Shown piece by piece: positions 1-64,000 of a DNA stretch of 64,000 nt; position 1 is the stretch's first letter, and every line of letters starts with the position of its first letter. The stretch is taken from assembly GCF_963506605.1 (NCBI RefSeq), contig NC_083290.1, forward strand, positions 248,001 through 312,000, written 5' to 3'. Below the pieces are notes generated by a model. That model saw only the letters and a program-made list of their open reading frames with translations. It searched no databases and was not told the origin of the DNA. The stretch comes from Zootoca vivipara (lineage: Eukaryota). A program made the translations under genes and the position numbers.

Positions 1-854
1 GAGGCTGTGCCAGAAACTTTCTGCCAATGTTTATTAAGCTATGCCTTTCTTTCTAAATTGACACCCAACCTCTGGCAACACTAATGTTACTCACTAATGC
101 TCACTCTTGTGCTTCTCCAAGCGATACCAGAGCCAGTCAAGTCACTCTCTGGTCCCTGTTGCAACATCAGACTTTGCTCTGCACTCTTTCTAATAAAGGA
201 CTCCGTTAATAAAGGATTCATCACTCATTAGAGGACCAACCTGTTGCATCTTTGCTCCTCTGCTCAGGACTTGCCTCTCCCTTTTTCTTGCTGACTCAGA
301 GGCTGTTCTCACCAGAGAGCAGGATCTTGCCCATTGCCCTGTCTGCCTGCTGGATCCCTCTCCGCATCCTCCATCAGACAGGCCTGTCCGCCTTCTTTAC
401 ATCTGCTTCTCTATACAAATGAAAATTATGTTGGTTGTTTCATTTAAATTTATCTGCCACTTGATTATTATTATTTTTTTAAAAAAGCAATGACCCCAAA
501 GCTGGTTTACAGAAGAGATAAAACAATGGAATTATTATTACAGTACTAAGAAAATATAGCAGCAATAAATTAAGAAATTTGAAAAGCTAAAATAACAAGG
601 GATCAAGACTCACATCAACTTTCCAAACATCTGGGTAGGCTTGTCGAAGCAAAAACGTTTCTAGCAGGTGCCGAAAAGAGTACAGCGAAGGCACCTGCCC
701 AATGTCAATAGGCAGGGAGTTCCAAAGATTGTAGGGGCAGCGGAGAGATGGTTTGCGGCCTGGGCTCGAGTGTTACTGTTCGCCTCCCCCAACTTGGAAA
801 GGAAGAGGATTGAGACTGCAAGTCCAAGAAGTATCTTTGGCTGGGCTGGCTTTG

Positions 855-995
855 GGAAGGGTCATCGTAGCTCAGGGGCAGAACACCTGCTTGGCATGCA
901 GAAGGCCTGGGTTCAGTCCCCAGTGGCATCTCCTGGGAGGGCTAGGAATGGCTCTCTTTCTGCCAGCGTAGACAGTACTGAGGTGGATGGAGCAA
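855..995 (+). mobile_element. Degenerate tRNA-derived SINE
   Basis: tRNA-like head GTAGCTCAGGGGCAGAACACCTGCTTGGCATGCAGAAGG...GGTTCAGTCCCC. Similar decayed copies recur at ~5570, 14370, 33650(-), 53380. Confidence 0.55.
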
Positions 996-1785
996 CTCCT
1001 GCCTCGTTGCATGTGATGTAGGAGTTGCCAAGCCTCTGCCACGCCCAGCCCCAGCTGCTCATTACCCCATGGGCAGTCTGCACACTCCCTTCCTGACACC
1101 TTGATTAAGGAGAGTCAGAAGCTCCTCTCCAGGCCTCAGCCCTCCGGAGCAATAGGGGTGCCCCTGGGGCCCCCCGTTTCCAGCAGAGCAACAGCCGCAG
1201 AGGAGCTGTGCATTGGAGGCAGGAGGTGAGAGGAGGAACTGGTGGAAGCAGACCAGCAGCCTCTCTTCACACCCACCTTCTCTCTCAGGAGAAGCAAGGA
1301 GGGAGGGAGCCACAGGCAGATCAGCTGAGCTCCAGGGAAACCGAATCCAAGGCCGTGAGTACTTGCTTTTCCCTCGCTGGCACTGCCACAGGCCACTTCC
1401 CTGGCAGTACAGGCTGCAGGAGGTACAAGGGATGGGGCTTCCCTCCAAGCCTGAAGGGTGGCCAGCATCTGATTTTCCCCCTGGGGACAGAGAACCCGTC
1501 TTGCCTTTGGGAGGCTGCTGCTTCCTCCCTGGCGTTGTCTGCTGGGCTCTCAGCAGCCAGCCTGGGCTCATAGCTAGGGGTGAGGAGGATGCTGCAGGGA
1601 TCTGGAGGGCAGCCACAGATGTTTCCCTGTGCTCTGTTGGAAGGGCCTCTAGCAATGAGGAACACCTTTCCCGCCTGCCACAATCCTAGCTTAGGTGATC
1701 AGGCCGGTTGTTAGAAGGCAGCATCCCAAGTACTCAGGTAGAATGTCGCCTTGCAAACGGAAGGTCCCCAGGTTCAATTCCCAAT

Positions 1786-1901
1786 GGCATGCACATGAAA
1801 GCTTATACCCAGAACAAACTTAGTTGGTCTCTAAGGTGCTACTGGACAATTTTTTAATTTATTTTGACTGCGTCAGACCACCACGGCTACCTACCTGAAT
1901 C
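1786..1901 (+). mobile_element. Penelope-like element terminal remnant
   Basis: CATGCACATGAAAGCTTATACC...TTAGTTGGTCTCTAAGGTGCTAC...CAGACCACCACGGCTACCTACCTG is the same family as 26174-26407 and 55857-55988. Confidence 0.6.
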
Positions 1902-2385
1902 CTGTCCTGGAGAGAAAGGGATGTAGCAGAAGCAATAGATGTGAAAAGGATCTCAGGGTCTTAGTAGATCACAAGCTTAACGCAAGTCAACAGTGTGATG
2001 CAGGAGCAAAAAAAGCAAATGCCATCTTGGGCTGAATCAACAGAAGTCTAGTGTCCAGATCAAGGGAAGTCATAGTCCCACTCTCTTCTGCCTTGGTCAG
2101 GCCGCACCTGGAATACTGTGTCCAGTTCCGGGTGCCACAATTTAAGATGTTGACAAGTGGGAATGTGTGCAAAGCTAAGATTATCGAAGGTCTGGAAACC
2201 AAGCCTTATGAGGAGCACTTGAAGGAGCTAGGATAGGATAGCCATCTTCAAATACCTGAAAGGCTGTCACAGGGAACCTCCTTTGAACCCTCCCTTTGAA
2301 CCTCCTTTGTTGGAGGTTTTTCAGCAGAGGTTGGGTGGCGGTCATCTGCTAAGGATGCTTTAGCTGGGACTCCTGATTCTATTAT
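1900..2385 (+). mobile_element. CR1 LINE 3' fragment (decayed)
   Basis: Translates to [23 protein letters not shown], the CR1 ORF2 C-terminus. Confidence 0.85.
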
Positions 2386-3688
2386 TCTTTCTCTTTTCAA
2401 TTTCTGATACTGTACTGAAAATCAAGGGAGGTGGGGGTGGGCAGGCACACAGACATCTGACTTAGATTTGCTGCTGCATTTGCAAGGTTGGTTGGTTTGT
2501 TAAATTTTTATGTCGCCCTTCATCCGTAGATCTCGGGTGGTTCACAACATAAAAATACATGATCAGAACACAAAATACCTGATAAAAACAAGAACCAAAG
2601 AAACCCTCACAAACCAATAAACCCCCCTCCCCACAAACACATTTAATATATAGATATAGGATGTTAATCAGCCTAAGGCCTGTCCCCCCCCCCAACTTTC
2701 TAACCTCAGGAGAATTTTTCCTCACTGGCTTTGGGAGAATGCTCCCCCCCCCAATGTTGCAAAATTCTCTTAAATTTTAGGCAGGGCTTCCTCACCTGCT
2801 GGAAAAGGCCTTCACTGGCATCCCTGGGTAGAGGCCCCAGATGCTGAGCTTTCATTAAAACAAAAACAAAACCCCAAGTTTCTGGCCCTCCGAGAAAGGA
2901 AGTTATGAAGAAAAGCATGCCTGCACCCTTCTGTGCCATTTCTGTCCCATCCGCCAACTCAGTTGCTCCCACCTGTCAGTGTTTCTGGCCCAGGAGTGAT
3001 GTTAAAGCTGTAAGAAACAAGTGAGCCGTCTGGATAACAGGAATTCCTGGGGTCCCCAGGAGCTGCTGTTTCCCTTTCCCTTTAGTGCCCTTTTCCTGCT
3101 TCGGACTTCCTTTTTCATCCTTGGATCTCTGTAGCTTGCCATTCTTTTCCTCCTAGCAACCAGAATGTATCTTTCCTAGTGGGTTCGCCTGAGATCTGGT
3201 AGTCCCCAGAAGCCATTTTCTGAAAATGCTACTACACAATAAGTGACTCCGGGGGAAACAAGGCAAAGGAGTGGTAGGGAGTTCCCTTGTGCCCAGTTAT
3301 TTCTCCTTTGTAGAAGGGGGGGAGTTTAGGGTCTGCTGCTGGGGGTGGGCCAGTTCCCTGAAGGGCATCTGGGCCAAAGGCAGGAGATCTCCCCGCCATC
3401 TTCTTCTTCTCCAAGGAATGTTTTCATGGACTTTTCAACAGGCGATTCAGTGGTTTGGGAGGACCCCAAGCTTTGCTAGCTCAGCTCTGGGTCTGGCTTG
3501 CACCCGAGGCCAGACCTGCAGTTGTTTGTGGGCAAATGGTGCAAGAGGGCAGTTGCCTCCCTGGCTTTCCTTGTTCAAGGCAGAAGTTATTTTGGTGGGG
3601 GGCAGACAAGAGAGGCTGCTCAGGGAGGGAGGGTCTGCCCTTGTCTTCTCTGCCTGACCTTGTTTCTTCTGGGCCTCCAGCAGGAGCC

Positions 3689-6600
3689 ATGGAAGGGGGA
3701 GACACGGTGGTGACACAGCAGGTCTGCCAGGAGGACGACATGTATGACGGAGAGTGAGTAGCATCTTGTAGCGGTAAAAGCATTGCTGCGTTTGTTTGGG
3801 CTGTATGAACAGAAGCAGGGCCACCATGGAAGACCACCAAGCAAGACACAGAGGGAACAACCCTTTCCTGCCACTTCTCCCCCGGCTGCCTCTGTCCCTG
3901 GAGGTTCCACATGAAGCTCCTGAGGCTAATAACCAAGGATTGACTTCTCCTTCTTGCATGGATCTGTCTAGTCTTTAGATACACACACACAGGGAAGTGT
4001 TCTCCCTCTCCCTCTCCCTCTCCCTCTCCCTCTCCCTCTCCCTCTCCCTCTCCCTCTCCCTCGGGATGACTTCCTTCCTTCCCTGCTCCCCCCACCCAGC
4101 CCTCCTGCTACTAACTTCTGCCTCCTCTTCCTGCTGTTTCTGCTTGGCTACCCAGCCCCTCCCAGTTCTGCCCTTTTATAGACCTGCAGACTGTATGCAT
4201 TTTGCGTGGGGGGGGGGGACAGGACAGGACACATTTTTAAGGCTGCCAAGTTCCCCATCTGCCTTCCCACTTTTACAATATATGCATCGGCCTTGTGCAA
4301 GGGTTGCTTTCTTTTCCATTACTGTTTCTTAAGCCACCGGGCTGCCCAGGACAGGAGCTGAGCCAGGCGGCATGTTATGAGCTGAGCCTGCATGTTATGC
4401 AAAGGCCTTTGCATAATTCCTGCTCGGGTCTTATACAAGCCTCCCCACCCGTCTGCACATGTCTCCGAGGCCTTGCAGAGTTGTCTGGCAGCTCAGGTTC
4501 AGCAAAGGCTTCTTTTCTTGCTTTCGCATTCGCTCGTTTCACAGCCAGCTAGACATCTTGTCATTTGCAAACGGTACAGAATCCACCCTGCAGACCTGGT
4601 GCAGCATTTGGACCTCTGAGTCAACACAGAGATTGGAGCATCTGCCCTGGTCCTCTGGCCTTCGCTGTTGTGGAGGCAGGAGATTGGGCAAGGGGGGCGG
4701 CTGGCAGCCGGACAATCCCTGCCTGCCTGCAGGACTCCTTTGCAGGCTCCTCTTGGACCCTAAACACTGGAGTCCCTGGCTCCCTTGGAAGTGGGGGGTG
4801 GGGGGATCCAGTTCCTAGGAAACTCCTCTGTAGAGCATCACCCCATTCCCCCCAAATAGGCTTCTGGAGGGCTACCTGTCTCCCTTCCGCTTGCAGGATG
4901 CGAGAGGTGGAGGTGGCCGGGCACCCGGTGTTGCTCGTGAGGGACCACCTGCAGTTCAGCGCTCTAGGGAGCAGGTGCACCCATGCCGGAGCCCCCCTCT
5001 GCAAAGGTAAGGGGGTGCCTCTCTCCCCTCTCTCCTCCCCCCTGCCAGTTTCTCTCTCTCTCCTGCTCAGCTGGTCTCTCCTTCTGAATTCCAGGCTACT
5101 TGGGACGGGGACGGATCCGCTGCCCCTGGCACGGGGCTTGCTTCAGCCTCAAGACGGGGGACATTGAGGAATACCCTACCCTGGACTGCCTCACATCCTT
5201 CAAGGTGCGCTCTGATCCTGGCTGCCGGGGCTTCCTTGCACAGAGAGCCAAGGGAGCTTTTTCGTCTTGAGAGGGAGGGGGAGGCCTCCACTGTGGTCCT
5301 TCTGCGCAGCTTCCTTGCCCGGGTGGAAGGGGCTGCTGGGGGTGCCTGTGCAGCACTGCATGCCCAATTGAGAGCCAGGATCTTGGAAGGACAGCCTCCC
5401 CTCCCAGGCCCCGCTGCTTATCTCGTTGCCCCTTCGGACGGATGGCGGGGCCTTTTCTCCTGTGGCACCAGAGCTTGTGGTGCTCCCTTTCAAGAGCGGC
5501 TGGCTTGCCTTCTTCTCTCAAGGCCTTTAGGCAGGCTGTGGAAGGGCTGACTTCTTCAGGCCCTGGATCTGCCCTCAGCTCTCAGGCTCCGTGGCAGAGC
5601 AGCTGCTCTGCATGCAGAAGATCCACAGTTCAACCCGGAGAGAGGCTAAGATTCCTTGCCTGAAATCCCAGAGAGGCATTGCTGCAGGTCAGAGTAGAGG
5701 ATACTAAGCTCAATAGACCAAGGGTCTGACTCAGTTGTGCCATGTGAATTATTATGGCTATAAGCTGTCTTTGGTGGCCTGAAGGCACCAAAATGAGCAT
5801 ATAAATCAGTGTGTGTTTTAGTGCCTGTGCACGCCTGGCAGCCGGAATCCTGGCCTTTGGTCAGCCTCAGTAGAGGGAGGCCAGTCCACAAATGCTGCCG
5901 TGGGAAAGAGGATGGCTCCATGTGGCCCCACTCACTTCCCTTGGAGGTGAGGAGTCCCACAAATGCAGGACTCGCCTGGGCTTTGATTTCCTCTGGAAGG
6001 AAAAGTCACAGAAGACTTAGAAGCATTTTGTGGCATTTGCATTCACTTACCAGTACTGCATACAGGCTGAGCACAGGTGGAGTCGGCAGGCACAGCTTCA
6101 CACACCCAAAATGCACTTCTCTCCCCCCCCCATCAGATCCCTGGAGGGAGTTAGGGAGCCACCAAAAGATGTCTGTGGCCACTTCCTACAGACCTTCAAG
6201 GGATAGTTGCAGCCCCATTAACCCTCTCCTGTCCAAGCTCCACTCAGTATCCTTTGGGTCTCTGCAGGTGACTGTGGACGGTGGGCATGTGTATGTCACG
6301 GCCAAGATTAAGGTAAGGAACTCTGACTCCCCTCCCCTCCTCACGGCTGGATGCCAGGGGTGCCATGGGGCTCCACGTTGGCTACCTGTCCTTCTTCTTG
6401 CCCAGCCACAGCCCAGGCTCACACCCTTCTTCTCCCCACCTGCCCCCCCCCCACTTTCTGGCAGGACCTGGAGAGCAGCCACAGGGTGAAGCCCATGAGC
6501 AAACGGAACCCTCTCAACAGCCAGACAGCGCTGCTCCTGGGGGCAGGTGAGTCCAGGAGGGCCAAGGCTGGGGTGTGTGTGTGTGTGTCAGCCAGAGTGC

Positions 6601-9600
6601 CAAAGAGTCGTCACTGCTCACCAGACAGCCCTCTTCTTCCTAGGGCCCGCAGCCCTGACCTGCGGCGAGATCCTTCGCCAAGAGGGCTTTACTGGCAGAA
6701 TCGTCATGGTGACCCGGGAGAACCACCTGCCCTATGACAAGACGAAGCTGAGCAAGGTCTCGGGGGGGGGGGGCTGGGGCAGGGGCATGAGCAGTGGGGC
6801 CTGAAAACGCTGAGGGTGGGAAGTCTCTTTGCCCCTCATTCATTACACCAGGGATCACCCAAGGTTTTCAGGGGGCCCAGGCTTTCAGCTTTTGTTTTTG
6901 AGTAAGTCTCTAGCTTCCGTAGAAGGAAAGTTACGGGCCAAGAGGTGGAGGCACCTTTGAAGTGATTTCTGAGAACTGAGAGGGTGGTGTGGCTGCCTTG
7001 CCCATTTTTCCTGGCACAGAGGATCAGTATGGTGGGATCTGCCCACCCAGGACCAGCAGGAGGCACTGGCCTTCCCTGGGTAGGCATAAAGCTGCCCGGG
7101 TGCAGGGTGGGCATGACAGTTGTTTTAATGGTGTATGATACCACATTCTGCATGGCAGCCATTTTGTGGCTGGTGCCCAAGGCACTACCTGTGCCCACTT
7201 GCCCAAAAAGATGGGAACCCCCTGTGCCACACGATGGCATTTATATACTGCCCTTTAGCAGGAACCTCACCCAGCCAACCCCACCACTTTTTAAAGCCCC
7301 TGCTTTAGAAGACTGCTGGGGTGGGGAGAGATGAGCTGGGTGCTCCCCGTCTTCAAAGGTGTCTCCTCCCAGGCAGCTTTGGAACGCCCTGCTTATTGAA
7401 GCCAGACAGGCTCCCTCTTTGCTGTCTCTCCACCAATAGGTGAAGTCCTTTGGTTGCTTTTTAATGAAGTTTTTATTGCAGTTATTTGTATGTTTTAATA
7501 ATAATAATAATAATAATTTATTATTTATACCCCGCCCATCTGGCCGGGTTCCCCCAGCCACTCTAATAGATTATATAGACCAATCTAAGGGACCCAGGTG
7601 GCGCTGTGGGTTAAACCACTGAGCCTAGGGCTTGCTGATCAGAAGGTCGGCGGTTCAAATCTCTGCAACGGGGTGAGCTCCCATTGCTCGGTCCCAGCTC
7701 CTGCCCACCTAGCAGTTTGAAAGCACATCAAAGTGCAAGTAGATAAATAGGGACCGCTCCGGCGGGAAGGTAAACGGCGTTTCCGTGCGCTGCTCTGGTT
7801 TGCCAGAAGCAGCTTTGTCATGCTGGCCACATGACCCGGAAGCTGTCTGCGGACAAACGCTGGCTCCCTCGGCCTATAGAGCGAGATGAGCGCCGCAACC
7901 CCAGAGTCGGACATGACTGTACCTGATGCTCAGGGGCCCCTTTACCTTTTATAGATCAATCTATAAAGGTAAAGGGACCCCTGACCATTTGGTCCACTTG
8001 TGACCGACTCTGGGGTTGCAGCGCTCATCTCGCGTTATTGGCAGAGGGAGCCAGCGTACAGCTTCCAGGTCATGTGGCCAAAATAACCCTGCTATAAAGC
8101 AGGTCTCCTTCCTTTGCTGTTCATAGGCATTGGGTACCAAAGCAACAGACATCTACCTGCGGTCTCAGAGCTTCCTGGATGCTCACAACATCGAAGTCTG
8201 GATGGAGAAAGAGGCGAGTGGGGTTGCCACCTGCGAGGGGAGGGGGGAGATTAGGACACTGGTGTCACAGGGTGGCATCGCATTCCAGACCCTGTCTTGG
8301 GGAAAGGAGACATCCCCCACTAGCATGGATGATGCACCTTTGCATAAGGAGGGGCCTCATGCCATGCAAAATGGGGTGCCCCCATTTCAGAACAATGGAA
8401 AGGAAAAACAGACAGAAAGGCAGGATGAGGAGGAGCTAGCAGGGTTGACCCTTGTCCTGCAGAATGAGGCCATTTAAGGACTGTGGTCAAAGGATCAACG
8501 GAGGATGATGTTAAGGGCAGATTTAGTTCATGGGGTGGACTAGATGACTCTTGGGGTCCCTTCCAACTCTACTGCTCTAGGACTCTGTCTATCCTCCATC
8601 CCTCCATCCCAGCCCCACTTTGGGTCTTCTCTTTGGCCTGGCTGCAGGTGGCATCTCTGGACCTGGATGGCAAAAGGGCAGAGTTCAGTGACGGGACCTG
8701 GCAGAGCTACGACCACCTGCTGATTGCCACGGGCAGCAGGTAGGCACTGCCCCCTCCCATGCACAAGGGTACAGGATTGCGCCCAGAAACTGCTCACGCT
8801 ACTGAAATCCCGTTGCAAAACGTGCCTAGAACAATGGGAGTTTCGAACGCTACCCCTACCATAAGCCAAGCCATCTTGCTCATACCCCTCTCCTCTTGCC
8901 CTCGCTCAGCCCCAGGCGTCTCCAGTGCCCAGGCGCCAACCTCCAGAACGTCTGCGTCCTCCTCACCCCTGAAGATTCCAGCCGGATCCTGCGCTTGGCA
9001 ACGGGCAAGAGGGTGGCAATTGTGGGAGCGTCCTTCATCGGTATGGGAATCGGGTGCACTCAGTTTGGCAAGCAGCAGAGGCGAAGGGGAAGGCAGGGAC
9101 AGAGCAGCTGCAGGGGCCTGGCTCTAAGGAACCGTCTGTGAAGCAGGCACCTAGGGGCAAAGAGATGCAGCTGGCCTCTCCCCCCTGAGTGAGGCACCTC
9201 CTCTCCTCCTTGTAGGCATGGAAGTGGCCGCCAGCCTGGTGGGCAAAGCCGCTTGCATCGAGGTGATTGAGAGGGCAGAGTGCCCATACCATGCAGCCCT
9301 GGGCTGCCAGGTGGGCCACGTGGCCATGAAGGTGAGCAGCCCAGGCATGGAGCCAGAGGGATTTCTAGAGAGGGAAGAGGTGGGAGCTCAGGGCCAGAGT
9401 GCCTGCTTGGCATGGCCCAGGCCCCAGCTCTGATGGTGGATTGGACCTTCCTCCCCCCCCCCCCACTGCTGAGGCTTGGCTAGGAGGTGGTCTTGGAACA
9501 GCTCCAGGCTGGGCTATGGGGTAACCTCTTGGAATGAGAAGTAGAGGGTGGGGGGGTAAATGCCACACCTCTCTTGTGGGCATTTTCTGGCACCTGTGAT

Positions 9601-12600
9601 GCCCACCCCAGGCCCTCCCAGAGCACCCCAGTGTAGCTGCATCCCAGGAGAAGGTGCAGGCTGCCTGTCCTCGCTGGGAGCTCCAAGGTTAACACCTGTG
9701 TCTCCTTCCGCTTCTGTAGATGCTTCAGGTGCAGGGAGTGAAGTTCCACCTGAAGGCAGAAGTGACAGAGCTGCAAGGCGAAGGAGGAAAGGTCTGTGAG
9801 GGGGGGGGCAGGGCAGGGGTAGAGCTCAGCAACCACAAAAGTGGCAGGTCCTCCAATCACAGCTGCCTTCCTCCTCCTCTTCCTTCCCTACCCCCAGGTC
9901 ACGCAGGTCCTTCTGAGCAATGGGCAGGTGATCCTCACCGATGTGGTGGTGGTGGGAATAGGTGAGTCGAAGGGTTGGGGTATATGGAGGGATGGTGGTG
10001 TTTTCTCCTCCCCCCACACCCAAAAAAGCTGGAAGCCCTTTCCACACTCTGGCAACAAGGTAAGGTGCTCTTGAAGCAGCCACTTGCCACCCACCCATTG
10101 CAGAACTGGAATGATTTTCTTTCTTTCTCTATATGTTTCTATTTATTTTTCAAGAATAATATCTAGGCACAGAATAACAAAAATGTCTTCAGCGATACAG
10201 AAGATGTCAAGGCAATAAGCAACTACAGTATTTTACTTTTAAAAGACAACTGAATGCGGCCCTGTTTAGGGAAGTTTTTAATGTTTGATGCTGTATTGTT
10301 TTTAATATTCGGTTGGAAGCCACTCAGAGTGGCTGGGGAAACCCAGCCAGATGGGCGGGGTATAAATAATAAATTATTATTACATATCCTTTGCCATTTT
10401 AGCTACAATGATTTCTAGCATGTCATGCCAGTTGTTCAGAGCCCAGCAGGGTCACAATCTTGCTCTGAAAGGGGGAGCTTAGTGCCCCCCCCTGCAAACA
10501 CATAAACACACACACACAGAGAGGAAATAATTTGTAAGTCACATGGCTTGGCAGGGAGGGATCAGGCCAGGGCTTCAGCAATGCCAGGCTAGAGGCCAGG
10601 CTAAAGCACTTTGGTGCCAGCTGGGCATGGCCACCACCTGACTCCCCCCTCTCACCCCCAGGAGTGACCCCCAATTCCAGCTTCCTTCAGGACAGCTCCA
10701 TTGTGCTGGACCGCAGAGGCGCAGTCGTTGTGGATTTGGTAAGCGGAGGATTCAGAGGACCCCCTCCCTCTCCCCTCTCCCCATCTCTGACCAGCCTCTC
10801 CTTTGCCCCCCCCCCAGTTCATGCAGACCAGCGCCCCCTCTGTCTTCGCTGCTGGGGACGTGGCCTCCTTCCCCGTGGCTCTGCTCGGAGGGAAAAACAT
10901 CGACATCTGCCACTGGCAAATCGCCCAAGCCCACGGTAAGCACTACAGGAGTGGGGAAGGAATGTGCACACCCCTCGGGGCAAGTACAGCATTTGCAGAA
11001 TTAACTGCCCAGAGCCTAGAGCTTTCATGTGTTTCTTTCTAAAGAAACATCAGGTTTCTAGTCCTTATTGACCGCAGAGAATAGAGTAGAGGATTGCTTT
11101 CTTGAGGAAGTCTCTGAAACCAGGGGGCAGGCAGAGAGAGCAGAAGAAAAGCCAGAAAGGGGTGGGGGCAGTCAGATAGAGGTCACAACTGTCCCTGCTC
11201 AGTCGCTGTGTCCTCAGAGTGGTCCCTAGAGAACTGACCACAGCCCCCCTCCATCCTTCCCTACTTCTCTTTCTCCCCCCCAGGCCGCGTGGCTGCCCTC
11301 AACATGCTGCAGAGGCAGGAGAAGCTGCACACGGTGCCTTTCTTCTGGACCAAGCTGCAGGCCAAGAGCATCCGCTACGCAGGTAGGTGAGGGGGCGGGA
11401 CACATACCAGCCTCCTGCCCCAAAGCCAGCCAGAGAGGCAGAGGAGCCAACCAACTGGCAGTGCCCCATATTCCCAGCCCTACATCTGTAAGAACCCAGT
11501 CATTTAGTGTGGCAGCGCCTACACTTTGGAACTCGCTGCCTATTGATATCAAGCGGGAGCCTTCACTGTACTCGTTTTGGCACCTGCAAAAAGCATTCTT
11601 GTTTAGACAATCTTGTCCAGGTGCTTATAGAGTTGAGCTGATTTTTAATCTGTTTTAGCATTTTTACTTTTGTCTGTTTTAAGGTACTGCCGCATTATTA
11701 TTTTCTTCATTTCTATCTTTTAGTAAATCCACTTGGCAGTTTGCCTGGGTTTTTTTAGTCTAGCGCTATATGAATTTTATGAAATTTTCTTATTTATACC
11801 AACCCCACCCATCTGGCTGGGTTTCGCCAGCCACTCTGAGCAGATTCCAGCAAAATATAAAAACATAATATCTGCATAAACGACCTAGAGAAAGCCATCC
11901 TAGAGCTTTGAGCCTCATGTCCAGGAGGTGTCTCAGTTCTCTGCCAGCTCCCTGCCAACTATCTTGTTGGATCCCAAAACTTTGCTGCCCTTTTGCCTGA
12001 CAGGCTGCGGGATTGGCTACACTGAGACAGTGCTCAGAGGAGATCTGAGCCAGGAGAAGTTCCTCATCTTCTACATCAGGTGAGTCAAGAGCTCCGCTTG
12101 GTCATTGGCAGGGGGGTGGCTGAGCAGGGCCCCCAGTTGCCAGTGCAGAAGCCCCCGTGCCCAGCACTGCAGAGAAGCAACTGCCTGCTTTGGATTGGAT
12201 TGGTTGCATTTCTGTGCTGCTTTCCACTCAGATGAAACCCAAAGCGGCTCACAAAACAATGAACAACAATAACAGAACACAACAAGTACAGCACAAACCA
12301 TTTAATTAATAATCAGTAAAACAATTGCAATTTATGAAATTCGTTCAGCAATCTGGAACCTATAAAATAAGCTAAACATCAGAATTACAGCATAAGGCAT
12401 ATCGTATGATTTCCAAATCAGCAATATAGCATTTTCTGATCTACAAAACAGTATTTTCTTTGGGTGGGGGTTAAGGATAGAGCATTAATGCTGGTGACGC
12501 TCCAAACTGTCTTGAGGCAGGGGCAGATAAAACCCTTTTCTTCCCCACCCCCCTCAGGTTGATGTGCATTCTAACTCCTATTGCCTGGAAGGGGAGACAG

Positions 12601-13235
12601 CAAAGGGGGGGTCCCCTAAATGCTGTTGGTCAAGTGGTCAGGGATAATCGGAGTCCATTGCCACTTTGTGGGAGAGGGGTGTTCTCCAATCCTGCCCTCT
12701 TAACGTTGGGCCTGATGACAGTTGCAGAAAGAGCCGATAGAAACATAGAACTGTAGAACTGGAAAGATCCCAAGGGTCATCTAGGCCAACCCTCTGCGAT
12801 GCAGGAATCATGAGGCTTGTCAGAGCGGCATCCATCATTGGGGGTGGTGGGACATTACTGTTGGCAAGTCCCAGGTTCATTCCTCAGAATCTCTCCCTAA
12901 AGACAGGTCAGGCAGCAGGGGCTGATGGGAAAGATCCTGAGGATTTGGGGGGGGGGGGAGCATCCTGACCCAGCTCTCTCTCTTCCTTGCGCAGGGATGG
13001 CATTGTGACTGCAGTGGCCAGCCTAAACTTTGACCCCATGGTGGCCATGGTGGCTGAGGTCCTGTACTCGGGGAAGATCATCACCAAGGATGAGGCAGAG
13101 TAAGTTGCATCAGGGTTTCCCCCCAACACAGGTGCTGACCCACACCAGGGCCACGCTTCCTCTGTTTGGGTGACCCCAGCCATCTTGTTTCCTTTCAGGG
13201 CGATGAATGAAGAAGCCCCACCAGAGAAGGCCTAA
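3689..13235 (+). CDS. AIFM3-like Rieske [2Fe-2S] / FAD-NAD(H) oxidoreductase (AIF-like paralogue), 18 coding exons, 532 aa
   Basis: Hand-spliced exons: 3689-3753, 4897-5006, 5095-5204, 6268-6312, 6465-6546, 6644-6756, 8127-8213, 8648-8739, 8910-9040, 9216-9331, 9720-9791, 9898-9961, 10662-10738, 10818-10935, 11284-11382, 12004-12079, 12995-13099, 13199-13235. Total 1599 nt, open, all phases match; GT-AG introns except a GC donor at 8214. Motifs: Rieske CTHAGAPL and RIRCPWHGACF, FAD-binding LLGAGPAA, LPYDKTKLSK, LLIATGS, NAD-binding VGASFIGMEVAA, VFAAGDVA, VPFFWT. Strong Kozak gccATGG. An acceptor at 3679-3680 implies an upstream exon, so the N-terminus could be longer. Confidence 0.92.
4001..4062. 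repeat. (CTCTCC)n microsatellite
   Basis: About 10 perfect hexamer units in intron 1 of the AIFM3-like gene. Confidence 0.95.
7589..7949 (+). mobile_element. Full-length Sauria SINE
   Basis: GGGACCCAGGTGGCGCTGTGGGTTAAACC head, CCTTTACCTTT tail, ~360 bp. 14-bp TSD TATAGAc/tCAATCTA at 7574-7587 and 7950-7963. Confidence 0.9.
7965..8080 (-). mobile_element. Sauria SINE 3' fragment, inverted
   Basis: AAAGGTAAAGGGACCCCTGACC...GACTCTGGGGTTGCAGCGCTCATCTCG...GGTCATGTGGCCA is the reverse complement of the SINE 3' end. Confidence 0.85.
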
Positions 13236-15099
13236 CCTCTCTCCCCACCCCGCAGCCCATGCTAGGATCGGGACCAGGGAGAGGCCATGAGGCTCCTACC
13301 CCCGCCGAGAAAAGAAAAGGCTGGATTTGATCCTAACAGGCACTGAAGCTTCTAATGTTTGCCTAAAATAATTCCTAAAACTCACGTTAGCTTTAAGTTT
13401 CTCACAAACTTTTGAAATTCAGATCTAAACTGTCCTCTCTGCTAGTGTTGAAGGCCAGGAATAAGTGCCTCAGCTGAGCTGCCTCTCCTTCCAAGTAGGG
13501 CCCCCGTGCCATGTTTTTTTTTGGGGGGGGAGAAGGGGCTGCAGCAGCTCAGGGGTGAAGCATCAGCGTCATCTCCATGGAGGGGCTCTGCTCAGACCCC
13601 TGCAGAACAGCTGCCAGCCTGTACAGACAACACTAGATTCTGTGCAGAGGAGGCAGCTGCCTAGATGGTCTTGCAAAATGTAGTATTTGTTCCGATATGA
13701 TTAAGGGTTTTGCCACTTTTGTTCTGAATTAACTGTAGCAGCATTCATAAACAGTTGTCCAAAAAACTCCAGGTGACAGCCTTTAATGTAATAGGATTTT
13801 TGCAGGTGGATCCCCCTGAAGGAGATTTGATGGGGAGAGGTAGAGAGTTCCACTCTTGGCCAGCAGAGGGTGCCCTTGCCCCAGCTCTGGCTGCACTCTG
13901 GTCAGCTCACTTCCTCATTGACTGGAGGTTCCCTGGGACCAGGGCAGAGGGAAAGGGGGCCCAAGGCATGCCCTGCCCCCCCCTCGGCTCCCCACCCCCG
14001 CCCCCCACTCAGGAAGGCTGACCAATTTCTCAGCTGCATCACCAGTCAGGCAAGTGTCGGGCAGGGTTGGGCCACCCCAGGCAGAAAGACTTGTGGGTAG
14101 GTGGGATTTCGTTGAGATTCCTGCATTGCAGGGGATTGGACTAGATGACCCTTGGGGATCCCTTCCAACTCTATGGTTCTATGACCAGTTTGGAGGAGCC
14201 TCTGCTACAGAACCATCTTAAGGAGGGAGGGGAGGAAAGGCACCTCGCAAAGAGCGGCTCGGCCTCAGTATTGCACAGAAGGGGTACCACCATGTACCCT
14301 GGAAGAGCTCGGGGGCACCCTGGTGGGGCAAAGGCTGAATCCCTGCCAGGCAGCTTCCAAGGAGAGATCCCTGAGCTCAGAGACAGAACAGCTGCCTTGC
14401 ATGCAATGAAGGCCCCAGGTATCAATTCCAGGGAGTTCTGCCTCCGACAGACCTTTGAGGGCCAGGCAGGAAGGAGGGGTGTTCCCCTGCTTCTATAGCA
14501 AGAGCCCCACAAAAACCATTTCCAAAAATGCCTACCAAGCTCATTTAGCTAAAGCAGACAAAAGATCCCCTTAAAAGAGGCTCCCAGCAGGAAAGCAGAA
14601 CTGGACCAAATAAGCTGACACAGGATCCTGGCTGAGAAGAGGGCGGGGGGGGGGGAGGCTAGCCTGTCCTTTCACCCTCCCACTAGACAGTGGGAAGGCC
14701 AGGCCCCCTACCCCCCCCCAAGCTGTGGTGGTCGGGCTCCCATTCTGCCACCCACCCCACACAACTGCACAAAGTATCTGTGAAGCTCTCAGGTGGATGT
14801 GGCTGGATGCCCACCTGTCCTCGCTTGCTCCACAGAGGAATTCCCCCAACAGACTAGAGGCCCCAACCAGGGTCTCCTTTCCTGGGGAGGGAGAGCACTG
14901 AGCTCCTCCCTTAACCCTCCTTGAGCTGCCATTTTCCTCTCTCGCAAGCCCACACCCTTTCATCAGTGGCTGTCTGTCTCTATGTGGTGGGAGCACCAGC
15001 AGGGCTGGAACAGAAGTAGGTGGGGGAAACGGCTAAGCAGAGCTGCTGAGAAAGTCCCCTATCTGGCTGCCCACCAACACCAGCTCCCAGCTGGGGCTG

Positions 15100-18000
15100 C
15101 CACGTTGCCCTCGGACCCCCAAGCAAGGCCAGAGCCCCGCGCTGCGCGGAAGAGACGTCCGACTTACCCGGAGGCCGCCGCGGCGAGGCTCGTCCACACC
15201 CATCCGGAGGCGCCGTCGGGGCAGGAGAGGAGCAGCCACGGCCAACAGTTCTTCAACTGGCAGCTTTAGTTGCGAGAGGGGAGACGTAAAGCATGCCACT
15301 GAAGAACTGCTGCGCGGTAGCCAGGCGGACCCACCAGGCGCAGAGCCTGCGGAGCGAGCGGGGACACGTTAGACGGCACGCACAGACCCCCGGCGGGCAG
15401 ACACGGGCGCGCAGCTGCCGCCGCCTCCCTCCCAGCCGCCCCAGGCAGCCGCCGCCGCCGCTCTGGCCCGGCGAAGGGAAGCCCTGCGCAGCCTCCCCGC
15501 CTGCCTCCTCCTCCTCCCCAGGCGGCGGCGGCGGCGGCGCCCTCTCTGGCCTCCGGCTGGATGCCTAAGGAACCAGCAGCTTCCGCCAGAGCAGCTCTGA
15601 CTCATCCCCGCTGGAGCGCCGCTCGGCCAAAGGGCTCCGCTCGCCTGCCCGCCCCCCTCGGGGCCCCGGCGCGGCACGCCCCCTCGGCCCGGCCAAAGGC
15701 AGCACCTCCACCACGGGGACCCTCGCCGGACGCCGGGCAGTAGGGAGCCCGGCTCCGGGGCCGCCCCGCCTTACCCAGCCGAGAGGCGCGACGCAACGCG
15801 CATTCCACGCGCGTTTGCTCCGGATGCTCCGCATTCCAGCCCGTCCGCCGGCCCCTTCGGCGGTGGCCGCGCTGAACTTCGGCCCGAAGGCGGCCCGGCC
15901 GGACTCCACCCCTCCTGCCGGGGGCTCCGAGGCAAGCAGCAGCAGCCGACCTGGGCCAAGGCTGCGGCCCGGGCGCGCTCCGACGGCGCAGCGCAAGAAG
16001 GGGCCCCGTGCTGTCCTTGGGGCGCTGCCTGGACGCCTCCCTGGCAGGGCGCGCCAAACTTTCCCGGAGTGGGATGAGGAGTTGGCCGCCCGGGTAACAA
16101 GGCGGCTGGTCTCGGGACACTCCCTCGGGGTGGAGGGACAACCGCACGCGTTACCCCCGGCCGGGTCTGCGCATAGGTCGGTCGCGGGGTAGCGAGACGC
16201 CCCTCCCCCCGAGGGCCCCAGGCAGGGCCGGGCACAAGGGAAGGTGACCTCCGGCGACGGCGGGGCGGGTGCCACCCACTGGAAACCCTATAACCGGCCT
16301 CTGGTTGCATAAGCGGCGCCGGCCGCAGCCCCGTCGCGGCAGCCCCGCCGAGTAACCCTTTCGCCCCCACCCCGAAGTAGGGCAGACAGGGACCCCGCTT
16401 GGCCCGGGAGGGGGAGGGAGCAGCAGGGGGCAAGTGGGAGTCAGCGGGGACCCCTGGGCGGCCACCTCCGTCGAGGGAGGAACCCCCGCCACCTCTGTCA
16501 TTCCGGGGTAGGAACTCCGCAGTTGGCCGAAGGGACCCCGGCTCAAGGGCCGGGACTCGCGGCTCGGCGCCCCTTACCCTCTCCCTCTCCGCCGGCCGCC
16601 TGCCTGCCTGCCCTCCCCGCCGCACTCACCGGCTCCCGCTGCCTCTGATCAGCTGGCGGCCTCGCCTGCCACCCAGTCGCCGCCCCCCGATTGGCAAGCG
16701 GGCCGAGCCAATCAGCGCCTGCGGGGACCTCCCTCGGCCCTGAGCCCCCGCCCCATCCCGCTGCAACGTGCGAGCCAAGCCGGCCGTGATTGACAGGGGC
16801 TGAGCCGGGGAGGGGAGCGGAGAGGGGGCTCGGCTGGCTGGCCCAGGGAGACCCCGCCACCGCGCCAGGGGTTGCCGGGAAATGTAGTTTGGGGAGCACC
16901 GGCTCCGGGAACCTCCCGACATGCCCGGCGCCGCCACTGTGAGTTGGCATTTTCGAGGGGAGTCAAAGATTGCGGCGGGGCGAGCCCGTTTGGGGGGGGG
17001 CAGGAAAGAGCCTCGCGCGCGCATCTGGGCTCTCTAGAATCGGAGGGGGCCCTCGAATGAATGCAATAGGGAAAAGCGGCCGGGGGGGGTCATCCCTGGC
17101 AATTGATGCCATTAATGCTCATTGCAATACTTTCTGTCTTGCTCGCCAGCCCTTGGCCCGCTTTCGCTTTGCAAGCCAACCCCCCCCCCCCAATCCGCCC
17201 CCGTTTCTTTGCTCCTGGGGTCGCGCGCACTGCAGCTTTAACGAGAGTTCCAGCTCAATGACGCAGGCAAAGATTCCGAGATGTTGCAAACTGCGGGAGC
17301 CAATCGGAAGCGCCTCTCTGGTCCTTCTTCGCCGCCCGCCAATCGGAGCCCGTCCAGGGGGCGTGGCCCAGGGAACTCAGTTGAACTCGGTGACTTGGCA
17401 ATCCGGGCCGGGCGGACGATGACTGCGCAAATTGTTTAAAGGGACAGACGCCCGATCTGCCCTGCTGCGCCTCCCGCACATAGCTGCCAAGTTTTCCCTT
17501 TTCTCGCGAGGAAGCCTATTCAGCATAAGGGAAAATCCCTTTAAAAAAGGGATAACTTGGCAGCTATGCACTCCCGCAGCGGGTGGGGGTGGGGAGCTCC
17601 GCGGGAGAACTCTGGAGAGAAGTGCCGGCAATTGTGGCGGGGGAAGAATGGCGAAACAAGAGCGCCCCGGAGCATGTGCAAAGGACTCCTCACGGCCGGC
17701 TCGGTCTCGGAGCCTATTTTAAAGCCCTGGTGATGGCGCAGGCCCAGTTTCTTTGCATTCACGTCTTGGGCTTGGGCGCGGCGGGGTGCGCTGGCCTGGG
17801 CGAGAGGGAGGCGCCTCTGGGTGTCTGGAGATGTGTTATTGGTGGGAAGACATAGTGGCGTCGTGTGAACGCACCACGTTTGACGTCTGTTGCCTTAAAG
17901 GCTACCGAGCGCTGCCAATGTGAGGATGAGTCAGGGGGATTCACATCTGCTCCCCCACCTGGGCCGCCGCTTGCCCAGATGCGCTCGCCTTACACGTGCG

Positions 18001-18600
18001 AACCAATTGCCCTTGGCAAAACCGTTCTAGCTACTCAGCTGGTGGGGGCGGAGGAATAGTGATTCGCGCTAAACGGGGGGCAGTCTCTGAGCACATGCAG
18101 AGTGCTTGTCCATTCCCCATACAGTAGTCGCAGAGGCCCGTCTCTGCCCTCCGGAGATTTTTCCAGGACAAAGGCGGAGCCCTGACCTCCAGGACCTATT
18201 CTAACTGCCGCCCCTCTCTCGGTACAGAAGCACCGTTTTGAAGCCTATGAACCACCGCATTGCATTCACACGAACACCCTCAGCGAAGCTTCTGCCCCTT
18301 TAAGAAAGTTTGGCCGCCCTTCGCCCCAGTAACAGCTGATGGATGCAAAGCAGCAACCGGGCCCTCAGGGGGCCAATCAGCTCTTTCCACATCCCGCCCA
18401 CGTGATTACCACGCGCCCGAGAAGCCGCAGCGGCGGCCGTGCAATCAACCGGGGGGGGGGCAGCCCACGTGCGCCACTTCCCCGAAATTGGATCTTAAAG
18501 GGGCCGCCGGCTGCATACTCCCGCCCCCCCCCACTCCGAGGGAAGCCCCCTTGCTCTCAGCGGTGGAAAATCACGAAGCACCGCGTTGCGAGTTAGGTTT
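15100..18600. promoter_or_regulatory. MIR22HG: CpG island / MIR22 host-gene promoter (probably bidirectional)
   Basis: Very high CpG density. Minus-strand consensus donor CCG|GTGAGT at ~16624-16632, opposed CCAAT boxes at ~16690 and ~16708, ACTACATTTCCC (ZNF143/THAP11-type) motif at 16877-16888 (-), and a second CCAAT/CCAAT/GC-box cluster at 17300-17370. Confidence 0.75.
15240..15315 (-). ncRNA. MIR22: microRNA precursor mir-22
   Basis: The reverse complement of 15245-15266 is AAGCUGCCAGUUGAAGAACUGU, the canonical miR-22-3p. The 5p arm at 15287-15308 reads AGUUCUUCAGUGGCAUGCUUUA. The arms pair around a 20-nt loop, and the position relative to WDR81 is syntenic. Confidence 0.98.
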
Positions 18601-18644
18601 TCTTTGCACGTGTAGACAGCAGCAGGTGGGCCAAGCCAGCCTTT

Positions 18645-19730
18645 CATAGAATCAGAGTTGGAAGAGACCAGGAGGGCCATCCAGTCCATAGAATCATAGA
18701 GCTGGAAGATACCTCAAGGGCCATCCAGTCCAACCCCCTGCCAAGCAGGAAACACCATCAAAGCATTCTTGACATATGCCTGTCAAGCCTCTGCTGTCAA
18801 GCCATATGCCTGTCAAGACCTCCAAAGAAGGAGACTCCACCACACTCCTTGGCAGCAAATTCCACTGCCAAACAGCTCTTACTGTCAGGCAAGTTCTTCC
18901 TAATGTTTAGGTGGAATCTTCTTTCTTGTAGTTTGAATCCATTGCTCAGTGTCCGCTTCTCTGGAGCAGCAGAAAACAATCTTTCTTCCTCCTCCATATG
19001 ACATTCCTCATAAGGCATCGTTTCCAGGCCTTTGACCATTTTGGTTGCCCTCTTCTGGACACATTCCAGCTTGTCAGTATCCTTCTTGAACTGTGGTGCC
19101 CAGAACTGGACACAGTACTCCAGGTGAGGTCTGATCAGAGCAGAATACAGTGGTACTATTACTTCCCTTGATCTAGATTCTATATTCCTATTGATGCAGC
19201 CCAGAATTGCATTGGCTTTTTTAGCTGCTGCATCACACTGTTGACTCATGTCAAGTTTGTGGTCTACCAAGACTCCTAGATCCTTTTCACATGTACTGCT
19301 CTCAAGCCAGGTGTCTCCCATCCTGTATTTGTGCCTTTCATTTCTTTTGCCCAAGTGTAGTACTTTACATTTCTCCTTGTTAAAATTCATCTTGTTTGCT
19401 TTGGCCCAGTTGTCTAATCTGTTAAGGTCATTTTGAAGTGTGATCCTGTCCTCTGGGGTATCAGCCACCCCTCCCAATTTGGTGTCTTCTGCAAACTTGC
19501 TCAGGATGCCCTCAAGCCTATCATCTAATTCATTGATAAAGATGTTGAATAAGACTGGGCCCAAGACAGAACCCTGTGGCACCCCCCTGTCCAACCCCCT
19601 GCCGAGCAGGAAACACCATCAAAGCATTCTTGACATATGGCTGTCAAGCCTCTGCTTAAAGACCTCCAAAGAAGGAGACTCCACCACACTCCTTGGCAGC
19701 AAATTCCACTGTCGAACAGCTCTTACTGAC
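18645..19730 (-). mobile_element. Young CR1 LINE (RT C-terminal half) nested in a short CR1 3' fragment
   Basis: ORF 18797-19594 has [18 protein letters not shown]...[10 protein letters not shown]...[13 protein letters not shown]. (ATTCTATG)-type tails occur at 18645 and 18687. Confidence 0.95.
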
Positions 19731-22690
19731 TAAATTGGAGCAATGGCTCATCCTAAGGACAAGGCGGGCCCTGCTGGCTCAGGCCACAGCTAGCCCACAA
19801 TAGTCCAGGGAGTGCCCTGTTCTCCCAGTGGCTGGACAGTGAGAAACCAGCAAGCAGGATCCAGGTGCAAGGGTAGAAATCAAAGCACTGCTGCCTGTAG
19901 GTGTGGAAGCAGAGTGTGGCCACAGTGGCTGAGAGCCATCAAGAGTCCTCCCCTCCATGACCCAAGAGCCACATGCAGAAGGTCCAGGCAGAGATGGGAG
20001 GAGACACTTTGGCCCAAACCCTGGCCAGCTGCTTGTGTTGAGAGTGGGGCACAGAGTAGCAGCCTAGGCCTGATGCAGCCTAGGCCTTTCCCTCCTGCTC
20101 TTTTGCTACTCTGACACTGGCCAGGCACAAATGGACGCATCCTGCCCGAAGAGGATTGCAGCCTAACTGAGAGGCTGGGGAGGGAGAGGGAAGAGGCCCA
20201 TTGCCAAATCCTGGCCACGGAATCAGCCACGAGGCAGAAGTCCAGCATGGAGGAAGCAGGTGAATGTTGGAAGGTGGAAGGATGGTGGGGCTCTAGATAT
20301 GATAGATGTGTATTGCAAAGGCTTCTGAAAGGGGAGAAGGAGGAGGCGGCCGATTGGCTGGAGGGAGACTTTGCTAAGCCCTAATTAGCCTAAGCGGCTT
20401 TTGGAGATGGCTTCCTAGTCGTCAGTCTCTGGCAAGGAAGCCAAGGGGCCAAAAGGGCCCAGAGGGAGGCAGAGGATTTTTAAGCAGGGCTGCCTGCCAG
20501 GGATTCTTTAGCCATGATTTATGCATTGCAGCAGGTTGGACTAGATGACGCTTGGGGGTCCCTTCCACCTCTACAATTCTATGATTTTATTATTCTATTC
20601 TTCTGCCTCTTTGGTCAGGTTCAAGGGGGGCACTTTGGGAGGGCTGTGGGGGCTGCTGCCTGTGAGGGTGAGGATCGAAGGCACAGGAGGCAAAGAAGCC
20701 AAGCACACGGGCACAGAGCCCCTGCTTGGCATGCAGATGGCTCTGCCCCACTGGCGGCATCTCCAGGTAGGCCTGAAGCCCTGGGAGAGCCACTGCTGCT
20801 GATCCATGTGGACCATCAGATTCTTCTGATGGAGGAGAGGGCTATCTGTGGCCACTAACCACAAGGACTCTGCTCTGCAAGTTGGGAGGCAGTAAATGCT
20901 TCTGAATCCTGGTTGCTGGAAACTGCAGGAGGGGAGAGGGCTCTTGCGCTCGGATCCTGCTTGCGGGTTCTCTATTTAGGCACCTGGCTGGTGACTGTGA
21001 GGACAGGATGCTGGAACGGATGGGCCACTGGCCTGATCCAGCAGGCACTTCTGATGTTCTTATGACTCAGCAGAAGGCGGCTTCTCTTGTCCCTGTGAGG
21101 AAGCAGGCCAGGAAGCTTCAGGAGGGCTGTTGAGAGAGGATTGTTTATTCCCCCAAGCTTGACACAGCAGCTTCTATTTCACCCAAACACACTGACCTCT
21201 TCCTCTAGCCTGCCTTGGCAACTTAGTCCCTAGAGGTGACCTGTTACATAGTGACCAGGTGCCCCAGGAGAGACAGGAACGGGGTGGGCGCTTTCAAAAG
21301 GGACCACCAACTCGCTCCTGGTGGCTGCAACTCCTTTTCCTCCCTCTGGAGTCTGCCAATCCCTCACCCAGAAAGTTGCTTGTCCCTTCCTCCTCTGGGT
21401 AAGCCCCTGCGCCCCCTTCTCCCCTCCCCAGTCCTGAATTGCCTCTCTCTCCTGTCCTTGCAGGACTCCTGGGCTGCCAAGGCCCCTCCAGACCCTGCCA
21501 GAAGTTGCAGAGCGGATCAGGCTGCTGCGCATGAGCCAATGCCCCAGCAATGTCAACTATGCACCTCCGCCCTTCCTGCAGCATGTGGGCCTGACGGAGC
21601 CCTGGAGGCAGCTCAGGGCGGCAGGGGACTCCCTTTCCAGCCAGAGAGACACAGAGGTGCCCAGGGGTGGTGCCACAGCCCGGCAGCCCCCCTGGAAGGG
21701 GGAAGGTACCCAGGGAGGTCTATTCCACACCCTTCCCTTTTGTTCTGGCCCAGGAGGAGCAGGACAAACCCACCTGGGCAGAAAAGGCCCCCATAAGCAG
21801 CTCCTGGTTCTCCCGCCAGACCTTGCCTGCATGTGTGAACACAGGTGTAAAGGGCACCATCCTGAGGGATGCCACGTGGGAGGGGGAAAGGCAGCCTCTG
21901 CCTGGGCCCCTCCGCCCTCAGCAGCCACGGGGGGCGTAGAGGGAGGGAGCCTTGCTTGTCTCACTCTCCAGACATTCCTGGATGAGTCATGGGAGGAGGC
22001 GGAGGCAGAGGAATGCTCTGTGGCTACAGGGGCAGCAGCAGAAATCCAGCAGTCGTGGCCTTCGCTCTTCCCATGTCACCTGAACCTCCCCCCCCCATTG
22101 GCCTGGAGGGTGTGGGGAGGCCAGAGAGCAGCTGACCCATAGCTGGAGGCCTGGAGCAAGAGAGTTGGCTGCAGAGATGGGGTGAGGAAGGTGGACCTAG
22201 GCCCAGGCAGCTGCTTTTGCTTCGGGGGACCCAGGTCTATCTCACGACGCTAGGTGCCAACCAGGAGGGCTGCGGCAGAATCATAGAGTTATACAGCTGG
22301 AAGGGTCCCCCCAGTGTCATCTAGTCCAACCCCCTGCGATTCAGGAATGCAGCTAGAGAGGAAGGCATCCAACCCATGTTTGGAAACCTTCAATGAAGAA
22401 GGCAGGAGGCTTTCCTTGGGGAAAATAGTTTCTGAGCCATCTCAGTGAAGTAAAATTTAAGCTGGTTCCTATGAACCCAGAGAAATGGATCCTGACCCAG
22501 GGAGAGCCCAAGGATCCAGGCAAGCAGGCACGATGTTGCCGCTGGCCGTAGAATGACAGACCTCCCCTTTCATGATGTACCTATGATGAATCTAGGGAGA
22601 GGGGTCTTGGGCTACACCCCTTCTGTGACATATTCTGTCTTCCTGTGCTGCTTCAGACATGTTTCTGTACATTCATGTACATGTTTTATG

Positions 22691-22693
<3 letters not shown>

Positions 22694-22741
<48 letters not shown>
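22694..22741. repeat. (TA)n microsatellite
   Basis: About 24 perfect dinucleotide units. Confidence 0.97.
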
Positions 22742-22743
<2 letters not shown>

Positions 22744-22839
22744 CCTCAAAATTCTTATAACATCAGCTAGAAAGCTGGCTCTTCCCGTAGGGATTTCTAA
22801 TAATAATAATAATAAGAAGAACCAACTCCTCTCCTAGGG

Positions 22840-23400
22840 AAGGGGGCCGCAGCCGCGGCCCCCTCCGCTTCTGCGTTAGATGGAAGACACGAGGAAGAGG
22901 CTCACACTCCCAGGCTCTCCCGTCGGCCCTGCCCGACGTCACCCATCGCCAGCCCCGTTAGTGCCAGAGCCTTTACGAGCCGCTGCCTCGCCAGCGCCAC
23001 TTTCCCGACTGCGGCCTCGGGGCGCCTTTGCGCCGCTCTGACCTCCGCAGAACCTCCTCCTGGCCGCTTGGCCTCCCCTCCCGCCGCCGCCCGGGACTGA
23101 AATAGCGGCCGCCGCCGGGCTATGTATAGGCGGCTGCCTCGGGCACCCAGCGGGGACTTATGTAACTCACCTTGGCCGCCCCTGGCCAGGGCAGCGCAGC
23201 ATCTCCGGCGCACCTGTGCGGCGCCCATCCCCGTGGCCGCGCGCGCGCACCCATCCGGGCACCGACCCGTTTCTCTAGAGTCCACATTGGACAGGGGAGA
23301 ACTCGGGCAACGCTGCCCTGCTCACCCCTCCGGGAAGGAGGTTTCTTTTATTCCCATTTCCCAGAGGGGAGACTGAGGCTGAGAGCGCGCGCAGCTCATC
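22840..23400. promoter_or_regulatory. Orphan CpG island (enhancer or alternative promoter)
   Basis: CpG-dense, no credible ORF. Contains TTATGTAAC (23158-23166) and a minus-strand AAG|GTGAGT donor (23165-23173). Confidence 0.5.
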
Positions 23401-24110
23401 CCAGGAAGGCGACAGCCACCCACATCTCCCCCATGGTGCTTTGCCGTCCCCTCGCAGTCCTCTCCCCCTCAGGAGCCCCTGGCTGCCCCTCTCCCACTCA
23501 GTCTCAGACCCCTGGCCCGTCACCGGAGGAGGGAGGGTCATCAGCCGTGCGAATGCCTGCGGACACAGCTAAGGAGTTCGCTCAGAAGCAGGCAAGCCTC
23601 TCCTCTCCCTCCAGTGACCATTTTACACACACACACCCCTGCTGTGAGAGGAGAAGCCCCTCAGGGGTGGGCAGGCGAGAATGCCGGGCTGGGACCTCTG
23701 AGAGACCCCGACTTCAGTTCCTGCTCAGCCAGGAAGGTCATTGGGTGACCCTGGGCCACGCACGGTCTCTTTCTTAGCCCAACTCCTCTCACAGGGCTGG
23801 TTGCGAGGATAAAAACGGAAGGTGGGATAGAAATAGGAAGAGGGTGACCCGCTGGTGGGTCAAAACTGACCCCTTTTCTGAACCAATCAAAGGTACCGTA
23901 TTTTTCAGTTTTTAAAAAGCAAGCAACTTTCACAAGCGGCGAAAATACATTTTATCCACTGCGCTGTGCGCTGTCGGTGGGGAGGGAGTAGAGACTAAAA
24001 GCAGCAGCAGCAGCAGCAGCAAGGGAACATAGGAGACCCTCGACTTGCTCTCCTTAAGGCTCACCCAAAAGTTTCCCGAAGGAAAACCCATTTATCTAAA
24101 AACCTGGCTG

Positions 24111-24130
24111 GGGCGCCATCTGCTGGCCAC
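24111..24130 (-). promoter_or_regulatory. CTCF-binding motif
   Basis: The reverse complement GTGGCCAGCAGATGGCGCCC matches the CTCF core CCASYAGRKGGCRS. Confidence 0.65.
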
Positions 24131-25896
24131 AGGGAGGTGGTTTTACTTATTTATCTTCCAGGTAACTATTTAGCCATTCCTTCCCAGCAGATGCACATAG
24201 GGTTGTATTGCTTATCTCTTGCGTTGGTTTTGACCTTTTAAAGCCCCAAACGACATGGGACAATAATTTCTCAACAATTGCTCATCCCACAAAATGATGC
24301 TCCTTCTCTGCCCCCACCCTCCAATTATTGGATGGTGGCTGATGAATTATGGAAACAGAGTCTTTCCAGTTGTGGTACCCAAAGTCTGGAATAGTTTTGC
24401 AAGAGAGATCCTCCTGTCTCTGCAGATATTATTCTGTCTAGCTATGAACTAGCTGCTGAATGCCTATAGCCACTGCCAGAGGCCTCTGAGTGCCTATTGC
24501 TGGGAATCCAAATTGGGGAGAGCTGGCATGCTTCCCTTTGGGGGCACCTGGCTGGCCAATGTGAAAGCAGGATGCTAGGCTAGATGGGTCTCCTTTGGCC
24601 TGATCCAGCAGCCAGGCTCTTATTATGGTCCTATGGAACCTCCAGGTACAAAGGCAGTCTACCTAGACCCCTAGGGATATTTGGCCACTGTGAGAACAGG
24701 ATTCCAGACTAGATAGCCCTGCTTTGGCCTGATCCAACTGCTGCTGTTATGAAGGATAAGATGAACAGAGGAGGGGAATGCATGTGTCTCCTAGTCACAA
24801 TGGCAATGTTCTTCCCTGTGAGAGGCAGTCGGACTCTGAATACCAGTTGCTGGGAATAGGAAACTTGGAGGGCAGCAGCTATGGGGGTCCTGCTGGGGGG
24901 CTTCCCAGGAGAGGCATCTGCTTGGTCATCCAAAAATGGTGGAGTGGAAAGTTACCAGGAGGAAGAAGCACTGAGGATCAAGGTCTCAGAATATTGGGAG
25001 GGAGCTGGTGTGGTGCAGGGGGGAGAGCAGCAATGGGGCCCTACAGATGAGGGCTGGGACTCCACTTCGTCAGTGTCTCAGGGTTGGCACCTCAGACCAG
25101 GCCTGAGGAGACCCAAGATCAGGTGTGATGCGTTATGCCCAACATTGCGTGATGTGGGAGGAGGCCCAATGGAGCTCAGCTGGCAGAGGAACATTGACCC
25201 GTCAGTGAAAATGGGGGTTGGCTTGCCCCCTACGGTCCCTCAATAGATGGCACAGCTGCCCAAGATAATAAAACTCAGCAGTCAGCCCAACTTGGGCCAG
25301 TTGCTACCCCTAAAATCTAGCCTACCTCTCAGGTCTGTTGTGAAGATAAATTGGGGATGGGAAGGAACAAGGAACAAGATACGCAGCTTTGAACTCCTTG
25401 GAGTAACAATTTGCTGTAAATGAATTGCTTTTAGCAGCAGCTGAGATTTGCAGAGTAGTGGGCGCCAGGAAGGGCCCCCCCCCCAGACTACAAGGCATTA
25501 ATGCAAGGGTGGTGGCGACTCCCACCCCCACCCTTCAGATGGACCTACAGCTCCCAGCACCATGACCTGCCCATTGGCCATGCTGCGATGGAAGTTGGAG
25601 TCCAGCAGCATTTGGGGTGCCCCACCACCCCATAGATCTGATCTTCAGAGAGGGCCCTGGAGAGCTTGTGCAAACCAGAGAGGTCACGACACGACCTTTG
25701 GGAAGAAAGGAGAGAGCTTGCAGCAGCCTTTGCCCGCCCGCTGGGGCTGATGGGAGTTGCAGTCCAAGGCGCCTGGAGGGGAAGAGGGTTGGCTCGCTGG
25801 CTCGTCTTCCTCGTGCAGCCTGCCCACCTTTCCCGGCTGTGTCGCAACAAGAGCCACCCGCCACCGCGGAAAAAGACGAGGGTGTCACCCCAGCAG

Positions 25897-25915
25897 TTGC
25901 CACCAGGGGGCATCG
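25897..25915 (+). promoter_or_regulatory. CTCF-binding motif
   Basis: TTGCCACCAGGGGGCATCG matches the CTCF core. Confidence 0.55.
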
Positions 25916-26173
25916 CAGCTCCAGATGCTACAGGGGTGGGGGCGGGGGGCAGAAACGGGGGCGGGGGCGGGTCTGGCGTTCCTAGGCGGGGCCGGGGCAA
26001 TGATGTTCCTTCTCACCCACCCACGCACCAAACTCTCGCAAATTCAAAAGAAGGTTGGGGGGGGGGTTGTGGCTTTTTCAACTTTATAAGGCACAGTACG
26101 AATTGTGACCCGCGTCAATCATTCGGCAAAAAAATCGCCAGCACATTTCGTTAACTGTATATCTGATTACAGG

Positions 26174-26407
26174 ACAGGTAGGTAGCCGTGTTGGTCTGAC
26201 GTTGTCGAAACAAAATAAAAAAAATTCCTTTCAGCAGCACCTTAAAGACCAACTAAGTTTTTATTTTGGTATGAGCTTTCGTGTGCATGCACACCAGCGT
26301 ATCTGAAGAAGTGTGCATGCACACGAAAGCTCATACCAAAATAAAAACTTACCGGTAGTTGGTCTTTAAGGTGCTGCTGGAAGGATTTTTTTTATTTCGT
26401 TTTGACT
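26174..26407. mobile_element. Penelope-like element remnant with inverted terminal arms
   Basis: ~87-bp inverted arms (26208-26294 and 26311-26405). The family recurs at 1786 and 55857 and carries a hammerhead motif typical of PLE termini. Confidence 0.7.
26299..26336 (+). ncRNA. Minimal type I hammerhead ribozyme motif
   Basis: GTAT-CTGAAGA-A-GTGTGCATGCACAC-GAAA-GC-TC-ATAC: stem I GUAU/AUAC, core CUGANGA, palindromic stem II, GAAA, palindromic AGCU in place of stem III, UC cleavage site. Confidence 0.65.
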
Positions 26408-26819
26408 TAATAGTAAGAATTCACCCGTATAATTATAATACACTGAAGCAGAAGTCCCCAGGCGCTTATGTAGGGAAAGGGGGGGGTGGGGGTATCACTC
26501 CGAAGGGTGGTGAAAATGAGTGATTGACTGACTGATAGCTGTTGACGACTGTGAACGACTGCAAATGGTCTTGCATGAAAAAGCATATATATCTGATGTG
26601 CAGGTGACGTGATCGCAAAAACAAAACCTCAAAGCGGTTTACAAAAAGATGAAGCAATAAAATCGAGAAAATTTTATAACGTTGCTTTAAAACAAATGAA
26701 AAGTTAAAATATTAGATTAAATCCCACACCAAGGTGGACTTGAGTAAACATTACTGTTCTCAGCAGCTGCCAAACGGAATAGTGATATGGCAGGAAGTTC
26801 CAAATTTACGTGAATTTAG

Positions 26820-27460
26820 GTCAACACGCTCCCCGCGCCCGCGCCCCGTTCCTCCTTGGCTGCGCGTGCACGCCGCTCCCCACCCTCGGGCCACGTGGAG
26901 TTTGTGTCTTTCCTCGGGAAGCGGCGCCACGTGACCCGCGCGTCAGCTGACCCAACATGGCTGGGAGCGGAGCGAGATCGGCCGCCGCCGCCGCTGCCGC
27001 CGAGGAAGGCGCCTCCTCGCGCGCCGCCTGATTCCCGCGCGCGCCCCCAGGTGAGGCTGGCCCGCCTGCCCTTGCTCGGCCCCGAGCCTCGCCCAGCAGC
27101 CCTCCCCGCCAGGGAAGCGGGGCAGGCGGGCCTCTGAACATGTGCAGAGTGCCTTGCTGTCTGCTGGAGGTAGGGCGGTCGCGCCCTGCGGGGAAGGAAG
27201 GAGATCCTCCTCCTCGGCGACGGTGCTGTGGAGACCCGGGAGAGGGGACGCCGCTGCCGCGACCCCTGAGCGGAGGGAGGGAGGGAGGAGGAGGGGAGCC
27301 CGGAGTCCGTTTCCCGCGTGGTCCTGGCAGCAGCCCGGTCGCCCGAGCATGGGCAGAGTGGATTTCCCCTTTCCGTGGGGCAGCGCGGGCGAAGCGCACC
27401 GTCAGCTGACAGTTCGTAGCGTGCGAGGCGCGTGACGCGAGGCAGCTTCGGGCTGGGCGC
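26820..27460 (+). promoter_or_regulatory. WDR81: WDR81 promoter CpG island and first exon (donor CAG|GTGAGG at 27050/27051)
   Basis: CpG island with E-boxes CACGTG (26892, 26928) and GTCAGCTGAC palindromes (26942, 27401). The strong donor pairs with the acceptor at 28125-28126 just upstream of the WDR81 ATG. Confidence 0.75.
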
Positions 27461-28152
27461 TTCCTCAATTCTTAGCAATTAATCCTGGCAAGAAGGAGCT
27501 GGTCGCCTCCTCGGGGTGGGGTGGGATCCCTTGGCCTCGTGGGAAACGGGGTGCTGGGGAGCGAGGTGGGCCTCCTGTCTCTGAGCTCCGCTTGGGCTCC
27601 GCTGCCCCTGCTTTGCAAGCAGAAGCTGCCAGGCTGAGTCCCTGGCAGCAAATCCAGGAAGGGCAGGAAATGGCCCTGGCCTGAAATCCTGCAGAGCTGC
27701 TGCCAGTCAGAGCAGGCAGTGCTGAGCTAGAGGGATGGAGAGACCCATTTATTTGCAGGCCTCTCATGAGACTGGGCAGCCGCTGTTTGGTGAATGGACC
27801 AACATGGTCTGAGTTGGTCTCTGGCTGCTCTCTTCCATAGAACCACAGAGGGACCCAAGGGTCATCAGCCCAACCCTTTGTTCAAATGGGACTTGGGTAC
27901 AACAGGCATTCCAACTTTGCCCCAGGCCTCTGGCTGTGAGCTCAGAGGGTAGAGCATGAGAGACTCAAACTCAGTCAGGGTGGTGGGTTTGAGCATTGCA
28001 GGGGGTGGACTAGATGCTTCTTGTGGTCCCTCCCAACTCTGTGATTCTAGCTATCCACCCCTTCCACAGACGTTCTATGTTCTGCCCCAGTGATCTGTGG
28101 CTCTTTCTCTCTCCACCCCCCCCCAGGGAATGCTGCTGTGCTGCCCCCCAAG

Positions 28153-31100
28153 ATGGACACGCTCCTCAGGCAAGTGGAGAAGGACTTGGGCATTGATCGC
28201 AGCCAGCTGGCAGCTGCCACGGGGAGCTCCCACGTCATCGCTCTGGTGCCCACCAAGTGGCTGGCCGGCCTAAAGGAGCGGGGAGTGCTGCCCAGCCTGT
28301 GCCCGCGCCCCGATGGGCTCAGCGATGTGGAGGTGCGCACCTGCCTCCAGCACTCGGTGCAGAAGCTGCCATCCGGCTGGACCAGGGTGGAGATCCATGG
28401 CCTGAGGAAGGACCGGCTGCGCTACAGGCTGGCTGTGGTGCCTGGCGACCCCAAGGAGCCCCCCGAGACCCTCCATGGCTTCATGCGCCACGTGGCTTCT
28501 CAGAACTACCGGAACTTGTGGAGCCAGGCTCACCGCCTTTATGTCCGCCCGTACTGCCACGCGACCACCCCACCCACGGCCCCTGCCCTGGAGGTACTCT
28601 GTGGGGCCCTCCAGAGGCTCTACGGCTGCCCCATCGTCCCCGTGGGCAGGGGCACCCCCTCCTGCACCTCCCCAGCTAAAGAGGGCGGCTGCTCACCCGG
28701 CAGCTGCCCTCCTCTGGGCTGCCCCAGCATCCTCCCGGCGGAGGCGCTGCTCGACTCCCCGGAGATGTTGTACGTGGTCTTCCCCTACGTCCAGTTCTGC
28801 CTCCACGACATCGTGACCTTCAGCCCGGCCAAGCTGACCAACAGTCATGCCAAGCTCCTCTTCATCCTCTTCCAGGTCCTGCAGGCCATGGAGGCGTGCC
28901 ACCGGGCAGGACTGGCGTGTGGGGCCTTCTCCTTGCACGACGTGGCTGTGGACGAGAAGCTGTGCGCCCGGCTCAGGGTCCAGCTCCGGGACTACGAGCG
29001 GGAGGAGGAGGAGGAGGAGGTGGTGGCAGAAACAGAGGCGGGTACTGCAGAGAGGGACCCGCTGGTGGACGGAGGTGGCATCCATGCAGCGCCTCGGAAG
29101 GGCCTGGGGCAGCTGGTGCTGGACTGGGTGCAAGGGCGCCTCAGCAACTTTGACTACCTCCTGCACCTGAACCGCTTGGCCGGCCGCCGGGCGGGTGACC
29201 CCAACTACCATCCCGTCCTGCCCTGGGTGGTGGACTTCAGCACCCGCAATGGCCGCTTCCGGGACCTTCGGAAGTCCAAGTTCCGCCTCAACAAGGGCGA
29301 CAAGCAGCTGGACTTCACCTATGAGATGACCAAGCAGGCCTTTGTGGCTGGGGGCGGCCTGGGCGGGGAGCAGCCCCATGTGCCCCACCACATCTCCGAC
29401 GTCCTCTCGGACATCACCTACTACGTCTACACCGCCCGGCGGACGCCCCGGGCCGTACTGTGCTCCCATGTGCGCTCCCAGTGGGAGCCCAACGAGTACC
29501 CGGCCAGCATGGAGCGCATGCAGGGCTGGACGCCGGACGAGTGCATCCCCGAGTTCTACTCCGACCCCGCCATCTTCCGCTCCATCCACCCGGACATGCC
29601 GGACCTGGAGGTGCCAGCCTGGTGCAGCGGCCGCGAGGAGTTTGTGGCGGCCCACCGGGCACTGCTGGAGAGCACGGAGGTCTCACAGGACCTCCACCAC
29701 TGGATCGACCTCACCTTTGGCTACAAGCTGCTGGGCAAGGAGGCTGTCAGGGAGAAGAACGTCTGCCTGCACCTGGTGGACGGCCACACCCACCTGGCCA
29801 GCTACGGGGTGGTGCCCCTCTTTGACCAGCCCCACCCCCGGCGCCTAGCGGGGAGCTGCGCCCTCCTCTCCGCCGAAGCCCCGCCCATCACCAGGCCCCT
29901 CATCCCCCCCGTGCAGGAGACGAGAGTCCTGGAAGGGGGTGCCCCCAAGGGCCAGGCCACCAAGGGTGCCGGCGGGCCGGTCGTGGAAACGGCGCCATGC
30001 GAAGGCACGTGGGATGGGGGCCGGTTCACAGCGGTGGAGGAGGTGGAGCAGGGGGCAGAGGCACTGGAGGCCCTCCCGGCCGGGGCAGGCCGGGCCACAG
30101 AGCTGCCCGGTACCCCCGCCCCGCCCCCGGGGATCCCCGCAGAGGGCAAGCACCTCGGCCGCAGCAGGACCAAAGCGGGGGCTCCTCTTGCGGAAGGGCC
30201 AGAGGCGAAGATCGTCCTTCCCGAGGGTTGCAACTTCCTGCAGGCCTTGGAGGAGCTGGAGAAGCTGGACGCCTTCCTTCTGAAGGGGCTGCACGCCCAG
30301 GTGGGCCGGCCGGAGCAGCGCCAGCCTCGCTTGCCCCCGGGGCCCTCGGACCTCTTCCAGAGAGACATGCAGGCCCTGGGGGTCGTGGTGGCCGAGATCG
30401 TCTTTGCCTCGAAGCTGCGGGCGCTGGAGCCCGGGGCGGCCCTGGCGGAGCGCTTCCAGGCGGCCCGGAGGCTGTGCCACCAGCACCCTAAGGACATCCC
30501 GGCTCCTCTCCTGCACCTGCTGGAGACGCTGCTGCAGCTGAAGGTGGCGGATGGACAGCTCGCCAGGGCGGGGTGGGGGCCGCTCCTGTTTGACTACCCC
30601 CCTGTCTGGCAGGGCCTCCCTCCGCCCTGCCCCTGGCAGCTGCGGAGCTCCTTCAGCGCACTGCTGCCCTTCCCCGCCTACTTCCCAGCTCTGCACCGAT
30701 TCATCTCCACCTACCTGTCTCGGCAGGCCGAGGCCGAGGGCCGGGAGCTGGTGTTCCAGCTGTGGCGGCAGCTGGAGGGCGTGCTGAGCAGCATCACTCC
30801 GGAGGGCCTGGAGATCCTGCTGCCCTTCGTCCTGGCGCTGCTGTCCGGGGAGCGCACGGCTGTCCACGCCGCCTGGTACCTCTTTGAGCCCATTGCCAGG
30901 GCCCTGGGCCCCCGCAACGCCCACAAGTACCTTCTGAAGCTGCTGGTGGGGGCCTACGAAAACCCCCGCTGCCTCCACGGGCGCTTCTACCTGTACACCG
31001 ACTGCTTCGTGGCGCAGCTGATGACGCGGCTGGGCCTGCAGCTCTTCCTCTCCGCCCTCCTGCCCCACATCCTGCAGGTGCTGGTGGGGTCCGAGGGGGC

Positions 31101-34100
31101 CGCCCTGGAGGAGAACAAGGCCCTGCTGGGGGCGACGGAAGAGGAGGACGACGACGAGAGCGGGGGTGGCAGTCCCGGGCCCTGCTCCTTTGGGGAGGAG
31201 GCCAAGGCGGAGGCAGAGAGGGGCTCGGCACTGCAGCTGCTGGGCTACATGTCCGGGGTCAGCCTGCACGACCAGGCCGACCTGCCCGAGAGTGAGGACT
31301 TCCAGAACGGGCTCTACGTGGCCGAGGCTCTGCGGGGCAGGGAGGAAGAGGAGGAGGAGGAAGAGGCCGCGGCAGCCGAGGAATCCCTCAGCCTGGGCCG
31401 CCTGAGTGACAAGAGCAGCGCCAGCGAGGTCTCCTTGGGGGAGGACCGGTCGGCCGCCGACGGGGAGTCCCAGAAGGACAAAGGGAGCCTCAAATCCCTC
31501 GACAGCAGCCAGGACCTGAAGCACAGCGAGGAGGAAGAGGAGGAAGAGCAGGAAGAGGAGCAGCCGCAGGAGGAGGAAGACGAGGGCGAGCAGGATGGGG
31601 AGGAAGAGCACGATGACGCCACCACCGTGGTCACAGAGGAGCCGACACTCTCCATGGGACTCAGCGCCTCGGTGGAAGCCAGCCTGGCAGATGATGACGA
31701 TGGCGAGGTGGAGGAAGAAGAGGAAGAGGAGGAAGGCCGGGTCGGAAGGGGCTTGTTGGACCAGGAGGGGGACAAGGAGAGGAGCATTCTGCTGGGTGAG
31801 CCAAGGCTCCTTCCGGGGGTGGGTGGGGAGGGGGGCCTAGTCATTCATTCATTGATTAAAAAATTATATACCGCTGTATCATAGAAATACGTCATAGTGG
31901 TTTAGAGCAGGCACGTCCAACAGGTAGATCGTGATCTACCGGTAGATCACTGGACATCTGTGGTAGATCACTGGTAGACCACTGCCCCCCCCAAAGAAGC
32001 TCAACAAGTTTGCTCCCCTAAAAAAAGCTCAACATTTTCCCCTGCACCCCCCCAAAACAGTCCTTTCCTCCTCCCTAAAATGGGCCTTCCCCCTTCCTAA
32101 AAAAACATCTTTGACCTGAACCCCCCAAAAGGGGGCAGATCACTGCCAGTCTTTAACTCTGTGAGTAGATCGCAGTCTCTTGGGAGTTGGCCACCCCTGG
32201 TTTAGAGTAATATAAGCAAAAAAAGAATTCAAAAGAAACAGCAGCAGGACCACGGGAGGAGGAGGACGGGCCCTTCACTGCCTGCCTAGGCCTTTGCAGG
32301 AAGGGGCTGGGGAGGTGCTGGGAAGCCAGGCTGCGCCCGCAAAGGAAGCTCCTTTGGGTGTGGGCAGGGTGCCGCCTAATCACCCCCTCCCACCCTCTCT
32401 TGTCTCCCAGACACAGCATGCAAGATGGTGAGGTGGCTCTCGCCCAAGCTGGGCCCCACCACCACCTCCCGCTACGTGGCCAGGAACCTCCTCCGACTCC
32501 TGACGTCTTGCTACATTGGTAATTCTCGCCTGGGGGGTTATGGGGCAGGAAAGGAGGCTGCTTTTCGTGGATCTAGGGGAGGGTGACCTTCTATTGGAAC
32601 AGCCTTTGCCAACCTGGTGCCCAAGTGGGGCGGGTGGGCACTTGGGGGTCTACAGCGTGTTTAGCCTGCAGAAGAGGAGATAGGAGTTGCTTTCTCCCCT
32701 GGAGGGCAGGACCTGAACAAACAGACTCATATTGCAAGAAAGGAGATTCCAACTAAAGATTAGGAAAAACTTTCTGAGGATAAGAACAGATTCCCTCTGT
32801 AAGTGGTGGACTTGTCTTCACCGGGCTCCAGTTTTCCATTGGCTACAGCAGCTGGCATGGGCAACCTGGTCAGAGACAGGAAGAGGTGTTAGAGCCCAGC
32901 AGCCCCACAGGCATTCCCCAGACGGTAGGACTTGAACCAGGGGCATGGAGGGTCTGAGCTGCCCCTGTGGGTGTGTGGACTCTCCTTCACCAGGGGCATG
33001 TAAGCAGTGGCTGAACGGCGCCTTTCAGGGCTCCTGTTGCAATGGGATTTCCTGACTTGGGAGCGGGTTGGGCTGGATGACCTTTGAGGTTCCCTCCCAC
33101 ATTCTCTCTCTGCTCTTTCTCCTTCTGCAGGTCCTGGGAGGCAGCAGTTTGTGGCCGGGGCTGAAGAGAGCAGCCCTCTGAGCTCCGGGAACATCTACCA
33201 GAAGCGGCTGCTGGTGGGGGATGTGGTGTCCGAGCCAGTGCTGACCTGCCTCATCCACCTAGCACACCTGTATGGAGAGCCCGTCCTCACCTACCTGTAC
33301 CTGCCCTATATCAGCTACCTGGTCAGTGTCTCTATCTGAGGGTGACAGGGCTCCAGGCGTGGGGGAGGGGGGCTCCACTTTCCCTCTCTCTCCATCTTCC
33401 TCGGAGCAAAGTTTTGATGGCCATCTGCCAGGGATTCTTTAGCTGAGATTCCTGCATCGCAGGGGGTTGGACTAGATGAACTCTGGGGGTCCCTTCCAGC
33501 TCCAGGATTCTCTGATTCCACCTTGCCTTCTCCTACACCATTGCCATATGCTGCGTCAGACCCCGGGGCCCATCGGGCACAGTGTTGTCCAGACTGACTG
33601 GCAGCAATGGCTCTCTGGGGTTTGGGGCAGGGAGTGTCCCTGGGGATTGAAGCTGGGACCTTCTGCATGCCAAGCAGCTGCTCTGCGCCACTGAGCTAGG
33701 GCCCTTACCCAGGGCTCGTTCTCATCCTTCCACTCCAGCACCATTCTTGGGCAGCCTGAGCAGCTTGCTGCAGGGAACACAGGAGTTTGTTCAAGATTTC
33801 AGCAGCCAGAGAAGCTTAGCTTTAAAAACAAAGCAGCCCAAGCAAACTCACCTTCCCAAGTTTCTAACCCTCATGGCTTTAGAGGGAAGCTGAAATGTAC
33901 CTGAGCTGTGCCTGGCGAACTCCCAGAGGGCAGGAGTGGGGGGCTGAGCAGAGGAGGGGCCAGCGGGACAGAAGATTGGGCAGATATATGCCAACTAAAA
34001 TCCTAGATGTTGCCCCCCCCCACTTCCAAGGAGGGAGTTTGCCTTGCTTTGTGTCCTGGAGGGAGGAGTTTCATTTCCTCCCAGGCAGCTGCTCTGAAAG

Positions 34101-37100
34101 GAGAAGCTGACTCATGTTCAGCCCCAGGGGCTCTGAATGCCCTCTGCCCACTTGCTCGCTCTCTGTGTGTGGAGGTCACTTTCTGTATTGGGGGGCACTT
34201 CCCCATTTTAATTCTTTCCCAACACGGAGGGTTGTATTCAGCAAAGTCAGGGGAGGAAGCAGCCCCTTCGCTGGGTGGTGGGGGGAGGAGGAGGAGGAGG
34301 AAGAAGAAGAGGAGGAGGAGGCTGCCTGGGAAGAGCTTTGCTGAGCCTCCCAGCAGTGATGTCCAATTGGCCAGGCGGGCAAGGTAGGCAGGGCTCACCC
34401 AAGTCAGTTTGGCACCGGGGGTGAAGCACAAAATGGCGCCCCCTCCCACTAGGGGCAAAGGGGTGGGGGAAGAGCTATACAGTATTAGGAACAAGGGGGG
34501 AATCAACCGGACGGTTGAAGTGGGAATCCAAGGGCACTGAATCATGCCAGGGGACCCCAGAGAGCAGCAGACTTCCTACTTGCCACAGAGGCGAGATGGG
34601 GGCGGCTACTCAGGAGGTGGCAGATCCAGCCTGCAAGGAGCGCACCACAGCCATTGTGGCCACAGAGGCAGGAGCAGGAGCAGGTGATGCCTTCCTTGGG
34701 GACTGGATCTGCTGCCACTGTGGATCCTGCCTCAGCTTGCTCATGAGGTGAGTGGTGCAAATGAGGTCATGGTCTTTTTCATGGAGGAGAAGGCTATCCA
34801 TGGTTGCTTGAGTACCAGATGCTAGAAAATACCGGAGGGGAGAGAGGGCTCTTGGGCTCAGATCCTGCTTGCAGGCTTCCTCCGGGGTTCTACTAGATGA
34901 CTCTGGAGTCTTTTCCAATTCTACCACTCTGTGATTTTCTCAAGTGCCATAGGAAAGGCAGCGGTGGCTCTCAAGGATTTTAAGGTGGGGGGATTGTTCC
35001 TAGCTCTACCTAAAGATGCCTCCTGAGGACCTTCTGCATGCCAAGCAGGTGTTCTGCCGCTGACCCACGTGGGGCCTCCTTTCCCTGTTCCAGGTGGCTC
35101 CTGGGGGCGGAGCAGGCGTCGTCCGGCTGAACAGCCGCAAGGAGGCCGGTCTCCTGGCTGCCATGACGCTCACCCGCAAGATCGTCGTCTACCTCTCAGA
35201 CACCACCCTCATGGATATCCTCCCCAAAATCAGCCAGGAGGTCCTTCTGCCTGTCCTGGGCTTCCTCACCTCGGACACCATCAGGTGATGTATTGGGATG
35301 AGAGGCTGGGGCGACAGACCCCCTCTGGCATGCAGCAGGAGGGACCAGTCCCTGGGAAGCCTCAGGCATCCCTCTCTGGCCACGAGGGTCTCTGCTCTGG
35401 AGGCGCTGGCTGGGGGAACCCAGCAGCCCCTGCTGTGCTCCCAGAGCCCTTTGGGGGGAGACTGGGTGGTGTGTGCTGGGGTGTCTCTTGGGCACCCTTC
35501 TTGACTGACACACCACCCTCCCCCTCCAGCTTCCCCAGTGGGGCCCAGGCCCGCGTCGGCTTGTGCCTCAAGACCATCAGCCTCGTGGCGCTGGTTTGCT
35601 TGCGGATCGGGTCGGAGATGGTGCAGCAGCACCTCAGCCAGACTCTCCGCATGTTCTTTGAGACATTTTCGCTGCTGGAGCAGGTGAGTTGGGAAGAGAG
35701 GGCAGGAGGTCAGGGAGCTTTTTCGGCCTCTGCTAAAGGGGGTGGAGGGAGAGAGGGAGAGAGAGTGCGAAGAACCCCTGGCTTTAGCAACACTTGAACT
35801 CGTCGCACATGGAAGTTGGGGGTGAGTGGGGTGGAAGTGGTTATGCATCAGGCCAACCCAGGAGACGTTTCTCAGGCCACAAACGTCCAGAAAGTGATCT
35901 TTCCTCTGCAGAGCCAAAATGGTCTTATTATATCTAGGGAGCCTTGGTGGCAGAGGTTGGGGAGAAACAAACAGTGGATTCCAGTTTCTACACTGCTTTC
36001 ATGGGGTCCCTTCCAACTCTACCGTTCTATGAAAAGTGCAGGCATGGGGGAAATGGCCTCTTCCAAAATGCGGTGCTGTTCTCAGGGCAGCTGTTGGGGC
36101 TGGGTGGGAATCCTCTCCTGGAGGTGGGTGCCAGCAAGGCCAAGCTCACCAGTGAGGCGGAGGTTTGTCTGTGACTGGTTCCCTTCTCCTCCTCCCCCCC
36201 CCCCAGGGCATGACACAGGAGCTGCCTGCCCTGCCGACGAGGCTGCTGCCCCCGGACCCGTCTGCTGTGCTGGAGCTGCAGAAGGTTTTCAGCCTGGAGA
36301 TGGCTTACATCACCTTTGTCCCCTTCTCCTGTCTGCTAGGTATGGTGTGTGGCCTGACTCTCCTCCCCTGCTTTCTCCCGATCCATGTCTCTCTTCTGTG
36401 CTCTTGCAGACACATGCATGCGCACACACTCTGCACCTTCTCAAATGGCTCTGGGTGTGAGTCTCGGGCAGCAGACACAGCAGCGAGTCTTGTGGCACCT
36501 TGAAGATCAGCCCAGCCTGTGCCCACCTGGTGCCCTCCAGCTGTATTGGGCTGCAGGGAGTGGGGTGGCCAAGTTGTCCAAAACATTGGGAGGTTGGCAG
36601 GCCTGAAGGCCCCTAAGGAACACCCATTCTTCCTTTTGGACCCTGGACATCTTAAGGCAGTGAGTTCCACAGGTTAATTTGCAGCAGTGTGAATAAATGC
36701 TTTCTTTTTCTAGAACTGCATGGGAGAGGGAGAAAAACGTCTCCCTGCTTCCTTTCTCCAACCTGTGCACAACTTTTATAAATCTCTCTGACTGTTTCTC
36801 TCCCTCCTTGTTAAAAACTTGACAAGCCCCAGACTCTGTTGCCTTTGCAGCTCCTTGGCCCCGTTGCGCTTGTGAGGTGAGGCCTTAGTGCTCCCTGGCC
36901 TTGCGTGTGGCCTGGATCCATCCCCAGAGCTCTTCCACCTTCCTCCCTTCTCTGCAGGTGACGTCATCCACACCCTCGTCCCCAACCATGCGCTGGTTGG
37001 GCAGCTGGCTGGCCTCTACCTGGAGAGCATCACCCCCCGAGGCCTGGCTTCCCGGAGCCAGGATGCAGCTGGGCCAGGCCCGGGTTCCTTGGAGCAAAGC

Positions 37101-40100
37101 GCCCTGGGCGCAGACCCCTCCTCTGGCCCCTGTGAGGACACGCACTCGGGGACTTTCGGGAGCGTGCTGGTGGGCAACCGGATCCAGGTCCCCAAGGAGG
37201 CCCAGCAGGAGGTCTCGGGGAGCCCCGGCAGCTTCTGCCCCATGCCGGGGCGCCGGGAGGAGGGGGATGCGCTGAAGCAGGAGCTGCACCGCAGCACCCA
37301 CCACCTCTGCGGCAACTGGCTGGCCTACTGGCAGTATGAGATCGGGGTGAGCCAGCACGATGCCCGCTTCCACTTCCACCAGATCAAGCTGCAGAGCTTT
37401 GTGGGCCACGCGGGGGCCATCAAGTGCCTGGCCCCCCTGGGCGGGGAGGATTTCTTCCTCAGCGGCAGCAAGGACAAGACGGTGCGTCTCTGGCCCCTCT
37501 ATAACCGGGGGGACGGCACCCACGAGGATGAGCCCCGCCTGACCTACGTGCAGCACAAGAAGTCCGTCTTCTACGTCGGCGCCCTGGAGGCCCCGCAGCA
37601 CGTGGTCAGCTGTGATGGCACCGTCCACATCTGGGACCCCTTCACGGGTGAGGCGGGGGGAGGGGCTTGGCTGGGCCGCAGGAGTGTGGCCCCCTGTGGC
37701 TGGGTGGTGTAGGGAAAGGGCAGCTCAGAGCCTCTTTGGCCCCTTTCACCCCATCTGAACAGGCTGTCTCTCTCCTGCAGGCAAAGTCGTCCGCACATTT
37801 GAGGCACCTGACTGCAAAGTGCCCATCACGGCAGTGAGCGCCATGCCGCCTCCCTACGGCAGCATCAGCATGGCCAGCGCCGACTCAGTGCTGCGCTTCA
37901 TCGACCACCGGAAGCCGGGACTCCAGGTACCCGAAGGGTTTGTTGCTCCTGGGGCTGCTCTAGTCGGCCGAGGTGGGGGGCATTTATTGAGAAATAATAT
38001 ATATATATATATAAGAATAATGGAGAAAACTGGGTATTGAAACTTGCTTAACCTAAATCATATATCCCAGTTTCCAGCAGCCCTTTAAAGTACGCTTCAC
38101 GCAGAGTATACGCAGTCAGAAGTTGACCTGGCTAAGAAAATACCACCAAGAGCGTAGGGAATTATCTCCCTTATATGAAACCCCTTACTAGCTGCACACT
38201 TGTAAAAGTATGCAGATGAAAATACAAACGGTTGGGTTTCTTTAACTGAAAAACAAACTGACTCTCTAAAGAGACTTAAAACTAAAGATAAATGCTTTCT
38301 CTCTTAGCAATGTTATCTACCCACTTTCCAAACCTCCCACAAAACTCCCATTAAACTACCCGAGAATTAACAGCAAACTCGCATTATAACTAAGCGACTC
38401 TCATACTAAGATTCAACTAAGGAATCTCTTAAACTGAGAACAACTGAGAGAGTGATCTACTTAGAGATAAATCAAACTGAAAGATCAAACTAAGAGATAC
38501 AGAAGGCTTTCTGGCAGAGCCTTATATACAAGGAGCAGAGCCCACGCCTGTGAGCAATTAACAGAAACACCGGCACCTGTTTCTCTTAAACAGACAGTAT
38601 TTACATTAGACCGGCTCTAAAGTAACTTGACTATTCAAAAAATCCAACAGCATTTCCCGCTCCCCATTGGGCATGACTGTGAGGAGGAGGCCATAGTCTT
38701 GGGACAGAGCATCTCCCCGCTGGAAAAGGGTCTGAGAGCAGGCGATGGTTTTCTCTTCCACAAACGCCAGGGAGCCAATACAGGCAACTCCCAATTTACG
38801 CATGTTCAAGTCAAATTGCATATATTGGAAGCACCATTGAAAAAGCCTGCCAGCCCCCTGTTCCACCCCTTTTGATGATGTTTTTGGGTCATTCCGGGCT
38901 TGGCGTGTTGCCTGTGTGTGCGGTTGCACACAGATTGAACCCATGTAAATGGGGTGTCGTTGCCTGTACTCCCAGGACTGAGCTGGATAGAGAAAGGCAG
39001 GAAGGCAGCTTAGAATAACAGCCTTGTCGAGTTCTCCAGTCCAACTCCCTGTAATGTCAGAATCACAATAGAAGCATCTCTGGCAGATGGCCAGCCAACT
39101 GGACAGGACATTAGGAAGAACCTCTTGGTGGTCAGAGCTGCTCAAAAACCTCCAGTTAAAGAGGGAGGGTGCGCCCCCTTCCAAGGGAGTCTGTCCCGCT
39201 TTCAAACAGCTCTTAGAAAGCTCTTTCTCATGTTCTGTCAGAATCTTTCTTGCCATCTGGATCTGTTGGTTCGGATCCTGCCCTCCAGAACAGCAGAAAA
39301 CAAGCTTGCACCACCGTCCATGTGGTAGCCCTTCAGAGATTGGAAGGTGGCTCTCAGGTCCCCTCTGAGTCTCTTTTCCGGGATCCCTCAGCCGCTTCCC
39401 TATGGGTTCTGTTGGGAAGGGACTGTCACTCGGAGACAAAACATCTGCTTTGCATGTACGTCTCTGGTTCGCTCCCAGGTGATGGGGCCCTGGAGAGATG
39501 CTTCTAGTCAGAGCAAGCAGCACTGGACCAGGTGGACCGAGAGTCTGGCCTGCAGCCAGGCCTGTGATGGTGGACCTGGGGGCTAAAGGGGCCTCACAAT
39601 CTGGGAGTCCTGAACTGGTGGGTGTGACCCCAAGTGACAACTTTGGGAGTTGGGAGGCACCTTCCTTGAAAGGGCTGCCACTGGGGGGCAGCGCAACCCA
39701 GCTTGCGGGCAGGAGGTTCCCAGTCCAGCCCCGCACCAGTCCCCTCACTTACAAAGGGGGCCACGTGGCAGGTACTGGGAGGGTTTCCCTTTCCCAGGGC
39801 CCTGGAGGGCCAAAAGGAGAGAGAGCCTGGCGTGGCTTTGAAGCAACTTCCCATGGTCCTCTGAGGCAGAGCAGTGGCCTTGCAGGCAGAAGGTCTCGGG
39901 TCCAACCCCTGATGGCAGCATCAGGGAAATGCTGGGAGGAAAGCCCCGCACACCTGAAACCCTGGAGAGCTGCTGCTGCCAGTCAGAGCAGGCGATACCG
40001 AGGGAGAATTGCCGCAGGTTCTGACTGGGAGTGATGCTGCTTCTGACGCCCCTCTGCCTCCCCTCCTTCTGTGCCCGCAGCATGAATTCCGCCTGGCCTG

Positions 40101-42550
40101 TGGGGCCAACGCTGGCCTTGTCCGCTGCCTGGCCGTCAGCCCCAGTGGCCGGAGCGTGGTAGCCGGCTTCTCCTCTGGCTTCATGGCCCTGCTGGACACC
40201 CGGACAGGCCTCATCCTGAAGGTGTGGCCAGCACACGAGGGAGACATCTTGCAGATCAAGGTAAGGGGCTGGGCTGGAGGGGTTCATTTGGATGCATCCC
40301 CCCCCCCGCCTCGTTCGTCTCAGAGGCGAATTCGTTTACGATTGACCTTTCAAATGCTGGCTAAAACTGGTGAGCATCCCATCGTAAGGACACAAGAAGA
40401 GAGCCCATCTAAGCCAACCACCTGTGGCCAACCAAGGTTTAAATTTTTGAAATAAAAGCCATGAATTAGGAGGTTGCAGGCACCCCAGGCGATGTCTGGA
40501 GGCACCACTGTGCCCATGGCACCACCCTGGGGGCCCCAGATTGCCTCTCCTGGTCTGCCCTAGATGCCTTTTCACTCTTGCTCAGAGACCGGCTGCCTCC
40601 CTTTCCCCACTGCTGCACCACGGACAGCTGGAGATTCCCTTCTGTGGGTCCAAGGTATCGCCTGGTGCCCTTTGGCGCTGGGCTGAGGGGTTCAGGTTAA
40701 GGGAGCACAAGGAGCCAGGCTGAGGCCTGCTCTCTGTATAGGGAAATGCTCCGCATGGGTGGGTGGGTGGGTCTCAGGAGCCCCTGCCACAAGGCCCTTG
40801 CAGCCTCAGATCCAACACAGGGGCATCATTCGCCGTAGCCTTGTCTGCTTACATGTCTCCAGTGCATTCCCAGATTGTACGCCGGAGAAACCGGGAGATC
40901 TGGTATTGCAATGTTGCACACAGACAAGCACAAAACCCTCTTGCAGTTAAGTCTCCAGCCTTCGTGATTCCAGAGAGGAGGGCGGTCACATGTGAGCAAT
41001 ACCCCGTGGAAGGCATCCGTTTGTGGAGCAGCTTGCACTGTGTGGGTGTGGAAGTGGGGTTAGGGCGTTGGGGATTTGGCCGCTTGTCCCCTCTGTTGAT
41101 CCTTCTCTCTGGGCCATTTCCGGGCTGGTGGGAGGAGAACAAAGGTCTTGTGTGCCAGAGGCGGGGAAGCCGAGTATGTGTGTGTGTGTTGGTGGTTCCT
41201 GCTTTTCCCACTCAGCGCTGGCTGGCTGCCCCTATCTGAATGGCTAACCCTTCTCCCTATTTGCCTGCTCCCTGGGCTGCCTTCTGTGGCCTTCACCCAG
41301 AGCCAAACAGCCCAGCTACTTGCTGTTCCTCCACTGATGGGAGGCCCTCGGCCACAAAGCCCCACTGGCATCCTGTGTGGCAGCAGGGCCGGCCCATCCA
41401 TTAGGCAGGCTGCCTTGGGTGGCGGGCGCTGAAGGCAGGATCCCACAGCAGGACTGGATTCCGGCAGAATGTTGCCCAAACCTCACGTGATCTTGCCGGA
41501 AACAGACGCTGCTGCAGGCAAGGGAGGCTTGGGCGGCCGCATGTTCTGGCTTTGCCTCAGGTGGCAAAATGGGATGTGCAGCCCCCTGGTCCTTTGCAAC
41601 CGATTCTGCATTGGGAGGGGTGGCCTTTGGGCAGTGAGATGCCAGAGGCCGGTTCTGGTTTTGCCCCTCTTGCTGGAGAGCACGCCGAGAACGGTGGAGA
41701 AGCTGGCACCTTTGGAGTCCCCCATGAAGCACGGTTGTGGGGCGGGTGAGCCCCCCAGTTAATGCTGGGGCTGAATACTAGCCAGGGCTCCTGCCTGGGG
41801 CGTGGGAAAGGAAATGATTTATGTCACAAAATTCATTCACCACTTGATTGTTAATAAAGAAAGGAAAATCAAGAAAAATCTGCAAGTTCTTTAAAATATA
41901 CAAAAACTTAAAATACTAAAACAGATTAGGTTGAGTTTTGAGCAAATGTGGGACATGTGTTATATGTGGCAATGTCCAGTTGTGGCAATGGAAGAAGTCG
42001 AGAGGGCATATGGAGGGTAAGGCGATCTTGTAGGGTAAGGAAGAGTGCCTTGAGGCATGTGCGAAGTGCCTTTCCCCCGCCACTTTGTAACCACACTTCC
42101 TCCCCAAAGCAGGATTCAGTGGCGGGGTTAGGGACATCTAAGGACTGCTGCCCCCCCACATTCTGGGTGGGGTTCCTGGGTTTGGGCCGAGATGCCCCCG
42201 AGGTGACGGTGACGTTTCCCCCACAGGCCACGGAGGGCAATGTGCTGATCTCCTCCTCCTCCGACCACTCCCTGGCCATCTGGAAGGAGCTGGAGCCGAA
42301 GCCCTTGCAGACCTACAAGCCGGCCTCCTCGGAGCCCATCCACACCTTCGACCTCTATGGCAACGAGGTGGTGGCTGGGACCGTGGCCAACAGGATCAGC
42401 GTCTACGCCCTGCAGGAGGCGCTGCCCCCCAGTGTCACCAAGCTCAGCTCCGAGAACTTCCGGGGCACCCTCACCAGCCTGGCTGTCCTGCCCACCAAGT
42501 GCCAGCTCCTGCTGGGCTCTGACAACGGCACCGTCCGGCTCCTGGCGTAG
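28153..42550 (+). CDS. WDR81: WD repeat-containing protein 81 (BEACH + WD40, endolysosomal), 1919 aa
   Basis: Coding exons 28153-31795, 32411-32518, 33131-33321, 35094-35284, 35530-35683, 36207-36339, 36958-37647, 37781-37926, 40081-40260, 42227-42550. Total 5760 nt, phases consistent. BEACH motifs ([46 protein letters not shown]), acidic central tract, WD40 repeats (GHAGAIKCL...[11 protein letters not shown]), C-terminus [14 protein letters not shown]. Confidence 0.97.
31908..32199. mobile_element. Non-autonomous hAT DNA transposon
   Basis: Perfect 8-bp TSD GTTTAGAG (31900-31907, 32200-32207), imperfect CAGG...CCTG TIRs, subterminal GTAGATC repeats. Confidence 0.85.
37988..38605 (-). mobile_element. 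Putative solo LTR
   Basis: 618-bp AT-rich island in a GC-rich intron with TG...CA termini and imperfect TIRs (TGAGAAATA/TATTTACA). TATATAA on the minus strand at 38522-38528. The TSD is imperfect (ttat/ttag). Confidence 0.5.
38781..38966. mobile_element. Tc1/mariner (Tigger/pogo-type) MITE
   Basis: TA|CAGGCAAC...GTTGCCTG|TA termini with a TA duplication. Confidence 0.65.
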
Positions 42551-43496
42551 CCCCGGCTCCAGTGACACGCGTCTCTCCTCCCTTCTGGGGACAGGGGCAG
42601 AGCCACTGGCCAAGAGCCCCTTTGCGGGGGGACTGGGTGAGAGAGGGGGCAGGGGGCTTCTAGGAGACCTCCGTGCCCGCTTTGACTCTCTGCAAGCAGG
42701 CTGCTGGGCAGCCAGAGGCCCCAACCCTCTCATCACCGTATGTGCCTGACACTCTGGGAAGTGGGGGTGGGCGTTCCCTGAGGAACCCACGGAGGGTTGC
42801 ACTCTTCCACCTCCCCTCTCCAACGCAGCATTCCTGTTTCGATGGGGGGGGCACTTCCTCTGCTGTGTTTTGTGTGTGTGCTGCACAAGACTTCTTCTGT
42901 CCTTCTGGCTCCCCCCACCCATCCCATATGCGTCTCCTCCCCACACCCCGCAAGAGCTGGCCTCCATGCAAAGAGAAAAGGCTTTGCATCCCCCGGGCAC
43001 CGAGGGCTCCTCCAGTTGGACTGTGGAGAGTGCCTTCTCTCCGCCCTGTGGAGAATGGCCCTCCTGTGGTGCTTGGCTTGACCCTGGAACCCTCGGAACC
43101 TCCTCCTCCTCCTCCTCTGCGAAGGGGGCAGCCTCTTTCCTGGCTGACCAGCCCTTGGAGATGCCCTTGGCACCCACTTCTCCAGTCTCCCTGTCTCTGC
43201 TCAATCCCAGTGAGGATGCACACACACACACACAGAGATGCAGTGGTCCAACTGCCCTGCCATCTTGAGCACTTGGTGGCTACTGTGCCACGTTCTGGCT
43301 CGCTCTGCCTGTCCTCCTGGAATGATTTTTTCCCTGGGGTGGGAGTGGCAGGGAGGCAGCTTGTGGGAAAACCCCCCACCCAGGCAAGGGTCAGCACACC
43401 TGTGCAAGTGCTTGCCCCCTTTTCCTGGGGGGCGGGGAGCAGACCCCCCCTTGCTGATTAACTGATTGCAATAGATTATATATATATACATATTCT

Positions 43497-43502
43497 AATA
43501 AA
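43497..43502 (+). terminator. WDR81 polyadenylation signal
   Basis: AATAAA ~950 nt after the stop codon, followed by a T/GT-rich downstream element (~43525-43545). Confidence 0.7.
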
Positions 43503-45445
43503 CACCCTGGAGCTCGCAATTGCCTTTTCTCTCTATGTGTGTGTCATGAATTTGGTGTCCCTCTGCTGCTTCCTTCTCCCCCTCACAGACCACCTCCTCC
43601 GTAAGGGACAACAGGGCGCCACAAAAGGGCCAAGATGTTCCAAAACTTTCTGTAGTTAATCTGTGCCAGATAGTGAGATAGTCTGGCTATTTATTTATTT
43701 AGTAAACGTATGTCCAGCCCCTTGCAAGAAACAAACACGCCGCATAGTCAAGGTTATGAGTGCGCTCTAGGCAAGGCAAAGCTGCAATTCCTGACTTTCA
43801 GGGGGTTGGACTAGATGACCCTTGGGGGCCGCTTCCAACTCTACAGTTCCATGAAGTTGATTTCAAAGGAGGCCTAGAAAGGCCAAGCAGCTTCCAGCCA
43901 AGCAGGGAGGAATGATTAAGGTAGCATTCAGCTAAGTTTTGCAGGGAGTACACCTACTGGAAATCCTTGAACTTCACTTTGGCATGTTCCTTAATTTCTC
44001 CTAAGGCAGGCTGTTTGTTCAGCTGCCGCCGCCTGACCCAGCTCTTGTATTCAAGGTGGGGGGGGGAGTGCATGTCCCTTTTGCACGCAGAGTTTCGAGA
44101 GTCGTTTCCCCCTTTCTTGCTGCTCCTGCTGCCCGCTCCCCAGATGCCTAAGCTTTGGCCAGGATCCAGCGGGCGGGTGCTTGAGGGCTCGGTAGTCCCA
44201 GCTGGGCCGTTGCTCGCCTCTGCACGGAGGCTGCAGCTAGGCTCGGGGTGCAAAGTGCCCCCGTTCTTGCCCTCTAAGAGGACCCCCCACCCCAAACACA
44301 CGTCGGGCAGCAGGCGGGGAGGCGGCTCGGTCCTGTTGCTCAGGTTCCTTCCTACGCCGCCACACAGTTCCCGGAGAAATGTTTAACCAGATGCAGAAAA
44401 AGTCAATATTTGCCCACGGAGGGTGGTGAAGTAGTGGGGAAGGGGGAGAGATTCCACAAGTAGGCGTTGCTCCTGCACTTGGTCCCTGGCGAAACTTGGG
44501 GGCCACTTCTGCAACCCCCCCCCCTCCACGAAGCCGGCAGTGGCGGCGGCGGCGGCAGGAGAGAGGTGCAAGGAAGAGCCCCGTGCAGGACCAACGTGAG
44601 ATGGGGGGGGGGGCTTGAGCTGGGGGGGGGGGGAAGAGGGGAGCCAGAGCTTCGAATCCTTGCGCAATGGGCCGTTTGGGTTCCTCTGAGCGAAGAGAGA
44701 GACTGCTTCGCTAAGCGGGGCTTGGGGGGGATCTCCTGGCTCTGCTTTCCTGGTTTTTCTTAATTTAATTGCATTTCATATCCCACCAAGGAGCTCAAGG
44801 CGGCATGTCCAATTATCCCCCTCCTCATTTAATGCCCACGACAACCCTGCGAGGTAGGCTAGGCCGAGAGGCAAGAGTGACTGCCCCCAGGCTCACAGCC
44901 CGTGGGAGCTTCAGGGCTGAGCTGCGGGATCTGAACCCGGGTCTCTCCCGAGGTCCGACACTGACTCACTACGCTACCCACGGCTTCTGTGGCCGTGAAA
45001 GGGAAAGAGCGCGCGCCTTCACGCACCCACGCACCAGCTTGAGCTTCCAGCACCCACCCCTGACCTTTCTCTCGGCCTGCAGCGGGGGGGGGGGGCTCAG
45101 CCTCCTCCTCTCCCCTCCCTTGCGCTCAGGAAGCGCTAAGGAACCGAGCGAGTCCCTGAAGATCTTCCTTTCAAAAAGCAACAGGCAACCACCAAAGTGC
45201 TAACTCCAAGGGACGCGGGGTGAAATTTAAATGTCTGCAGCCCTCAGTCTAGAAGAGGGTGATGGCAGAAGGGAGGCTTGCCAGGGGATGGCTCAAGGGA
45301 GATCTCCTTTTGGGGGGGGCGCCAGGGGATGGCTCAAGGGAAAGCGTCTCTCGGGTCTGTCTTGAAGGGGGGACGGGACCCCGAAGCAACTCTAGGCATC
45401 ACTTATCCGCCCATCTCTGGCAGATTTCCTCCCCTCTGTTAAAAG

Positions 45446-48400
45446 ATGGCTGCCCCGCCCTGGCCTCTGCTGCTGCTCCTGCTGGCTGGCCTGCCTGCTC
45501 TGCACCACGGGGTAAGTCCAGCCGAGGGAGACTCGCGGGGAGACAGGCAGGGGCAGGAGAGGGCGTGGGGGCCGTGGGGGGACTGGCCCCTGAAATGTGC
45601 TGCTGGTCTCCCAACTAGTGGGGGGGGGGCTTCCTTCCTGTGGAACAAACAGCCTCGCCTTGGGAAGGTGGTGGAGGTCTTAAACAGGAGGTTGGATGAC
45701 CAGATGTCGGGGATTTTTAGCTACGGCTCTTGCATTGCAGGGAGTTGGCTACATGACCCTTGGGGGGTCCCTTCCAACTCTTAAGATTCTATTATTTTAG
45801 GTGTCCATTGCCCATGCCTTTGATGATGATGTGCAGAGGAACATTCTCCAGGTAAGGGGAGATGAATCCCACAGCTTCTCTTTTTTAAAGATTTGCTTAT
45901 TTTTAATGAAAAGGCAAATACTGTGTCGAGTTTGAGACTTGGGAATGGAGAGCTGGGCGGGTAACATTGCTGCGTGATAGTCCTAGTCCTGGATCACCAC
46001 ATTTTAATAATATACATATGGAAGCCAACACCAATGGCATGAGCAAACATAGCCAGTCCCGGAAGCAGAATTTAGGTTGGCAAGTAGAAAGTTCAAAGAC
46101 AGGACCTGTTGAGGCAGCTTTCTCTAAAAGGTTCCCCGAAGAGGGGCTTGGGCATGTGACTGCCAGGAAGAAGGTCTTGGTTTTGTTGGGTGCTGGGGGG
46201 CACCTTCTGGAAGTTGGGCCTCTGGACAACCAGGGAGCCAAAGCTGTGCAAAAGGAGATGGTGGAGAGGATGAATCACTGCAGGAGATGCAGGGCAGATC
46301 CCTGAGCCTGGAGTGACATTTTCGAGAAAGGGAGTCTTGGGAACAGAGGCAAGCAAGAGAGATGGCAGGCCGTGCTGAATAATCTGGATGGTATTGCCTG
46401 AGAGCTCTTAAGGAACTCAAATGTGAAACTGATCTTCTAACAAAAATATGTACCGTTCCAAAGAGTGTCCTTGGTCCCAGAGGACTGGAAAGCAGCCAGT
46501 GCAACACCAATATTTACAAAGGGATTCAGGAAATTACAGGCTTGGCGTCTCTTCCAGGTAAATTGCTGAGAAGTACTATTAAAGGTAAAATAATCAAGCG
46601 CATGCAGGATTTCCTCAGTGGAGACACTATCATGAGAACAACCTGCCAGAAGAGGCTTTTTAAAAGGGCCTTGCAAACCCACTCAATTCAGTCAGCTTTC
46701 TCCCAAAGCAGGTGTGGAGAACCAATTGCTGGCCCTTCAGATGCTGCTGAACTAGAACTCCCATGACGATGGGAGTTGCGGTTCAGAGACGCCTGGAAGG
46801 GCACAAGCTCTGTCTTAAAGGACCTGACAATGCCACTGATGCTGAAACCTCTTTCAGGTTTTTTCTCCAGCCTATGCTGCTTTTAAGTGATTGGTTTTTA
46901 CTGAAATGTGATTTTGTGTCTCGCTTTTATTTTTCTGTAAGCTGCCTTATGAGGGTTTAAGGCAGGCATCCCCAAACTGCGGCCCTCCAGATGTTTTGGC
47001 CTACAACTCCCATGATCCCTAGCTAACAGGACCAGTGGTCGGGGGAGATGGGAATTGTAGTCCAAAACATCTGGAGGACCGAAGTTTGGGGATGCCTGGT
47101 TTAAGGAATACTTAGGCTGGCTCTGATTCATTTATGTGTTCTGTCTCTGAATACCAGCTGCTGGGAATCACAAGGGGGGGGAGTGCTGCCGTTGTACCTC
47201 AGGTCCTGCTTGTGAGCTTCCCTTGGGGGCATTCAGATGCCACTGTGAGGACAGGAGGCTGGACCAGATGGGGCCCCTTTAGTTTGATCCAGCAAGGCCT
47301 TTCTTATGCTTATGAAAACTACCATCTACCAGGCCAGTCTCTGTGTCTATGCAGTCCAGCACTGCCTGTTCTGACTGGCAGCAGCTCCCTGGTCTCCTGA
47401 TGAGCGGAGAACTCGCCAGCTTTTTCCCAGAGTGAAAACAAGGTGCTTCTTTCTTTAGAGGGTGAGCCTGGGCCCTCTTGCCTGCCAAGCCCATCCTCTG
47501 CCCCTCAGCTACCCATATGTCTCCTTCTCTCCCAGACTTAGCTGCCCATTCTTTCTTTCTTCCCTACCTTCAGCTCCAAGGGCCCATTTCCTCACAGGGC
47601 GATGAAGCAGATGGATTGGTGGAAGAAGCATTGCTGCCGGAGGTTGCTTTGCCTGAGGCGGAGGTGCTCCCACCTTCATCCAAGACCCAGGAGGGCCTCC
47701 TTGGCACCTTGCTGCCACCCTCTGCTCCAAGCCTGGCAGAGGAGGTTTCAGCCGTGGAGCTGGGAGAGCCCCAGAGCTCTTCTGAGGCAGAGACCCAGGA
47801 GGACGACCATGGAGGAAGCTGCGACAGGGACATCCCTCTGGAGAAGACGCACATGGTGGCCGAGGCTGTGATGAAGCTGGGTGCTAACCTCCTGCGGCAG
47901 GTGGAACTGGAGAACGGCAAAGGCAACCTCTTCTTCTCTCCGCTCAGCATCAGCCTGGCACTGGCTCACTTGGCTCTAGGTCAGTATCCCCAAATCTCTC
48001 AAAGACAGCCGGTTTGTTGACTTCTTCTGAACTCAAAAGTGAAGGTGCTATTCATGGTTAACAGCAATGAAGGGCTTTGCTTTTAGGATGTGGAAAAGGT
48101 GAGGTGCTGCTCTCCCTCCAAGTAGTGGTGGCTCCTAAGTGTGTGGGGCAGCCTCTTCCGAGGAGAGGCAATTCGGTCATCTCTCTGAATGAATAACCAA
48201 TGCAGAGATGGCAGGGGTGAAAGCAAAGCAGCTTGCCAGCCACTGAGTGCTCTGGACTCCACTTAGCTGAATTTCTCCCAGCACATGAGGAGCCTCGTTG
48301 GCTGCACAGTCTGAGAATTTCTGCAATGGAGATGGGAGGAGTAGGAACAGAAGACGCTGCCTTGTACTGGGTCTGACCAGTAGTCCGTCTAGTTTGGTGT

Positions 48401-51400
48401 TTCCCACACTGTCAGCTGTGGCTCTCCAGGGTCTCAGGCAGGAAGTCTTTCCCAGCCCTGCCTGGAGATGCCGTTGGGGCCTGAACCAGAGACCTCCTGC
48501 CGGCAACGCTGGTGCTGTTACTGAAGGAGAACAGAGTGCTAAGCACGGAAGCCTCCTTCTTCCTGCTTGTGTGATGAAAGACCTTCAGCCCTCTTCTGCT
48601 TTAACACAGGGCCTACAGCAGCAACTCTCTCACTCCTGGTTGATGAGACAAGCGCTTGGGAGCACAGTGGCCCACAGGGCCGGTGCTAGGGTTTTTTGCG
48701 CCCTAGGCGAGATCACCTTCTGCCCCCCCCCCGACCAATCATATTTCAAACACAGACTGGGCTTTGTGAAAACACTTGCCAGGGAGCTAAGCAACATTTT
48801 TAACTGCTCTGGAACTTATGCAGGTGTATCTGCACAGGTGAAGCCTTTTTGACACTTATGATGTCTGTGTTAGTAAGGCAGTCAGGAAAAGATAAGTGAC
48901 TGGAAATGTGGGCGCACATCACGGGGGTCAAAATGGGGGGGGGGAAGAGAGATGGAATAACAATGGGAAGGCATGAGCACTGTGGGGAGAAGCTGGTAAA
49001 ATGCGGGCTAGACAATGTTACCATTCAGTGGATTTGTAACTGGCTGACTGACCAAACCCAATGGCTCCTCTTCATCCTGGAGAGTAGTGACTAGTGGGAA
49101 GAGCCACAGGGTTCTGTCTTGGGCCCAGTCTTATTCAACATCTTTATCAATGACTTGGATGATGGGCTTGAGGGCATCCTGAGCAAGTTTGCAGACGACA
49201 CCAAATTGGGAGGGGTGGCTAATACCCCAGAGGACAGGATCACACTTCAAAATGACCTTAACATATTAGACAACTGGGCCAAAGCAAACAAGATGAATTT
49301 TAACAAGGAGAAATGTAAAGTACTACACTTGGGCAAAAAAAATTATATGAAAGGCACAAATACAGGATGGGAGACACCTGGCTTGAGAGCAGTACATGTG
49401 AAAAGGATCTAGGAGTCTTGGTAGACCACAAACTTGACATGTGTGATGTAGCAGCTAAAAAAGCCAATGCAATTCTGGGCTGCATCAATAGGAGTATAGC
49501 ATCTAGATCAAGGGAAGTAATAGTACCACTGTATTCTGCTCTGGTCAGACCTCACCTGGAGTACTGTGTCCAGTTCTGGGCACCACAGTTCAAGAAGGAT
49601 ACTGACAAGCTGGAACAAGAGGAGGGCAACCAAAATGGTCAAAGGCTGGAAACGATGCCTTATGAGGAACGGCTTAGGGAGCTGGGCATGTTTAGCCTGG
49701 AGAAGGTTAAGGGGTGATATGATATCCATGTTCAAATATATAAAAGGATGTCATATAGAAGAGGGTGAAAGGTTGTTTTCTGCTGCTCCAGAGAAGCAGA
49801 CACGGAGCAATGGATTCAAACTACAAGAAAGAAGATTCCACCTAAACATTAGGAAGAACTTCCTGACAGTAAGAGCTGCTCGGCAGTGGAATTTGCTGCC
49901 AAGTAGTGTGGTGGAGTCTCCTTCTTTGGAGGTCTTTAAGCGAAGGCTTCACAGCCATATGTCAAGAATGCTTTGATGGTGTTTCTTGCTTGGCAGGGGG
50001 TTGGATTGGATGGCCCTTGTGGTCTCTTCCAACTCTATGATTCTAACCCCAAGGCAGCTGTTTTCAAAATATTTTTGTGCACCTACAAACCTTAGATTTC
50101 AGCAAGGCAGCTCATAGCTCTCCTGTGGTGGTTTTCATAGTTGGTGGAAATGCATGTGCAAATTAAGCTGGTGAGTGCCAGCTGTGAGAGTGGCTCAGGA
50201 TCTAATGGATCTCAGCCTTGCTCAGCCCACCTTTGAAACACCCCATTTCAGGGTCTTCTGCTAGTCTTTGCTGGCAAGAATCCTACTGGAAGGCTTTATC
50301 TGTGTGCATGCTCATAACTCTGACATATACTGGCTGGAGGAACATGAGAGTACGCTAAGAGTGTTACTACAGCCAGGGAACCTTTCTCAATTTGGGCCAC
50401 TGGCCCAACGCAAGCAAGAGGGCTTCCACGCCCGACTGCCATGCTCACATGCTCAGTGCTGCTGCGTCTGCAGGGTCAGGTTACCATGTTCCCTGGTTAG
50501 CTGAGCGTTAACTGTGCTGCTGTTAATCTGGTTTCCCTCTCAGGCGCAGCCAACCAGACCGAGCAGCAACTGCTGAAGGCTCTGCACGTGGAGTCGGTGC
50601 CCTGCCCGCACCAGGCTCTGCGCACTGTCTCCCAGCACCTCAGCCAGACGACGCTCAGCATCGCGGCCCGGCTTTACCTACAGAAAGGTGAGAGGTGTGG
50701 ACAGGCAGGTGTGGAATAGGAGAAGTAGAGCGAGCCTGCCCTTTGGGCATGAGAGGGAAGAGCGGGCTTGAATTTCTCTCATTTTATTTATAAAAAATAT
50801 TTGTATACTGCTGTATCATTAAAAAATGTATCACAATGGTTCATAGCAATATAAAAACAGAAAGTAAAATCATAAAAAGTTTAAAACAGGTTAAAAGCCA
50901 AAGAATTAAAAACTAACATTAGTAGACCATTGTGGGAGATGTATTCTTATCTGCCTGTGTAGGCTTGTCAGGGGAAAAGGCAGGGTATAACAAAATAACA
51001 ATAACAATAATATAGCTGGCAGAATATAAATATTTATATTTAGAAAGCATTTAAAAGTTGGCATAGAAGATGCCACTGAATCTCCAGTGGTAGAGAGTTC
51101 CACAGGACATGGCTAATGGCACTAAAGGCTTGGTTTCTCGTTGTTGTCAAACGATCCTCACCAACTCGGGGAACAACCAGCAACACTCCTGTGAGTGATC
51201 TCAGAGACTTAGCTGGGGATAGAAGGGTTCAGGCGAACCTCTACTAAACCTTTAATGGATTGCAGATATTGAGGGATTGGAGGGGGGGGGAATCCATATT
51301 GGGACTGGAGAGGAATAGTCATGCTTTTTCTTAACCCTTTTGCCCATGTACTTACCCCAACTAAAGTCACCACCATCCACCCCCAGCTGCTATTTGCACC

Positions 51401-54400
51401 ATAATGTGAATGGTGCAAATAGCATTGGTTGGATGGGTGGTAGCAGTTTTCATTAGGACAACAGCACTGGGAGGGGTCAGCACACCTCTCTGTCCCAATC
51501 TGGACCAAGAGTCCCCACCCCCACCCTGGCAGCTGCTATTCACAAAGAAGTTTGAATCCCAAGGACCTCGAGTGCAGGGGGGGGGGAAGGGAAATCCATG
51601 CAAAATGGGTTGGGGAGAATCCTAGCAGGCTTAGGGGGAGGGCTGAAACTCTTGACTGCCTCACATCAAGTGCTTTTGCAGGATTCCCAGTGAAAGAGCA
51701 GTTCCTGGAGGACTCGGAGAAGTTTTACAGAGCCAAGCCAGCCACCCTGTCTGGGAACAGTGAGGCAGACCTGGCTGCCATCAACACCTGGGTGAAAGAC
51801 GCGACCCATGGGCAAATCTCCACCATGCTGACTGAGCTGCCGGCCAGTGTCGTGATGCTGCTGCTCAATGCGGTACACTTCCGAGGTGAGCTCAGCTGCT
51901 CCTCCCCACCCCACCCCCCCTGACTTGCTGGGACAGCCAGCAGATCAGCCAGCCTTTAAGTTATTGCAGCAGCCCAAGAAGTAACTGTGTGAACAAGGCC
52001 TCTGTTTCTCCCATTTTAATCCATCCTAATAACTTAATATTGTTGTTGTGATTTTATGGACCGTACTTTTTACCACCTACAAGAAAAACAAGTGTCATAG
52101 AATCATAGTTGGGAGGGTCCCTGAGTGCCATCTAGTCCAACCCCCTGCAATGCAGGAACCACAGTTAAAACATCCCTGACAAATGGCCACCCAACCTTTG
52201 CTTAGAAACCTCCAAGGAAGGAGAGTCCGCCACCTCCCACTCCACTGTCAAACCATCAGAAAGTTCTTCCAAATCATCAGTTTCTTGCAGTTTGAATCCA
52301 TTGGCTCAGGTCCTACCCTCTGGAGCAGCAGAAAATAAGCTCTTTCTCTATCTTCCCTGTGACAGCCCTTCAGTTATTTGAATATGACTATCATGGCACC
52401 TTTTAGTCTCCTATTACACAGGCTAAACATACCCAGCGCCCTCAACCATTCCTCTTAAGGGTTGTTTTCCAGAACCCTCATTATTTCAGTCACCCTCCTC
52501 TGCACACCTTCCAGCTTGTCAATATCATCCTTAAACTGTAGTGCCCAGAATTGGACACGGGACTCCAGGTGGCTTGGTTTCCAGACGCTGCCTTTCCTCT
52601 CCTCAACCAATTTTTTATTCCCCTTTTGGGCAGGGTTTTGGAAGAACAAGTTTGATCCCCTTCTGACTGAGCCTGACACATTCTACCTGGATGATGAATT
52701 AACCGTCTCCGTGGAGATGATGCGGGCTCGCGTCTACCCTCTCAGCTGGTTCACCCTGGATGCCCACGATGTCCAGGTGAGGTAGCTGGGGGGGGGACTT
52801 TTGTTGTCAACGCTGCCAAAGGGTCTGGCACCAGGTTAAAGTGCTTGGGAGAGTGCTGGCCTCCTTGGCCTTCCCACGTGGGGTGGGCACGGGCCTTTCT
52901 CCTGCCCCTGGAGCACACAAGAGGAAGGCTCAAGGCAAAGGCTGCCCCGCTGATGCTCCTCTCCTCTGCTCCTGGCAGTTGCCCTTTCATATCCACAGCT
53001 CATGTTCTGTTGGGCTGCCCCTGCTCTGACTCTTCCCTGTGCTTCTCTCCCAGGTGGCCAGGTTCCCCTTCAAGGGCAACACGAGCTTTGTGGCCATCCT
53101 TCCAAACCACCCTGAGCAGAACTTTTCTCGGCTGCTCTCTGATCTCAGCCAGGCCAACTTCCAAAGCCACTTCCCCAAGGAGAGGCCCACCATGGTGAAG
53201 ATGCCCAAACTCCACCTGCAGCACCACTTGAACCTAGAGCAAGCCCTCCGCCAGTTGGGTAAGAGGGAGGGAGGGAGGGAGGGGGCCAGCCTGCTTCACT
53301 CTTCTCCTTTACAGGACGGTTTTGGGTACCCTCAGCCACCTCCTGCCTTATTTCAAACAGCTTGATGGGTCATGCTTCACAACTCCTGCTTTGCATGCAG
53401 AAGGTCCCAGCTTCTGTCCCCCTGCCCCAAGCCTGGAGAAGCCACGGCTGCCAGTTGGCACAGAAGTGGGGGGCTCCACCTCCCGGCAGCCCTAGCAACC
53501 AGCAAAGCCAGCTGTCAAAGATGGTGGAAGCTGCAGTCCAAGGAGAGCCAGAGATCCACAGGTTCCGCACTCCTGACATGCAAGGCAGATCCCTGTGTTA
53601 AATACAGTCCCTGTCTTGTGCTCCTGTTACGCACAACATTATCTGTTGAAATGGGCGCAGGCAGCTTCTGATATGTTCTGCAGTCTTCACCAGACGAAGG
53701 TTGGAAAGAGCTTCCAGGCACTTAGCAGGGCATGTTGGCGAGTGGATGTTGTGCCCTCATTTCCCTCTGCTTCCTCCACGGTGACTCTTCAGGTGCTTCC
53801 AGGTGGAGGTTTAATTGTGCGAAATGGGCTGCTCTGGTATTGCAAGCAAGTCACTGACAGCGGTTTTTTCTCTTTCTCTCATGGATTAAACGTGTGCGAC
53901 TTTTTCCTAACTCTTCTGCCATCTCCACTCCAGAAGTCCAGGTTCTGTTTCAAGCTAGTCTTGGAAGCAGCAGAAATTCTGCCTCCTTAGTAAAAACATA
54001 CAGGCACTCCATTTGAACGATTTTAATGCAGTGGCAGAATTCAGGGGGCAGGTGGGTGCAGAAATTCTCCTCATCCCCTAAATATGCACAGCCCTGATAA
54101 TAGTCTTGGGTCACAAACGCTGCTGATGTTCTGAACCAGCACCACCCTGACCGACGGCTGGTTTCTCTCTAGAGAAGCCTGCAGCTTCCCCCTTGGCACT
54201 GACCTCACTCCTCTCTCTTTCTTTGCAGGCCTTGGCGAGCTGTTCTCTGCCCCAAATTTCCGCCTCATAACGGAGGGTCCCCTCGTGGTCTCCAGTGTCC
54301 AGCATAGAGCCGCCCTGGAGCTTTCTGAGGCCGGGGTAGAGGCATCAGCCGCCACCAGTGTCTCTATGTACCGTTCCCTCTCTGCTTTCAACCTCAACCA

Positions 54401-54566
54401 GCCCTTCCTCTTCATCATCCAAGAGGACACCACTGGCATCCCTCTCTTCCTGGGCGCCATCCGCAACCCCAACCCCAGCGCCCCTCAGGAGAGGAAGATG
54501 AGTGACTGTGCTGTGGGAAATGAGGGAAAGCTCTTTCCTTGCTCCGTGGACCAAGAGAAGCCCTGA
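45446..54566 (+). CDS. SERPINF2: Alpha-2-antiplasmin (serpin F2), 518 aa
   Basis: Exons 45446-45511 (signal peptide [17 protein letters not shown]), 45801-45851, 47574-47979, 50544-50687, 51682-51885, 52634-52776, 53054-53258, 54229-54566. Total 1557 nt, open. Serpin motifs [31 protein letters not shown], hinge/[28 protein letters not shown], and a C-terminal extension after RNPNP. Syntenic between WDR81 and SERPINF1. The first two small exons are less certain. Confidence 0.93.
46963..47098. mobile_element. Non-autonomous hAT MITE
   Basis: TIRs CAGGCATCCCCAAACT/AGTTTGGGGATGCCTG with a long internal palindrome and perfect 8-bp TSD GTTTAAGG (46955-46962, 47099-47106). A decayed relative lies at ~62050-62140. 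Confidence 0.9.
48985..50045 (+). mobile_element. Young CR1 LINE, 5'-truncated
   Basis: [33 protein letters not shown] motif, frameshifted. Near-identical to the 18687-19586 copy, and ends CTCTATGATTCTA. Confidence 0.95.
52096..52567 (-). mobile_element. CR1 LINE 3' fragment
   Basis: CATAGAATCATAG tail; translates to [28 protein letters not shown]. Confidence 0.85.
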
Positions 54567-54934
54567 ATGCCACAGAGGCCTCCAGGATGCATGAAACCCA
54601 GGAGGGCAAGTGTCTTGTGGCCAGTCAGGGTTTCTCCCCAAATGTCCAGAAAGCAAAACAAAAAGCCACCCTTTCACCTAACTGGCTGCTGGTGTGGGTT
54701 GCCATCCTGTGCCCAGTTCTGCAAGCTATAAAATATGGCCCTATAGACTCATCTTCTTCTCGGTGGCCCTTGTGGGTGGGATCCTGCACCCTGACCTGCA
54801 GACTTTTCGCCCTAGAATTAAAGCTAAGCAAAAGGTCCCAAGGGTGCACCTCCTCCTCTGGCTCTATATTCTGCAGGGACACTGGCTGAGGAATCTGAAG
54901 GGCCACAGATATGAATGAGCTGTGAGTGCCGTGA

Positions 54935-54940
54935 AATAAA
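54935..54940 (+). terminator. Candidate SERPINF2 polyadenylation signal
   Basis: AATAAA ~370 nt after the stop codon; a second AATAAA lies near 55170. Confidence 0.5.
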
Positions 54941-55689
54941 AGGATGCAGAGAATACAAGCAGCAGCAGCAGCAGCAGCAGCCCAGGCCCTAGGGAGTTCA
55001 CGTGCTCACTTCCCATCTTGGCACCAGCTTCTCTTCAGTATTGCAGCCCCACAATATATCCAGACCACAACTTTTCCTTTCAAGTGGCCACAAAAATGCA
55101 ACAGAATAGACTGCGTAGTGCTGCACAACTCAAGCTAAGAAAAAATAAGAGTGTTGGGAATTGCTAGGAAAATAAACCTGCTGGTATCCTAATGCCTGTT
55201 GCCACTAATGTGTGTGATTGAGTGCACTTTGAATCCTGCATACAGTTCTCAAGAAGGGCATTGCAGAGCACTGTGGAGTCTTTGTTCTCTTTGCTTGTTG
55301 GGTTTGTGTAAAGTCCCCCCTCCCTTTTTGTGCAAAATCCCACTTGGGCTGTTTTACACTTACATTGCTGTAGCAACAGAGCATGTGTGTGAGAGAGTAT
55401 GACTGTGAATGCCAATTGCCTTGATAAACAAGGAGGCTATTGGGTGTGGGGAGAGAATTGCTTGGGGATCTCCAGTGACTCATGGGGGAGATGAGGCTGA
55501 GCTTGGTTAGGACTTCCCAGTTCTGTATTCCCAGCTCCTTATATAAAGCAGCTGCACAAGCAGTCACAATGTGGACCTGAAAGTTGCTATGTGCTTCTGG
55601 CTGCACTCCGGAATCCATTAGACTGCCTCCCCATATTGCACACCTGTGACCAGCAAACTGCTCCCCTCCAGGTGCTCAAACCTTCTCTC

Positions 55690-57545
55690 CATAGAATGGT
55701 AGAGTTGGAAGGGAACCCCAGGGTCATCTGGTCCAACCCCCTGGAATGCATGAATCATGGCTAAAGAATCCCTGGCAGATGGCCATCAAACCTCGACATA
55801 AATACCTCCAATGAAGCAAAGTCCACCACCTCCTGAGGGAGACTGTTCCAATGTCAGTTACAGGTAGGTAGCCGTGTTGGTCTGACGTAGTCGAAACAAA
55901 ATAAAAAAATTCCTTCCAGTAGCACCTTAGAGACCAACTAAGTTTGCCATTGGTATGAGCTTTCGTGTGCATGGACACTTCTTCAGATTGTTCTAATGTC
56001 AAACAGCTCTTACTGTCTGAAAGGTCTTCCTAATGTTGAGCAAGAATCTCCTTTCTTGTCATTTGAATCAATTCACTTGGGTCCTAACCTCCGCAGCAGG
56101 AGAAAACAGGCTTGGTCCATCTTCCCTGTGACAGCCCTTGAGATATTTGAAGGTGGCTCTATCTCCTCTCGGTTTCTTCCAGGCTAAACATACTCAACCA
56201 GTCCTCATAAGGATTGGTTTCCAGACCCCTGATCATCTTTGTTGCCCTCCTCTGCACACAGTGCAGCTTACCAATGGCATTTTAAAATTGTGGCACCCAG
56301 AACTGGACACAGTATTCCAGAGGTGGTCCAACCAAGGCAGAATAGAGCAGTACTATGACTTCCCTTGATCTGGACACTATACTTCTGTTGATGCAGCCTA
56401 GAATAGTATTAGCTTTTTTTGCTATTGCATCACACTGTTTACTCATGTTCAGCTTGAGATCTACTAAGACCCCTAGATCTTTCACATATACTACTGGTAA
56501 GCCAGGTATCCCCCATCTTACATTTGTGCAGCTGGTTCTTTCTTCTTAAGTTTATAACCTGGCATTTGTCCCTTTTGAAATTCATTTTGTTAGTTTGGGC
56601 CCAGATCTCCAATCTGTTAAGGTCATCTTGAATTCCGATTCTGTATTCTGTGGCATTAGCTACCCCCTCCCAGTTTGTTGTCATCTGCTAACTTGATGAG
56701 CATCCCCTCAATTTCTTCATCCAATATGTTTATAAAGAATGTTGAACAACAACAGGCCCAGGACAGAACCCTGTGGCACCTTCCCAAGATGATGAGGAAC
56801 CCTTAGTGAGCACTCGTTTGGATTCAGTCAATCACCTACATCTTATTAGCTGTTCTGCAAGAGTATCATGGGGAACTTCGTCAAAAGTCTTACGGAAAAC
56901 AAGATACACTATGTCCACAACATTCCCCTGATCCACCAAGCTTGTAACTATCAAAAAAAGAAATGAAATTCATCTGGCATGAGAAACAGCATCCTTTTCT
57001 AAGTGCTTTTCTAAGACTTAATTATCTGATGTAGGACCTTTCCTGGTATCCACATCAAGCTGACTGGTTGGTAGTTACATGGGCCTTCAATGTTTTTCAC
57101 CTTTAAGATACTCCCATCCATCTTCTCTTTGAGTATTTCTGTCCATGGGATCTCACCCAGTTCCTTAAGCTTTTTGAAATTGGCCTTCTTAAAGTCCAGA
57201 GTGCATGTCTGTCTACACTCAGCTTTCCCTTGCCTCTGTATCATGAAACCCAAGAGGACATGATCACTTCCTCCCAAGGTTGATCAGCTCCTCTGTTGGT
57301 GAGGGTCAGGTCCAATACAGATAATCCCATTGTCGCTTATTTCACCTTCAGGGTGATGGTGTCACTGTCAAGAGAGGCAACTGAGGAATTTGTTGGACCT
57401 CATCTTCTTGGCAGAGTTTGAGTTCCTACAGATATTTGAAGGTAGTTGAAATCTTCCATGACTACGACATGTCTCCTTTTTGAATGTGTGGCAGTCTGCT
57501 CTAGGAAGGCATCATCCAAGTCTTCAGACTGGCTTGGCAGTCTAT
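55690..57545 (-). mobile_element. Older CR1 LINE (~1.85 kb, decayed ORF2)
   Basis: Fragments translate to GGSDHVLLGF...[28 protein letters not shown]...[12 protein letters not shown]. Confidence 0.9.
55857..55988 (-). mobile_element. Penelope-like remnant inserted in the CR1
   Basis: Same family as 26174. The minus strand reads CTGAAGAAGTGTCCATGCACACGAAAGCTCATACC. Flanked by a 13-bp duplication TGTTCc/tAATGTCA (55844-55856, 55989-56001). Confidence 0.7.
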
Positions 57546-57681
57546 GGCATAAGATGCTCTTCCCTCATTTTAGGATCCCACTGCTGAACAAGCAAAACTC
57601 TGCGCTATACTTAGCCAGGGACTCTGACACCCAGAGGACGAATGCTCAAGGTTAGGTTATTGCCACAAAGGTAAAGGTAAA

Positions 57682-58063
57682 GGGGATGCGGGTGACGCTG
57701 TGGTCTAAATCACTGAGCCCCTTGGGCTTGCCGATTAGAAGGCTGGCGTTTCGAATCCCCACAACGGGATGAGCTCCCATTGCTCTTTCGCAGCTCCTGC
57801 CAACCTAGCAGTTCAAAAGCACGCCTGTGCAAGTAGATAAATAGATACTGCTGTGGCGGGAAGGTAAACGGCATTTCCATGTGCTCTGGCTTCTGTCACG
57901 GTGTTCCGTTGTGCCAGAAGCAGTTTAGTCATGCTGGCCACATGACTCTGAAAGCTGTCTGTGGACAAACGCCGGCTCTCTCAGGCTGAAAAGCGAGATG
58001 AGCACCATACCCCATAGTTGCCTTTGACTGGACTTAATCGTCCAGGGGTCCTTTACCTTTACC
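57682..58063 (+). mobile_element. Full-length Sauria SINE
   Basis: Homologous to 7589-7949, with a CCTTTACCTTTACC tail and 11-bp TSD TATTGCCACAA (57658-57668, 58065-58075). Confidence 0.9.
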
Positions 58064-58849
58064 CTATTGCCACAACAGAATTTTGGGCAGAAGCAAAGAA
58101 CTGAGCAAAGCCCTGACCATCGAGAACCAAGACTCCTGCTGAGCCCTTTCGTCCCTCTGCCTTCATCAGGTTTGGCCCACACTCTCAAGCCATTCTTTAC
58201 AGGGTTAAGGATGAGAAACTTTGCCAAAGTAGTAGAAAGTAAGAAAAGTGGTTAGCAGTCTAGCATCTAGGTTATGAAGAAATTAAGCTTGGTTGGTTAA
58301 TAATTATTCTGTCCCAGCATTTGAATAAATACAAGGGTGTGCACCCACAAAGCATGTTATCTGTCGGCACATGTGTGCAGGGTGGGTGCTTAAGACTCCA
58401 CCCCATCTCATACTATCAGCACACCTCCAATCCCAGGACTTGTTTGCTGGCAAGAAAATCTTGGCTCTGCTAGGCTCTACCTTTCCAGCTGGGGCAAGCT
58501 TCATGGAGCAGAGGGATGTCAATGGCTACTGGCCAATGGTGATTATGCTCTGACCCCGTAGAAGGGGAGAGCGCTCTTGTACTCAGGTCCTGCTTGTGGG
58601 CTTCCCTTTGTGGACATTGGGTTGGCCTCTGCGAGAAAGGATGCTGGACTAGATGGGTCTCTCACTCCTCCCTGATCCGGCAGCCAGGCTCTTATGCTCT
58701 GCCTTACAGCACAGCTGGCCATGCAGAGGGTGGAAAACAGAAGGAGGCTGCTTTAAGAGGGGAGCTGTAACTTGAAGCCTGCTGATGGCTGGGCTGGGAT
58801 AGCCTGTGGGCTGGCAGCTATAGCTACAGCAGCCCAGGCAGATGTGTCT

Positions 58850-58939
58850 CATTATAAGAAGCTACACATACACACCCACACACCCACACACACCCTGGTC
58901 AAGGAGGACTGCAGTGGAGGACAGGAGCCTGAGGTAAGG
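58850..58939 (+). promoter_or_regulatory. SERPINF1: Putative SERPINF1 TATA-like box and non-coding exon 1
   Basis: TATAA at 58853-58857 followed ~75 nt later by a strong donor GAG|GTAAGG (58933/58934). The first coding exon begins with an acceptor at 61746-61747, so an upstream non-coding exon is required. Confidence 0.55.
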
Positions 58940-59852
58940 AGGTGCTCAGGGGAGCTTATTGCAGCTCCCCAGGGGTGTGGGTGGGTGTAAGGCTACTTTC
59001 CTTTGAGGCGTAGAGCACAGCGCAGCAGGAATCGAGAGGAGGAAAAGGGTGGGGGATATGGGAGCAATGTCCATTTTTTCACCCTCTTCTGTCAACTTGT
59101 GCCCTACTTTAGAAGTATTGTCTCTGCAACAGAAACCAAATGAGAGATTAAGAGAAAACACCATCAGCTCCACTGGTTCTGCCCAGGAGGCAGCATCAGT
59201 TAAGAGCCAGGCAACATCTCACTTTTTTCGCTCAGAGAAAGAAGGTCCCAGTGTGAGATTTTGTAAGAATAGGACTGTTTTTGTAAATGCCACCCGGGGC
59301 ACCAGGGTGCTAATGGCAGATTCTCTGGCAGCTGCAAAAATTCCACCCTGAGAGAACAAAGCCTCAGTCCACCTTTCAGAAAGAGCCCTGCTTTTTTTAT
59401 TTCAGACTTGCAGATGTCAGAGATCACCCACCACCTCATCTGACAGCTCCTTTTATCTTGCCCTCAGGTGCCTCTGGTGTGGATGGGTGGGGGGGGGGAG
59501 AGGTTGAGTCTAGACTCTTCTCCTTCATAGAAGCAACTTACAAGGGGGGGGGGGGGACGACCACCCTGTCCCAGGAACCACCCAATGTTGGCTAAAGTAG
59601 TTCTTATTTTTCTCATTTTGGCTGTGTGCTTAAGTTTTGTGCTAATGGGCTCCAGATGTCTAGGCCCACTCAAGGAAGCAAGCAAGCAAGCACAGTTTCA
59701 GCATAAGTTCTTGGCAAATGTGGAAATTCTCAGCCTGGCAATGGTGATCAAGCTGGAGTATGTTCATCTCCTTTCTGAGGCCCTCTTCCCCAGCGTGGAA
59801 TGGGGTTAGGACCAACATGCCAATAGCCATTTGCATCTAAATAAGGCAACAC

Positions 59853-60064
59853 ACCTCATGAGAAGACTCCCTGGAAAATGCTCTGATGTTGGGAAAGATT
59901 GAGGACACATGGAGAAGGGGATGACAGAGGACGAGATGGTTGGACAGTGTTCTCGAAGCTACTAACATGAGTTTGACCAAACTACGGGAGGCAGTGGAAG
60001 ACAGGAGTGCCTGCCGTGCTCTGGTCCATGGGGTCACGAAGAGTCGGATACGACTAAACAACAA
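59853..60064 (+). mobile_element. BovB (RTE clade) LINE 3' fragment
   Basis: GACTCCCTGGAAAA...CTGATGTTGGGAAAGATTGAGG...GAGATGGTTGGACAG...GGTCCATGGGGTCACGAAGAGTCGGATACGACT is the characteristic BovB 3' end. Confidence 0.85.
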
Positions 60065-60374
60065 GGCAAAACACACACACACTTTTCTCTGGTCACCACA
60101 CACAATTAGGGAAGGGAGTGAGAATAAAACTGCCAATGACATGCCATTATAAAAATCTATGGTGTGGCAGCATTTGGAATATTGTGTTCGGTTCTGGTTG
60201 CTTCACAAGAAAGGGATATTGGAGAGCTGGAAAAGGTTCAGGAAAGGGCAATGCAACTTCCCGCTATGACATTTGGGAAAGGCAACTAAGAAGAGACCTG
60301 ATAGAGGTGTCTAAAACCAAGCATGGCGTGGAGAAAGTGGATAGAGAGAAGTTTCTCTTCCTCTCTTTTAAGAC

Positions 60375-60755
60375 TATGAGGAACGGCTTAGGGAGCTAGG
60401 TATGTTTAGCCTGGAGAAGGTTAAGGGGTGATATGATAGCCATGTTCAAATATATGAAAGGATGTCATATGGAGGAGGGAGAAAGATTGTTTTCTGCTGC
60501 TCCAGAGAAGCGGACACGGAGCAACGGATTCAAACTTCAAGAAAGAAGATTCCACCTAAACATTAGGAAGAACTTCCTGACAGTAAGAGCTGTTCGGCAG
60601 TGGAATTCGCTACCAAGGAGTGTGGTGGAGTCTCCTTCTTTGGAGGTCTTTAAGCAGAGGCTTGACAGGTATATGTCAATAATGCTTTGATAGTGTTTCC
60701 TGCTTGGGTTGGACTGGATGGCCCTTGTGGTCTCTTCCAACTCTATGATTCTATA
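60375..60755 (+). mobile_element. Young CR1 3' fragment, preceded by an older CR1 piece at ~60130-60370
   Basis: Near-identical to the 3' end of the 48985-50045 copy. Confidence 0.9.
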
Positions 60756-61755
60756 ACTTATGGGCGTGCAATTAGGCTGATTGTTGGAAGATTCAGGGCA
60801 GACGAAAGAAAACCCTTCTCTATGGAACTCCCTTCTGCAAGAGGCAGTGATGGCCACCAACCTGAATGGCTTTAAAAGAGGATTAGAGAAATTCACAGAG
60901 AGTATGCCTCTCCATACTGGGAATCACAAGTGGGGAGGCAAGTGTGCTTGAGACATGATCACTCTAGATCTGCAGTAATTTGAAACTTTTGTGCCATCCT
61001 GGTGATTTGGCTGCCTTCCCTTTAATTGTAGCCTTTTAAAGACTTAACTACTATTTCCACATAGCCCTTGTGGCGCCAGCTGTCAGGGACGTGGCTTTGG
61101 TGTCTGCTGGGGTTACAGGCTACCCTTTGGACTGGATACGGCATTATCTGAGTCTGTCCCCTGCAAACACAAGTGATGAATTAATGCCAAGATTCTGCAA
61201 AACAAGAGGTCTGCTTCCCCTGCCCCAGTCCATTTGTCCCATTAGGGACTGAAGGACTCACAACAAGGGAAAGAGGTGCCTGTGGCAGTCCAAGGAATTG
61301 CTGGTCTGGAGTTATTGCACAAATTATTAGAAGTTATAGGGAAGTCTTTCCCGAGGAATACTCAGCTTTGTTACTGGGGCAAAGTTAAAAGCTCAAGGTT
61401 TCGATTCATGTTTAGATCCGTGACAAGTATTGGACTTAAGCTGTGATTCTTTCATTGTTTCTTGCTTGGAAGGGGGGTTGGAAATACGGTAGTAAATATC
61501 ACTTGTAGTTTTATTGCTTCTGCTGGCTCATGGGAGCAGGGCAATTAGTAAGACATCAGCAGGTACCAAAGCCAATGCCCACTGCAGTCTTCTCTTTAAT
61601 TAAACAGGAAGTGAGTTTTTTTAAAAAAATTAAAGTCCTGGGGAAATGAGTTCCTGCCTCAGTGCTCTGTCCTGTATTTGCAGCTCCAGCTCCAGAGAAA
61701 AGGCTGAGGTGGACAGCAGTTAAACTTGTTCCTTCTTTCCTCTCCAGGCCCCGCC

Positions 61756-63848
61756 ATGCGACATCTGGTGGTTCTTCTGTGGCTGGGACTCCTAGCCATC
61801 TCCTGCAGAAGCCAGGACTCTGGTACCAGGAGCAGCCCACAGGTCTGTCCGAGGCTTCAGGGCTCCTCCCAAAATGCTGAACATGACCTCTGAGGCATTC
61901 TGCATGTACCCTTTTGCTTAAAAACTAGCAAAAAGGGACTAGGGACTGGCTGCATAACCTAGCCTAGCCCATGGGAAGCTGGGGGTGAAAACCCCTATGC
62001 TGCCTTCTCACTTTTGTACTTTGAGAAGTCCCTAGGATGTTTCTACAGCAGCCCCTGTTAACCTGATGCCCTCCAGATGTTTTAGACTACATCTCCCATC
62101 AACCCTTGTCCAAAACATCTGGAGGGCATGGTGGTGGCAAAGGCTCTCTTTAAGGCATTCAGGCAAATGGAAGGAGTCTTAGGGAGGGGACTCCCCTTTC
62201 ATAGCGCAATGGGACAATTCTGAGCAAGCAAATTTTGCCTTTCACAGGATTCTGAACCCGACAACACAGAGGGAGCTGAGGAGGAGGACCCCTTTTTCAA
62301 GAGTCCTGTGAACAAGCTGGCAGCTGCAGTCTCCAACTTTGGCTATGACCTGTACCGTCAGCAATCCAGCCAGGCTCCCAGCGCCAACGTCCTGCTATCC
62401 CCCTTCAGCATTGCCACTGCTCTCTCGGGCATTTCCCTTGGTGAGCTTATTTCTGTTCCATCCTTTCCTAACTTCACCCATCCCAGGAAGGCAAACTTCA
62501 CAGGCCTTTTTCTTTGTGGTTCATAGGGGCAGGAGAACGGACTGAAGGTATAATATCTCGCGCTCTGTTCTACGACATGCTTGACAAAGCCGGGATCCAC
62601 AGCACATACAAGGAGCTCCTGACCACCATGGCGGCTCCCTCCAAAGGCCTGAAGAGCGTCTTCCGCCTCATCATGGAGAGAAGTAAACCTTGTGACCCTG
62701 CTCCCCATGTTACAGGGGGTGGCAAAGAGGGACCCCAAGGCAGAGTGGACAACCATTGGGAACATGGTCCAGCAAGCAGCAATTCCTGGTCCCCAAAATC
62801 AAACCATCCTTACTTGCAGGATGTCCCCATTTGCCTTGGTAGGATTGGCTATGTGGGCAGCAGGTGCCGCCTAACCTAGCCACTCTATAAAAAGTCTGTC
62901 AGGCTGTTTGGAGCCAGTGAGCACCAGCCCAACCTGAAAGTCCAAGGCAGAAAAGAAAACTTATTAACGCTTGCCTTCTGCACGATTCTCACATGGAACC
63001 CAGAGGGCGCAGGGAGATTGTTCTTAGATTTTTCTACAAAACAGTTCCTGTTGAGAACTGCTAAAGTTACTTCAGATTTAGTGCCTGGAAGGGTTTCATT
63101 GGCCGCAGGCCTCTGGGCAAGTGGCTCTATATAAGTAGTCTGGACCAGGTCACCTTTGGCTGCTTCCACATCTGCGGCTGCATGAATACAGGCTGTTAAG
63201 ACATCACCTCCAAGTACTGAGCAGGCTGGGAGCTTTCTGGTCTCACCCCTTCCCACTCCCCTAGGGCTGAAAATGAAAATTGGGTTTGTGAACGAGCTGG
63301 ACAAGACCTATGGAGTCCGCCCCAGAGTGCTGAGTGGAAACGCCCGGGCGGACCTGCAAGAGATCAACAACTGGGTGCAGCAGCGGACCGGCGGGAAGGT
63401 CACGAGGTTCTTTGGCGAGATCCCTGCTGGAATTAGCATCCTGCTCCTTGGGGCAGCCTATTTCAAAGGTAAGGGGAGACACGCTGAGAGAGATGCTCAA
63501 GGAAAGGAGAAGGTAAGGTCCAGTGACGGGCACCTTGGAGTGACAAGAGGTGTCTCCAATTCCTTGAGGTTAGGATCAGAGGAAGGTGAAGGCTGGGCTG
63601 TGTCTTCTGCTTCTCCCCAGGGGGAGTCACTGTTCCTGCTGAAGCTTTTCAGAGGAGGAGGGAATTGGGAACTCGATAACATTTCTCCACCTTCTCTAAC
63701 CACAGGGCAGTGGGTCACCAGGTTTGACACCAGGCTGACTAAGCTGCAGGACTTCTACCTGGAAGAAGGCCGGACGGTGAAAGTGCCCACGATGTCAGAT
63801 CCCAAAGCCATCCTCAAGTACGGCTTTGACTCTGAGCTCAACTGCAAG
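61756..63848 (+). CDS. SERPINF1: Pigment epithelium-derived factor (serpin F1), 5' part; remaining exons lie beyond the window
   Basis: Exons 61756-61842 (signal peptide [17 protein letters not shown]), 62248-62440 ([27 protein letters not shown]...[14 protein letters not shown]), 62527-62682, 63265-63468 ([10 protein letters not shown]...[11 protein letters not shown]), 63706-63848 (QWVTRFD...[11 protein letters not shown]). Confidence 0.96.
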
Positions 63849-64000
63849 GTCAGTACAGGAAGCAGACCCTGCATAAAGTGTCTCCCAGCCAGCTTCACAG
63901 TATAAGGGCAGGCAGGCAGGCTTTCCTTCACCAGTTGCTCCCTCTCATCACTAAATTTGTGACAGGAAGGGAATGGCTTCATTTGGCCAGCTAAACCAGG

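Follow-up and report, generated by a model that had tools for sequence, protein, structure and literature searches.

Results

Structure of a Rieske-flavoprotein gene beside mir-22

The window that we analysed, a stretch of 64,000 nucleotides from Zootoca vivipara, carries an intact 18-exon gene together with mir-22, a large BEACH-domain exon and two groups of serpin exons (Table 1). The surroundings of the gene comprise SCARF1, RILP, PRPF8, a TLC-domain gene and mir-22, whose precursor lies on the minus strand, convergent with the gene, as an earlier sequence-only reading of this DNA had noted. Joining the 18 exons, each of 37-131 nt, gives a plus-strand open reading frame of 1599 nt (532 codons and a stop, with no internal stops) that begins with an ATG at 3689, within GCCATGG, and closes with a TAA ending at 13235. 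All 17 acceptors are AG; 16 of the 17 donors are GT and one, in intron 7 (8213|8648), is GC.

Splicing in RNA agrees with this structure. Among the 15 of 34 RNA joints listed, 13 coincide with predicted introns (3, 4, 6-14, 16 and 17, the GC-AG intron included), while introns 1, 2, 5 and 15 are absent from that set; the intact 532-aa frame of the sequence-only reading is thereby borne out at 13 of its 17 junctions. No indexed run carrying this stretch was recorded as RNA; two raw RNA runs were chosen by species label, and in raw run X20 junction reads span nine introns, with 1-12 reads each. The GC-AG joint (8211>8646) was recovered in X20 (6 reads) and also in X1 and X5. The spliced product is identical over all 532 aa to database protein P0429, an existing RefSeq model, so the reading frame is not a chance one and the gene model is not new. 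That model bears the name 'apoptosis-inducing factor 3', which is misleading.

Table 1. Features of the window, with positions counted from its first nucleotide
Feature	Position	Strand	Content	Basis
Exon 1, coding	3689..3753	+	ATG; aa 1-21; first Rieske strands; no Gly2 anchor motif	Identity to P0429; donor absent among RNA joints listed
Exon 2	4897..5006	+	aa 22-58; Rieske C49/H51	Alignment
Exon 3	5095..5204	+	aa 59-95; Rieske C68/H71	Alignment; joint to exon 4 in RNA
Exon 4	6268..6312	+	aa 96-110; Rieske domain ends	RNA
Exon 5	6465..6546	+	aa 111-137; linker and start of FAD-binding motif; sole internal exon differing from AIFM3 in length (82 vs 97 nt)	
Exon 6	6644..6756	+	aa 138-175; end of GAGPAA, PYDxxKLSK with K175	RNA, alignment
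Exon 7	8127..8213	+	aa 176-204; GC-AG intron follows	RNA
Exon 8	8648..8739	+	aa 205-234; ATG motif	RNA, alignment
Exon 9	8910..9040	+	aa 235-278; NAD-binding GASFIG starts	RNA, alignment
Exon 10	9216..9331	+	aa 279-317; E281, E297	RNA, alignment
Exon 11	9720..9791	+	aa 318-341	RNA
Exon 12	9898..9961	+	aa 342-362	RNA
Exon 13	10662..10738	+	aa 363-388	RNA
Exon 14	10818..10935	+	aa 389-427; AGD motif, HWQ with W421	RNA, alignment
Exon 15	11284..11382	+	aa 428-460; PFFWT with W449, likely electron-relay Trp	Alignment
Exon 16	12004..12079	+	aa 461-485; Reductase_C	RNA, Pfam
Exon 17	12995..13099	+	aa 486-520	RNA
Exon 18, coding part	13199..13235	+	aa 521-532, TAA; 3' UTR runs on	RNA
mir-22 precursor, convergent neighbour	15235..15322	-		Rfam RF00653, 76.7 bits
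Large BEACH-domain exon	28051..31884	+	Presumably WDR81	Domain and position
Serpin exons	47466..54566	+	Taken to be SERPINF2	Position
Serpin exons	62224..63905	+	Taken to be SERPINF1	Position

Domain make-up, fold and cofactor residues

The protein fuses a Rieske domain, with motifs CTH (C49/H51) and CPWH (C68/H71), to an FAD/NAD reductase module, in keeping with the fusion first read from the letters; Pfam places Rieske (3.9e-21), Pyr_redox_2 and Reductase_C on P0003, a protein 97% identical to it. The Rieske ligands C49, H51, C68 and H71 are kept in 118, 118, 120 and 119 of 120 aligned rows, and E281, W449 and K175 in 117, 117 and 115. The position of E297, an acidic residue of the kind that selects NADH over NADPH in oxygenase-coupled reductases, holds E or D in 83 of the 120 rows and G in 35, and a preference for NADH may therefore not be general.

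The predicted structure (pLDDT 96, pTM 0.94) contains a three-domain reductase fold, with PuR, TodA, Pdr and BphA4 as the closest folds (Z 41.6-44.0; 384-403 residues superposed at rmsd 1.8-2.4). A single Rieske exon searched against the PDB gave no match. Residues 11-106 match the dioxygenase ferredoxin HcaC (1.7e-18) and residues 130-518 the reductases AndAa/HcaD (7e-64), neither match reaching the curated cut-offs. The protein shares with the oxygenase-coupled NADH ferredoxin reductases (BphA4/BphA3, TodA, HcaD/HcaC, Pdr and PuR) the three-domain fold, the PYxxxxLSK, ATG, GD and FW motifs and an HcaC-like ferredoxin. It differs from them in joining ferredoxin and reductase in one chain, at 24-31% identity, in scoring below the NCBIfam cut-offs and in having no adjoining oxygenase gene.

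These comparisons bear on the apoptotic function that the database names imply. AIFM1 (AIF) has the same glutathione-reductase-type FAD/NADH core and a weak similarity (E about 1e-21), and aifm4 has been cited in papers, by name only, as an apoptosis marker. AIFM1, however, is without a Rieske domain, and the window protein is without a presequence, membrane anchor or AIF_C match: in the model the part ahead of the FAD domain shows neither a presequence nor a membrane segment, the Rieske fold beginning at residue 13, and none of the 10 Pfam families detected (E up to 0.01) is AIF_C. The resemblance to bacterial ferredoxin reductases greatly exceeds that to AIFM1 (E 1e-50 vs 1e-21; Z 44 vs 34), and the AIFM1 and AIFM3 lines parted before eukaryotes (PMC5982838). 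A mitochondria-associated apoptosis inducer is thus an improbable identity for this protein.

Direct reduction of a small-molecule radical, as by plant monodehydroascorbate reductase (MDHAR), also appears quite unlikely, even though the fold is the same (Z 39.5) and an antioxidant role would suit Nrf2 control. In rice MDHAR requires Tyr349 where Pdr and BphA4 carry Trp, and Y349W is inactive (PMC5031999). W449 (117 of 120 rows) occupies the position that would correspond to Tyr349, as mapped through PuR/ArR alignments and PMC5031999 rather than by direct alignment to MDHAR, and the Rieske domain of the window protein would fill an MDHAR-type site.

Orthology to fish aifm4

Phylogenetic analysis of 39 proteins placed the window protein, aifm4 of teleosts and paddlefish, and proteins of amphibians, turtles, alligator and birds in one clade of 22 rows (support 100/100). 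A second gene of the same genome, at C17:16.60-16.64 Mb, is the true AIFM3 and joins carp and mammalian AIFM3 (100/100). A topology holding the two lizard genes together was rejected (p-AU 1.3e-6), and the window protein falls outside the mammalian AIFM3 group in both tree and AU test. The gene is therefore the lizard orthologue of fish aifm4 and the sister gene of AIFM3, and we regard this orthology, like its structure, splicing and domain make-up, as established. The separate ancient paralogue and the kinship with aifm4 that the sequence-only reading had suggested both hold; its retention in reptiles holds too, though as too narrow a description, since the gene is present in every non-mammalian jawed vertebrate group sampled.

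Fish aifm4 proteins resemble the window protein in length (~530-540 aa), Pfam make-up and identity (47-56%), and differ from it only in label: the genes of sauropsids and frog are entered under the names 'AIF3' or 'AIF3-like', and ESM Atlas matches were to 'AIF3' clusters only. The frog gene also shares local synteny with the fish, reptile and bird genes (PMC10416458). One further protein, P0123, examined as a candidate aifm5 or cyclostome sequence, turned out to be a teleost aifm4.

AIFM3 (AIFL) of the same genome shares the Rieske and reductase architecture, 46.8% identity and 15 of 16 internal exon lengths with the window gene. It differs in clade and chromosome, in a longer N-terminus that starts MGGCFSK (MEGG in the window protein), in its slower evolution (a lizard-to-carp path of 0.38 vs 1.37 lizard-to-tilapia for the fast-evolving AIFM4) and in being kept in mammals. 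As some of the RefSeq isoforms are extended at the N-terminus, AIFM4 may not be 'unanchored' in every isoform.

A redundant, decaying or translocated AIFM3 copy would be consistent with this faster evolution and with the low read depth in two raw RNA runs. We consider it highly improbable, because the true AIFM3 sits on C17, intact AIFM4 orthologues range from fish to birds, the cofactor residues are conserved, and 9 of 10 exonic variants from the RNA runs are synonymous (among 40 of 164 variants listed).

Origin of the two genes

The 22q11-type neighbours (a P2X gene, an SLC7A4-like gene, DGCR6, a SCARF2-like gene and CRKL) flank the C17 AIFM3 copy and not the window gene. The sequence-only reading had set LZTR1 beside human AIFM3, an arrangement not seen for the lizard copy within the 250 kb examined: no candidate beside AIFM3 came from scanning C17:16.51-16.76 Mb for Kelch motifs and exons or from two genome-wide Pfam searches, though short exons may hide LZTR1 elsewhere. 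A Kelch match at C17:15.17 Mb belongs to a BTB-BACK-Kelch gene adjoining CRKL.

SCARF1 lies ~57 kb from the window gene; for C17 AIFM3 the counterpart is a SCARF2-like exon (54% identical) ~120 kb away. The flanking of the two genes by SCARF1 and SCARF2 suggests a vertebrate whole-genome duplication, in which the AIFM4/AIFM3 split likely arose. P2X loci were found on C15 (two), C17 (four) and C1 (one). In Lamb 2021 (PMC8040251), human 17p13/chicken 19 and human 22q11/chicken 15 are quadruplicates A and D of paralogon 2, split at 1R; the listed part of its supplement holds no AIFM row. A lamprey protein groups with AIFM3 (99/97), but an alternative placement stands (p-AU 0.114), and the 1R timing therefore rests mainly on the paralogon.

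Apparent loss in mammals

AIFM4 appears to have been lost in mammals. None of the 116 named rows among the best 120 matches (a list ending at 620 bits) is mammalian, and 147 new representatives added no mammal to the AIFM4 clade; AIFM4 is, however, fast-evolving. In Table S1 of PMC10416458, row 1529, which that paper leaves undiscussed, records the frog gene (XP_002936104.2, a member of the cluster of P0101) as present in 4/4 birds, 6/6 reptiles and 6/6 fish and absent from 13 placentals and 3/3 other mammals. The loss in mammals proposed at the outset is thus supported by both the matches and this row (16/16 mammals without the frog orthologue), two tests that cover annotated proteins. The main text of PMC3296468 makes no mention of this loss. 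AIFM4 is a known gene, already annotated and with its mammalian absence already tabulated; a literature search outside most subscription journals found no papers on aifm4 evolution or biochemistry.

Regulation

In one RNA-seq table (PMC10031532, Table S1), keap1a;keap1b zebrafish larvae show a 16.0-fold rise of aifm4, against 1.2-fold once nrf2 is mutated as well; aifm4 is the 11th row of 599 up genes, with a blank human homologue cell. Arsenic raises aifm4 >32-fold (PMC10941348), and trout cells exposed to copper give a mixed response (a rise at 400 ug/L and a fall at 64 ug/L). Nrf2 induction of AIFM4 is likely, with the control itself seen in zebrafish. Upstream of the lizard ATG, 7.7 kb of sequence holds ARE-like sites at chance frequency (4 vs 4.0 expected). 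MRE cores number 15 vs 6.7 expected under a background model that ignores local composition, for which reason we draw nothing from the count.

Discussion

We think it rather probable, taking the reading as a whole, that the window gene is an intact lizard aifm4 orthologue, likely derived from a vertebrate whole-genome duplication and apparently lost in mammals, that encodes a predicted soluble and likely Nrf2-induced one-electron reductase. From its sequence we infer an electron carrier in which NADH hydride would pass to FAD (through GASFIG, E281 and the acidic E297). The flavin would then release electrons one at a time, likely via W449, to the [2Fe-2S] cluster of the fused Rieske domain, which would pass them to a cytosolic one-electron acceptor outside the protein. 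There is roughly an even chance that this acceptor is an oxidised metal centre or a radical encountered under oxidative or electrophile stress. After the duplication, the lipid-anchor-like Gly2 start would have stayed with AIFM3, and AIFM4 probably turned into the inducible copy without an anchor.

It is conceivable, if doubtful, that AIFM4 is instead the dedicated electron donor of a Rieske oxygenase, most plausibly a Neverland/DAF-36-like cholesterol 7-desaturase. Each half of AIFM4 has its match in bacterial Rieske dioxygenase systems, one in the ferredoxin and the other in the reductase, and the same genome holds a gene with Rieske and KshA_C parts (C2:6.048-6.074 Mb) that we take, from its motifs, to be Neverland-like. 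Neverland is not known from mammals. In its fullest form, which we likewise hold to be a long shot, AIFM4, as a top Nrf2 target, would feed a Neverland-like sterol oxygenase in a bacterial-style Rieske chain of non-mammalian vertebrates, and mammals would have lost both partners together. Several observations argue against such a pairing. The two genes are unlinked, 'nvd' does not figure among the genes with a twofold change in Keap1 mutants, the lost-in-mammals table has no Neverland row by name, and AIFM3, which mammals keep, could fill the same role. Beetles, moreover, are without neverland yet have an AIF3-type protein (PMC13449613).

The reading of AIFM4 as an inducible one-electron reductase, if true, would mean that one of the strongest zebrafish Nrf2 targets is an enzyme missing from every mammal tested. 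This would matter for toxicology data from fish, frogs and birds, in which aifm4 is read, from its name, as a marker of apoptosis. The 'AIF3' label borne by many proteins of reptiles, birds and frogs is corrected here, and AIFM4 may offer a simpler, unanchored twin from which to learn the role of human AIFM3.

Gene structure and transcription at the mir-22 locus

The 18 exons of the window gene join into an open reading frame of 1599 nt and 532 aa whose sole stop is terminal, with GT-AG boundaries in 16 introns and GC-AG in intron 7. The product is identical to database protein P0429, whose NCBI name is 'apoptosis-inducing factor 3 [Zootoca vivipara]'; five other lacertid models differ from it at 11-16 positions. 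When four public runs were aligned over window positions 3000-14000, 13 of the 15 splice-junction rows listed (beside 19 further rows) coincided with predicted introns; among those 15, junctions for introns 1, 2, 5 and 15 were absent. One raw RNA run, X20, gave junction reads for nine introns at low depth, all oriented as plus-strand RNA. The open frame, the RNA junctions and the identity with P0429 bear out the intact 18-exon, 532-aa gene proposed by the sequence-only reading, and the opposite strand of the mir-22 precursor confirms the convergence it described. That this is a decaying copy is contradicted by residue conservation and by the coding variants listed, nine of ten of which are synonymous.

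Reads of a second run, X21, at the 3' end of the gene (depth 2-4) run opposite to the coding junction reads, which suggests that a mir-22 host transcript overlaps this end. Neither AATAAA nor ATTAAA occurs within 2 kb past the stop, where there is only a CATAAA. Introns 6 and 12 carry short repeats, onto which most RNA reads fall. Two fragments elsewhere in the window are similar to reverse transcriptase of the CR1 type.

The window gene is preceded by an SLC43-like transporter, SCARF1, RILP, PRPF8 and a TLC-domain gene, and mir-22, a BEACH gene and two serpins follow it. Human 17p13.3 has the same gene order, apart from one additional gene here between TLCD2 and MIR22. A single CpG-rich stretch holds the TLCD2-like ATG, 425 bp from the plus-strand start of some lacertid RefSeq isoforms of the window gene; a bidirectional promoter common to both is likely.

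Coordinates of features in the lizard assembly (G000)
Feature	Contig	Position	Strand
Window (whole stretch)	C15	248001-312000	+
Window gene (AIFM4)	C15	window 3689-13235	+
Exon 14 (holds residue 421)	C15	window 10818-10935	+
X21 opposite-orientation reads	C15	window 12909-14000	
CATAAA	C15	window 13746	
mir-22 precursor	C15	window 15235-15322	-
CR1-like fragments	C15	window 18797-19618; 49095-49976	
TLCD2-like ATG, CpG-rich stretch (upstream of the window)	C15	245271-245696 (L040:1271-1696)	- (ATG)
AIFM3	C17	16.60-16.64 Mb	
LTR retroelement, AIFM3 intron	C17	16621278-16625198 (L007:1278-5198)	
TMEM17-like gene, then P2X gene	C17	16.64-16.66 Mb (L009-L011)	
Neverland/DAF-36-like gene	C2	6.048-6.074 Mb (L058-L061)	

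Origin of AIFM4

An IQ-TREE analysis (39 rows selected from ~430 proteins, 529 columns) placed the window protein in a 22-row clade (100/100) that unites teleost and paddlefish aifm4 with proteins of amphibians, turtles, alligator and birds. The one other family member in the lizard genome, on C17, is 46.8% identical over 502 aa, matches the window gene in 15 of 16 internal exon lengths and groups (100/100) with AIFM3 of carp, chimpanzee, horse and sheep. A lizard-specific duplication was rejected (p-AU 1.3e-6). The separate ancient paralogue and its suspected kinship with fish aifm4 are thus upheld by the distinct clade, the C17 AIFM3 and the AU test; its retention in reptiles also holds, though not in reptiles alone, the clade including fish, amphibians and birds. 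The lamprey protein sides with AIFM3 (99/97), and a position outside both clades is not rejected (p-AU 0.114).

Neighbours of the C17 gene are a sirtuin (SIRT4-like, before AIFM3), a TMEM17-like gene and P2X receptor (after it), an LRR gene, a cationic amino-acid permease, DGCR6 and a SCARF-like gene. CRKL lies farther off, at a distance of 1.45 Mb. Together these genes form a 22q11-type block. LZTR1, adjacent to AIFM3 in human, was not found beside C17 AIFM3. An AIFM3 intron contains a long LTR retroelement ORF with protease, RT, RNase H and integrase-like motifs; similar copies lie ~70 kb and ~120 kb away (L050/L051 and L055). Lamb 2021 (PMC8040251) assigns the 17p13 block to quadruplicate A of paralogon 2 and the 22q11 block to quadruplicate D; no AIFM gene stands among the supplement rows examined. 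From this paralogon, the paired SCARF genes and the P2X distribution we infer that AIFM3 and AIFM4 probably split at the first vertebrate genome duplication.

The Alosa alosa protein P0125, a long branch sister to euteleost aifm4, could be aifm5, a teleost duplicate. In database records such as P0002, P0012, P0017, P0215 and P0427, several squamate AIFM4 proteins carry the UniRef name 'L-amino-acid oxidase' and some AIFM4 proteins the plain RefSeq name 'apoptosis-inducing factor 3'; each name is probably an error of automatic annotation.

Apparent absence from mammals and regulation in fish

The 120 best matches to the window protein comprise 27 squamates, 7 turtles, 1 crocodilian, 52 birds, 26 amphibians, 3 fish and 4 unnamed proteins, which group with squamates or amphibians; none is mammalian, although protein-level tests could miss an orthologue that evolves quickly and stands near 50-57% identity. 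Of 147 representatives 20 were checked by name, and the mammalian ones so identified are AIFM3. The frog protein XP_002936104.2 shares a cluster with P0101, a member of the AIFM4 clade. In a table of annotated proteins by Lyubetsky et al. 2023 (PMC10416458), its gene is missing from 13 placentals and from opossum, platypus and Tasmanian devil, and occurs in 4/4 birds, 6/6 reptiles and 6/6 fish (elephant shark and coelacanth among them); it is one row of 2392, without mention in the main text as available. The matches support the proposed mammalian loss, and the table row does so independently.

Zebrafish aifm4, tied to the clade through its gene name and outside the 39-row tree, is raised 16.0-fold in keap1a;keap1b larvae (row 11 of 599 raised genes) and 1.2-fold once nrf2 is also mutant; prdx1, gstp and txn stand beside it in the table, and the available text does not discuss it (PMC10031532). 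Arsenic raises aifm4 (PMC10941348), peroxide changes it (PMC7598701), and its response to copper in trout cells is mixed (PMC12656199). ARE-like sites near the lizard gene show no excess over chance.

Predicted mechanism

Two stretches of the protein are similar to components of bacterial Rieske dioxygenase systems: residues 11-106 to their ferredoxin and residues 130-518 to their reductase. The model of a 97%-identical protein (P0003) is confident as a single unit (pLDDT 96, pTM 0.94), its nearest solved folds being PuR, TodA, Pdr and BphA4. In such reductases electrons travel from FAD by way of a Trp to the [2Fe-2S] partner, and selection of NADH depends on an acidic residue (PMC5031999, 10.1101/2020.03.12.988360). 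In the present family 115-120 of 120 rows retain the cluster ligands, K175 and E281 (the Lys-Glu pair), the GD motif and W449; electrons would by analogy pass from NADH to FAD, through W449 to the Rieske cluster, and on to an outside acceptor. The same Trp disfavours MDHAR-like chemistry, and a role in inducing apoptosis is suggested by names. A Neverland-like Rieske oxygenase, for which the lizard has a gene, would be a natural partner; against this, Neverland has no entry by name in the Keap1-mutant (PMC10031532) or mammal-loss (PMC10416458) tables as available, and beetles without neverland still keep an AIF3-type protein (PMC13449613).

Position 421, on the flavin side, is Gln in all 50 bird rows covering it and Trp in 65 others. 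The bird Gln may be tolerated, since the matching FdR9 residue binds FAD through its backbone (10.1101/2020.03.12.988360).

A Gly2 motif of the myristoylation type begins C17 AIFM3, two mammalian AIFM3 proteins and several relatives that are unnamed or from invertebrates; the window protein lacks it. Because the oyster gene yields short isoforms as well as long ones with Gly2, each duplicate may have kept part of an ancestral set of isoforms.

Standing of the gene

AIFM4 is already known as an entity, since the lizard gene is annotated, the fish orthologue named and the mammalian loss tabulated; no dedicated study of its origin or enzymology was found in the literature searched. The sequence-only reading was right in observation and largely right in inference. 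What is new here is the joining of origin, anchor, Nrf2 and mammalian absence into one picture: AIFM4 is likely an AIFM3 ohnologue, unanchored by sequence, Nrf2-induced in fish and absent from mammals.
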